The notes under the pieces: model-generated
Database searches by the model: none
Seen by the model: only the letters and a program-made list of their open reading frames with translations
Told to the model about the DNA's origin: nothing
Position numbers and translations under genes: made by a program
NCBI GenBank assembly: GCA_028698185.1
Contig: JAQVDW010000018.1
Span: 4,316 to 36,315, forward strand
Direction of reading: 5' to 3'
DNA: 32,000 nucleotides
Source of the DNA: Erysipelotrichaceae bacterium
Lineage (GTDB): Bacteria > Bacillota_I > Bacilli_A > Erysipelotrichales > Coprobacillaceae
Shown: one piece after another, positions 1-32,000 of the stretch
How positions within the stretch are numbered: position 1 is the stretch's first letter
Layout: the number at the start of each line of letters is the position of its first letter

Positions 1-264
1 TTGCATGATGGCCGAAGAGGCATAGCGGATATTGATTATGGCGTCCGCTCCAAGAGCCTCGGCCTCGTAGACCATCCGTTTGGTCGCCAGGGCCCTGGCA
101 TCATCCATCATTTTGGTGTAGGCGGTAAGTTCCCCGCCGACCAGGGTCTTTAATCCCTGGGCGATATCATGACCCACGTTGCGGGTCTGGATTGTACTTC
201 CTTTGACAATCGACAAAGTTTCCAGCTCTTTTCCGGAAATGTAATCAGTATTTACCAAGATCAT
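1..264 (-). CDS. YbjQ/UPF0145-family protein (putative heavy-metal-binding domain); the 3' end runs off the window edge
   Basis: Hand translation of the minus strand from ATG 264-262 gives MILVNTDYISGKELETLSIVKGSTIQTRNVGHDIAQGLKTLVGGELTAYTKMMDDARALATKRMVYEAEALGADAIINIRYASSAIMQ... It has the family-typical GGE..Y...R..A..RM..EA..LGADAI pattern. A GGGTG Shine-Dalgarno lies upstream. It overlaps the upstream ORF by 20 nt. Confidence 0.75.
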   Translation of the reverse strand, partial: MILVNTDYISGKELETLSIVKGSTIQTRNVGHDIAQGLKTLVGGELTAYTKMMDDARALATKRMVYEAEALGADAIINIRYASSAIMQ

Positions 265-466
265 CAGTTTCACCCTTTCTTATTTCCTTGATTCTTTCTA
301 CTAATACATGGATGGCCCCAAAGCAGATTCCCAAGGCGGCCATATCCAGGAATATCTTTGCGAAAATGGACTCATCCAGACTGAAGCTAAGATACAGCAA
401 AAAACCCCCATAAAGACATACAATCGCCGTGATCGCTATTGGCGCGATGGTTTTTTTGAGTTTCAA
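245..466 (-). CDS. Small membrane protein (73 aa, two hydrophobic helices)
   Basis: ORF track. TTG start at 466-464 with AAGGAGGG a few nt upstream. Hydrophobic segments IAPIAITAIVCLYGGFLLYL and MAALGICFGAIHVLV. Appears to be operonic with its neighbours. Confidence 0.5.
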   Translation of the reverse strand: MKLKKTIAPIAITAIVCLYGGFLLYLSFSLDESIFAKIFLDMAALGICFGAIHVLVERIKEIRKGETDDLGKY

Positions 467-497
467 TGATAGCCCTCCTTGATTTTTACTCTGTTGG

Positions 498-803
498 TCA
501 GCTGTTCCATAAGAATTTGAATATCAACAGCCAGATTAAAACCAGGCCAATGAAAGTAGCCAGGGTTATTGTCAGGGAACTTTGCCAACCCTTTTGCGAA
601 TAAGCCTTGGCGATCTTCAGACCGGCAGGAATCCAGACGATCAGGAATATGACCGCGAACAGGCCGATGGTGCCGATGTACTCCATGGCGGGATAACCGA
701 AAATCTTCCCACCGCTGGTCATCTCGGGCAAAAACGGAATCATGATTGAGCTGACAAGCCAACCGATTGCAGCGATGGCCCAGCCCGGGTTTGGTTTCTT
801 CAT
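498..803 (-). CDS. Small integral membrane protein (101 aa, about 3 TM)
   Basis: Internal ATG at 803-801 (MKKPNPGWAIAAIGWL...) is preceded by GAAGGAA. The longer tracked ORF start has no ribosome binding site. Three hydrophobic stretches. Confidence 0.5.
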   Translation of the reverse strand: MKKPNPGWAIAAIGWLVSSIMIPFLPEMTSGGKIFGYPAMEYIGTIGLFAVIFLIVWIPAGLKIAKAYSQKGWQSSLTITLATFIGLVLIWLLIFKFLWNS

Positions 804-858
804 AGTGTTTTCCTTCTCTTGCTTCACTCCATCAATAAATACAAGAATTCCTACCTTA

Positions 859-887
859 AATTTAATCCTTTTAAACGGCTTTGTCAA
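859..887 (-). promoter_or_regulatory. Candidate sigma-A promoter for the membrane-protein/ybjQ operon
   Basis: Minus strand reads TTGACA (887-882), 17 nt, TAAATT (864-859). Confidence 0.4.
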
Positions 888-1051
888 TCGGTTGAAGTGG
901 GGATTAAAAGTGGTCTAACAGTGGTTTCGCCATTAAACATACGTGAAATGGATTTTGGTCAATGTCATTGATTTTAAGCGCACAGGTTCATTTTCCGGGC
1001 AACAAAAGAAGGCAAAAGTGTAAAAATCATCGTTTCCTATGTGCGATTCAT

Positions 1052-1080
1052 TTGACATTGGCGGGACTTGCGGTTATAAT
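1052..1080 (+). promoter_or_regulatory. Consensus sigma-A promoter upstream of the carbonic anhydrase gene
   Basis: TTGACA (1052-1057), 17 nt, TATAAT (1075-1080). The start codon lies 47 nt downstream. Confidence 0.75.
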
Positions 1081-1126
1081 TCTTGAAGTTTATACGAAAA
1101 ATCTAATCAACTTAGGAAGAAATGTA

Positions 1127-1669
1127 ATGATCGAAGAAATTTTAAAATTCAATGAAGCATTTGTAGCCAAAGAAGAATATGTCAAGTATGCCACAAGCAA
1201 GTATCCAGACAAGAAAATTGCGATTGTCTCATGCATGGATGCCCGGCTTACTGAACTTTTGCCTGCGGCTCTTGGTCTTAAGAACGGTGATGCCAAGCTG
1301 ATCAAGAATGCCGGTGGGATCATCTCCCATCCATTTGGAAGTGCCATTCGCAGTTTGCTTATCGCCATCTACGAACTCGATGTTGAGGAGATCCTAGTCA
1401 TTGGCCACACCGACTGCGGCGCGCGCCATACCGACAGCAAAGTGATGATCGAAAAGATGAAGGAAAAGGGAATCAGTCAGAAAAACATCGACCTGGTGAA
1501 ATATTTCGGAGTCGATTTTGAAAAATGGTTAGGCGGCTTCAACGATGTCGATGCCACCGTTATCAACTCGGTCGAGACCATCCGCAACCATCCGCTGATC
1601 ACCAAGGACATCAAGGTATATGGGTTTGTCATCGATTCTTATACCGGAAAAATGACCAAAGTCATCTAA
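1127..1669 (+). CDS. Beta-class carbonic anhydrase
   Basis: MIEEILKFNEAFV... with the zinc-ligand motifs SCMDARL (C-x-D-x-R) and GHTDCG (H-x-x-C). ATG 1127 is preceded by AGGAAGA. The upstream part of the tracked ORF overlaps the promoter. Confidence 0.85.
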   Translation: MIEEILKFNEAFVAKEEYVKYATSKYPDKKIAIVSCMDARLTELLPAALGLKNGDAKLIKNAGGIISHPFGSAIRSLLIAIYELDVEEILVIGHTDCGARHTDSKVMIEKMKEKGISQKNIDLVKYFGVDFEKWLGGFNDVDATVINSVETIRNHPLITKDIKVYGFVIDSYTGKMTKVI

Positions 1670-1711
1670 TTGTTAACTGTAAAATATGACCAACCGATCG
1701 GTGGACTTGAA

Positions 1712-1755
1712 AAATCCGCAGGAAACCCATACCGAGTGTTCCTGCGGATTTTTTA
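1712..1755. terminator. Bidirectional Rho-independent terminator between convergent genes
   Basis: Stem ATCCGCAGGAA / TTCCTGCGGAT, flanked by an A-run and a T-run (aaaaATCCGCAGGAA...TTCCTGCGGATtttttt). Confidence 0.75.
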
Positions 1756-1789
1756 ATACAACTTATTCGCTTCTATGATGATGTTGGAG

Positions 1790-2614
1790 CTAACCTAGGG
1801 CCACATCCAAAACCATCATGACTGCAAAACCGACCAGGCAGCCAATGGTGGCGATATCGGTATTGGAACCACCCTTTTCCCGCTGTGCTTCGGGAATCAG
1901 TTCCTCGACGACCACATAGATCATCGCCCCGGCGGCAAAGGCCAAGGCATAAGGAAGCATCTGTTGCATCCTGACTACGGCGATGGCTCCGATGACCCCG
2001 GCAATGGGCTCGACAATTCCTGATGCCTGGCCATAGAGGAATGATTTGAAACGGCTGAAGCCTTCCCGGCGCAATGGGATGGATACTGCAGCCCCCTCGG
2101 GGAAGTTCTGCAGCCCGATTCCGATGGCCAATGCGACTGCTCCGGATATCGAAGCGGTAGTTCCGATGCCTGCCGCCACCGCGCCAAAAGCGACGCCAAC
2201 CGCCAACCCTTCTGGAATGTTGTGCAGGGTTATCGCCAGCACAAGCAGGACGCTTCGCTGCCAGTTTGTTTTGATCCCTTCGGCCTGGGAAGTGTTGAGG
2301 CCCATATGGAGATGGGGCAGCAGGTTGTCGATCACATACAGGAAAGCTCCTCCTAAAAGAAAACCGGTGGCTGCCGTGATATAGGCGACTTGTCCGAGTT
2401 CGGTGGCCATCTCGATGCTTGGGGCCAGAAGCGACCAGAAGCTCGCCGCGACCATTACCCCGGCGGCAAATCCCAACATGGCGTTGAGGACTGTTTTGTT
2501 GATGACTTTGAAAAAGAATACCATGGCGGCTCCCAGCGCGGTGACCCCCCAGGTGAAAAGTGTAGCGAACAGTGCCTGTTGAAACGGACTGAACTGGCTG
2601 ATCCATTGAATCAT
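1790..2614 (-). CDS. ZIP-family (GufA/ZupT-like) divalent metal transporter
   Basis: [34 protein letters not shown]..., polytopic, with the [10 protein letters not shown] and [13 protein letters not shown] signature helices. ATG 2614 is preceded by AAGGAGGGG. Confidence 0.85.
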
Positions 2615-2915
2615 ATATTTCCCCTCCTTGTATATGTGTCGAATATGATCGTTTTTTATCATTTTACCTTTTCGGGTTTGGGAATTCAAGAAATGTGCTA
2701 GTGAAATTACAGTTGCCAGCATCGGTGGCTTTATTTTATTGTTATCCGACGATTGTGGCAGCGATTATCAAGAACTTTCTGGAATATGACAACTTGAAAC
2801 AATCCGGGAAAAGTAAATGGTGCTTCCTGCAAACACAAAGAGACACCGAATTCCTAGGTTGGACATGCCTCCTTTTTGATGGTTCAATCCGCAACAGTTT
2901 GCCATGTTGCGCGTT

Positions 2916-4052
2916 TTACAGCCTGGTGACCATCCGGATCGCAAAGATAAGCCGGTTCATGGGGGATGGATTGATTACGATGGCTTTTTTCGGGCAGACC
3001 GACATGCAGTAGTAGCAGCTGATGCAGCGTTTTTGATCGATGGCTATCCTGCCATCCTTCAAAGTTATGGCGTTGACGGGGCAGGATGGAATGCACTCAA
3101 GGCACCCGTTGCACTTGCTTTGTCTTACCTTGAGGTTGACGAAAGTCTTGGTCACAAATATGCTGCTGTTGTTGTAGGGCAGGTCAAGCGGGGTCTTGAT
3201 CAGTTTGGCAAAAAGAAACTGCGGACATTGTCCGATGACCTGGATGTCATCTTCACTCTTGATCATGCCCCTTTTGATGGCCTGGATGAAAACGGGGATC
3301 TCATCCACATTGTAACCGATCATCTTGGCGGCGACGAAGTCGAGGGCGGCGGGATTTCTCGAGGCGAGGACGACTCCGGTAGCTACGGGTTTGCCCAGGG
3401 CGGTCGGTCCTCCGTCAAGGCTGAATATCGCGTCCATTACCGAAAGGGTCGGCTTGATGTTTTGGTGGATGTCGATGAAAACGTCCCCCAGCTCGAATTC
3501 GCTGTTTACCCACTGGTGGATTTTCTGCTTGTAGCCTCCGGGCAGACAGCCGAACATGTTCTTGATGGCTCCCGAAAACCGGGTGGCGCTGTGGGTCTTG
3601 AGCTTGCAGGCATCGATGATCAGATCGACTTCGCTTAAAATCGCGGGCATGTACAATTCCCGCAGTCCGTCCGGCCGGTCAGGACCTATGTCAATCTTCG
3701 CCAGCCGGCATTTTTCGAATTCGACCAGGCGGGCCTGATACTTTCTGGCGACTTTATCGATTTTCGAGGTCACGAATGCCTTTTTGGTCAGACCCCGCTG
3801 GAAAAAGGCAATAGATTCGCCGATATAGATCTCGTTGTTTCTTTCCTGGCAGAGCCGGCACAGGGCATCGATCAGGGCATAATGGGTGATCGTATGCTGG
3901 TTTGGGCTGTTCTGGGACACGAGATTGGGTTTTATCAGAATCTTCTTGTTTTCCGGCAGCTCGAAGCCGATATCTTCGATGGCCTTTTTGACGGCAAGGT
4001 AGACGGCTTCCAGTTCATAAGTGGGGCAACTGACAATTGATACTTGTTCCAT
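2916..4052 (-). CDS. DUF362-domain protein with a C-terminal 2x[4Fe-4S] ferredoxin domain
   Basis: N-terminal and central region typical of DUF362 (KILIKPNL..., KLKTHSATRFSGAIKNMFGC). Two CxxCxxCxxxCP motifs (CNGCLECIPSCP, CISCYYCMSVCP). GGAGGAAA ribosome binding site. Confidence 0.8.
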   Translation of the reverse strand: MEQVSIVSCPTYELEAVYLAVKKAIEDIGFELPENKKILIKPNLVSQNSPNQHTITHYALIDALCRLCQERNNEIYIGESIAFFQRGLTKKAFVTSKIDKVARKYQARLVEFEKCRLAKIDIGPDRPDGLRELYMPAILSEVDLIIDACKLKTHSATRFSGAIKNMFGCLPGGYKQKIHQWVNSEFELGDVFIDIHQNIKPTLSVMDAIFSLDGGPTALGKPVATGVVLASRNPAALDFVAAKMIGYNVDEIPVFIQAIKRGMIKSEDDIQVIGQCPQFLFAKLIKTPLDLPYNNSSIFVTKTFVNLKVRQSKCNGCLECIPSCPVNAITLKDGRIAIDQKRCISCYYCMSVCPKKAIVINPSPMNRLIFAIRMVTRL

Positions 4053-4090
4053 TGGATTTCCTCCATTCCCTTGATGGTTCCTCTACAATC

Positions 4091-4119
4091 AGTGTAGCAC
4101 TTCCAGCCTGTTTTCTCAA
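4091..4119 (-). promoter_or_regulatory. Candidate promoter of the DUF362 gene
   Basis: Minus strand reads TTGAGA (4119-4114), 17 nt, TGcTACACT extended -10 (hexamer 4096-4091). Confidence 0.5.
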
Positions 4120-4633
4120 TTTATTTGATGGCTCATATCGCCCGTCAATAACATGTAAAAAAGCCGGGAATAGTCAAAGGCTGGATGTGACAAGGTGTTC
4201 ACTGCTGCCGGTTTTTAAGCCGACAATTCGCTAGAAGAAGCGTTGGAAGAACTTTGCGATGATATTTCATGAATCGTAGATACAATCGCTCCAGAAAAGG
4301 TCCTGACCGCTGTCCATAAAGAGTATCGTGCAATTCGGGTAATGGAATAATATGTTGAAGGATTTGTAACTGTAATCAGTATCAAATCAATCTGTCAATG
4401 GGGTGAATTTTGGATTTGGAACGATGCGGCCACGCTGCGTCCTTTTTAATCGCTTTGATAAACGGCTTTATTTTCTGGAATTGAGGATAAAAAAACATCA
4501 AGAAACTTTAAGAAAGCCTTGGATAATATTGTTGGAATATCAATATTAGGCAGTATGGTAGTGGCTGGTATAATAATTGCTATCGTACTACCTGCTTATC
4601 ATGCATTTATAAAAAAATAGGTTTTGCTAGTAG

Positions 4634-4657
4634 AAGTCATGTAATTATGACTTTTTT
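4634..4657 (+). terminator. Rho-independent terminator-like hairpin at the left edge of the AT-rich islet
   Basis: AAGTCAT gtaatt ATGACTT followed by TTTTT. Confidence 0.5.
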
Positions 4658-4750
4658 AATTTTATGTCGGATTGAACCAAATTTTTCTAATTGTCGTCTA
4701 CTATATGTGCCTAATTCAAGCGTAAAAATGTAATATATTTAATTTATGTA

Positions 4751-4779
4751 TTGAAAAAATGTAACATTATATATAAAAT
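4751..4779 (+). promoter_or_regulatory. Candidate promoter of the retron ncRNA-RT transcript
   Basis: TTGAAA (4751-4756), 17 nt, TAAAAT (4774-4779). The predicted start is about 4786-4787, which coincides with the left inverted repeat. Confidence 0.55.
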
Positions 4780-4786
4780 AAATGTA

Positions 4787-4915
4787 GCGCATGGCCAGAT
4801 TTTTCGTTTGTGTTTCGCAAATGTTGAAAATAATGTTGGGCAGAATTGCTCCTTATATAACGCTTACGGTTATACTTGTATATACGTATCATTAGCATAT
4901 TGAGTGGCCATGCGC
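4787..4915 (+). ncRNA. Candidate retron msr-msd non-coding RNA bounded by a1/a2 inverted repeats
   Basis: GCGCATGGCCA (4787-4797) is the perfect reverse complement of TGGCCATGCGC (4905-4915). It sits directly between the promoter and the RT ribosome binding site. Internal short hairpins are present, and G4798 follows a1. Confidence 0.6.
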
Positions 4916-4932
4916 CTAATGGGTGGAAATTT

Positions 4933-6597
4933 ATGAACAAACTATATAAAGTAAAGACTAAAAGAGATTTGGCAGATGCTCTTGGGATCCCGTATAGAAA
5001 ACTAACGTATATGCTCTACATATATAAAATTGAAAACTTCTATGAATCGTTTGAAATTGATAAGAAATCTGGCGGAAAAAGAAGGATAAACGCCCCAAGA
5101 GGAGACTTGCTTGACTTACAAAGACAACTGGCAATGATGCTCGCCGATGTGTATGATAATATAAACGAAAACTGTCGAACTTTTTCGAACATTTCTCATG
5201 GATTTGAAAAAAGAAAAAGCATTATCACTAATGCAAAAATGCATAAAAACAAACGTTATGTTCTTAATTTGGATATAAGTGATTATTTTGATAGTTTCAG
5301 TTTTGCAAGGGTTATGGGGTTTTTTATAAAAAATTCCAATTTTGAAATGTCAATTGAAGCGGCAACAGTGCTTGCACAATTAACTTGTTATGAAGGTAAA
5401 TTACCCCAGGGAGCTCCAACCTCGCCCATTATTTCAAATATGATTTGTAGGATATTAGATTTGCGAATAGCAAAGATTTGTAAGAGAAATAAAGTTGTGT
5501 ATTCTAGGTATGCTGATGACTTAACTATCTCTACTAACAATAAATACTTCATTGAAAATTATGAAGATTTTGTATCTAAACTTAGAGATGAAATTGAGAG
5601 ATTTGGATTATCTATAAATGAAAAAAAGACTCGATTGTTAACTAACTACGCGAGGCAAGAAGTCACGGGTCTTGTTGTAAATAGAAAGATAAGCATAAAA
5701 AGAGAGTATTGTAAAGATACTAGAGCTATGCTTCATCAATTATTGAAAACTGGCGATTTTTTAATAGATAAACATCCAGGAACAATAAGGCAGTTAGAAG
5801 GCAGATTTGCGTTTATCAATCAGATTGATTGGTACAATAATAGTTTTGATGGCAATGATCATGGTTTATATAAACTTAATTCTAGAGAGCGTCAATACCA
5901 AAAATTCTTGTTCTATAAATATTTTTACGCTAATGATATGCCTTTAGTTGTTACTGAAGGGAAAACGGATATAATTTATCTTAAGGCGGCCTTGAGAAAA
6001 TACCACAAAAAGTACCCATCATTAATAGAAATGAATAACGGAACGTATAGATACAAGGTTTCTTTTTTGAAAAAGAGCAAACGAATTAGATATTTTTTAG
6101 GTTTTCAGCTTGACGGAGCAGACTCGATGATAAAGATATACAAATACTATACTAAAGGTGGGAATTGTCCGAATTATTTTGAAATTATTAGTAAATTGAG
6201 CAAAAATGGACCATCTAACCCAGTGATATTACTATTTGATAATGAGCCTCAAAAAAATAAGCCATACTGTAAATTTAGACAAGAGGCAAAATTAAAAAAC
6301 AGCCCTCCAGATAATACTAATTTGTCGGATAAACTAGAAGGTAATTTGTATCTTCTAACTGTCCCTATGATGCAAGGAAAATGCGAGAGTGAGATGGAAG
6401 ATTTATTTCATGATTCGGTTCTTGAGGTTAAGATTGGTAGTAAAGAATTTAGTCGAGATCCGCACGCTGATTCTAGTAAATATTTCGGTAAGACTAAATT
6501 CGCCGAATATGTTCATAAAAATTTCGAAAATATTGATTTCTCAAATTTTGTGCCACTACTTGATGAATTGAATGATATAGTTATGAAATTTGAATGA
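4933..6597 (+). CDS. Retron-type reverse transcriptase fused to a C-terminal Toprim-like domain (Ec67/Retron-Eco2-like)
   Basis: Motifs NAKMH (NAxxH), LPQGAPTSP, YSRYADDLTIS and RQEVTGLVVN (VTG). The C-terminal part has VVTEGKTDIIYLKAAL, VILLFDNE and SEMEDLF. ATG 4933 is preceded by GGGTGG. The tracked TTG start at 4876 would overlap the a2 repeat. Confidence 0.85.
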   Translation: MNKLYKVKTKRDLADALGIPYRKLTYMLYIYKIENFYESFEIDKKSGGKRRINAPRGDLLDLQRQLAMMLADVYDNINENCRTFSNISHGFEKRKSIITNAKMHKNKRYVLNLDISDYFDSFSFARVMGFFIKNSNFEMSIEAATVLAQLTCYEGKLPQGAPTSPIISNMICRILDLRIAKICKRNKVVYSRYADDLTISTNNKYFIENYEDFVSKLRDEIERFGLSINEKKTRLLTNYARQEVTGLVVNRKISIKREYCKDTRAMLHQLLKTGDFLIDKHPGTIRQLEGRFAFINQIDWYNNSFDGNDHGLYKLNSRERQYQKFLFYKYFYANDMPLVVTEGKTDIIYLKAALRKYHKKYPSLIEMNNGTYRYKVSFLKKSKRIRYFLGFQLDGADSMIKIYKYYTKGGNCPNYFEIISKLSKNGPSNPVILLFDNEPQKNKPYCKFRQEAKLKNSPPDNTNLSDKLEGNLYLLTVPMMQGKCESEMEDLFHDSVLEVKIGSKEFSRDPHADSSKYFGKTKFAEYVHKNFENIDFSNFVPLLDELNDIVMKFE

Positions 6598-6840
6598 CCG
6601 CATGCCTCAGGTTGAAAATTCCAGTAGTGATATATCGAGATTTGGTAGTTCAAAAATCCAACTAATTTCTACATTTCAGATCATATATCTTCTTTTCGCG
6701 AACCAAAAGTGATGCATACTGTGTTTTATGGGCATTTAAATTATGAAATGTGATTATTAAAATTTCAATACGAATTACTTTTCCAGAAGCAGCACTTAAT
6801 TACTTTTTAACTAGAATCGATTAGCAAGTAATGGGTGGTT

Positions 6841-7107
6841 ATAACAAGTAGACTTATATTGAATATGATAACTTTTGTTTTAGGTGCTAAGAAAGAAGAA
6901 ACTTATCAGGAAAAATGAATGTTAACCTATTTGTTTAGGAAGGACTTGTCCTTGGAAGAACAATGCACTAGACCTATGATTATGTTAAAAGGGGGAATGT
7001 CGATGATTATTAGAGGATTTATCACTGGTTTACAAAGAATTTGTTTTAATGGCATTTCAATTAATCTTGGCCCTATAGGATTTAATTTTGCTAGTAGTTC
7101 TTCCTAA
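6841..7107 (+). pseudogene. Possible fossil of a second retron RT N-terminus (one in-frame TGA, truncated)
   Basis: The frame from 6841 reads ...VLGAKKEETYQEK*MLTYLFRKDLSLEEQCTRPMIMLKGGMSMIIRGFITGLQRICF... It aligns by eye to the intact RT segment KLTYMLY...KKSGGKRRINAPRGDLLDLQRQL. It is preceded by TAATGGGTGG (6829-6838), identical to the intact RT's SD region (4917-4926). Confidence 0.4.
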
Positions 7108-7209
7108 ATGAATAATAATGTTTGTATCTAATTTTGCAATCTAAACATCTTTTCGATATTTTCGTCAGTCAACGTACTCTGTTACTATCAAAATCAATAT
7201 TTTATTAAC

Positions 7210-7364
7210 TTAATACATTCCTGAATCGCCCAGATCGGCAGTTCTATTATGCACTAAATAATCGCATACTGGATGATCACTTGCTGCATCGTTCTGGATC
7301 AGTGCCAGGATCTCCAACGCTGATTTCAACGAAGTCACAAAGAAATATTCATTTTTTTGTCCAT
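7210..7364 (-). pseudogene. Small ORF with a strong ribosome binding site, interrupted at an A7 homopolymer
   Basis: GGAGGTGATAGC-ATG (7364-7362) gives MDKKMNISL* in frame. After the A7 run (7358-7352) the -1 frame stays open to 7210 (..NEYFFVTSLKSALEILALIQNDAASDHPVCDYLVHNRTADLGDSGMY*). Confidence 0.3.
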
Positions 7365-7516
7365 GCTATCACCTCCATTCAAAAGTACATACTTAGTGGG
7401 AGGTGATTTTACTTTTAATTTTATAAATACAAGGTATAAGTAATAAGATATATCTATATACATATTGGTCTAATGTGGTTAAAATGGAGTTAGATGATTA
7501 AAGAAAGGGAATTTAC

Positions 7517-8125
7517 ATGAAAGACACAGATAAAGCGTATTTTGAAATAGTTGATTTTTTACAAAATGCAGATTCGAAGTCATTGCTCTTAAAAGGTATC
7601 TCAGATGACGCGAAAGTCCAGTTGATGCTAAAATCCTTGCACGATGAAAAGCTACTAAGGGGTAGCGTTTATCTTATGCACATGAAAAAAGATGGGATTG
7701 AAAAGTTCTTTAGACCATTTAATATTCCTGGAAGGAAAAAAATCGCCCAATCAAAAACGTACGGTGAAGAAATTAGATTTAGTGATATGCAACTAAGATT
7801 CTATAAGCTAAAATCATATACAGATTTTCTGATTAATGAAGGACAAATGGATTCTTTTTCGATAGTTTGGCCGATTCAAAGCGCAGTAGGGAATAGAGAA
7901 GATATTGCTAATCTAAAAAAATATATTGGCAGTGCTGATGTGAAGAAAATAATTCTAATCACTTACAATGTGGTACTTCAAGATACAGAGGAGATTGAAT
8001 CGATTGTTGATAAGGTTATAAAACTAGATAAGGAAAACGATGATCCAAAGGTATATAATAGAAGAATTGAAACCGCAAAATACAATGATATTCGAAAAAC
8101 TGCATTATCGGGCGAAAGATGGTGA
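7517..8125 (+). CDS. Hypothetical protein (202 aa), no family recognised
   Basis: ORF track. AAAGGGA ribosome binding site 7 nt upstream of ATG 7517. AT-rich codon usage like the retron RT. The stop codon lies at the junction with the IS21 fragment. Confidence 0.55.
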   Translation: MKDTDKAYFEIVDFLQNADSKSLLLKGISDDAKVQLMLKSLHDEKLLRGSVYLMHMKKDGIEKFFRPFNIPGRKKIAQSKTYGEEIRFSDMQLRFYKLKSYTDFLINEGQMDSFSIVWPIQSAVGNREDIANLKKYIGSADVKKIILITYNVVLQDTEEIESIVDKVIKLDKENDDPKVYNRRIETAKYNDIRKTALSGERW

Positions 8126-8756
8126 CATGTTTCCGCGTTTATACCACGCAAATGATCAAATACGCTCATAGTCACGCCGTCCCAATCAACCATGACTTTG
8201 TCGCCTGGTTTGTGATGAATGTGCATCGTCAAATTGTTTTTCTTTACATAATCCTGGTACAATTCAAAGTAACGGGTTTGATGATAGAAAGGCAAAGATG
8301 CAGCGCGACATTGTTCCACATACTCACGCCACAATCCCCTAATGTATATTCCTGGTTTGAGTAACTCTTTATGGATGTAATCACAATCAGGCAAAATTTG
8401 GACTGGTAGATACTTTTCATCTGGAAAAAGCAACGAATTAATCTCGACATCATTCATACTTTGAAACTGAACCCATGTCAATCCGGTATTATCAGCAGCC
8501 TTGAAAATCCTGCTGACTGTATTACGGGATAAATGAAGCGATAAAGCAATGGCTCGTTGGCTCTCACCATAAAAACGTTTCTCAAGAATTTTCTTGATTT
8601 CTTGCATGAAAAAACACCTCCTTAGTAGATGCAAGGTAGATTGTTATCTACACTTCAATTCTACTCCTAAAGAGGTGGCTCTGTGAGTGAACATTTTATA
8701 TTTACAAAGTTGCTCTGTATGGTGAACACGGTGGCTCTCAACTAGCGGAATACTCA
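8126..8756 (-). mobile_element. Truncated IS21-family insertion sequence (left end plus the 5' third of istA only)
   Basis: Terminal region with repeated motifs GGTGGCTCT (8674-8682, 8730-8738) and GTGAACA. On the minus strand the outer end begins TGAGTATTCC... (8756 downward). No istB and no second end in the window. Confidence 0.65.
8143..8607 (-). pseudogene. istA: IS21-family transposase IstA, N-terminal fragment (about 155 aa of an expected ~400-500)
   Basis: MQEIKKILEKRFYGESQRAIALSLHLSRNTVSRI (HTH) ... HHKPGDKVMVDWDGVTMSVFD, typical of IstA. Similarity is lost near 8125-8145. AGGAGGTG ribosome binding site. Confidence 0.7.
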
Positions 8757-8840
8757 ATTATAATGGGGGCCTAAATGGGGGCCTTGGAAAAACATATCTA
8801 TGGAATAGTTGCTAAATAGTTAAAATATTTGTAGATAAAA

Positions 8841-8884
8841 CAAAAAAAGGTATTAAACACCTACAAAATAGTTGTTTAATACCT
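8841..8884 (-). terminator. Rho-independent terminator of rpsD
   Basis: Perfect 12-bp inverted repeat AGGTATTAAACA (8848-8859) / TGTTTAATACCT (8873-8884), followed on the minus strand by a U-run (plus-strand A-run 8842-8848). Confidence 0.8.
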
Positions 8885-8899
8885 AAATTTTTATGAGGT

Positions 8900-9505
8900 C
8901 TATCCCATTCTGTTGTAGTACTCAACGATTAATGATTCATTGATTTCTTGATTCAATTCTGATCTTTCAGGCAATCTAGTCAATTTACCTGTCAACTTAG
9001 CTGCATCAACTTCAACGAAAGCTGGTACATGAGTACGTCCTTCGATTGCTGCTTTGATTACTGCCATGTTTAAAGATTTTTCTCTAACTGCGATCACGTC
9101 ACCAACGTTTACTTTCATTGATGGGATGTCAGCTTTGATTCCGTTTAATGTGAAGTGTCCGTGGTTTACTAATTGTCTAGCCGCTCTTCTTGTTGAAGCG
9201 AATCCTAAACGGTAAACTACGTTATCCAAACGGCTTTCTAATAGGCAGAAGAAGTTGTAACCTGTGATTCCGTCCATTTTAGATGCTCTTTTGAATGTGT
9301 TGTGGAATTGTTTTTCGTTAACTCCATACATATGTCTCACTTTTTGCTTTTCAGCTAATTGTGCCCCATATTCAGTTTGTTTTTTTCTTTTTTGTCCGTG
9401 TTGCCCAGGAGCGTAAGGACGTTTGTTTAGTTCTTTACCGTTTTCTAAGGTAGAGAAACCTAAACGACGTGATAATTTCCATTGTGGTCCAGTATAACGT
9501 GCCAT
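8900..9505 (-). CDS. rpsD: 30S ribosomal protein S4
   Basis: [18 protein letters not shown]...[26 protein letters not shown]...[22 protein letters not shown] is collinear with Bacillus S4. ATG 9505 is preceded by GGAGGAAAAA. Confidence 0.95.
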
Positions 9506-9822
9506 TAATATTTTTCCTCCGTATATTGTTTTAGCAAGTAAAACAATAACCCGCATAGATTATCCAGGTTGTGTCCATATTAAGTATTTCTCCTTGCAGC
9601 AAGATACTCTACAAACGTTGGTTATGAACGCAATTACTGAAACTCCATGTGCTGCTATCATTTATTGCTTTTCAAGCATAACCGAATTGCCGGCCAAAGT
9701 CAAGAGAAAAACGGCGGAAATATCCCGATATTTTTAATGTTTTCCCATATTTGTTTTGGATCTTGGATATAATCGCGGGAATTTGGGAAAATATCGAATT
9801 TTAGCACCGCCGGGTCTTTTTG

Positions 9823-9851
9823 TTTCAAACGGGAGGCTTCTATGCTATAAT
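9823..9851 (+). promoter_or_regulatory. Candidate promoter of the DUF3783-pyrF-pyrE transcription unit
   Basis: TTTCAA (9823-9828), 17 nt, TGcTATAAT (hexamer 9846-9851). Confidence 0.45.
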
Positions 9852-9902
9852 CATTGTAAATATCGTGCAATTATGATATTCTAACTAATCGAGGTGAAAA
9901 AC

Positions 9903-10292
9903 ATGAAAGAATTGATCTTATTGGTAAATTTGGAAGGTACCCAGGATGGTATCGCCATCGGTTCGATCGCCCGCAATCTCGGGGTCGAAGTGAAGCATTT
10001 GAACGACACTGATTTCAACCAGGAAGTGGGATATCTGATCGGTTTGGAATCATACGAATTCGATGATGAAGCGGACGTTTCATCGCTTGAAGACAAGATG
10101 ATGGTACTCCACAACTTCTCGGATGAACAGATCGAATTGTTCCTGGATGTCTGCCGCCAGGCGGAAGTGTCTTACATCCCTTTAAAAGCGGTAACGACGC
10201 CGACAAACGTCCAATGGCGCTTTGTCGAGCTTTATAAAAATGTAAAAGCCGAATTCGAAGAAATGAAGCGGCTGCATGCAGGTCAAAATTAG
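9903..10292 (+). CDS. Small acidic protein, DUF3783-like
   Basis: ATG 9903 lies 6 nt after GAGGTG. The C-terminal block FSDEQIELFLDVCRQAEVSYIPLKAVTTPTNVQWRFVELYKNV resembles the DUF3783 consensus as I recall it. Confidence 0.55.
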   Translation: MKELILLVNLEGTQDGIAIGSIARNLGVEVKHLNDTDFNQEVGYLIGLESYEFDDEADVSSLEDKMMVLHNFSDEQIELFLDVCRQAEVSYIPLKAVTTPTNVQWRFVELYKNVKAEFEEMKRLHAGQN

Positions 10293-10301
10293 GAGGGGCG
10301 C

Positions 10302-11012
10302 ATGAATTCTAAAGTATGTATCGCATTGGATTTTGATTCGACTGCCAAGGTAGTTGAATTTTTGGACTCGTTTCCTGGCGGTGAAAAACTGCTGGTTAAA
10401 ATCGGGATGGAAGTCTTCTATGGTCAGGGGCTGGAAATCATCAAGACGGTCAAAAGCTATGGCCATGATATCTTCCTTGATTTGAAACTCTATGACATTC
10501 CCAACACTGTCAAATCGGCGATGAGCCAGCTGGCCAAACTCGATGTGGATATCGTCAATGTCCATGCCAGTGGATCGATCGCAATGATGAAAGCGGCGAT
10601 TGAAGGGCTCGAAGAAGGTAAAATCAAGGACAAAAGACCGCTGTGCATCGCGGTCACCTGTCTTACTTCGCTCTCGCAGGAAGTGCTGAACAAGGAATTG
10701 CTTATCGACAGGACGATCGATGAAACGGTGCTTCAGTTTGCCAAAAACGCCAAAGAAGCGGGATTGGACGGAGTAGTGTGCTCGCCTTTGGAATCGAAAC
10801 TGATCCATGACAATTTGGGATTGGATTTCTTGACAGTGACGCCAGGAGTCCGTCTTAAAGACGATTCCATCGATGATCAACAGCGCGTGACCACACCAAG
10901 TGACGCCCGGGTGTTGACATCAAGCTACATCGTGGTGGGCCGGCCGATAACCCGTGCCAAGGACCCATATGCCACATATAAAAAAATCGTAAGAGAATTC
11001 GAAGGGGAATAA
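10302..11012 (+). CDS. pyrF: Orotidine 5'-phosphate decarboxylase
   Basis: IALDFDS..., [13 protein letters not shown] (catalytic DxKxxD) and [16 protein letters not shown] ribosome binding site. Confidence 0.93.
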
Positions 11013-11647
11013 TGATGGAAAAATTAATCGCAACACACTTATTGGATATTCAAGCAGTATTTTTAAAACCGAACGATCCGTTCACTTGGGCCAGCGGAAT
11101 CAAATCGCCGATCTACTGCGACAACCGGCTGACACTGTCGTTTCCGAAAGTCCGCAAGGATATCGAGGCCGGTCTTGCCAAACTGATCAAAGAAAACTAT
11201 CCTGAAGCCGAATGTCTGATGGGTACTGCCACTGCGGGAATTCCGCATGCGGCATTGGTTGCCGACATCCTTGATTTGCCAATGGGCTACGTTCGGGGCG
11301 GGGCAAAAAGCCATGGCCGCAACAACCGCATTGAGGGAGTGGTGAAACCAGGAATGAAAGTTGTCGTGGTTGAGGATTTGATCTCGACCGGGGGATCTTC
11401 ACTTGAATGTGTCGAAGCCCTGAAAGAAGCCGGATGCGAAGTGCTTGGCCTGGTTGCCATCTTCACTTACGGTCTAGCCAAAGCTGAGGCCAACTTTGCC
11501 GCGGCGGAATGCTCATACCATACGCTGACAAATTATGATGCTTTAGTTGAGGTAGCTGTGGCTAAAGATTATATCGCTGAATCCGACAAAGAAAAACTGT
11601 TTGCTTGGAAAAAAGATCCTAGCGACCAGTCATGGATGGACAAATAG
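11012..11647 (+). CDS. pyrE: Orotate phosphoribosyltransferase
   Basis: [16 protein letters not shown] and the PRPP-binding loop [14 protein letters not shown]. The start overlaps the pyrF stop (TAATG). Confidence 0.93.
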
Positions 11648-11654
11648 GCAGTTT

Positions 11655-12512
11655 ATGAACAACGCCAAAATCCGTTTTGACACAGCTACAGTTTTGAAAG
11701 AGGCTTTTCAACCTTTGTTTTTGACTTTTCTGTTCATCCTGCTTATCAATCAGGGAATCAGCACGTTCGCTTCGATGTTTGGTCAAACGCTATCGCAGAT
11801 TCTTACGCTTTTAGCCACTGTGGCGACCTTGCCTTTAGCCCAGGGCCAGGTAAAAGCGGCATTGAAGGCGGTCAACAACCAGATCGATGCCATCGATCCC
11901 AAAGACGATGGGCTGGCGGGATTTAGTCATTACCGCCGCTATTTCTCGACCTATTTTGTGGTCTTCATGATCACTTTGATGAGTGTTTTGATGATTGTCC
12001 TGGTGGGAGTCGTTCTGGTGCTTGCCACCCAGGGTGATGTGCTTTCGGGCCTGGGTGATTATTATCTGACATTCACCGATGTCAACGCCCTGGTTTTGGC
12101 GATGCAAAGTGATGCGGCACTGATGAGTGCGATCTACTCGACACTGGGAATCGTGCTGGCCATCCTTGGGGTCATCGGGCTTGTCTATCTGTTTATCTAC
12201 AGCCATATCGCACTGGCCCCCTTCATCCTTGAAAAGTATGACTATCGGGGACTTAAGGCGGTGACCACCAGCGCCAAATACATGAAGGGCAGGAAATGGG
12301 ACCTGGTCAAACTGATGGTTTCCTTTTTGCCCCATGCCTTGCTGGGGGTGGTGGCGATGAGTGTCATCGACAGCTTCGTTTCCAATATGGTTTTGGCCTC
12401 GCTTCTTTCGAGCATTGTCTTCATCGCTGTCTTGAATGTCCGTTTCAAGGTAGCCCTGGCTTACTTCTTCGAAGAAGCGGACATCGCCTACGAAGGACAG
12501 ACCCATGACTGA
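11655..12512 (+). CDS. Polytopic membrane protein, possibly DUF975-like
   Basis: ATG 11655 (MNNAKIRFDTATVLKEAF...). At least 5 hydrophobic helices. The KYMKGRKWDLVKLMVSFLPHALLGV block is reminiscent of DUF975. The family call is tentative. Confidence 0.55.
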   Translation: MNNAKIRFDTATVLKEAFQPLFLTFLFILLINQGISTFASMFGQTLSQILTLLATVATLPLAQGQVKAALKAVNNQIDAIDPKDDGLAGFSHYRRYFSTYFVVFMITLMSVLMIVLVGVVLVLATQGDVLSGLGDYYLTFTDVNALVLAMQSDAALMSAIYSTLGIVLAILGVIGLVYLFIYSHIALAPFILEKYDYRGLKAVTTSAKYMKGRKWDLVKLMVSFLPHALLGVVAMSVIDSFVSNMVLASLLSSIVFIAVLNVRFKVALAYFFEEADIAYEGQTHD

Positions 12513-13251
12513 CAGGCGGCTGCTTGATGATTCACTGCTAACTGGCAAGCTGACTTGGAATATGGTGGCCTATGGTTATCTTACCGGTGGGGCGATGTAT
12601 TTTTTCTCGGCTCCGCTGATCGGCCAGTATCTCGCGGTCTTGCTGGTGGGCCATTACGGCAGCTACAGTTTGCTTTTGGGCGTGTTGAACCTGCTGTTCC
12701 AGGCGATCATGCTTGTGACCATGGTTGCCATTTTGAAGGATTTCATCATCGAGAGTGTCCGCCACTTTTCAAAAGGGTGGAAAACCGAGCTGCTCTGGGG
12801 ATTTAGTGTCGGCTTTCCGATGATGTTTATCACCAACTCCTTGCTGGGTGGCCTGGTGACCCTGTTCATCTCGAACGAGAGTGCCAATGAGGCGGCGATA
12901 ACCCAGCAGGCCCAGAGCAATTTCGCCTTGATTGCGGTGACCACAATCATTCTGGCACCTGTGGTCGAGGAACTTTTCTTCCGGGGGATTATTTTCCGTT
13001 CTTTTTCGCGGTACAATGTCGTCCTGGGGATGGTTGTCTCGTCGCTGTTTTTTGGCTTCGTCCATATCTACCAGGCCTTGCTGGCGGGCGATGTCTCGCA
13101 GCTTTATTACCTGATCCAATATGGCGGGATGGGCCTGGTGCTTGCCTGGGTGTACGTCATCCGGCGCAATATTCTGAGTGCAATCTTCGTCCATCTGCTC
13201 AACAACGCCATCTCGATGGTCATATTGTGGATATCGTTTGGATTGTTGTGA
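12505..13251 (+). CDS. CPBP-family intramembrane glutamic endopeptidase (CAAX protease/Abi domain)
   Basis: Motifs APVVEELFFRG (EExxxR), FGFVHIY and FVHLLNNA. Overlaps the upstream gene by 8 nt. Confidence 0.85.
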   Translation: MTDRRLLDDSLLTGKLTWNMVAYGYLTGGAMYFFSAPLIGQYLAVLLVGHYGSYSLLLGVLNLLFQAIMLVTMVAILKDFIIESVRHFSKGWKTELLWGFSVGFPMMFITNSLLGGLVTLFISNESANEAAITQQAQSNFALIAVTTIILAPVVEELFFRGIIFRSFSRYNVVLGMVVSSLFFGFVHIYQALLAGDVSQLYYLIQYGGMGLVLAWVYVIRRNILSAIFVHLLNNAISMVILWISFGLL

Positions 13252-13262
13252 TAAATAAACTG

Positions 13263-13293
13263 GGAGTCTAATCCATTAGGCTTCCGTTTTTTT
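13263..13293 (+). terminator. Rho-independent terminator after the CPBP gene
   Basis: GGAGTCTAAT / ATTAGGCTTCC imperfect stem followed by GTTTTTTT. Confidence 0.6.
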
Positions 13294-13361
13294 GTTCTAT
13301 GACTGTAAATAGGTGAATAATTGTGATAGAATGAATGAAATATCGTGCCCGGGGGAATCGT

Positions 13362-14831
13362 ATGCAACTAGAACCAATCAAACAAACATCATATCTGACC
13401 GCTTTGAACGCTCATCTTTATCGCAGGATCATGCGGATTGTCTATCTTGAGTCGACCCACTACAACTACCATCTCGATCTTGAAAAGATAATGGAAAAAC
13501 TGGAAAACGACGAGTTCGAGGGCGCAATCGATGAGCCGGCCGTAAAAAACGCTCTTGACGCCCTGGTGGACTGGGGCAATCTTACCGCCATCCAGGATGC
13601 CAAGCAGGTCAACACGATTGCCGAATTCAAGGCTCGCAAGTTCCGTTATTCGATCAGTGATATCGCCCTGGAGGTCGAACGGATGGTGATGAAAATCGAG
13701 AACCTGACCGTGAAAAGCAACAGCGCCTCGCTAGGCTACCTCAAGCGGCTGTACCAGGAATTCAAAAAGATTCTCACTCTGAGTGACGCAAGTGAAATGC
13801 AGCTTCTGGAGTGGTGGGAGTATGTCGGGAATGATTTTGCGACCTTGAACCTGGTTTATAGCGACTACCTCCGTGATTTTTCCGGTGCCAAGTCGCAAAA
13901 GCTGATGCAGTCACTTGAATTTTTGCAACACAAGGAGTACTTCGTCAGGATGCTCAAGGATTTCGTGACCCAGCTGCAGATTTATGCCATTGAGTTCGAG
14001 AAGATTCTGATAAGTCTTGACCCTAATTACGTCACCAGTCTCCTTGAGCGGATCGTAACCGCCCAGAAGAAGAATCCTTCTTCGCTTGGTGCTCTTGAAT
14101 ACACCGATGAAAAGTACCTGAGGGATGGGGTCTTTGGCCGTTACAGCGAGCTGCAAAGGTGGTTTGTCAAACTGCCGGGAAGCCCGAGCGAAGTTGAACA
14201 GATCATGGATCGCACCAACGTCATTATCCGCCAGATCATCCAGAATGCGGGGCTGATCATCGACTTCCATGAGGGCATAATATCCAAGAAGGATGATTAC
14301 CGCCATTACCTGAAACTTTTTGGCCGGATATCCGATCTTGGTGAGGCCCATAAGCTGGCGGCCCATCTTTTCGGGGTCCATGATATCCGTCATTACCAGA
14401 CCAATGCGCCAAGACTGAGTGAAAGCAGTGCGATTTCGACCTTCGCCGAGGCACCTCAGGTTTTCGAAGTCAAACCGATGACCCGCAAATACCGGATCAA
14501 GCAGGAAAAAATCACCCTGGTGGACCGGTCACTCGAAAAGCAGCTGCAGATCCAGGCGCATCAGGCGATGATTGCCAGCCAGATCAAGATCGCCAACACC
14601 TACATCAAAGCCAAACGGATCGACTTCAAGGATATCGTCGATGAGATATCGCCCGCGACCCGGTTGTTGCTGCTTTCGTGGGTTGCCAGTGCCAACGGCA
14701 CAATCGACAAGGTCGGTACAAGCGAGTTTGGCCGACGCTTCAAACTAATGAAAATGGATGAGACCATCACATTGCGCTGCAGTGACGGCGACTTGCAGAT
14801 GCCCCGGTTCATCCTGGAATTCGAGGATTAA
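13362..14831 (+). CDS. jetA: Wadjet JetA-like subunit (DUF2397/TIGR02677-type, kleisin-like)
   Basis: First gene of a 4-gene operon with TIGR02677/78/80/79 order and sizes (489 aa). The N-terminus SYLTALNAHLYRRIMRIVY fits the family start as I recall it. ATG 13362 follows GGGGGA. Confidence 0.7.
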   Translation: MQLEPIKQTSYLTALNAHLYRRIMRIVYLESTHYNYHLDLEKIMEKLENDEFEGAIDEPAVKNALDALVDWGNLTAIQDAKQVNTIAEFKARKFRYSISDIALEVERMVMKIENLTVKSNSASLGYLKRLYQEFKKILTLSDASEMQLLEWWEYVGNDFATLNLVYSDYLRDFSGAKSQKLMQSLEFLQHKEYFVRMLKDFVTQLQIYAIEFEKILISLDPNYVTSLLERIVTAQKKNPSSLGALEYTDEKYLRDGVFGRYSELQRWFVKLPGSPSEVEQIMDRTNVIIRQIIQNAGLIIDFHEGIISKKDDYRHYLKLFGRISDLGEAHKLAAHLFGVHDIRHYQTNAPRLSESSAISTFAEAPQVFEVKPMTRKYRIKQEKITLVDRSLEKQLQIQAHQAMIASQIKIANTYIKAKRIDFKDIVDEISPATRLLLLSWVASANGTIDKVGTSEFGRRFKLMKMDETITLRCSDGDLQMPRFILEFED

Positions 14832-14832
14832 G

Positions 14833-15942
14833 ATGATACCTAAAGAACTGCTTGAAAACTTCTGGGTCCTTAAAAGCGACGACCCCAAGAAGTTCTATCA
14901 GTTGAAAAGAGAACTGAAACAGTCGCAAAGCTTCATCAACAACCAGATCGGATGGAAAGTCATCGCCAATGACAATCTTCTCAAGATTGAAAAGACACCT
15001 TATCGGGCTTCGGGCTATATGGGAATCACGGATTTCAACGATGTTGACGACTACCTTTTCCTGGTGGCCACCCTGATCTTCCTCGAGGACAAGGGGGTGC
15101 ACGAGCAGTTTTTGCTTTCGCAGTATATTGAAGGGATTGAAGTGATTTTGGGTGACCTGATCGAGCTGGACTGGACGAGCTATTCGCGGCGCCGGACTTT
15201 GATCAGGGTTATGGAATACTGTCTCAACCTGGCCCTGCTTAAGGTCACCGACGGTTCGCTGGAAGGCTTCAAAAGCGGCGGCGAGGGCGAGGTGCTCTAT
15301 GAGAACACGGGACTTTCGAAGTATTACCCGGTCAGCTTCAATTTCGATGTCACCAAGATTGAAGGGGTCGATGATCTGGTTGTGGTGTTGAATGATTCAA
15401 CCGACACCGTGCGCAATAGCGTCTATCAACAGCTGATCACCAGCCCGGGGGTGACCTGGAGCTCGAGTGAGGATGTCTTTGGCAAATATCTCAAGAACCA
15501 GCGGTTCAACATCCAGAAAAACATCGACCGCTTTCTTTCTGGTGAGTTGATGGTATTCAAGAACTCGGCCTACTTGATGGTCTCCAGTGATGATAAATAT
15601 GGGACCCTCCATCCCAGCGGCAAATCGATAAGTTCGCTGGTGCTGTTTGTCCAGAAGCGGATCGTCGAGATGTGCAACAATGGCGAATTGAAGCTCTTGG
15701 TTGAGGATGTGATCGAGATGGGTGCCGGCGATTTTGGCAAGCTTGTTGTGGGCGTATACAATCAGGTTCTGCCGGGATTGTCGAGCGAGTACCGCAATAT
15801 GGACATAAACAATGTGATCAAGGCGGTAGTCGCCTATATGGAGGGCTTCCATCTGATCGAACTAGATGGAGCAAAGATAATAATACAAGGGGCAGTGGCC
15901 CGCCATGAGGGAAGTTACCCTTATGATTTTGTGGAGGAATAG
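14833..15942 (+). CDS. jetB: Wadjet JetB-like subunit (DUF2398/TIGR02678-type)
   Basis: 369 aa. The start lies 1 nt after the jetA stop. Position and size fit the family. No motif can be verified by eye. Confidence 0.65.
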   Translation: MIPKELLENFWVLKSDDPKKFYQLKRELKQSQSFINNQIGWKVIANDNLLKIEKTPYRASGYMGITDFNDVDDYLFLVATLIFLEDKGVHEQFLLSQYIEGIEVILGDLIELDWTSYSRRRTLIRVMEYCLNLALLKVTDGSLEGFKSGGEGEVLYENTGLSKYYPVSFNFDVTKIEGVDDLVVVLNDSTDTVRNSVYQQLITSPGVTWSSSEDVFGKYLKNQRFNIQKNIDRFLSGELMVFKNSAYLMVSSDDKYGTLHPSGKSISSLVLFVQKRIVEMCNNGELKLLVEDVIEMGAGDFGKLVVGVYNQVLPGLSSEYRNMDINNVIKAVVAYMEGFHLIELDGAKIIIQGAVARHEGSYPYDFVEE

Positions 15943-18900
15943 ATGAAAGAAAGATGGCAGATGCATCGGATGGGACTGGTGAATTTCTGGTATTTCGACG
16001 ACCAGGAGTTCGAGTTTGCCAATGGCAAGCTTTTGATCCGGGGCCAGAACGGTTCGGGAAAATCGATATCGACCCAATCCTTCATTCCGTTCATATTGGA
16101 TGGAAACAAGGCGCCTTACAGGCTGGATCCCTTTGGGTCCAAGGACCGGCGCATGGAATATTATTTCCTGCTTGACGGCAAGAATGATGAATCGGCCGGC
16201 TATATCTGGCTTGAATTCAAGAAAACCGGTTCAGAGCAGTACCGCACCCTGGTAATCGGACAGCGGGCCCGCAAGAACAGCGACATGCAGTTCTGGAGCG
16301 GGATAATTCTTGACAACCGGCGGATCAACCGAGATTTTCAGCTAAAAAAACGGCTTGGCGACTCTTGGCAGATTCTCACCAAACAGGAGTTCAAAAACGC
16401 GCTTGGGGATAGCAACTTCTACTCCGAGCGGGCGGTGGAGTACAAGGCGGCGGTCAACAAGCATGTTTTCGGGTTCGACCAGCTTGACCAGTACGACCAG
16501 TTCGTGGACCTGCTTATCAAGGTGCGGGCTCCAAAGCTTTCCAAGGAATTCAAACCGACCAAGATCTACGAGATCTACAATGAAAGTCTCCAGGTTTTAA
16601 GCGATAGTGATATCCTGCCGATGGTCGAATCGATGGAAGAAATCGACCGGACCCAGGCCAAGCTCGATGAATTCCAGGCGACCAAAAAGGCGCTTGACAA
16701 TGTCGGTCGCGTCTACAATCTCTACAATCGCTATTACCTGGGGAAAAAGGCGCAAAACTACACCCGTTATCGCGACGAGTTCGATGACCTTTCCAGCCGG
16801 CTCAAAGACGGTCAGGACCGGTTTGAAGCCAATCAGGAAGCGCTAATAGATATCGCTAAAAGAACCGATGAGCTAAACGGGGCCAATGCCCTGTTGCAAA
16901 CCGAAAGGGCTGCGCTCCCGCTTGATGACATCGAAGCCAAGATTGAAAGCTACAAACAGGCAAAAGGGGAAAAGCAGGCTCAGGTCCAGGAACTAAAGGC
17001 CCATCAAGGCAAGCTGGATGCCGCCTTGGCGGAAAAGGATGTCAAAATCACCCAGCGGCGCCAGCTTGAACAGGATGGCAGCGACTGCGAGTATCGGGTT
17101 TTTAAAGGGATCAAAGAACTTGATGCGATCAACGAAATCGCAAAGCTGCCAGGCCACGAAAAGATCCGCCGAATGGAAAGTCAACGTGATCTTCTGGGAC
17201 ACTGTGATGAGCTTGAAGGGGAATTGAACAAAGTTTCCAAGCGGGTCGACCAGGTTCTTGTCTGTCTTGACCGGCGCCATCAAGAACAACTCCGGCGCGA
17301 CGAGCTTGCGCAAAACCTCGGCCTGGTCAATGAACAGATTGCCAACTGCAACAGTCTTCTTGATGGCAAGACCCGGGAGATTGAAAACGTAAGGGACGAA
17401 CTGATCAACGGATTCTATCGTTTCGCGCAGGGAAGTCCCGCCCTCGATATCACAAGCAGGCTTAATGATCTGGCCAATATCATCAGGGAATACCAGGGCT
17501 ATGGCGATTTTAGAATGATTGACCGGATTTTGATCGAGCTCAAAAGCGACCAGGCGCTGACTTTGAACAAGTCGATAATGGAGACACGCTTCGCCTTGGA
17601 CAACTACCGGAAGGACCGGGATCTGCTTAACCGGGAACTCATCGCCCTGATCCAAACACAGGATCTGACATTTCCGGTCTCCGAGCTGGTTGGCCAAGGG
17701 CGCAGGATCCTTGCGGATAACGGAATTGATTTTATCAGTGTCTATCAGGCCTTGGAATTCGACGAGTCGCTTACGGAAAAACAGAAGAACATAATGGAAG
17801 CCCAGCTGGTGGCAACCAATCTCATCGATGCCATCATCGTCAATTACGAAAACTATGAAAAGGCCCGGGAGCTTTTAAGGGGCAGCGACCAGGTCCTGGT
17901 GGCTCTTGAAAGTCAGGAGGGGACGGGGACGTTCTTTGTCAAGGGGGACCATCCCCGGTTTGAGCGGGAAATCGATGATTTCATCGCGATGTTCGCTTCC
18001 AAAGGCCGCTTCGAACCTGACGGCCATTACCGCCATGGGCTGATGGAAGGTTTCGTTTCCGACAAAAAAGAAAGTCTCTATGTGGGTGAAAAGTCGCGCA
18101 AGGCCAACCGGCTAAGGCAGATCGCTTCGATCGAAGCCAGTATGGCAAAGCTCGAGGAACTTGTGGAATCGACGACCCAGGAAATAAAAAGGCTAGAACA
18201 GATTGGAGCGCAGCTTGAGGAAGACTATGCCAGCCTCCAGGTTTTTGCCGACCTCGACCGGCTGCTCGAAGAGCTTGACGCGCTTGAAGTCCAGCTGGTC
18301 CAGGCGACCCAAAAACAACAGGAGCTTTCAAATCAGGTGGAGCAAGTCAAGGCCCGGCTGGTAAAAATCAAGAACGAATTGCTTGGAGCGGCCAGCGATC
18401 TGCCATACCATCTGGAAAGTGCCATCTATCAGGATGTCAGGGAAAGTCTAAAAGACTATCAGACCACCTTGAACCAGATCCACCGCGAATTGCTGCTCTG
18501 GGGAACCAAGAACACCCAGGTGCAAACGATCGGCGAGGTGATTGACAAGATTGGGGAACAGGTTGATGAATACTACGATTTGACCCGCCAGCTGGAAAGC
18601 CGGATTGCCAAGAACACCACCATCATCGCGACCATCGAGAATTACCTGAATCAAGAGTCAACCAAAGAGCTCCATGGGCGGGTCAGAAAAATCGACGAAG
18701 CGCTGGAAGCCAATGGGATTGAAATTGAAAAACTTGACAGCCAGCGGCAACATTACCGGGAAGCGAATCTCCTGCTTGAACGGGATATCGCCCTGATGGC
18801 CAGCCAGTTGGAAAAAGCGAAGGCTTATCTTGATCTTTCAAGAGAACTTTTTGTCCAGGAACTCGATCTAGGATATGTTCAAGGAATCATGGGCAATATC

Positions 18901-19953
18901 GATGAACAGGCCAAAAAAGCGGGCAGTCTGCTCCAGCCAAATGAAGCGCAAAAGGGCGAGAATGAGCTGTTGCAATCGTTGAACGACGCCCAGCGCAACA
19001 ACTTCTCGGCTTTGACCAATTATGGCATCGCCACGGTTGAGCTGTTCAAAGCCAATGAATCCAACCTGATTTCCCTGCGTTATGCGATCATGCTCAAGTA
19101 CCAGAACAAGACGGTCGATTTCTTCGAATTTTACGATAAGATCACCGAAACGATCGAGAACACCCAGCTGCTCATAGTGGAAAAGGACAAGGAACTATTC
19201 GAGAAGTTCTTCTCCGACGCCCTGGCCAACAAGCTGATCCGCAAGATCAACGACGCGAAAAGCTGGGTCAAGGACATGAGCGAGCTTATGGAGAATCTCA
19301 AGACGACATCGGCCATCTCGTTTTCACTGGCATGGAAGCCCAAAGCGGCTCTTTCCAGCGATGATCTCGCGACGCTAGAACTCGTCAGGCTGCTTGAAAG
19401 CGACCGGGAGATCCTGAGCTACGAGAATCTTAACGCCCTCTCGCAACATTTTTCCAAACGGATCAAGATGGCCAAACAGGAATATCTTGAAAACGACATC
19501 CAGGAGTTCAACTACGGTGACCTGGTCCGCCAGGCCCTGGATTATCGGGAATGGTTCGAATTCTGCCTTTACTACAGACGGTCCGGAGCTGTCAAGAAGG
19601 AACTGACCAATTCGGCCTTCAATGTCCTTTCCGGGGGCGAGAAGGCGATGGCGATGTATGTGCCGCTGTTCACCGCGGTCAATGCCCAGTACAAGAAATC
19701 CGCGAAACCGGACTTCCCGCGCATCATCGCCCTTGATGAAGCCTTTGCCGGAGTCGACAGCGAGAATATCTCGTCGATGTTCGATCTGGTGGAGAAACTG
19801 GATTTCGATTTCATCATGAACTCGCAGGTGCTCTGGGGCACTGATGGCGCAGTCAAGGAGCTGGCGATATCCGAACTGTACCGGCCGCTCAATTCCCAGG
19901 TTGTATCGACCATAAATTACCATTGGAACGGAAAGGTGAAGACGCTGTTATGA
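15943..19953 (+). CDS. jetC: Wadjet JetC, SMC-like ABC ATPase (TIGR02680-type)
   Basis: 1336 aa. RMGLVNFWYFDDQEFEFANGKLLIRGQNGSGKS (Walker A at nt 16042-16065). About 900 aa of heptad-rich coiled coil. C-terminal signature LSGGEKAMAM and Walker B RIIALDEAFAGVD. The ATG directly follows the jetB TAG, with a GGAGGA ribosome binding site. Confidence 0.9.
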   Translation: MKERWQMHRMGLVNFWYFDDQEFEFANGKLLIRGQNGSGKSISTQSFIPFILDGNKAPYRLDPFGSKDRRMEYYFLLDGKNDESAGYIWLEFKKTGSEQYRTLVIGQRARKNSDMQFWSGIILDNRRINRDFQLKKRLGDSWQILTKQEFKNALGDSNFYSERAVEYKAAVNKHVFGFDQLDQYDQFVDLLIKVRAPKLSKEFKPTKIYEIYNESLQVLSDSDILPMVESMEEIDRTQAKLDEFQATKKALDNVGRVYNLYNRYYLGKKAQNYTRYRDEFDDLSSRLKDGQDRFEANQEALIDIAKRTDELNGANALLQTERAALPLDDIEAKIESYKQAKGEKQAQVQELKAHQGKLDAALAEKDVKITQRRQLEQDGSDCEYRVFKGIKELDAINEIAKLPGHEKIRRMESQRDLLGHCDELEGELNKVSKRVDQVLVCLDRRHQEQLRRDELAQNLGLVNEQIANCNSLLDGKTREIENVRDELINGFYRFAQGSPALDITSRLNDLANIIREYQGYGDFRMIDRILIELKSDQALTLNKSIMETRFALDNYRKDRDLLNRELIALIQTQDLTFPVSELVGQGRRILADNGIDFISVYQALEFDESLTEKQKNIMEAQLVATNLIDAIIVNYENYEKARELLRGSDQVLVALESQEGTGTFFVKGDHPRFEREIDDFIAMFASKGRFEPDGHYRHGLMEGFVSDKKESLYVGEKSRKANRLRQIASIEASMAKLEELVESTTQEIKRLEQIGAQLEEDYASLQVFADLDRLLEELDALEVQLVQATQKQQELSNQVEQVKARLVKIKNELLGAASDLPYHLESAIYQDVRESLKDYQTTLNQIHRELLLWGTKNTQVQTIGEVIDKIGEQVDEYYDLTRQLESRIAKNTTIIATIENYLNQESTKELHGRVRKIDEALEANGIEIEKLDSQRQHYREANLLLERDIALMASQLEKAKAYLDLSRELFVQELDLGYVQGIMGNIDEQAKKAGSLLQPNEAQKGENELLQSLNDAQRNNFSALTNYGIATVELFKANESNLISLRYAIMLKYQNKTVDFFEFYDKITETIENTQLLIVEKDKELFEKFFSDALANKLIRKINDAKSWVKDMSELMENLKTTSAISFSLAWKPKAALSSDDLATLELVRLLESDREILSYENLNALSQHFSKRIKMAKQEYLENDIQEFNYGDLVRQALDYREWFEFCLYYRRSGAVKKELTNSAFNVLSGGEKAMAMYVPLFTAVNAQYKKSAKPDFPRIIALDEAFAGVDSENISSMFDLVEKLDFDFIMNSQVLWGTDGAVKELAISELYRPLNSQVVSTINYHWNGKVKTLL

Positions 19954-21230
19954 TCGAAGAGTGCGTAGCCTACTTCAAGGCGAAGCCGGAATTCGACCGG
20001 GTCTTCAAACTCATGAAAAAGCAGTGGGAGAAATACGGGCGGGCAGCCGGCTACATAATTCTCAAAGACCCGACTGCCAAAGAAAAGGAGGTCCTGGGCA
20101 AGTTTTTGCACCAGGATTATGGCTATCCCGCCGATCTGGCCAAGATCAGATTCAAGATGGTCTCCTTCCAGGAAGCACTGGAAATAACCAGGTTCAAAAA
20201 CCTCGATATCAAGGATATCCTTGACGCCTACTTCCGGATGGAAATATCGACGACCGGACACAAACGGATGGTCGCTCAAAAAAAGCAGGCTGATTTATTC
20301 GAGGCGCTGTCAAAACGGGTAAGCCACCCGTTGGTGGCAGATTGGTTCGATTGGCTGCGCCAATCCAGAACCAGTGGCTATATGTTGTTCAAGTCATGGG
20401 TCAAGGATGATGAAGATTCCGCCTGCCAGGCGATACAAGCGATCGACAGTGCGGTTGGCTGTCTTGATCGAAGTGCGTTTCCCTTGGCGGTTCTAGGGGC
20501 CCAGGTGACGGGCAATCCCCACTATTTCGACCGCAACACCAAGCCGGGGCGGCTGCTTATCAGCTGTTTGGGACATATCCATGGCGTCACAACCCCGAGT
20601 CACGCCCAGGGGATTTTGGAGCTGTATGTCCTGGCCAAAATAACCCCGGATGACATCTCGTCGAGTGTGGTCATCAAGAACATCGACCTTTTTCAAGGGG
20701 ACAAGATCCATCAAGGTGTTGCCGGATTCAATGAATTGAACGAGCCTTGTGTGGTGACTTTGGGCAACCTGGCGAACGTCAGTCATGCTTCAAGCAAGCC
20801 CTGTGTGTTTGTGTTTGAAAACCAGATGGTCTTTTCATATCTGGCCAGCGAGCGACTCGATAACTGCTCCCTGGTGTGCACTTCGGGCCAGCTCAAGGTT
20901 GCGGCACTGAAGCTTTTCGAAATGCTCGACAGGAAAGTCAGGATCTTTTACAGTGGCGATTTCGATCCCGAGGGCCTGCAAATAGCCGACAAGCTATTGG
21001 GCCGTTTTCCCAATGTGACGCCGTGGGGGTTTAGTGAGGAGCTTTACTTCAAGGCGCTTTCAAGCGAGCCAATCAGCGATGTCCGCCTGAGCAAACTCGA
21101 TTCCCTGGCCGACTCGCGCCTTAAACAATTGGGCAAGTCAATCAAGGACCATAAGTTGGCCGGTTACCAGGAAAACATCCTCGATTTCTACCGTGAGGAC
21201 ATCGTCAAAAAAATGATGGAAAACAAGTGA
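19950..21230 (+). CDS. jetD: Wadjet JetD-like Toprim nuclease subunit (DUF3323+DUF2399/TIGR02679-type)
   Basis: ATGA overlap with the jetC stop. The C-terminal Toprim motifs are VFVFENQMVF (Glu) and IFYSGDFDPEGLQIADKL (DxD). 426 aa. Confidence 0.8.
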   Translation: MIEECVAYFKAKPEFDRVFKLMKKQWEKYGRAAGYIILKDPTAKEKEVLGKFLHQDYGYPADLAKIRFKMVSFQEALEITRFKNLDIKDILDAYFRMEISTTGHKRMVAQKKQADLFEALSKRVSHPLVADWFDWLRQSRTSGYMLFKSWVKDDEDSACQAIQAIDSAVGCLDRSAFPLAVLGAQVTGNPHYFDRNTKPGRLLISCLGHIHGVTTPSHAQGILELYVLAKITPDDISSSVVIKNIDLFQGDKIHQGVAGFNELNEPCVVTLGNLANVSHASSKPCVFVFENQMVFSYLASERLDNCSLVCTSGQLKVAALKLFEMLDRKVRIFYSGDFDPEGLQIADKLLGRFPNVTPWGFSEELYFKALSSEPISDVRLSKLDSLADSRLKQLGKSIKDHKLAGYQENILDFYREDIVKKMMENK

Positions 21231-21274
21231 TGACCACCAGGCCAGACAAGGCAGGGTGGTCATCATCTTTTTTC
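21229..21274 (+). terminator. Rho-independent terminator of the jet operon
   Basis: GATGACCACC / GGTGGTCATC 10-bp stem followed by ATCTTTTTT. Confidence 0.8.
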
Positions 21275-21416
21275 GAATCCGGTGACCGGGTCCCGAGACC
21301 GAAAAGCCTGTGAAATTGAATGAATTGTGTCAATTCCACCTGTTAGGTGCTATAATCTAATTAGCGACAGGCAGACGGGAATGCGATTGCAACCAGCAAT
21401 AAAAGGAGATGGATTT

Positions 21417-21875
21417 ATGGCGTACATCATGGAGATTGTCGAAACTTCGAAGCAGCCCGTTCTTGCGGTAAGGACAACGACTGCGGTTGAAAATCTGCCC
21501 AATATCGTCGGTCCGATCTACGATGAGATAGTGGGCTACATCATGGCAAATAAGCAGGAACCTCTGGGTCCGGCTTTTATCGCCTATTACAACATGGATA
21601 TGGAAAATCTCGACATCAAAATCGGCTTTCCGGTGGCCACAGCCCTGCCAGGCAACGACCGGATCGAGGCGGGTTTCATTCCGGCCGGGAAAAAGGCCAC
21701 AACTTTCCACAAGGGATCTTATGGTGATGTCGGGGCGGCATACCAGGCTTTAAGCGAATACCTGGTCAAAGCCGGATACGAGGCGACCGGAGTGGCTTAT
21801 GAATATTACTACAATTCGCCTGGGGAAGTGCCTGACAGCGAATTGTTGACTAAGATCGAACTTTTGCTTAGATAA
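21417..21875 (+). CDS. GyrI-like (AraC effector-binding / SOUL-type) small-molecule-binding domain protein
   Basis: MAYIMEIVETSKQPVLAVRTTTAVENLP...GFPVA...IPAGKKATTFHKGSYGDVGAAYQALSEYL...YEYYYNSPGEVPDSELLTKIELLL is typical GyrI-like architecture. AAAGGAGA ribosome binding site. Confidence 0.75.
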   Translation: MAYIMEIVETSKQPVLAVRTTTAVENLPNIVGPIYDEIVGYIMANKQEPLGPAFIAYYNMDMENLDIKIGFPVATALPGNDRIEAGFIPAGKKATTFHKGSYGDVGAAYQALSEYLVKAGYEATGVAYEYYYNSPGEVPDSELLTKIELLLR

Positions 21876-21907
21876 TACTTGTCCCTTTGCCTGTTTCATT
21901 CAATAAA

Positions 21908-21930
21908 AAAGCTCCCCGGCGGGAGCTTTT
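21908..21930. terminator. Bidirectional terminator between convergent genes
   Basis: aaaaaaGCTCCCcggcGGGAGCtttt. Confidence 0.7.
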
Positions 21931-22576
21931 AGCGTTTTTCCAGATAATCGATCACGTGGTTGAGACTTGGCAGGATCTCTGTCGCCAGCTGGGCAGGCTG
22001 ACCTTCGATGGTCACCATGTCCGGGATGGCGATGACTTTGACATCGGCCAGAAATGATGCCATGATGCCGGCTGGAGAATCCTCAAGGACATAGGCTTCA
22101 TGGGAATCGATATTTAGCTTCTTGATCGATTCCAGGAAGATGTCCGGTGCCGGTTTGCCGTTTTTGATCTCGTCGCCGCAGATGACGTCATTGAAATAAT
22201 GAGTCAGATTGGCTTTGGCGAGGATATGGTCAACCCGGTGGCGCGAAGAAGAGGTGGCCACCATGGTGAGGTAGTTGTTTGTCTTCAGGTAGTCGAGCAG
22301 CTCGAGCAGACCTGGTTTGATTGTTGGTCCGACTGTATCGAATTCCTGGGCTATCAGTTCGTAGACATTGGCCACGAGCTGTTTGCAGTCGACGTTCTTG
22401 TAGTTTAGCTGCAACCGGTTAAGGTTGTCTTTATGGTTAGAGCCGATCATCGAGCGGTAGAATTCCTCGCTCATCGATTCTCCTTGTTGTTTTAGCAGAT
22501 GGTTGTAATAATTGTACGTGGTGCGCTCGCTGTCGATCATCAAGCCGTCCATATCAAAAATTATCGCTTTTATCAT
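21929..22576 (-). CDS. HAD-IA family hydrolase (beta-phosphoglucomutase-like phosphatase)
   Basis: MIKAIIFDMDGLMIDSE (DxDG motif I), VATSS (motif II), and GKPAPDIF...VLEDSPAG (motifs III/IV). Confidence 0.85.
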   Translation of the reverse strand: MIKAIIFDMDGLMIDSERTTYNYYNHLLKQQGESMSEEFYRSMIGSNHKDNLNRLQLNYKNVDCKQLVANVYELIAQEFDTVGPTIKPGLLELLDYLKTNNYLTMVATSSSRHRVDHILAKANLTHYFNDVICGDEIKNGKPAPDIFLESIKKLNIDSHEAYVLEDSPAGIMASFLADVKVIAIPDMVTIEGQPAQLATEILPSLNHVIDYLEKR

Positions 22577-22652
22577 TGTTGTCTCCTTGATTGTTGTGGG
22601 TCTATCTTATCACAATTAATGGGGGATTAGTAGTCTTTCCTGAATCTGAAAA

Positions 22653-22677
22653 TAAAAAAACGTCCCATAGGAACGTT
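22653..22677 (-). terminator. Terminator of the tRNA cluster
   Basis: On the minus strand AACGTTCC tatg GGACGTT is followed by TTTTTTT. Confidence 0.6.
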
Positions 22678-22687
22678 GCTTTTTAGT

Positions 22688-22764
22688 TGGCGGTCTGGAC
22701 GGGACTCGAACCCGCGACCTCCGCCGTGACAGGGCGGCATTCTAACCAACTGAACTACCAGACC
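22688..22764 (-). tRNA. tRNA-Asp (GUC)
   Basis: The reverse complement folds as a cloverleaf: GGTCTGG acceptor, anticodon loop CTGTCAC, T-loop TTCGAGT, encoded CCA. Near-identical to Bacillus tRNA-Asp. Confidence 0.95.
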
Positions 22765-22772
22765 GTAAAAAA

Positions 22773-22863
22773 TGGCGGAGACAGAGAGATTTGAACTCTC
22801 GCGCCAGTTACCCGACCTACGCCCTTAGCAGGGGCGCCTCTTCAGCCTCTTGAGTATGTCTCC
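22773..22863 (-). tRNA. tRNA-Ser (GCU)
   Basis: GGAGACA/TGTCTCC acceptor stem, anticodon loop CTGCTAA, long variable arm, T-loop TTCAAAT, encoded CCA. Confidence 0.93.
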
Positions 22864-22882
22864 AGGTTTTTACTGCTTTTAC

Positions 22883-22911
22883 ATGATAGCATTTATTTAC
22901 ATGTGTTGCAA
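22883..22911 (-). promoter_or_regulatory. Candidate internal promoter ahead of tRNA-Ser
   Basis: Minus strand reads TTGCAA (22911-22906), 17 nt, TATCAT (22888-22883), about 20 nt upstream of the tRNA-Ser 5' end. Confidence 0.45.
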
Positions 22912-22958
22912 TACTTTTTTTCACTTTTTTCAAACACTGTCCAATGTTTAGAAAAAAA

Positions 22959-23034
22959 TGGTCTCCCCGCACGGGCTCGAACCGTGGACCCTCTGATTAA
23001 GAGTCAGATGCTCTACCAACTGAGCTACGGAGAG
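22959..23034 (-). tRNA. tRNA-Lys (CUU)
   Basis: Cloverleaf with D-arm GCTCAGTTGGTAGAGC, anticodon loop CTCTTAA, T-arm CACGGTTCGAGCCCGTG and encoded CCA. Acceptor stem CTCTCCG/CGGGGAG (C1:G72). Confidence 0.9.
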
Positions 23035-23074
23035 ATTGCATATCGCTTTGGGTTATCCCGAAGTCGACTAGTAA

Positions 23075-23103
23075 ATAATACTACATATTTTTGTTTTCTT
23101 CAA
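23075..23103 (-). promoter_or_regulatory. Candidate promoter of the tRNA cluster
   Basis: Minus strand reads TTGAAG (23103-23098), 17 nt, TATTAT (23080-23075). Confidence 0.55.
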
Positions 23104-23161
23104 TACAAAAATTGATTTTTTTTCAATAATTATATGATATACTTAAAAAAGAGGTGATGAC

Positions 23162-24898
23162 ATGTTTTATCGACAATCGTTACAAAATATTCAGGTGGTA
23201 TTTATCAGCTTGGATGGGGCCCTGCTCGATCTTAACCACCTGCGCTACAATTACATTAAAAAACTCGGCCATGAACAGGGCCGGGAAGTCGACCTGGTCA
23301 AGTTCGACCGCTATCTAGGCAACTACCAGACCGGCTATGATTTCTTGGATTTCGACTTCGACGCAGCTAGGATGGAAGATGAGCTGTTCGAGTACGCCAA
23401 ATATGCGACCAAGATCAAAAAGACCGGCAGCGACGAACTGCTCAAGTTCCTCAATTCCCGGGGCATCAAGGTCGCGATCTACACGACCTACAAGGCCAAA
23501 CGGGCGATATCCTATCTCCAGCTTAGCAAGCTTGACCAGTATGTCGATTACGTGATCGGCGGGGATTGCGAGTGCGCCCATCTGCCAGACAATGAGATCA
23601 TCGAACTGGTGCTGGAGAAATTTGGCATCTGTCGCAATGAGCTTCTGGTGGTGGCACCCTACAAGTCACTTGTTGCCGCTGCCAACCAGAGTTACTGCAA
23701 CGTCATCTTTTTGAAGGACCTGGTCGAAGCCGATCTGGCTGTGGAACGGATGGTGTACAAGGTCGCCACCAACTGCTTCGAGATCATGAACCTGTTCTTG
23801 TTCGACCGTTTCGACGACAACGAGATCTATGGCGGCGCTTTGAACTTTTCTAGAACGATGGACGAGGGCGAACTCGAAAAGACGTACAACCACCTGGTAA
23901 AGGAGTTCGCTGACGATCCCGAACTGCTGCGCCTGGTGCGCCAGAGCTATTTCTACTACCTGGGCGAACTGCAAAACCGCCATTTTGAGGAGTTTGGCAA
24001 GAACCGTCTGAAAAACATCGACTATTCCAAGCTCAATGAAGGCCTGATGCTCAAGGACCACGATCTTGAAGTCAACCAGCTCAAGGAAAAGATCGAAAAG
24101 ACGCTGACGTTGGATGTCACCAAGCTGGCCGCCCACAAGGGTGCGCCCAGGGAAGAATCGCCCCTGGACCGGCTTGAAGTCCTGGAATACGGCCAGACGC
24201 CCAACTATATCAAAACACAGCATCACTACGACAGTAAAGAGCCTGGAAACAAGGCCAAAAGGGAACAGCGCCTGAATCTAAGGGACCTGGTCGCCAAAGA
24301 TGCCAAGGACCTCAAGGTGCAGATGGTCGCCAAGAATGCGAAATTCGATCCGGAAGCAGCTGTGGCTCTGCCGGTCAAACCGGCAGATGACGAGGCTGAA
24401 CTCCAGCTGGATTTTGCGAACGTCACCGCCAACCAGAAGGATACCCTGGACATGCTTAGTGCTCTCCACACCCGGGAGATCACCAAAAAGGAACTGAGTG
24501 AGACGGGGGTCAAGGAAACGCAGGACTGCCAGCTCGATTACAATAACGATTTCTATTACCAGAAGCGGGGGCCCTTTGCCTGGATCCACCTGGTAGCCGT
24601 GCCCTTTGTCGCGACAATTTTGGGGATGGTGGCCTACCGGCTGTCCGGGGCGCCGTTTGAAAACCAGAAGGGCTATCTGGAAATCCTGGATTCGCTGCTG
24701 GATTTCTATCTCGATGGCATCCTGGCCATCTACCAGACACTGATCGACTTTGTCCATGTCCGGGCCGCCTTTGTCCCATCATTCGATGCGCTGCTTGCCA
24801 GCGACTATCGGCTGTACATCCTGTTTGGCTTCTACTTTTTAGCCAACATGGTAATCTACGACTCGATTGTGTCCATTGTCCGGTTTGTCAGAAAATAA
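23162..24898 (+). CDS. Membrane protein with a degenerate HAD-like N-terminal domain (578 aa)
   Basis: VVFISLDGALLD, where the HAD motif I nucleophile Asp is replaced (SLDG). A Rossmann-like stretch runs to about aa 190, followed by a charged linker and 3 C-terminal hydrophobic helices. AGAGGTGA ribosome binding site. Confidence 0.6.
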   Translation: MFYRQSLQNIQVVFISLDGALLDLNHLRYNYIKKLGHEQGREVDLVKFDRYLGNYQTGYDFLDFDFDAARMEDELFEYAKYATKIKKTGSDELLKFLNSRGIKVAIYTTYKAKRAISYLQLSKLDQYVDYVIGGDCECAHLPDNEIIELVLEKFGICRNELLVVAPYKSLVAAANQSYCNVIFLKDLVEADLAVERMVYKVATNCFEIMNLFLFDRFDDNEIYGGALNFSRTMDEGELEKTYNHLVKEFADDPELLRLVRQSYFYYLGELQNRHFEEFGKNRLKNIDYSKLNEGLMLKDHDLEVNQLKEKIEKTLTLDVTKLAAHKGAPREESPLDRLEVLEYGQTPNYIKTQHHYDSKEPGNKAKREQRLNLRDLVAKDAKDLKVQMVAKNAKFDPEAAVALPVKPADDEAELQLDFANVTANQKDTLDMLSALHTREITKKELSETGVKETQDCQLDYNNDFYYQKRGPFAWIHLVAVPFVATILGMVAYRLSGAPFENQKGYLEILDSLLDFYLDGILAIYQTLIDFVHVRAAFVPSFDALLASDYRLYILFGFYFLANMVIYDSIVSIVRFVRK

Positions 24899-24907
24899 GA
24901 TTGGCTT

Positions 24908-24944
24908 GGCATCTTTTCTTCTTGAAAGGATGCCGATTTTTTTG
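24908..24944 (+). terminator. Rho-independent terminator
   Basis: GGCATCTTTTC ttctt GAAAGGATGCC followed by GATTTTTTT. Confidence 0.75.
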
Positions 24945-24956
24945 TTTGAATTTCTA

Positions 24957-24986
24957 TTGACAGGAGACGTCATTAATGGTTATAAT
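24957..24986 (+). promoter_or_regulatory. Near-consensus sigma-A promoter of the sulfatase operon
   Basis: TTGACA (24957-24962), 18 nt, TATAAT (24981-24986). Confidence 0.7.
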
Positions 24987-24999
24987 GTAAGCAGTTACA
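24986..24999. promoter_or_regulatory. LacI-family operator-like site O1 (overlaps the -10)
   Basis: TGTAAGCAGTTACA, with TGTAA/TTACA arms. Confidence 0.45.
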
Positions 25000-25049
25000 G
25001 CGAGCCGGTTACAACAAGGCCTTATAGGCTGTTATTTTTTAATGATATA

Positions 25050-25063
25050 TGTAACCGGTTGCA
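25050..25063. promoter_or_regulatory. LacI-family operator-like site O2 (also fits the cre consensus)
   Basis: TGTAACCGGTTGCA, a 12/14 palindrome that matches TGNAANCGNWNNCA. Confidence 0.55.
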
Positions 25064-25082
25064 TATATTTTTTGGGAAACAT

Positions 25083-25096
25083 TGTAACTAGTTACA
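25083..25096. promoter_or_regulatory. LacI-family operator-like site O3
   Basis: TGTAACTAGTTACA, a perfect 14-bp palindrome 23 nt upstream of the sulfatase ATG. Confidence 0.6.
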
Positions 25097-25118
25097 TAAT
25101 TTGAAAGAGAGGATTATT

Positions 25119-26918
25119 ATGAGAGCAGTAATGGTTATGTTCGATTCACTGAATCGCCACATGCTTCCGAATTATGGTTGCGACTGGATCAAGGCGCCCA
25201 ATTTCAAGCGGCTCGCTAAAAAAACGGTCAGCTTCGACAATTGTTATGCGGGCAGTCTGCCCTGCATGCCAGCTCGAAGGGAGCTCCATACCGGACGGTA
25301 CAACTTCTTGCATCGTTCCTGGGGACCGGTGGAACCGTTTGACGATTCGATGCCCGAATTGTTGAAAAGAAACGGAATCTACACCCACCTGGTTTCCGAC
25401 CACCAGCATTATTGGGAAGATGGGGGATGCACCTATCATACCCGCTACAGTTCCTGGGAAATCAGCCGGGGCCAGGAGGGTGACCCCTGGAAAGGCCGCG
25501 CCAATTATCGAAGCAAAGAGGATTCGCCGTTTTTCTGGAGCAAGATGGCAAAAAACGCGCCCGGCCAGAATATCCTGAAGCAAGACGAGATCAACCGGAC
25601 CTATCTCCAGGATGAAAAGGACATGCCCCAGGCGGTGACCTTCAAGAACGGAATCGACTTCATCAATGCGAACCACGACCAGGACAACTGGTTTTTGCAG
25701 ATCGAGACTTTTGATCCCCATGAACCGTTCTTCGCTCCGGCGCGTTTTCAGGAATTGTATCCCGACGACTATGACGGGATCGAATTTGACTGGCCGCCCT
25801 ACGGTCCGGTGATGGAAGACGACAGGACCGTGGCCCATGGCAAGAACCGATACAGCGCCCTGGTTAGCATGTGCGACCATTACCTGGGAAAGGTCCTCGA
25901 TTTGATGGACGAGCACAACCTGTGGGAGAATACGATGCTTATCGTCAATACTGACCATGGCTATCTTTTAGGGGAACATGGCTGGTGGTCGAAATCGGTG
26001 ATGCCAACCTACAACGAGATCGCCCATATCCCATTTTTCATCTACGATCCCCGTTTGAAAATCGCCGGGGAAAAGCGTCAGGCGCTGGTGCAGACAATCG
26101 ACATCGCGCCAACCCTGCTGGATTTTTTCAAGGTGGCGATACCAGAGGCGATGGAAGGACGGCCGCTCAAGGACACGGTAGCATCTGACAAGAAGATCCG
26201 CGATCACGCGATGTTCGGGTACCATGGCAGCCACGTCAACATCACCGACGGCCACCATGTCTATATGCGCTCGCCGGTAAGCAATTTCAACCGGCCCCTT
26301 TACGAATACACCCTGATGCCTACCCATATGAGATCGATGTTCGCCCCTGAAGAACTTGGCGAAATCGAGATCGCCGGACCATTCGGGTTTTCCAACAAGG
26401 CCAAGATGATGCGCATCGAAGTCAAGGCGGAAAGCTTCAACAAGCCAGCCTTCTTTGGTTCCAAGCTGTTCGATATCGACAGCGATCCCGACCAGTTGAG
26501 CGAGATCGAAAATGAGGATGTCGAGTTGGCGATGATCGAGGCCATCCGCCAAAAGATGATAATCAACGAAGCTCCCGATGAGCAATATGTCCGCCTGGGC
26601 ATTGTAAAAGACCGGCCGCTGACACGGGGAGAACTCAGGATCCAGAAAGAACAGACAATCAATGAACGAAAAGTTGCCGGTCTGGAATCGTTCGAGTTCC
26701 AACATGGCAGTTTCAACATGGTTACCTGCCTGTTGAACCTGCTGGAACCGTCAAAAAGGGCAGGCCTTGTCGCCGATTTCAAAGTCCAGTTGGCCAACAA
26801 AAAAACTAAAACTGTCAAGGACAGGGATGTATACGAACTCCTTGGCAATATGGAACTTACCAATGATCAGTATGCGATGTATAAATATTTTGTGAGTGTT
26901 GCGAGTCGTACTAAATAA
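25119..26918 (+). CDS. Cys-type sulfatase (alkaline-phosphatase superfamily), no signal peptide
   Basis: SLPCMPARRELHTGRY matches the C-x-P-x-R...TG formylglycine motif (Cys codon 25263-25265). VNTDHG metal/active-site block. ATG 25119 follows GAGAGG. Confidence 0.88.
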   Translation: MRAVMVMFDSLNRHMLPNYGCDWIKAPNFKRLAKKTVSFDNCYAGSLPCMPARRELHTGRYNFLHRSWGPVEPFDDSMPELLKRNGIYTHLVSDHQHYWEDGGCTYHTRYSSWEISRGQEGDPWKGRANYRSKEDSPFFWSKMAKNAPGQNILKQDEINRTYLQDEKDMPQAVTFKNGIDFINANHDQDNWFLQIETFDPHEPFFAPARFQELYPDDYDGIEFDWPPYGPVMEDDRTVAHGKNRYSALVSMCDHYLGKVLDLMDEHNLWENTMLIVNTDHGYLLGEHGWWSKSVMPTYNEIAHIPFFIYDPRLKIAGEKRQALVQTIDIAPTLLDFFKVAIPEAMEGRPLKDTVASDKKIRDHAMFGYHGSHVNITDGHHVYMRSPVSNFNRPLYEYTLMPTHMRSMFAPEELGEIEIAGPFGFSNKAKMMRIEVKAESFNKPAFFGSKLFDIDSDPDQLSEIENEDVELAMIEAIRQKMIINEAPDEQYVRLGIVKDRPLTRGELRIQKEQTINERKVAGLESFEFQHGSFNMVTCLLNLLEPSKRAGLVADFKVQLANKKTKTVKDRDVYELLGNMELTNDQYAMYKYFVSVASRTK

Positions 26919-26930
26919 GGAGAGATAACG

Positions 26931-28340
26931 ATGGAAAAGACAATGCGCAAAGCGAAAATTAGTGAAATATTGAAGTATGGTTTAGGTGGAGTTGGTTCCA
27001 ACGTCGCCTTTATGCTGGTAATGGCATATCTGATGTTTTTCTACACCGATGTCTTTGGCATCAATGCGGCGGCAGTCGGCGGTCTGTTTTTCGTGACCCG
27101 CTTCATTGATGCGATAACCGATCCGATGATGGGGATGATCGCCGATCGGACCAGGTCGAAATAAGGGAAATTCCGGGTCTGGGTCCTGTTTGGAGCGCCG
27201 CTGCTGGGGTTGATGGTGGCGATGATGTTTGCAGCTCCCGATCTTTCCCCAACTGGCAAGCTGATCTATGTCTATGTGACCTATATCGCCTACTCATTGA
27301 TTTCGACAATTGTCAACATTCCGTACCATTCACTGACTCCGGTGCTTTCGCAAGATCCCGACCAAAGGACAGTCATTGCCACAACCAAACAGCTGCTGGG
27401 GCAATTTGGGAATGCCTTTGTGACCATCGGCGCCATCCCGCTGGTGACGATGCTTGGTGGCGGAGCGCGGGCCTGGCAGATCTACGGTATTGCCAGTGGA
27501 ATCATCATTGTGATCGCATTCTATTTTTGCGCCTGGGGTGCGAAGAATCATGACGTTTCCAATGTTGTCACCAAGGAGAGTACAAGCGAAAACAAACCCA
27601 AACTGACATTCAAAAAACAGATGGCTTTGATTTTAAAGAACCGGGCCTTGTTGATGCTGATGATCGCTTTTGGAACCGACATGATTGCCTTTGCGGCAGC
27701 CAATGCCACCAATATCTATTATTTCACCTACGCGGTAAAAAGACCTGATCTTATTGCGGTAATCGGACTTTTCGGTCTGGCCATCGGGGTTCCAATCACC
27801 TTCACCATTCCAGCCTTGTCAAAGCGCTTTGGAAAAAAACGCCTGTTCACATTGGCGAGCATGACTCTGATTGGAATATCGAGCTGGCTATTTTTCATCC
27901 CATTTGAAAACTCAACCTTGATCCTGGTTCAGGCAGCAGTCCTGGCAGCAGTCTCACCATTCACCGGTGTCATCGGCTGGGCGATGCTGGCCGATTGTGT
28001 CGAATATGGGGAGTGGGTCACGGGAGTCCGGGGGGAAGGTACGGTATCTTCCCAGCTCACATTCGTCAATAAACTGGGGATGGCATTGGGCGGAATATTT
28101 GCCGGGATGATGCTTTCGGCGGTCGGCTATGTTGCCGGAGGGGAACAGTCCGCTTCAGTGCTCCGGGCGATTGTCGGAATCAAGGCGCTTTTGCCGGCGG
28201 CCGGTTATGTCTGCTCGGTCATCGCAATGTTCTTCTATCCCATCACCAAAGAGTTCTACTACCAGATGATCGAGGATAACAGAAACAATCATTTGCAACA
28301 GAAAATCACTATCGAAGACATGCAAACGAGTAGAAATTAA
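26931..28340 (+). pseudogene. GPH-family (MelB/YicJ-like) glycoside:cation symporter interrupted by an in-frame TAA
   Basis: The two tracked ORFs (26931-27164 and 27210-28340) are in the same frame. The sequence reads ...MIADRTRSK*GKFRVWVLFGAPL, so the stop (27162-27164) sits where the family motif D-x-T-R-S-[RK]-W-G-K-F-R-P-W has Trp. Confidence 0.8.
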
Positions 28341-28379
28341 TTCATTTCCATAGATAAATGTGATACAATTGATACGGTG

Positions 28380-29408
28380 ATGAAAATGGCAGCGACAATA
28401 TATGATGTGGCAAAAAAGGCGGGAGTGTCAACCGCCACCGTCTCAAGAGTTATAAACAAATTAGGCAACGTCAGACAAGAAACAAAGGCAAAAGTCGAAG
28501 AGGCGATGGAGCAGCTCAATTTCACGCCCAATGCCTTGGCTGTGAGTTTTGCGACCAATAAAAGCAATATAATCGGCTTGGTGACGACGCTGGAAAGCGA
28601 ACGGAACATATCCAATGAAATGGTGAACAATTTCTACTTCACTGAGCTGTTCCGGGGTATCAATACGGTGTTGAAAAGGCGCAACTATGACCTGCTGATT
28701 ATCAATGAAAGTCTCGACAACACCCAGTATTACGACGGACTGATCCAGAATAAAAGGATTGACGGGTTGGTTGTCTCGACCCAGCTCCATAACACGGCCC
28801 AGTTCAAGAAACTGGTCAGACAGAAATTGCCTCTGGCATATATCGGAAAGATTCCCAACTTCAACCAGGGGTTGAGCGTCTACGCCAGATATTACAAGTA
28901 TACTGATGAAATACTGGGTTACCTTAATGACAAGGGATTTGAGCGGGTGCTTTTCATCAGCTATCGCCAAAAACAGGATCTGATCAAGATGTGGGATCAA
29001 CTCAAATACGATAATCATACTAAAATGGATATTGAATATCTTGATTTGTATGAGGCCCACCAAAACGGCGGTCTGGTTGAAAAAATCAAAGACATCTACC
29101 AGGATGGCAACTATCCCCGGGCAATCTTCACTGACGAATTGAACAACGTCCAGATAATCATAAGCGTCCTCAACAACCTGGGGCTACAGGTTCCAAAAGA
29201 TGTCTCGATCGTTTCAGTCGAGCATATCCACGGCATGGGAAACAATTACTATCCCAAGATAACCAACGTATATGTGCCGGTCTATGATATGGGTGTGGCG
29301 GTCGCCAACCTCTTGATTGATTTCATTGAACAGAATCAACAGGAATACAATAAGCAGATTATTCTCGAATCGATATTGATCGAGCGGGAAAGTGTTAAAA
29401 AAGGCTGA
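28380..29408 (+). CDS. LacI-family transcriptional regulator
   Basis: ATIYDVAKKAGVSTATVSRVINKLGNVRQETKAKVEEAMEQLNFTPNALA (HTH_LacI) plus a periplasmic-binding-protein-like core. The start could be 28380 or 28386. Confidence 0.9.
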   Translation: MKMAATIYDVAKKAGVSTATVSRVINKLGNVRQETKAKVEEAMEQLNFTPNALAVSFATNKSNIIGLVTTLESERNISNEMVNNFYFTELFRGINTVLKRRNYDLLIINESLDNTQYYDGLIQNKRIDGLVVSTQLHNTAQFKKLVRQKLPLAYIGKIPNFNQGLSVYARYYKYTDEILGYLNDKGFERVLFISYRQKQDLIKMWDQLKYDNHTKMDIEYLDLYEAHQNGGLVEKIKDIYQDGNYPRAIFTDELNNVQIIISVLNNLGLQVPKDVSIVSVEHIHGMGNNYYPKITNVYVPVYDMGVAVANLLIDFIEQNQQEYNKQIILESILIERESVKKG

Positions 29409-29430
29409 TTACGCAAGTGTCAGCCTTTTT
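29403..29430 (+). terminator. Rho-independent terminator after lacI-family gene
   Basis: GGCTGA ttacgcaagtg TCAGCC followed by TTTTT. Confidence 0.65.
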
Positions 29431-29464
29431 GGTGCAAATTGTCATAAATCGCATTAACTGATCG

Positions 29465-29492
29465 TTCACAAAATCAAAATATTGGGTAGAAT
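29465..29492 (+). promoter_or_regulatory. Candidate promoter of the downstream membrane-protein gene
   Basis: TTCACA (29465-29470), 16 nt, TAGAAT (29487-29492). Confidence 0.4.
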
Positions 29493-29523
29493 GAAAGCGT
29501 GACCAAAATTAGGAGGTGGCGCT

Positions 29524-30795
29524 ATGGATGCCAAGAGATTGTCCCGATTCAAAGATTCTTATGGAGTGAACTGCCTGTTTCTTGGCATCTTTCCAGCCTT
29601 GTTCTATTTTGCGGCTGTGACAATTCTGATTGTAAAAAACAACTTTCACTCTTTCTGGATAGGACTTAGAAATATTTTCGATTTCACACCAGGACAGGTG
29701 AGCGATTTTCTGGTGATCGGCGGGCTTGAGGCCAGCCTTATCAACGCCGCCTTGATCGGGAGTCTCAATGTGTTAGTCATATGGCAAAGCAGATGTCCCG
29801 TCGATGGCAAGGTGATTGCCGCGTTTTTTACCGTTCTGGGCTTTTCCTTTGTCGGGAAGACAATCTTCAACATAATCCCTATCTATCTTGGTGGTTGGAT
29901 CTACTGGCACAAAAACAAAGTCAAGATCCAGGGGACCTTGCCGGTGATGATGTTCGCAACTTCATTGGCGCCAGTTGTTTCCTGGCTCTATCGCCATCAA
30001 GAACTAAGCGCGATGACGGGCTCATTCATGGCACTGGTGGTGGGGATGGCGCTTGGATATCTGGTTGTTCCGGTGGCGAGGCGACTCCATTTTTTCCATA
30101 AGGGCCATAGTCTTTACCATATCGGTTTTTGCACCGGGCTTCTGGCAACTGCAGTTGCTAGATTGGGCCGGATTTTCAATCTCGGGATTTCACCGGAACG
30201 AAACGTCAGTCTGGCAAATAGCGGGGAACTGTTCTTGTTGTTTGGGGTGATTGTTTTTATCCTGTTGTCATCGTGCTTGTTGCTAAAAAAGCGCGGCATT
30301 AGGGATTTGGGGCTTGAGTCCGGTGGCATTGGGTCTTTCGAACCGGAAGGTGGACCTGGTTCGATTGTTCTCAATATGGCAATTATGGCGGTGTTGAGCC
30401 TGGGCTATGTCCGGCTGGTTGGCGGGATACTTTGCGGTCCGGTTGTGGCCGGTATCTTCACTTTGATCGGTTTTGGGGCCTGTGGCAAGAATCTGTCCAA
30501 CTGTCTTCCGGTAATGGCCGGAGCGATCGGCGGCATCATTTTCCTGGACCTGCCTATGAACGATCCAGGCTTGATAGCGGCGGTGCTTTTTGCGACGACA
30601 CTGGCGCCGATGGTGACCAACTATGGCAGAATTGCCGGAGTGGTCGCGGGCTTCTGCCATCTGTTCATGATTGGCGACACAATCCTGCTCCATGGTGGCT
30701 TGTGCCTCTACAATAACGGCTTTACCGGTGGTCTGGTTGCCGGAACGCTGGTAAGCCTGTTCGAACGAATAAAATACAAGAAAAGCAGCTGTTAA
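29524..30795 (+). CDS. Polytopic integral membrane protein (423 aa, about 10 TM); size and topology reminiscent of DUF1576, family uncertain
   Basis: ORF track. AGGAGGTGG ribosome binding site. Continuous hydrophobic, glycine-rich helices. Confidence 0.6.
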   Translation: MDAKRLSRFKDSYGVNCLFLGIFPALFYFAAVTILIVKNNFHSFWIGLRNIFDFTPGQVSDFLVIGGLEASLINAALIGSLNVLVIWQSRCPVDGKVIAAFFTVLGFSFVGKTIFNIIPIYLGGWIYWHKNKVKIQGTLPVMMFATSLAPVVSWLYRHQELSAMTGSFMALVVGMALGYLVVPVARRLHFFHKGHSLYHIGFCTGLLATAVARLGRIFNLGISPERNVSLANSGELFLLFGVIVFILLSSCLLLKKRGIRDLGLESGGIGSFEPEGGPGSIVLNMAIMAVLSLGYVRLVGGILCGPVVAGIFTLIGFGACGKNLSNCLPVMAGAIGGIIFLDLPMNDPGLIAAVLFATTLAPMVTNYGRIAGVVAGFCHLFMIGDTILLHGGLCLYNNGFTGGLVAGTLVSLFERIKYKKSSC

Positions 30796-30807
30796 GAGCT
30801 GCTTTTT
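30784..30807. terminator. Bidirectional terminator between convergent genes
   Basis: aaaAGCAGCT gttaag AGCTGCTtttt. Confidence 0.7.
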
Positions 30808-30808
30808 G

Positions 30809-31867
30809 TCATTTGATGCGGATCCAGTATTTTGTTTTACTTTTGTTAAGATAATATTTATCGCCAATATTCTGGATTTCAACAAGAATACTGTAGTCTT
30901 CGCCGTTGGCTTCGATTTCGGTAGTGGTAACTTCTCCGTTCTTGTCTTTGGTGTTGACATACTGGAAGTACTTGCCATCGATGCACACAAGGTTAGTGTA
31001 AACATCATTTTTATCCGACGGATTGTAGGAAGAGGCGAAGAAAACATTTTCCTTGTCAGGGGTGACAATCGGCACCCAGTAAAGATCGCTGCTTGTTCCA
31101 ATCAGCGCCATTTCCTGCTCGGTGGCTTTGTTGTAGCCGCCGTTATTGAGCATGTATTGCTGGAAAGCCTTGGTCATATCCCTGGAATTTTTCTTTTCGA
31201 ATTTTTTGACTATTTCCGTCTTATTTGAATCATATGTTTCGTTGACAGCAACAGTATCGGTGCCTTCAAACTCTCCCGAACCTGTGTCCGGCTCATCTGG
31301 AGTGTCCGGCTCATCTGGAGTGTCCGGCTCATCTGGAGTGTCCGGCTCATCAGGAGTGTCCGGCTCATCTGAAGTATCCTGCTCATCTGAAGTGTCCGGA
31401 TCTTCGCTAGATTCATAGCTCAAGAGATCGGCATCCTTGAAGATTTTGACGTCCTGGTCAGCGAGGATCAATGCGTCGATATTAAGATCATCGATATCCA
31501 GGTTAAGCACATAGCTGTTGGCGGGGATGTTGAAGTCATCAGAGCTCACCGTGTTGGGGAAGTAGGAAAAATCATTGAGAATCAGATCTTCTATGCCCAG
31601 GGTCGAGTTGACCTGGTCAACGATATCGCCAACCAGATCGGGATTGTCCTGGTATAGATTATCCAGATCCGCGCCGGCAGCAATTATGTATTTGTCCTGC
31701 TCAATCATTGTTGCTTTGTAGGTGCTGTACGCCTTGATCGAATAATCATATTCATTGGCCTCGTCGACATAACTCAGGACAGAGGGGAAGGCGATTGCGG
31801 ACAAGATTGATATTATGGCAATGGTCGTTATTATCTCAACTAAGGTGAATCCGGTAGTGTTTTTCAT
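30809..31867 (-). CDS. Type IV pilin-like (prepilin N-terminal methylation motif) protein with an acidic repeat linker and a large C-terminal domain (352 aa)
   Basis: MKNTTGFTLVEIITTIAIISILSAIAFPS gives the G/FTLVE prepilin cleavage motif plus a hydrophobic helix. ATG 31867 is preceded by GAGGAG. Internal (PDEPDT)n repeat. Confidence 0.8.
   Translation of the reverse strand: MKNTTGFTLVEIITTIAIISILSAIAFPSVLSYVDEANEYDYSIKAYSTYKATMIEQDKYIIAAGADLDNLYQDNPDLVGDIVDQVNSTLGIEDLILNDFSYFPNTVSSDDFNIPANSYVLNLDIDDLNIDALILADQDVKIFKDADLLSYESSEDPDTSDEQDTSDEPDTPDEPDTPDEPDTPDEPDTPDEPDTGSGEFEGTDTVAVNETYDSNKTEIVKKFEKKNSRDMTKAFQQYMLNNGGYNKATEQEMALIGTSSDLYWVPIVTPDKENVFFASSYNPSDKNDVYTNLVCIDGKYFQYVNTKDKNGEVTTTEIEANGEDYSILVEIQNIGDKYYLNKSKTKYWIRIK
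31283..31408. repeat. 18-bp tandem repeat, six good copies plus a degenerate seventh, inside the pilin-like CDS
   Basis: GTGTCCGGCTCATCTGGA occurs 3 times exactly (31283-31336). Copies with 1, 1 and 4 mismatches follow. It encodes DTPDEP repeats on the minus strand. Confidence 0.9.
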
Positions 31868-32000
31868 GGAAATGCTCCTCGTATAATATGTTTGTAATCC
31901 TTGGTAAATATCACTCAACCAAGAATTGCATTAGTATCCTTTTTCTAAGATAATAGACTTGTTTTGAATGAAGGTTTTATTCTTGCTCCTTGTGGCTCTT

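Follow-up and report, generated by a model that had tools for sequence, protein, structure and literature searches.

Retrons are anti-phage elements of bacteria that produce small single-stranded DNA (msDNA). Retron-Eco2 (Ec67) of E. coli is a type I-C1 retron in which the reverse transcriptase (RT) and a Toprim domain are fused in a single gene, with the noncoding RNA (ncRNA) immediately upstream on the same strand. In this system, G15 of the ncRNA has been shown experimentally to be the 2'-5' branch point (PMC12916289, PMC12405507); the first nucleotide of the msDNA (dT1) is templated by A118, synthesis halts at G52:dC67, and U51 is flipped out onto residue F46 of the protein (PMC12916289; PMC12405507). 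F46 stacks on U51, R184 contacts G15, and the msr stem-loop bridges neighboring RT domains (PMC12405507). Instead of a hairpin, the msDNA of Eco2 adopts an intermolecular three-way junction (PMC12916289). For Eco2, and for Eco2 only, an msDNA-bound trimer has been described that holds the Toprim domain inactive, and msDNA loss driven by a phage nuclease leads to cleavage of tRNA and other RNA (PMC12916289, PMC12405507).

Mestre et al. (2020) gave a single "IC" consensus ncRNA structure for RT clade 8, and distinguished variant I-C2 by a DxE signature in Toprim motif V, as opposed to DxD (PMC7736814). "Two opposing G residues" are a general feature of retron ncRNAs (PMC7736814), and NAxxH and VTG are named hallmarks of retron proteins (PMC7736814, PMC12405507). 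Three papers in the searchable literature mention I-C2 (Toprim DxE) retrons, and by title and abstract none of them appears to be an experimental study of the variant.

Overall organization of the locus

We analyzed a 32,000-nucleotide stretch of DNA from an Erysipelotrichaceae bacterium (hereafter, the window). Judged from its sequence and its relatives, region 4751–6597 is very likely a complete Ec67/Eco2-family retron of type I-C and variant I-C2, and every testable sequence-level feature that defines a retron, type I-C, and variant I-C2 was found in it. The features of the locus are as follows:

4517–8898 (no strand): low-GC insertion of 4,382 bp bearing the retron, recognized by GC profile and by empty sites in close strains
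4751–4779 (+): putative sigma-70/sigma-A promoter, with the −35 box TTGAAA at 4751–4756, a 17-nt spacer, and the −10 box TAAAAT at 4774–4779
4786/4787 (+): predicted transcription start, placed from the promoter position
4786–4916 (+): retron ncRNA (msr-msd) of the type I-C family, matched by a leave-one-out covariance model
4787–4797 (+): 5' arm of the closing stem, GCGCATGGCCA (a2 by convention), forming a perfect 11-bp inverted repeat with 4905–4915
4798 (+): predicted branching (priming) guanosine G4798, whose 2'-OH would prime the msDNA, assigned from an invariant A-G-A triplet and alignment with Eco2 G15
4805–4823 (+): conserved msr stem-loop of 8 bp, including two G-U pairs, with the loop UUU at 4813–4815, from RNAfold and family covariation
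4832–4835 (+): predicted reverse-transcription stop motif AAUG, in which U4834 corresponds to Eco2 U51, and G4835, the last templating base, to G52
4835–4903 (−): predicted msDNA of 69 nt, 5'-TCAATATGCTAATGATACGTATATACAAGTATAACCGTAAGCGTTATATAAGGAGCAATTCTGCCCAAC-3', the reverse complement of the msd template, with A4903 templating dT1
4904 (+): unpaired G4904 opposite the branching G, within the invariant GAGU motif 4902–4905, invariant in 41 sequences
4905–4915 (+): 3' arm of the closing stem, TGGCCATGCGC (a1 by convention), the exact reverse complement of the 5' arm
4921–4926 (+): Shine-Dalgarno-like GGGTGG, read in the sequence, 6 nt before the ATG
4933–6597 (+): retron RT-Toprim fusion protein, 554 aa, type I-C2, from PADLOC, PDB, and Pfam matches
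5230–5244 (+): motif NAKMH of the RT-Toprim ORF, aa 100–104
5509–5520 (+): motif YADD of the RT-Toprim ORF, aa 193–196
5662–5670 (+): motif VTG of the RT-Toprim ORF, aa 244–246
5956–5970 (+): Toprim motif IV of the RT-Toprim ORF, EGKTD (EGxxD), aa 342–346
6238–6246 (+): Toprim motif V of the RT-Toprim ORF, DNE (DxE), D436-N437-E438

Comparison between this locus and Retron-Eco2 revealed that (i) in both, RT and Toprim are fused in one gene, which is directly preceded by the ncRNA on its own strand; (ii) both ncRNAs belong to the same covariance family; (iii) in both, the branching G, predicted in our case, stands in an AGA context and is followed by one msr stem-loop; (iv) in both, the stop G lies 37 nt from the branch G and the template begins at a GAG motif; and (v) the two proteins share the RT motifs and the EGxxD motif of Toprim. 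By contrast, protein identity is only ~39–40%, Toprim motif V reads DxE rather than the DxD of Eco2, the msd sequences are unrelated, the predicted msDNA is 69 nt compared with 67 nt, and the stem is separated from the ATG by 17 nt compared with 37 nt. The hosts also differ (an Erysipelotrichaceae bacterium of the Bacillota and E. coli, respectively), as do the surroundings, which are a small chromosomal islet in the window and a P2-like prophage in Eco2, where the retron lies between the replication endonuclease and portal genes.

No qualitative difference was found from the type I-C2 retrons of Mestre et al. (2020; PMC7736814), which have a C-terminal Toprim domain with EGxxD and DxE and the "IC" ncRNA. 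Types XI (RT-protease) and XII (RT-TIR) have related RT domains of the same clade 8 as the RT of the window, and PADLOC matched the window protein to RT-TIR_XII (E 2e-96) and RT-Protease_XI (E 2e-91) over the RT part only; these matches end at residues ~274–361, and the C-terminal effector is a Toprim domain here rather than a TIR or protease domain. Retron-Eco1 (Ec86, type II-A) shares the closing stem, the branching G, and the logic of msDNA as sensor or antitoxin; by contrast, its RT matches only residues 15–271 (E 4.5e-36), its NDT effector is separate, its ncRNA is built differently, and its assembly is filamentous.

The RT-Toprim fusion protein

The ORF at 4933–6597 matched the PADLOC RT-Toprim_I-C model nearly end to end (residues 3–552, E 8e-229), the PDB structures of retron Ec67 (9lm3 and 9i2f; residues 7–550, E 1.3e-104), and Pfam RVT_1. 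More than 5,700 database proteins were homologous to it at E <= 1e-30, and most of the best-scoring homologs with a named source bear the name [quoted passage not shown] Even the closest protein among 5.8 billion shares just 55% identity, which places the window protein on a fairly deep branch. Because the homologs align from residue 1, ATG 4933 is the true start.

The motifs NAxxH, YADD, VTG, EGxxD, and DxE are all intact in the ORF, and D436-N437-E438 is invariant across 25 aligned relatives. From the Toprim motifs EGxxD and DxE, the protein is assigned to variant I-C2. The two Eco2 residues at the ncRNA contacts described above also have counterparts, since F40 of the window protein aligns with Eco2 F46, and R178 with Eco2 R184.

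The inverted repeat and its fold

All elements listed in the initial annotation (TTGAAA, TAAAAT, the two arms, G4798, GGGTGG, and ATG 4933) are present in the sequence exactly where they had been placed. A repeat search returned the same perfect inverted repeat (11 nt, 100% complementary, 107 nt between the arms), and the 3' arm does end 17 nt before the RT ATG. The initial annotation had called the 5' arm a1 and the 3' arm a2; the arms themselves are real, but the names are swapped, because by convention a2 is the 5' arm beside the branching G and a1 is the 3' arm. The order "a2-msr-msd" used in PMC12916289 likewise makes the 5' arm a2. Folding of 4787–4915 with RNAfold, a check that had been proposed along with the annotation, gave a structure of −41.1 kcal/mol (z = −3.7) closed by the 11-bp stem; none of 200 shuffles folded as well. 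The first internal hairpin extends to 8 bp, from C4805-G4823 through G4812-C4816.

Two perfect 11-bp inverted repeats with an offset of 60–260 nt occur in the window, compared with ~2.07 per 32 kb in block shuffles, and 24 promoter-like sites occur in 4050–7600, compared with 18.8 +/- 5.0 in shuffles. Neither the repeat alone nor the promoter alone beats chance in this AT-rich region, so that the argument has to be built on position and on comparison among loci: what lifts the feature above chance is the location of the 3' arm 17 nt before the start codon of a retron RT, together with its conservation. In Rfam searches (permissive around the locus, and at the gathering threshold over the whole window), no retron family was matched; only chance snoRNA-like matches and three tRNAs were returned.

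A conserved ncRNA family upstream of RT-Toprim genes

We fetched 163 loci encoding relatives of the protein from genome, metagenome, and viral contigs; a single-protein scan of genome contigs yielded only 3 Campylobacter loci, and the rest came from alignment-based scans of metagenome and viral contigs. In the 300 nt upstream of each RT start, the longest perfect inverted repeat was sought whose 3' arm ends <=70 nt from the ATG. An equivalent repeat, the absence of which from homologous RT loci would have spoken against the initial annotation, was present in nearly all of the ~85 non-identical upstream regions, with arms of 8–16 bp, a span of 117–155 nt, and an end 13–37 nt before the ATG. The arm sequences vary widely among loci (for example, GCGTGTGGCTA, GAGCACATGGCAA, GGTGTGCAGGCA, CTATAGGCA, GGACTCGCGGACA, and TGTCCTTTGGAAA), yet their flanks are conserved: the 5' arm is followed by AGAUUUU (GAU(U)UU, then the hairpin), and the 3' arm is preceded by GAGU. 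In a MAFFT alignment of 41 of these ncRNAs, the A-G-A closing the 5' arm and the G-A-G-U before the 3' arm are invariant, and the positions of G4798 and G4904 are invariant in all 41 family sequences. At the place equivalent to GGGTGG, the homologs have GGAG/AGGAG-like Shine-Dalgarno sequences.

A first covariance model built from the 41-RNA alignment, run on the homologous loci only, collected 72 matches. Every RT-Toprim locus with enough upstream DNA gave a match to this model except one (L052), whose upstream region is unrelated, and no ncRNA match was found beside any of the non-Toprim retron RT loci (L125–L160). A leave-one-out model (R2), to which the window contributed nothing, was then rebuilt from the 72 matches. 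Its only significant match in the 32-kb window was 4786–4916 on the plus strand (98.7 bits, E 4.8e-22), a score as high as that of typical family members, and the next best match in the 32 kb reached 15 bits. The window ncRNA thereby shows the consensus build of the family, which comprises the closing stem, AGAUUUU, a single msr hairpin, an AAUGG stop region, a variable msd, and GAGU. R2 also found the experimentally characterized Eco2/Ec67 ncRNA of E. coli S10 (72.3 bits), whose sequence was confirmed in 14 E. coli genomes, with 100% identity. The retron msr-msd layout that had been proposed from the repeat is supported by both the type I-C RT-Toprim ORF downstream and the covariance match.

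Covariation was counted over the 61 distinct sequences of the 72-sequence alignment. In the closing stem, 96.9% of cells were paired, with compensatory changes in 12/12 pairs; in the msr hairpin, 95.4% of cells were paired, with compensatory changes in 5/7 pairs. Percentage paired and covariation score were above all 500 shuffles, and every slid register was far lower. The closing-stem pairing of the A2 seed RNAs is inflated because these were picked for a perfect repeat; in A3, the collection from the model search, closing-stem pairing is still 96.9%. Three hairpins had been read by eye in the initial annotation, and all three exist, although only the first (4805–4823) is conserved and covarying. 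The second and third both lie inside the msd template: the second, a small hairpin at the 5' end of the msd (GGGCA/TGCUC), has 58.6% of cells paired and compensatory changes in 4/5 pairs and was dropped as a conserved third helix, and the third (4856–4874) falls within that template, which is hypervariable. The length of ~129 nt had been considered to be at the small end for retron ncRNAs. The family median is 131 nt, and the ncRNA is not small for its family, because both its length and its predicted msDNA are at the family median.

One family member (L041, 85–233) has a 5' arm (AACGTGTGGTTA) and a 3' arm (TTGCCACGCGCTCA) from two different family variants that no longer pair; its ncRNA still scores 90 bits by the model. 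This locus may be a recombinant or a chimeric assembly.

Predicted msDNA

The ends of the msDNA were mapped by a model-guided alignment of the window ncRNA with that of Eco2. In this alignment, Eco2 G15 corresponds to G4798, which the initial annotation had already singled out as a candidate branching guanosine; A49-A50-U51-G52 corresponds to 4832–4835; and G117-A118-G119 corresponds to 4902–4904. The stem-loop at 4805–4823 is the counterpart of the Eco2 msr stem-loop. With its ends carried over from Eco2 A118 and G52, the msDNA is predicted to be the reverse complement of 4835–4903, 69 nt in length (TCAATATGC...GCCCAAC). The same length rule applied to Eco2 gives 67 nt, in agreement with its known length. 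The branch G and the stop G lie 36–38 nt apart in all 61 family members (37 nt in the window and in Eco2), and the predicted msDNA lengths in the family are mostly 57–88 nt, with a median of 69.

The predicted msDNA folds on itself with −5 kcal/mol (z = −0.66, DNA parameters), which is not significantly stable, and an msDNA hairpin was dropped as a supporting feature. The predicted msDNAs of most family members are likewise weakly folded (median z −0.48). This weak self-folding agrees with the three-way junction reported for Eco2. The third hairpin corresponds to msDNA nt 30–48, near the Eco2 segment of nt 29–50, a positional analogy only.

Putative promoter

The TTGAAA-17-TAAAAT element has 10/12 consensus matches in a promoter scan. 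Homologous loci (47 unique loci, window excluded) were scanned for sigma-70-like sites with >=9/12 matches at offsets of −60 to +100 from the stem. The −10 box ends 5–8 nt upstream of the stem in 16/47 loci, with a mode of 7 nt, as in the window; a second cluster, at 25–26 nt (8/47 loci), is formed by a subclade with an extra small hairpin between promoter and stem; and all other offsets account for <=1 locus each. The sites of the homologs thus pile up at the distance at which the initial annotation had set the promoter before the 5' arm, and this clustering supports the putative window promoter and a predicted start at ~4786/4787. The numbering of Eco2 likewise starts one base ahead of the stem.

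The extra 5' hairpin lies ~25 nt upstream of the stem (for example, TTTGCAGATTTTTCTGCAAA; subclade members L028, L040, L050, L067, L069, L070, and L076). Because it sits between the −10 box and the 5' arm, the transcripts of this subclade would bear a 5' extension before the closing stem.

Genomic context

The retron stretch has a GC content of ~31%, compared with 45–52% in its flanks, which carry housekeeping genes (carbonic anhydrase, a ZIP transporter, a DUF362 Fe-S protein, rpsD, pyrF, and a phosphoribosyltransferase). The 90%-identity cluster of the PyrF protein includes a sequence assigned by name to an Erysipelotrichaceae bacterium MAG. In two contigs of closely related strains (L169 and L170), whose flanks are 97.8% and 99.0% identical to those of the window, rpsD lies directly beside the DUF362 gene. 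Comparison with these empty sites places the breakpoints at 4516/4517 and 8898/8899, where the 4,382-bp insertion stands in place of 28 bp. A strain-variable, low-GC insertion is as expected for a mobile defense gene. A search of the islet ends for target-site duplications and terminal repeats gave nothing beyond an 8-bp match attributable to chance, and no integrase was found in 4517–8898. The identical RT-Toprim protein is encoded in four further metagenome assemblies, with the same neighbors wherever the contig reaches.

The ORFs downstream of the retron within the islet (62, 202, and 81 aa) have no PADLOC match and no informative Pfam or PHROG match. A role as retron accessory genes is improbable: the ORFs did not co-occur with other RT-Toprim loci and, being absent beside those loci, are probably unrelated cargo. 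The 202-aa and 81-aa ORFs (7517–8125 and 8119–8364, plus strand), which have no Pfam or PADLOC match and of which the former only weakly matches a PHROG family of unknown function, overlap a minus-strand ORF (7978–8634, 218 aa) and are preferred to it by gene callers. With an HTH at its N terminus and a weak match to a transposase (phrog_1157, E 2.4e-10), the minus-strand ORF resembles the truncated remnant of an IS21-like element. As another observation on gene calls, the Eco2 RT CDS predicted by PGAP also starts inside the ncRNA (L168, 2550, compared with the real ATG at 2670).

At 13335–21230 on the plus strand, ~6.7 kb downstream of the retron, the window carries a complete Wadjet operon of type II (anti-plasmid, SMC-like). 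This operon is also present in the strains without the islet, where DUF2397 and DUF2398 genes were seen (L169 and L170). Its genes are as follows:

13335–14831 (+): JetA2, PADLOC E 1e-130
14758–15942 (+): JetB2, PADLOC E 8e-104
15943–19953 (+): JetC2, PADLOC E 0
19923–21230 (+): JetD2, PADLOC E 4e-122

In addition, a cluster of three tRNAs lies at 22691–23034 on the minus strand (Rfam RF00005; 70.3, 51.8, and 67.5 bits).

Alternative explanations

Several other readings of the locus were weighed. A retron that has decayed or fallen silent, with its features inherited and its msDNA and phage defense lost in this host, is improbable. The small islet does adjoin the apparently truncated IS21-like transposase ORF (7978–8634, minus strand), but the ORF of 554 aa is intact and retains all catalytic motifs, the ncRNA scores like typical family members, and four further metagenome assemblies encode the identical protein. 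We consider it very improbable that the structure is a generic 5'-UTR element, such as an attenuator, a terminator, or a translational regulator of the RT gene, rather than an msr-msd template. Five nucleotides separate the end of the stem from the Shine-Dalgarno sequence and, since the ncRNA of a retron shares its transcript with the RT, it may have a regulatory side effect; however, no U tract follows the stem and no terminator was called at the site, the 107 nt between the arms contain the conserved retron motifs, and the region matches a model that also recognizes the proven msr-msd of Eco2.

A coding function, in which the region would encode a 34-aa peptide from ATG 4791 to the stop at 4895 on the plus strand, is extremely unlikely. 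Such an ORF is present in the window, and gene calls in metagenome assemblies place an ORF over the ncRNA, but an open frame of >=30 codons from the 5' arm exists in only 22/62 homologous ncRNAs, the ncRNA lengths are evenly spread over the modulo-3 classes (23, 22, and 17), and the conservation takes the form of RNA-pair covariation and is not codon-like. Because the ORF is not conserved among the homologs, the 34-aa gene call is likely a mis-annotation. Finally, about two 11-bp repeats of this kind are expected per 32 kb, so that the repeat by itself could have arisen by chance in AT-rich DNA; the family-wide conservation of its position and the covariation refute this reading, and its probability is practically nil.

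Proposed mechanism and significance

The sequence and comparative evidence supports the following steps for the production of the branched msDNA. From the putative sigma-A-type promoter, one transcript would start at ~4786/4787, comprising the ~130-nt ncRNA followed by the RT-Toprim gene. The ends of the ncRNA would pair (4787–4797 with 4905–4915), setting G4798 opposite G4904. The RT domain would use the 2'-OH of G4798 as the primer and copy the msd from A4903 to G4835, with a predicted stop 37 nt downstream of the branch point. The product would be a branched RNA-DNA molecule with an msDNA of ~69 nt. The transcription start, the production of msDNA and its exact ends, and the defense mechanism are all proposed here by homology.

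The later steps are drawn from a ~40%-identical relative of a different variant. By analogy with Eco2, the msDNA may keep the RT-Toprim protein in an inactive oligomer, and phage-induced loss of the msDNA may free the Toprim nuclease, which would cut tRNAs and other RNAs and thereby shut down translation. Because Eco2 belongs to I-C1 (DxD) and is ~39–40% identical, whereas the protein described here has DxE and a Bacillota host, carrying over the Eco2 trigger (phage DenB) and substrate (tRNA acceptor stems) is an extrapolation. As a deep-branching I-C2 member from the Bacillota, the retron could have a trigger or substrate other than those of Eco2, and its AT-rich 69-nt msDNA may assemble unlike the three-way junction; we regard this as rather unlikely, and there is no positive sign of a difference from Eco2 in trigger, substrate, or msDNA assembly in the present evidence.

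Since Mestre et al. gave a consensus ncRNA for the clade and PADLOC recognizes the protein, the locus adds one routine member to the well-studied Ec67/Eco2 (RT-Toprim, type I-C) family, an ordinary, already known kind of element, and the understanding of retrons is unchanged by it. What is gained is a set of exact, homology-anchored ncRNA coordinates where gene callers mis-annotate a 34-aa ORF, and a predicted 69-nt msDNA for an I-C2 retron of a gut-type Bacillota lineage, which may be of use in retron mining for ssDNA production and genome editing and in the annotation of defense systems in metagenomes. For the type I-C family, the comparison makes small additions to the ncRNA picture, namely, the fixed spacing of 36–38 nt between the branch and stop positions, the conserved distance from the −10 box to the stem, and the subclade with an extra 5' hairpin.

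What the first reader, a model, noticed from the sequence alone, without database searches (positions are those of the whole stretch)
4933..6597. Single-protein retron: RT fused to a Toprim-like nuclease domain (Ec67/Retron-Eco2-like) in a Gram-positive genome
The 554-aa ORF carries these retron-RT hallmarks:
- NAKMH (NAxxH, nt 5230-5244)
- LPQGAPTSP
- YADD (nt 5509-5520)
- RQEVTGLVVN (VTG)

It then continues for about 210 aa with three further blocks:
- VVTEGKTDIIYLKAAL (Toprim-type Glu codon at 5956-5958)
- VILLFDNE (acidic DxD-like cluster)
- SEMEDLF

From memory, the E. coli Ec67 RT has very similar TEGKTD.IYLKAAL and MEDLF blocks. That would make this an RT-plus-effector fusion with no separate effector gene. 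The family is described, but the characterised members I know are proteobacterial. This copy sits in an AT-rich islet of a roughly 50 % GC Firmicute-like chromosome.
Basis: partly seen in the sequence, partly recalled or inferred. Interest (0 to 1): 0.7.

Follow-up and report, generated by a model that had tools for sequence, protein, structure and literature searches.

The report
Ordinary type I-C2 retron (RT-Toprim)
This is a complete but ordinary single-gene retron anti-phage system (a reverse transcriptase fused to a Toprim RNase, plus its small template RNA) of subtype I-C2, which is already described, normally found in Gram-positive bacteria, and already correctly named in GenBank.

Summary
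A 554-aa ORF (4933-6597, +) carries every motif at the stated coordinates. It matches NCBIfam retron_Ec67_fus (624 bits, cutoff 450) and PADLOC RT-Toprim_I-C (759 bits). It aligns end to end with the solved Retron-Eco2 protein (E=1e-104; model TM 0.78).

Its 11-bp a1/a2 stem shows compensatory changes in 9 of 11 pairs. A covariance model built without the window hits only this site (E=3e-19) and also recovers the validated Eco2 ncRNA.

The "DxD-like" cluster is D-N-E, the published signature of subtype I-C2. Eco2 is I-C1. A 2026 survey reports I-C2 as 97% Bacillota, so a Gram-positive host is expected. The identical protein is in NCBI under the correct name.

The retron lies in a 4,380-bp low-GC islet (4517-8896) that is absent from sister strains.

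The likely mechanism, by homology to Eco2, is that msDNA cages the Toprim RNase, phage attack on the msDNA releases it, and tRNA/RNA cleavage stops translation. This is a new member of a known kind and of low interest.

The parts
4517..8896 (.). Strain-variable low-GC islet (4,380 bp) that carries the retron. It is inserted 3 nt downstream of the rpsD stop codon.
   Evidence: Empty-site contigs L087 and L094 encode the identical S4 protein. They align to window 1-4516 (98.0%) and 8897-16000 (99.2%), with only 26 nt in between. Islet GC is 0.327 against 0.477 in the flanks. No terminal direct or inverted repeats were found.
4751..4779 (+). Sigma-70-type promoter candidate for the ncRNA-RT transcript (TTGAAA, 17 nt, TAAAAT).
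   Evidence: It matches 10 of 12 consensus positions and ends 5 nt before the covariance-model hit. This is a consensus match only; function is inferred.
4784..4918 (+). Retron msr-msd non-coding RNA (type I-C family).
   Evidence: Covariance model R1 was built from 17 related loci without the window. It gives one hit in the 32 kb on either strand: 98 bits, E=3.4e-19, full length. The same model finds the validated Eco2 ncRNA in E. coli (53 bits, E=1e-9) and 30 of 51 further loci, always just upstream of the RT. The MFE is -42.1 kcal/mol, z=-3.0.
4787..4797 (+). Inverted repeat a1 (GCGCATGGCCA).
   Evidence: It is perfectly complementary over 11 nt to 4905-4915. Nine of the 11 pairs show changes on both sides across 18 loci; 0 of 500 shuffles reach the observed score; 95.5% of cells are paired against at most 54% when the partner is slid.
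4798..4798 (+). Predicted branching guanosine, whose 2'-OH primes msDNA synthesis.
   Evidence: It is the invariant G of the AGATT motif directly after a1 in all 18 loci. It aligns with Eco2 rG15 in the covariance-model alignment. rG15 is the branch seen by cryo-EM (PMC12405507). The assignment is inferred by homology.
4806..4822 (+). msr stem-loop (7 bp), equivalent to the Eco2 RSL.
   Evidence: It is conserved in the alignment, with compensatory changes in 3 of 7 pairs and 96.8% of cells paired.
4835..4903 (+). Predicted msd template. The msDNA would be its reverse complement, about 69 nt, 5'-TCAATATGC...CCCAAC-3'.
   Evidence: The limits were transferred from Eco2 through the covariance-model alignment: termination at G52 and dT1 templated by the A of GGAGT. 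The central part is hypervariable between loci, as expected for msd. This is inferred and has not been measured.
4905..4915 (+). Inverted repeat a2 (TGGCCATGCGC).
   Evidence: It is the partner of a1 and is preceded by the conserved junction GCATAATGAGT (the window reads GCATATTGAGT).
4921..4927 (+). Shine-Dalgarno-like GGGTGGA, 5 nt before the ATG.
   Evidence: Read directly from the sequence.
4933..6597 (+). RT-Toprim fusion gene (554 aa plus stop), retron type I-C2.
   Evidence: NF038237 scores 624 bits against a 450 cutoff. PADLOC RT-Toprim_I-C PDLC02964 scores 759 bits. Eco2 in the PDB matches at E=1.3e-104. The AF2 model has pLDDT 87 and gives TM 0.78 to 9lm3_A.
5056..5670 (+). RT core (Pfam RVT_1, aa 42-246). 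It includes NAKMH (5230-5244), the catalytic YADD (5509-5520) and VTG (5662-5670).
   Evidence: RVT_1 E=5e-23. N100, H104, Y193, A194, D196, V244, T245 and G246 are invariant in 27 homologues. YADD is kept in 119 of 120 homologues.
5932..6594 (+). C-terminal Toprim-like nuclease domain (aa 334-554). Catalytic codons: E342 (5956-5958), D346 (5968-5970), D436 (6238-6240), E438 (6244-6246), E487 (6391-6393), E489 (6397-6399), K520 (6490-6492).
   Evidence: These residues align with Eco2 E374, D378, D460, D462, S513, E515 and K546. All are invariant in 120 homologues except E487, which is E in 98 and D in 21. The domain-only model (pLDDT 88) matches the Eco2 Toprim domain with TM 0.78, E=1.4e-14.

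Best explanation
The locus is an intact type I-C2 retron. It is a one-gene anti-phage system made of a promoter, an msr-msd ncRNA (4784-4918) and an RT-Toprim fusion protein (4933-6597).

Shown here:
- The protein is a full-length homologue of Retron-Eco2, with all RT and Toprim catalytic positions occupied.
- The ncRNA belongs to the same RNA family as the Eco2 msr-msd.
- The element sits in a horizontally acquired islet that is present or absent between strains.

Inferred by homology to Eco2 (PMC12405507, PMC12916289):
- The RT binds the a1/a2-closed ncRNA and primes on the 2'-OH of G4798.
- It copies about 69 nt of msd (4903 back to about 4835) into a branched msDNA.
- The msDNA holds the RT-Toprim in an inactive nucleoprotein oligomer, which is a trimer in Eco2.
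- A phage nuclease or another DNA-targeting phage factor degrades the msDNA.
- The released Toprim domain, a two-metal nuclease (E342/D436/E438 and D346/E487/E489, plus K520), cuts tRNAs and other RNAs. Translation stops and phage propagation is blocked.
For: Family membership:
- NCBIfam retron_Ec67_fus scores 624 bits, above its 450 cutoff.
- PADLOC RT-Toprim_I-C scores 759 bits over the full length.
- Eco2 in the PDB matches at E=1.3e-104 across residues 7-550.
- The Foldseek top hits are the Eco2 cryo-EM chains (E=1.6e-50, TM 0.78/0.75). Other retron RTs cover only the RT half.

Catalytic residues are conserved in 120 homologues and 27 homologues.

ncRNA:
- A perfect 11-nt a1/a2 repeat.
- The same architecture at the same distance from the RT in 33 of 37 related loci.
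- 13 of 21 pairs with compensatory changes; 0 of 500 shuffles as good; slid controls at most 54% paired against 95.5%.
- A covariance model built without the window gives one hit at 98 bits and recovers the validated Eco2 ncRNA.

Subtype:
- DxE is the I-C2 signature.
- PADLOC best models are reciprocal between the window protein and Eco2.
- All 18 DxE loci come from Bacillota-type genomes, apart from one Gordonibacter MAG and one unclassified MAG.

Mobility: empty-site alleles exist.

Mechanism in Eco2: msDNA-caged trimer, the DenB trigger, and Toprim RNase/tRNA nicking.
Against: - Nothing about this locus has been measured. msDNA synthesis, defence and RNA cleavage are all transferred from one proteobacterial relative with 36% identity.
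- The Toprim site differs from Eco2 at two metal-ligand positions: D462 is replaced by E438, and S513 by E487.
- The loop that forms the only protein-protein trimer contact in Eco2 (residues 325-347, 23 aa) is 9 aa long here, and ranges from 4 to 75 aa across the family. The oligomeric state may therefore differ.
- The Eco2 trigger DenB is a T-even phage enzyme, and the trigger in Erysipelotrichaceae is unknown.
- Pfam Toprim models do not hit. Direct fold matches to other Toprim nucleases are weak: AriB E=0.1 and BpOLD E=0.8.
- The promoter is only a consensus match.
Confidence: 0.85

Rival explanations
1. It is a genuine I-C2 retron but does not work like Eco2 in its details. The DxE plus extra-carboxylate active site and the short contact loop could give a different substrate (DNA, or other RNAs), a different metal dependence, a different oligomer, or a different trigger.
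For: E438 replaces Eco2 D462 in all 120 closest homologues. The Eco2 S513 position is acidic in 119 of 120 homologues and in 19 of 19 DxE proteins, but variable in DxD proteins. The trimer-contact loop is 9 aa against 23 aa. In the searched library, no paper reports defence or mechanism experiments on an I-C2 member. The census only cloned some for RT-DNA production and editing.
Against: D to E is a conservative change that keeps a carboxylate. The domain fold superimposes on Eco2 (TM 0.78). The ncRNA landmarks (branch G, msr hairpin, termination and start motifs) are all conserved with Eco2. The predicted msDNAs of both groups are equally unstructured as monomers.
Confidence: 0.2
2. It is a decaying or silent remnant. 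The islet is a dead piece of mobile DNA and the retron no longer functions.
For: The islet carries a truncated IS21-like transposase (only the first ~160 of ~420 aa) and about 900 nt without a sizeable ORF. No integrase or terminal repeats are present.
Against: The ORF is uninterrupted and every catalytic residue is intact. The ncRNA scores 98 bits, higher than any of the further related loci searched with the same model. A promoter and an RBS are in place. The identical protein is found in 5 contigs from independent metagenomic samples.
Confidence: 0.05
3. It is not a retron but another reverse-transcriptase class (group II intron maturase, DRT/UG, Abi) or a type XI/XII RT fusion.
For: The RT half also scores on RT-TIR_XII (322 bits) and RT-Protease_XI (306 bits) models, because these share RT clade 8.
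Against: Those matches stop within residues ~274-361, whereas the I-C models cover residues 3-552. Group II intron, Drt2 and Drt4 models fall far below their cutoffs. A retron ncRNA with a1/a2 covariation lies directly upstream. The C-terminus is the Eco2 Toprim domain.
Confidence: 0.01

Closest known systems
Retron-Eco2 (Ec67), type I-C1, E. coli (PDB 9LM3, 9I2F, 9I2G, 9S1F)
   Same: - One-gene RT-Toprim fusion preceded by msr-msd.
- Collinear over the full length (36% identity, TM 0.78).
- The motifs YADD, NAxxH, VTG, TEGKTD and MEDLF, and the invariant GK lysine, are shared.
- The ncRNA belongs to the same family: a1/a2, AGATT branch motif, msr hairpin, GAGT start motif.
- Predicted msDNA is about 69 nt against 67 nt.
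- Both lie in mobile or variable DNA; Eco2 sits between P2-like prophage genes.
   Different: - Motif V is DxE, not DxD.
- An acidic residue (E487) replaces S513.
- The trimer-contact loop is 14 aa shorter.
- The best PADLOC sub-models differ (02964/02967 against 02966/02963).
- The host is a Bacillota member (Erysipelotrichaceae), not Enterobacteriaceae.
- The islet is not a recognisable prophage.
- The trigger is unknown.
Type I-C2 retrons (Mestre et al. 2020), e.g. Mestre-1054 Bacillus stratosphericus, Mestre-1079 Streptococcus agalactiae and Mestre-1100 Clostridium sp., as used in the retron census
   Same: It shares the DxE signature, the EGxxD motif IV, the RT-Toprim fusion, the Firmicute host and the 'IC' ncRNA family. 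The window protein is 49-55% identical to many such proteins.
   Different: This is only a new sequence: the nearest relative other than itself is 55% identical. I did not compare it directly with the census constructs.
Type XI (RT-protease) and XII (RT-TIR) retrons
   Same: They share RT clade 8. The RT half scores 306-322 bits on their models. They are also single-protein RT-effector fusions.
   Different: The effector domain is Toprim, not a protease or TIR domain.
OLD-family, Gabija GajA and PARIS AriB Toprim nucleases
   Different: There is no ATPase partner or domain. Sequence profiles do not connect them, and the Foldseek matches are not significant (E=0.1-0.8). Mestre et al. place I-C Toprim domains in a separate lineage.

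Membership tests
Retron (general) | RT of the retron clade with NAxxH and VTG motifs and a catalytic YxDD | tested here: met
   NAKMH, VTG and YADD are present and conserved. The best HMM and structure hits are retron RTs.
Retron (general) | Adjacent ncRNA closed by a1/a2 inverted repeats, with a conserved branching G after a1 | tested here: met
   The ncRNA lies at 4784-4918. The 11-bp a1/a2 stem has compensatory changes in 9 of 11 pairs. The G of AGATT is invariant. The covariance model gives E=3.4e-19.
Retron (general) | Production of branched multicopy single-stranded DNA (2'-5' linkage) | not testable with these tools
   This needs expression and msDNA analysis. Only the template limits could be predicted (4835-4903).
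Retron type I-C (RT-Toprim fusion; NF038237 / PADLOC RT-Toprim_I-C) | Full-length match above the curated cutoff | tested here: met
   624 bits against a 450 cutoff, covering 1-552 of 554 aa. PADLOC gives 759 bits over residues 3-552.
Retron type I-C (RT-Toprim fusion; NF038237 / PADLOC RT-Toprim_I-C) | Single protein-coding gene, with no separate conserved effector | tested here: met
   The only other intact islet ORF (7517-8125) is absent from all 80 related loci and occurs only in copies of the same islet.
Retron type I-C (RT-Toprim fusion; NF038237 / PADLOC RT-Toprim_I-C) | Toprim motif IV EGxxD | tested here: met
   E342-G-K-T-D346 is invariant in 120 homologues.
Subtype I-C1 (Eco2 proper) | Toprim motif V DxD | tested here: not met
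   The window has D436-N-E438. Eco2 scores best on different PADLOC sub-models.
Subtype I-C2 | Toprim motif V DxE (Mestre et al. 2020) | tested here: met
   DNE is found in the window and in all 120 closest homologues. The definition is given.
Subtype I-C2 | Bacillota host range (97% in the SPIRE survey) | tested here: met
   NCBI assigns the identical protein to an Erysipelotrichaceae MAG. Named homologues are Bacillus, Enterococcus, Lachnospiraceae and similar.
Toprim superfamily | Toprim fold with a conserved Glu and an acidic dyad | tested here: met
   The domain model superimposes on the experimentally solved Eco2 Toprim domain (TM 0.78, E=1.4e-14). Acidic residues are invariant.
Toprim superfamily | Recognised by generic Toprim sequence models or by direct fold match to OLD/AriB/GajA | tested here: inconclusive
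Group II intron RT / DRT / Abi | Score above the family cutoff | tested here: not met
   TIGR04416 scores 72 against 300, Drt2 43 against 390, and Drt4 31 against 450.

The most novel reading that the evidence does not exclude
I-C2 retrons may be a mechanistically distinct branch of the RT-Toprim retrons. The DxE dyad is strictly coupled to an extra carboxylate at the Eco2-S513 position, and the inter-subunit contact loop is short and hypervariable. Together these could give a different metal geometry, cleavage specificity or assembly state from Eco2, and a trigger specific to Gram-positive phages. No I-C2 member has a published defence mechanism in the library I searched.
Probability: 0.2. 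Interest if true: 0.4.

Novelty: new member of a known kind. Interest (0 to 1): 0.2.

Why it matters
It matters little beyond good annotation. It adds one complete, well-delimited I-C2 retron: promoter, ncRNA with predicted branch G and msd limits, RT-Toprim gene, exact islet borders and a matching empty site.

Two points have modest practical value. The type I-C ncRNA has no Rfam model, and the covariance model built here finds it across phyla. The DxE plus acidic-residue coupling is a cheap, testable hypothesis about the Toprim metal site for anyone extending the Eco2 mechanism to Gram-positive retrons.

Tried and rejected
- **Rfam:** neither the gathering threshold nor a permissive E-value gave a match to the ncRNA. 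Only the three tRNAs and chance hits appeared.
- **Pfam Toprim models:** no hit.
- **Profile of 30 C-terminal domains against PDB sequences:** only Eco2 was found.
- **Structure prediction with locus-derived rows:** I redid it with substrings of returned proteins.
- **msDNA folding:** the predicted msDNA gives no significant monomer hairpin (z=-0.7). I first read this as a possible problem. The same holds for 17 relatives and for Eco2 itself, and it agrees with the inter-strand three-way junction seen by cryo-EM.
- **Empty-site search through the DUF362 neighbour:** my first look-up had wrong coordinates and the second returned only the same contig. The S4 protein succeeded.
- **Flanking repeats or att sites:** none found.
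- **ORF202 as a possible accessory effector:** rejected, because it does not co-occur with other I-C retrons and has no PADLOC, Pfam or NCBIfam hit.
- **'K562' quoted for Eco2:** there is no lysine at 562 in the deposited sequence. The invariant lysine is Eco2 K546, equivalent to window K520. I suspect 562 is OLD-protein numbering.
Full report
**1. The observation**

The window holds an uninterrupted ORF at 4933-6597 (+), 554 aa from the ATG. The ORF lies in a stretch of about 0.31 GC within a sequence of about 0.50 GC.

**2. The protein**

- Pfam sees only RVT_1 (aa 42-246, E=5e-23) and no Toprim model.
- NCBIfam NF038237 'retron Ec67 family RNA-directed DNA polymerase/endonuclease' matches residues 1-552 with 624 bits, against a curated cutoff of 450. 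Group II intron, Drt2 and Drt4 models fall far below their cutoffs.
- PADLOC gives RT-Toprim_I-C at 759 bits over the whole protein. RT-TIR (XII) and RT-protease (XI) models match only the RT half.
- Against PDB sequences the best hit is the Retron Ec67/Eco2 protein (9LM3, 9I2F/G, 9S1F), collinear over residues 7-550 against 13-577, E=1.3e-104.
- An AlphaFold2 model (pLDDT 87, pTM 0.76) superimposes on the Eco2 cryo-EM chains over the full length (TM 0.78/0.75, E=1.6e-50). The next hits are retron RTs that cover only the RT half.
- A model of the C-terminal 222 residues alone (pLDDT 88) matches the Eco2 Toprim domain (TM 0.78, E=1.4e-14). The next hits are the Toprim nuclease AriB of PARIS (E=0.1) and, further down, the Burkholderia OLD C-terminal region (E=0.8). 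Both are weak.

**3. Subtype**

The published Eco2 catalytic residues are YADD 199-202 and Toprim E374/D460/D462 and D378/S513/E515. In an alignment with 120 homologues, these map to window Y193-D196, E342, D436, E438, D346, E487 and E489. All are invariant, and an invariant Lys (K520, equivalent to Eco2 K546) is also present.

Two positions differ systematically from Eco2. D462 is Glu in all 120 homologues. S513 is acidic in 119 of 120.

Mestre et al. (PMC7736814) define I-C1 (Eco2) by EGxxD plus DxD, and I-C2 by EGxxD plus DxE, so this protein is I-C2. Three further results agree:
- Eco2 scores best on PADLOC models PDLC02966/02963, whereas the window protein scores best on PDLC02964/02967.
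- Among 80 related loci from GTDB species genomes, every full-length DxE protein (18, plus the window) comes from a Bacillota-type genome, except one Gordonibacter MAG and one unclassified MAG. All of them have an acidic residue at the S513 position.
- In the same set, the 21 DxD proteins come from Proteobacteria, Acidobacteriota, Cyanobacteria, Bacteroidota and similar phyla, and are variable at that position.

**4.

- Immediately upstream of the ORF lies a perfect 11-nt inverted repeat: GCGCATGGCCA (4787-4797) and TGGCCATGCGC (4905-4915).
- It is preceded by a TTGAAA-17-TAAAAT promoter candidate at 4751-4779.
- The 137-nt stretch folds at -42.1 kcal/mol, z=-3.0.
- In 33 of 37 related loci the longest inverted repeat in the 330 nt upstream of the RT lies at the same place. 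a1 starts about 140-225 nt before the RT start and a2 ends about 13-48 nt before it. The arm sequences differ between loci.
- An alignment of 18 such regions shows a conserved 5' half (AGATT, a CTTGTGTTTCGCAAG hairpin, GTTGAC..AAAATGG), a hypervariable centre, and a conserved 3' junction GCATAATGAGT followed by a2. This is the classic retron pattern.
- RNAalifold recovers the a1/a2 stem with changes on both sides in 9 of 11 pairs, and the msr hairpin with 3 of 7.
- In the control count, 95.5% of cells are paired, against at most 54% for slid partners. None of 500 shuffles reaches the observed covariation score or the observed number of compensated pairs.
- I built a covariance model from the 17 other loci only. 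It gives a single hit in the whole 32-kb window on either strand: 4784-4918 (+), 98 bits, E=3.4e-19, full length.
- The same model finds the Eco2 msr-msd in E. coli at 53 bits, E=1e-9. I first verified my recalled Eco2 ncRNA sequence by a 100% match next to the Ec67-family gene in 14 E. coli genomes.
- It also hits 30 of 51 further loci, always just upstream of the RT.
- Rfam 15 has no model that matches.

**5. Transfer of Eco2 landmarks**

In Eco2 the branch is rG15 (the G of CAGAUU), the msr stem-loop is 20-42, reverse transcription ends opposite G52, and dT1 is templated by the A of GGAGU just before a2. Through the covariance-model alignment, these correspond to window G4798, hairpin 4806-4822, G4835 and A4903.

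The predicted msDNA is therefore the reverse complement of 4835-4903: 69 nt, 5'-TCAATATGC...CCCAAC-3'. This is inference.

It folds only weakly on its own (-5 kcal/mol, z=-0.7). The same is true for the predicted msDNAs of 17 relatives and for the real Eco2 msDNA. That agrees with the cryo-EM finding that Eco2 msDNA forms an inter-subunit three-way junction and not a hairpin.

**6. Genomic context**

- The identical protein occurs on 5 metagenomic contigs. The four shown carry the same neighbours.
- Looking up the window's ribosomal protein S4 returned contigs L087 and L094, in which rpsD lies about 490 nt from the DUF362/ferredoxin gene.
- These empty-site contigs align to window 1-4516 (98.0%) and 8897-16000 (99.2%), with 26 nt in place of window 4517-8896.
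- The retron therefore sits in a 4,380-bp, 32.7% GC islet inserted 3 nt after the rpsD stop. It has no terminal repeats or target duplication.
- Besides the retron, the islet holds about 900 nt without a sizeable ORF, an orphan-like 202-aa ORF (7517-8125) and an N-terminal fragment of an IS21-like transposase (7978-8634, -).
- The 202-aa ORF does not accompany other I-C retrons. It belongs to a rare, unannotated family with 29 representatives among 1.84 billion proteins.
- A complete type II Wadjet operon lies 4.4 kb away in normal-GC DNA and is also present in the empty-site strains.

**7. Mechanism**

Shown here: an intact RT-Toprim homologue of Eco2 with all catalytic residues, a cognate ncRNA of the Eco2 family, and a horizontally acquired, strain-variable location.

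Inferred from Eco2 (PMC12405507; PMC12916289):
- The RT makes a branched msDNA.
- RT-Toprim and msDNA form an auto-inhibited nucleoprotein oligomer in which the msDNA cages the Toprim site.
- A phage nuclease (DenB for T-even phages) degrades the msDNA.
- The released Toprim nicks tRNA acceptor stems and cuts other RNAs, which shuts down translation.

Open points specific to I-C2 are the DxE/E487 active site, a contact loop of 9 aa against 23 aa in Eco2 (range 4-75 aa across the family), and the unknown trigger.

**8. Novelty**

- The exact protein is already in NCBI as 'MAG: retron Ec67 family RNA-directed DNA polymerase/endonuclease [Erysipelotrichaceae bacterium]'. Dozens of Bacillota homologues carry the same name.
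- Subtype I-C2 and its DxE signature were published in 2020.
- A 2026 survey reports I-C2 as 97% Bacillota.
- Firmicute I-C2 retrons (Bacillus stratosphericus, Streptococcus agalactiae, a Clostridium) were cloned in the retron census for RT-DNA production and editing.
- Only three papers in the library mention I-C2 together with retrons, and none reports a defence mechanism for one. The Eco2 authors state that no RT-effector fusion other than Eco2 has a documented mechanism.

The locus is a well-preserved new member of a known kind. The Gram-positive host is the rule for its subtype, not an exception.

Noticed in passing
window 13335-21230 (+): A complete type II Wadjet operon: JetA2 13335-14831, JetB2 14758-15942, JetC2 15943-19953 and JetD2 19923-21230 (PADLOC 435, 346, 1159 and 407 bits). 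GC is normal. JetA, JetB and JetC homologues (DUF2397, DUF2398, SbcC-like) are also called in the strains that lack the retron islet, so the operon is probably core to the species.
   Followed up: partly
window 7517-8125 (+): A 202-aa ORF in the same islet has no Pfam, NCBIfam or PADLOC hit and only a weak match to PHROG 36795 (unknown function). The word-index search found only the protein itself. Exhaustive HMMER found a rare family of about 190-aa proteins (29 representatives in 1.84 billion; best 38% identity). It is not linked to other I-C retrons.
   Followed up: partly
window 7978-8634 (-): An N-terminal fragment (HTH plus about 160 aa) of an IS21-like transposase (phrog_1157, E=2e-10). 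It overlaps the 3' end of the 202-aa ORF and is a sign of past IS activity in the islet.
   Followed up: partly
window 4465-4516 and 8848-8896; L087 8607-8690: In the empty-site allele, rpsD is followed by a 9-bp hairpin (CATCAAGAA...TTCTTGATG) and a T7 run. I saw this by eye; the scan tool did not call it because the loop exceeds 8 nt. The islet replaces the 26 nt that hold the 5' arm, so the rpsD terminator seems to be split. The islet brings its own 16-nt inverted repeat (8848-8863 and 8869-8884) next to the rpsD stop.
   Followed up: partly
window 6598-7516: About 920 nt of AT-rich sequence downstream of the retron contains only small ORFs (62 aa at 6919-7107 on +, 42 aa at 7210-7338 on -). 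The minus-strand ORF has a good RBS and ATG just upstream but in another frame, after an A-run, so a frameshifted small gene is possible.
   Followed up: no
L085 3490-5430 (E. coli NZ_CP027440.1): In RefSeq the E. coli Ec67-family CDS is annotated 60 codons too long (646 aa against the 586-aa Eco2 protein). It therefore runs across the whole msr-msd gene (3501-3632). The ncRNA itself is not annotated.
   Followed up: partly
related loci L017, L019, L026, L030, L032, L038 (Streptococcus): Streptococcal I-C2 proteins carry an insertion of about 74 aa exactly at the position of the Eco2 trimer-contact loop (residues 325-347). The same loop is 4-23 aa in most other members. Their ncRNAs are also longer (about 190 nt).
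   Followed up: no
related loci L008, L016, L033, L052, L055, L057, L058: Several RT-Toprim genes in the GTDB representative genomes stop early when translated in a single frame from the match start. They may be frameshifted pseudogenes, or this may be an artefact of my start assignment.
   Followed up: no
window 22691-23034 (-): A cluster of three tRNA genes (Rfam 52-70 bits).
   Followed up: no
PMC12405507, Toprim section: The paper names 'K562' as the catalytic lysine of Eco2, but the deposited Eco2 sequence has no Lys at 562. The lysine that is invariant across the family is K546 (window K520). I suspect 562 is the numbering of the Burkholderia OLD protein used for comparison.
   Followed up: partly

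Follow-up and report, generated by a model that had tools for sequence, protein, structure and literature searches.

A complete type II Wadjet (JetABCD) operon, predicted to be functional, on the chromosome of an uncultured Coprobacillaceae bacterium from the gut

We analysed a stretch of 32,000 nucleotides (the window) from an uncultured gut member of the Coprobacillaceae (Erysipelotrichales), whose sequences come from metagenome contigs and MAGs, and found that its chromosome very probably carries a complete type II Wadjet (JetABCD, JET-II) operon that is predicted to be functional. Four tightly coupled genes on the forward strand, read from the sequence as a single operon in the order jetA-jetB-jetC-jetD, together span positions 13362-21230 (Table 1). 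The operon is an ordinary, intact copy of an already known defence system, adding one more type II Wadjet from this lineage.

Operon layout and borders

A previous reading of the same DNA from sequence only (hereafter the sequence-only reading) had described four proteins of the lengths given in Table 1, joined by a 1-nt gap (jetA/jetB), a TAG-ATG abutment with the jetC start directly after the jetB stop (jetB/jetC) and an ATGA overlap with the jetD start over the jetC stop (jetC/jetD), all of which we found in the sequence. All three junctions have the arrangement of translationally coupled genes. The same four jet genes were called by an independent gene caller on the identical metagenome contig. 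Longer starts from the open reading frame listing (jetA at 13335, jetB at 14758 and a TTG at 19923 for jetD) were rejected in favour of the shorter ones, because the latter are preceded by Shine-Dalgarno sequences (GGGGGA, GAGGA and AAGGTGA), agree with the independent gene calls and are the points at which homologue alignments begin; for jetA, GGGGGA lies 5 nt 5' of the ATG.

Table 1. Coordinates of the jet genes and their regulatory elements in the window
Feature	Position	Strand	Description
Upstream intrinsic terminator	13261..13293	+	belongs to upstream CAAX-protease gene; hairpin 13261-13286 plus T-run
Candidate extended -10 promoter element TGaTAGAAT	13324..13332	+	30 nt 5' of jetA ATG; tentative, read by eye
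jetA	13362..14831	+	ATG 13362, TAA 14829-14831; 489 aa; kleisin subunit (DUF2397 / TIGR02677)
jetB	14833..15942	+	ATG 14833, TAG 15940-15942; 369 aa; tandem-KITE subunit (DUF2398 / TIGR02678)
jetC	15943..19953	+	ATG 15943, TGA 19951-19953; 1336 aa; SMC-type ABC ATPase with long coiled coil (TIGR02680)
jetD	19950..21230	+	ATG 19950; 426 aa; CAP-like + Toprim nuclease (DUF3323 + DUF2399 / TIGR02679)
Downstream intrinsic terminator	21227..21274	+	operon 3' end; hairpin 21227-21266, then CTTTTTT; stem overlaps jetD stop codon

Terminators had been proposed on both sides (13263-13293 and 21229-21274), and hairpins fold at both. The upstream one (11 pairs plus TTTTTTT in the terminator scan; -13.6 kcal/mol, z -3.7) shields the operon from the 5' direction. 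For the downstream hairpin (-28.3 kcal/mol, z -6.3), 0 of 200 shuffles were as stable; the simple scan missed it because its stem is interrupted and its loop is long. Weak terminator-like matches inside the operon (e.g. 15904-15925) lie within coding sequence and were taken as chance. A consensus scan upstream of jetA detected no sigma-70-like promoter, the TGaTAGAAT element being omitted because a good -35 hexamer is absent.

Subtype assignment and subunits

Using PADLOC models, we obtained a type II model as the best match of each protein: JetA2 (2.2e-130), JetB2 (1.3e-103), JetC2 (E=0, 1159 bits, aa 1-1335) and JetD2 (4.9e-122). The best matches to models of other types were JetC1 (4.6e-20), JetD1 (1.3e-07) and JetD3 (2.1e-05), and for all four proteins the type II models beat those of types I and III by many orders of magnitude, which bears out the type II Wadjet assignment made by the sequence-only reading. 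In Pfam, we retrieved DUF2397 for JetA (335.4 bits, 7.8e-100), DUF2398 for JetB (218.4 bits, 2e-64), DUF3323 (126.5 bits) and DUF2399 (83.3 bits) for JetD, and SbcC_Walker_B for JetC, the four DUF scores being far over the gathering scores. As to the proposed TIGR02677/78/80/79 cluster, full-length NCBIfam matches were recovered for all four members; TIGR02677 (200.4 bits, cut-off 165.85) and TIGR02680 (639.7, cut-off 462.85) exceed the curated equivalog cut-offs, whereas TIGR02678 (88.0 bits, 7e-25, cut-off 124.65) and TIGR02679 (161.7, 3e-47, cut-off 196) are significant and full-length but stay under theirs. A literature text search on TIGR02680 returned nothing relevant. Two outcomes had been named in advance as speaking against the assignment, namely a first, second and fourth protein without DUF2397/DUF2398/DUF2399 matches and a condensin without a Toprim partner. 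Proteins 1, 2 and 4 do match DUF2397, DUF2398 and DUF3323+DUF2399, and the cluster does include an intact Toprim partner, which rules out a MksBEF/MukBEF condensin lacking the nuclease.

The ATPase motifs described earlier for the third protein are there: JetC has a Walker A motif GQNGSGKS (aa 34-41, with K40), the ABC signature LSGGEKAMAM and a Walker B motif IIALDEAFAGVD (E1261 in IIALDE), and these align with GTNGSGKS, FSGGEKAMAM and IISLDEAFAGVD of JetC from the Neobacillus vireti system (nvJetC). With Walker A, signature and Walker B/D-loop intact, its 1336 aa are in keeping with the about 1340-1370 aa of type II, and residues 3-1335 align with the JetC chain of PDB 9qe0 (9qe0_A, 3.8e-142). 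JetA aligns over aa 4-488 with the JetA chain of the same entry (9qe0_E, 1.7e-45). JetB aligns over aa 6-366 with residues 20-382 of nvJetB (9qe0_D), which covers both lobes of that protein (5-205 and 206-388; bioRxiv 10.1101/2025.03.10.642339). By this alignment JetB should therefore also be a tandem KITE, of the enlarged kind with four winged-helix domains, and its 369 aa compare with about 370-390 aa in type II.

JetD contains the two Toprim motifs reported for the fourth protein, FENQ (E290) and GDFDPEG (D337, D339), and E290, N291, D337 and D339 are invariant among the 44 homologues aligned. A phmmer search of JetD against the PDB found nothing, because to our knowledge there is no solved structure of a type II JetD. 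After this search drew a blank, we used an AlphaFold2 model (pLDDT 93) and Foldseek. The top matches were MksG (8b7f, 9e-08), Topo VI-A (1d3y, 7e-07) and JetD (7til, 1.8e-06), and Spo11 was matched as well (8urq, 5.5e-04). In the model, JetD adopts a CAP-like + Toprim fold with conserved acidic catalytic residues.

Conservation, surroundings and alternative explanations

The same chromosomal site, flanked by pyrE-CAAX and GyrI-HAD genes, is occupied by a jet operon, without internal stops, in two related lineages (OY776328.1, here L003, and an ENA contig, here L083), and the jetA-jetB-jetC-jetD order is found in L003, L083 and L084. Across the four jet genes, dN/dS ranges over 0.08-0.19 in the comparison with L003 and over 0.10-0.14 in that with L083; jetD by itself has 0.14-0.19, and the operon is under purifying selection. 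Housekeeping distance to both lineages is about equal (pyrE identity of 96-97%); JetA, JetB, JetC and JetD are respectively 91, 90, 83 and 80% identical to L003 and 82, 73, 68 and 63% identical to L083, with divergence climbing from the first gene of the operon to the last. Against L083, dS is 1.7-2.1 for jetB-D and 0.8-1.4 for flanking genes, and no other genes of the neighbourhood evolve as fast as jetC and jetD. We put forward, as a tentative and minority reading, that the Wadjet locus may be a fixed site at which diversifying evolution takes place, driven either by homologous recombination that replaces alleles or by an arms race in which anti-Wadjet factors of plasmids target JetC/JetD, rather than a case of simple vertical drift.

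Composition is host-like, as noted before: GC is 0.49-0.52 and GC3 0.66 for the jet genes, within the range of the flanking genes (0.45-0.52 and 0.51-0.71). The statement that no mobile-element genes are adjacent holds locally, with no transposase or integrase in the roughly 4 kb to each side, and fails at greater distance, where a low-GC island with a retron reverse transcriptase (4052-8900) lies 6.8 kb upstream of the operon. Neither a permissive Rfam search nor an inverted-repeat search recognised an msr/msd RNA in this island. Downstream of the operon is a tRNA cluster (22688-23034), and Rfam returned three tRNAs only for the whole window. Searching a plasmid collection with JetC yielded only distant matches (<=35% identity), on megaplasmids and annotated as TIGR02680 family protein, and thus no sign that the operon is plasmid-borne. 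We looked for insertion scars or an empty site in related Coprobacillaceae (Stoquefichus, Faecalibacillus, Massilimicrobiota, Thomasclavelia and others). In these genomes the 10 kb around pyrE contain no jet genes, the gene order downstream of pyrE is no longer conserved, DUF975/CAAX matches are only 27-38% identical, and a clean empty site could not be defined.

Host-like composition, the lack of adjacent mobile genes and the same non-island site in three lineages would suit a domesticated chromosomal condensin, fixed at a housekeeping locus beside pyrFE, that mainly organises or segregates the chromosome like MksBEF/MukBEF and has lost plasmid restriction. Type II complexes also have a MukBEF-like resting-state geometry and hinge, and it has been speculated that Wadjet extrudes chromosomal loops too and that condensins arise where the nuclease is lost (bioRxiv 10.1101/2025.03.10.642339). 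We nevertheless consider this improbable: domestication should entail loss of the nuclease, whereas JetD is full-length, translationally coupled, invariant at its catalytic residues and under purifying selection, and the fast evolution of jetC and jetD is that expected of a conflict system. An equally small chance goes to a silent or crippled copy, with intact-looking genes that are unexpressed or carry inactivating substitutions outside the examined motifs. The lack of a strong promoter in the scan and the two NCBIfam scores under their cut-offs point that way; against it stand three orthologous copies without frameshifts or stops, dN/dS far under 1 in each of the four genes, conservation of every catalytic motif, and high, full-length Pfam and PADLOC scores. 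That the region encodes a different SMC/Rad50-like system merely resembling Wadjet (Lamassu LmuB, SbcCD/Rad50-type repair or MADS), as secondary JetC matches to LmuB (3.5e-07), mad3 (2.4e-10), Rad50 and archaeal SMC-related models might suggest, is effectively refuted by the profile matches and PDB alignments, since these secondary matches are weak and cover the ABC head only, the JetC2 match being stronger by hundreds of orders of magnitude, and the partners are JetA2, JetB2 and JetD2, not LmuA/LmuC or SbcD.

Predicted activity and comparison with known systems

For a functional type II Wadjet, we took the mechanism by homology from the reconstituted N. vireti system; by this analogy the operon would be expressed and its products would assemble, restrict plasmids and depend on a metal. 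A motor unit would consist of two JetC SMC ATPases with a single JetA kleisin and a single tandem-KITE JetB, and the N-terminal winged helix of JetA would join two such units as a dimer. The JetABC complex would load on DNA and extrude loops with ATP; on small circular DNA extrusion would reach completion, and the stalled motors would offer bent DNA to a JetD dimer, whose Toprim site (E290, D337, D339; probably Mn2+-dependent) would cut both strands without sequence specificity. The plasmid would thus be linearised and then degraded, while the large chromosome and linear DNA would escape cleavage. The host is accordingly predicted to resist small circular plasmids, which would be relevant if it were made genetically tractable; in Clostridium cellulovorans, conjugative plasmid uptake rose about 10^5-fold on deletion of jetABCD (PMC12287153). 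The three syntenic alleles, most divergent in JetC/JetD, could be used as a small natural sample to ask which Wadjet surfaces evolve under conflict. Overall the practical value is modest, and this operon opens no new mechanistic question.

The closest counterpart is the type II Wadjet of Neobacillus vireti LMG 21834 (nvJET-II; cryo-EM, PDB 9QE0/9QE1), with the same four genes and PADLOC subtype and end-to-end alignment of JetC (1336 vs 1371 aa), JetA (489 vs 500) and JetB (369 vs 389). Its host belongs to the Bacillales rather than the Erysipelotrichales, and the sequences of the host described here come from metagenomes and MAGs. nvJET-II cleaves circular, not linear, DNA in an ATP- and JetD-dependent manner and requires Mn2+ (bioRxiv 10.1101/2025.03.10.642339), in agreement with the small circular DNA cleavage named by the sequence-only reading. 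The ATPase motifs are near-identical and sequence similarity to nvJET-II is moderate; since JetC resembles nvJetC only moderately, details such as the size limit or the preferred metal may not be the same.

Type I Wadjet and MksBEFG (JetABCD of E. coli GF4-3 and P. aeruginosa PA14; MksBEFG of C. glutamicum) have the same architecture of kleisin, KITE, SMC and Toprim nuclease, and our JetD model is structurally close to their MksG (8b7f) and JetD (7til). The type I PADLOC models match weakly here, as given above for JetC1 and JetD1 against JetC2 and JetD2. The extrusion-cleavage principle is reported to be common to both types. In type I, JetB is a homodimer of about 240 aa per chain with a single KITE, the SMC is shorter, the hinge is channelled, the aCAP N-terminus is different and Mn2+ is not required (bioRxiv 10.1101/2025.03.10.642339). 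MukBEF/MksBEF condensins have the SMC-kleisin-KITE motor in common with the operon, as well as the geometry and hinge mentioned above, but have no Toprim nuclease gene, whereas jetD is present, coupled and conserved here. Topo VI-A and Spo11 share with the JetD model the CAP-like + Toprim fold as well as the acidic residues of the Toprim site. The JetD literature states that its CAP domain lacks the catalytic tyrosine, and once activated by JetABC the protein is a hydrolytic nuclease rather than a topoisomerase.

Subtype and layout of the jet operon

The claim of a complete Wadjet-like type II operon, made in a sequence-only reading, held when the family models of Pfam, NCBIfam and PADLOC were run on the four proteins. 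Pfam returned DUF2397, DUF2398, SbcC_Walker_B and DUF3323+DUF2399, all far over gathering scores, and NCBIfam gave full-length matches to TIGR02677, TIGR02678, TIGR02680 and TIGR02679, with the scores for TIGR02678 (88 bits) and TIGR02679 (161.7 bits) below the curated equivalog cut-offs of 124.65 and 196, respectively. With PADLOC, the proteins matched JetA2 (2.2e-130), JetB2 (1.3e-103), JetC2 (E=0, 1159 bits, residues 1-1335) and JetD2 (4.9e-122), the type I and type III Wadjet models being weaker by many orders of magnitude; these subtype-model scores therefore settle the operon as type II. It is an additional member, in a new host lineage, of an already defined subtype that is now characterised structurally and biochemically, and no deviating feature was found.

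The gene coordinates and sizes quoted earlier agreed exactly with the sequence, and the tight junctions were seen on direct reading: jetA ends with TAA at 14829-14831 followed by a 1-nt gap, the jetC ATG at 15943 directly abuts the jetB TAG at 15940-15942, and in ATGA at 19950-19953 the jetC stop overlaps the jetD start. Longer starts in the ORF list for jetA, jetB and jetD were rejected in favour of shorter ones, because these have Shine-Dalgarno-like sequences, coincide with an independent gene call on the identical metagenome contig and are where homologue alignments start. By folding energy, each proposed flanking terminator is a real hairpin followed by a T-run (5': -13.6 kcal/mol, z -3.7; 3': -28.3 kcal/mol, z -6.3). 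Every motif quoted earlier was located in JetC (GQNGSGKS, LSGGEKAMAM, IIALDEAFAGVD) and JetD (FENQ, GDFDPEG).

Coordinates of features in the window
Feature	Position	Strand	Product or remark
Low-GC island	4052-8900		between DUF362/Fe-S gene and rpsD
Reverse transcriptase gene	4876-6597	+	573 aa, inside low-GC island
Island ORF	7517-8125	+	no family match
Island ORF	7978-8634	-	no family match
rpsD	8900-9556	-
5' terminator	13261-13286
jetA	13362-14831	+	489 aa
jetB	14833-15942	+	369 aa
jetC	15943-19953	+	1336 aa
jetD	19950-21230	+	426 aa
3' terminator	21227-21266
tRNA-Asp(GTC), tRNA-Ser(GCT), tRNA-Lys(CTT) cluster	22688-23034	-	1.5 kb downstream of jetD; no integrase nearby
Sulfatase/MFS transporter/LacI regulator block	25101-29408		between long HAD-domain gene and DUF1576 gene

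Genomic context and divergence

The operon is flanked by housekeeping-type genes, with rpsD, a DUF3783 gene, pyrF, pyrE, a DUF975 gene and a CAAX protease upstream and a GyrI-like gene, a HAD hydrolase and the tRNA cluster downstream. A pyrE-anchored scan of GTDB genomes placed the window beside a sister genome, the Coprobacillaceae MAG OY776328.1 (pyrE 96% identical; complete 2.88-Mb chromosome), whose locus L003 is collinear with window 8837-21623 at 83% nucleotide identity. jetABCD occupies the same site there and in an ENA contig (L083); a remoter homologous locus (L084) has a different neighbourhood, and other genera of Coprobacillaceae lack jet genes within 10 kb of pyrE. No orthologous copy is interrupted by a stop codon. 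Comparison with L003 gave a dN/dS of 0.08-0.19 and comparison with L083 one of 0.10-0.14, and the operon agrees with its flanks in GC and GC3. The operon is chromosomal, under selection and a long-term resident, not a recent island.

Its sole mildly unusual pattern is one of divergence. Protein identity falls from JetA to JetD (91/90/83/80% against L003 and 82/73/68/63% against L083) while pyrE is 96-97% identical in both, so that the jet genes are far more divergent in L083 despite equal housekeeping distance. Against L083, dS of jetB-D reaches 1.7-2.1, above the 0.8-1.4 of the flanks and close to saturation. Sequence divergence of this kind at a fixed locus may reflect faster, conflict-driven evolution or allele exchange.

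Elsewhere in the window, rpsD has a GC of 0.38 and a GC3 of 0.30 (neighbours' GC3, 0.51-0.71), with a protein 98% identical to that of OY776328.1. Loci have 27-30% GC in relatives of the family and 44-50% in the window's lineage; the host clade may have undergone an upward GC shift, with rpsD lagging or under different codon bias. The sulfatase block is missing from L083, where the long HAD-domain gene directly adjoins the DUF1576 gene, and is probably a small carbohydrate-utilisation insertion.

A predicted retron in a variable spot upstream of rpsD

The island upstream of rpsD has 31-36% GC against about 50% around it. Its reverse transcriptase had single-gene retron type I-C RT-Toprim models as top PADLOC matches (9e-229), which identifies a predicted retron as second defence system of the window; no msr/msd RNA was recognised in the island by Rfam or inverted-repeat search. 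The retron is missing from this spot in OY776328.1, which carries IS200/IS605 tnpA+tnpB, a Mutator transposase fragment and a SocA/Panacea antitoxin-like gene. Comparison of the spots (window 4052-8837, L003 1-7828) gave a single match (6557-6740 with 7366-7542, 76% identity); the spot is a variable hotspot.

JetD, mechanism and comparison with Neobacillus vireti

No structure has been solved for any type II JetD and a PDB search with the JetD sequence gave no match; we therefore aligned 44 homologues taken from 617 matches, mostly from gut Bacillota and Fusobacterium. E290, N291, G336, D337, D339, P340 and G342, which include the Toprim Glu and DxD, were invariant. The confident AlphaFold2 model (pLDDT 93.1) best matched the C. 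glutamicum MksG nuclease (8b7f, 9e-08), followed by topoisomerase VI-A (1d3y, 7e-07), P. aeruginosa JetD (7til, 1.8e-06) and Spo11 (8urq, 5.5e-04). Given these invariant residues and structural matches, JetD is predicted to be a nuclease subunit of the kind the family requires.

By homology, motor units of JetA, JetB and JetC2 would load on DNA and extrude loops using ATP; on a fully extruded small circle the motors would stall and offer bent DNA to a JetD dimer, whose Toprim site would cleave it, the linear plasmid thereafter being degraded. We infer this whole mechanism, expression and activity included, for the window's copy. A domesticated condensin is disfavoured by the coupled and conserved nuclease gene and by the fact that jetC and jetD evolve faster than any other gene nearby; purifying selection and intact motifs speak against a silent or crippled copy. 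A Lamassu or Rad50-type system is excluded by the partner genes and the relative model scores.

The type II Wadjet of the window can be compared with the only one in the PDB, that of N. vireti (9QE0/9QE1), to which JetC (3.8e-142, residues 3-1335), JetA (1.7e-45, residues 4-488) and JetB (4.7e-46, residues 6-366) align end to end. The N. vireti system has an A1B1C2 motor unit dimerising via the kleisin, a tandem KITE and a channel-less hinge; it cuts circular DNA at random positions, in a reaction that requires Mn2+, ATP and JetD, but leaves linear DNA uncut (Roisné-Hamelin, Liu and Gruber, bioRxiv 10.1101/2025.03.10.642339). The JetB alignment covers both KITE lobes of nvJetB, and JetC matches both head halves of nvJetC motif for motif.
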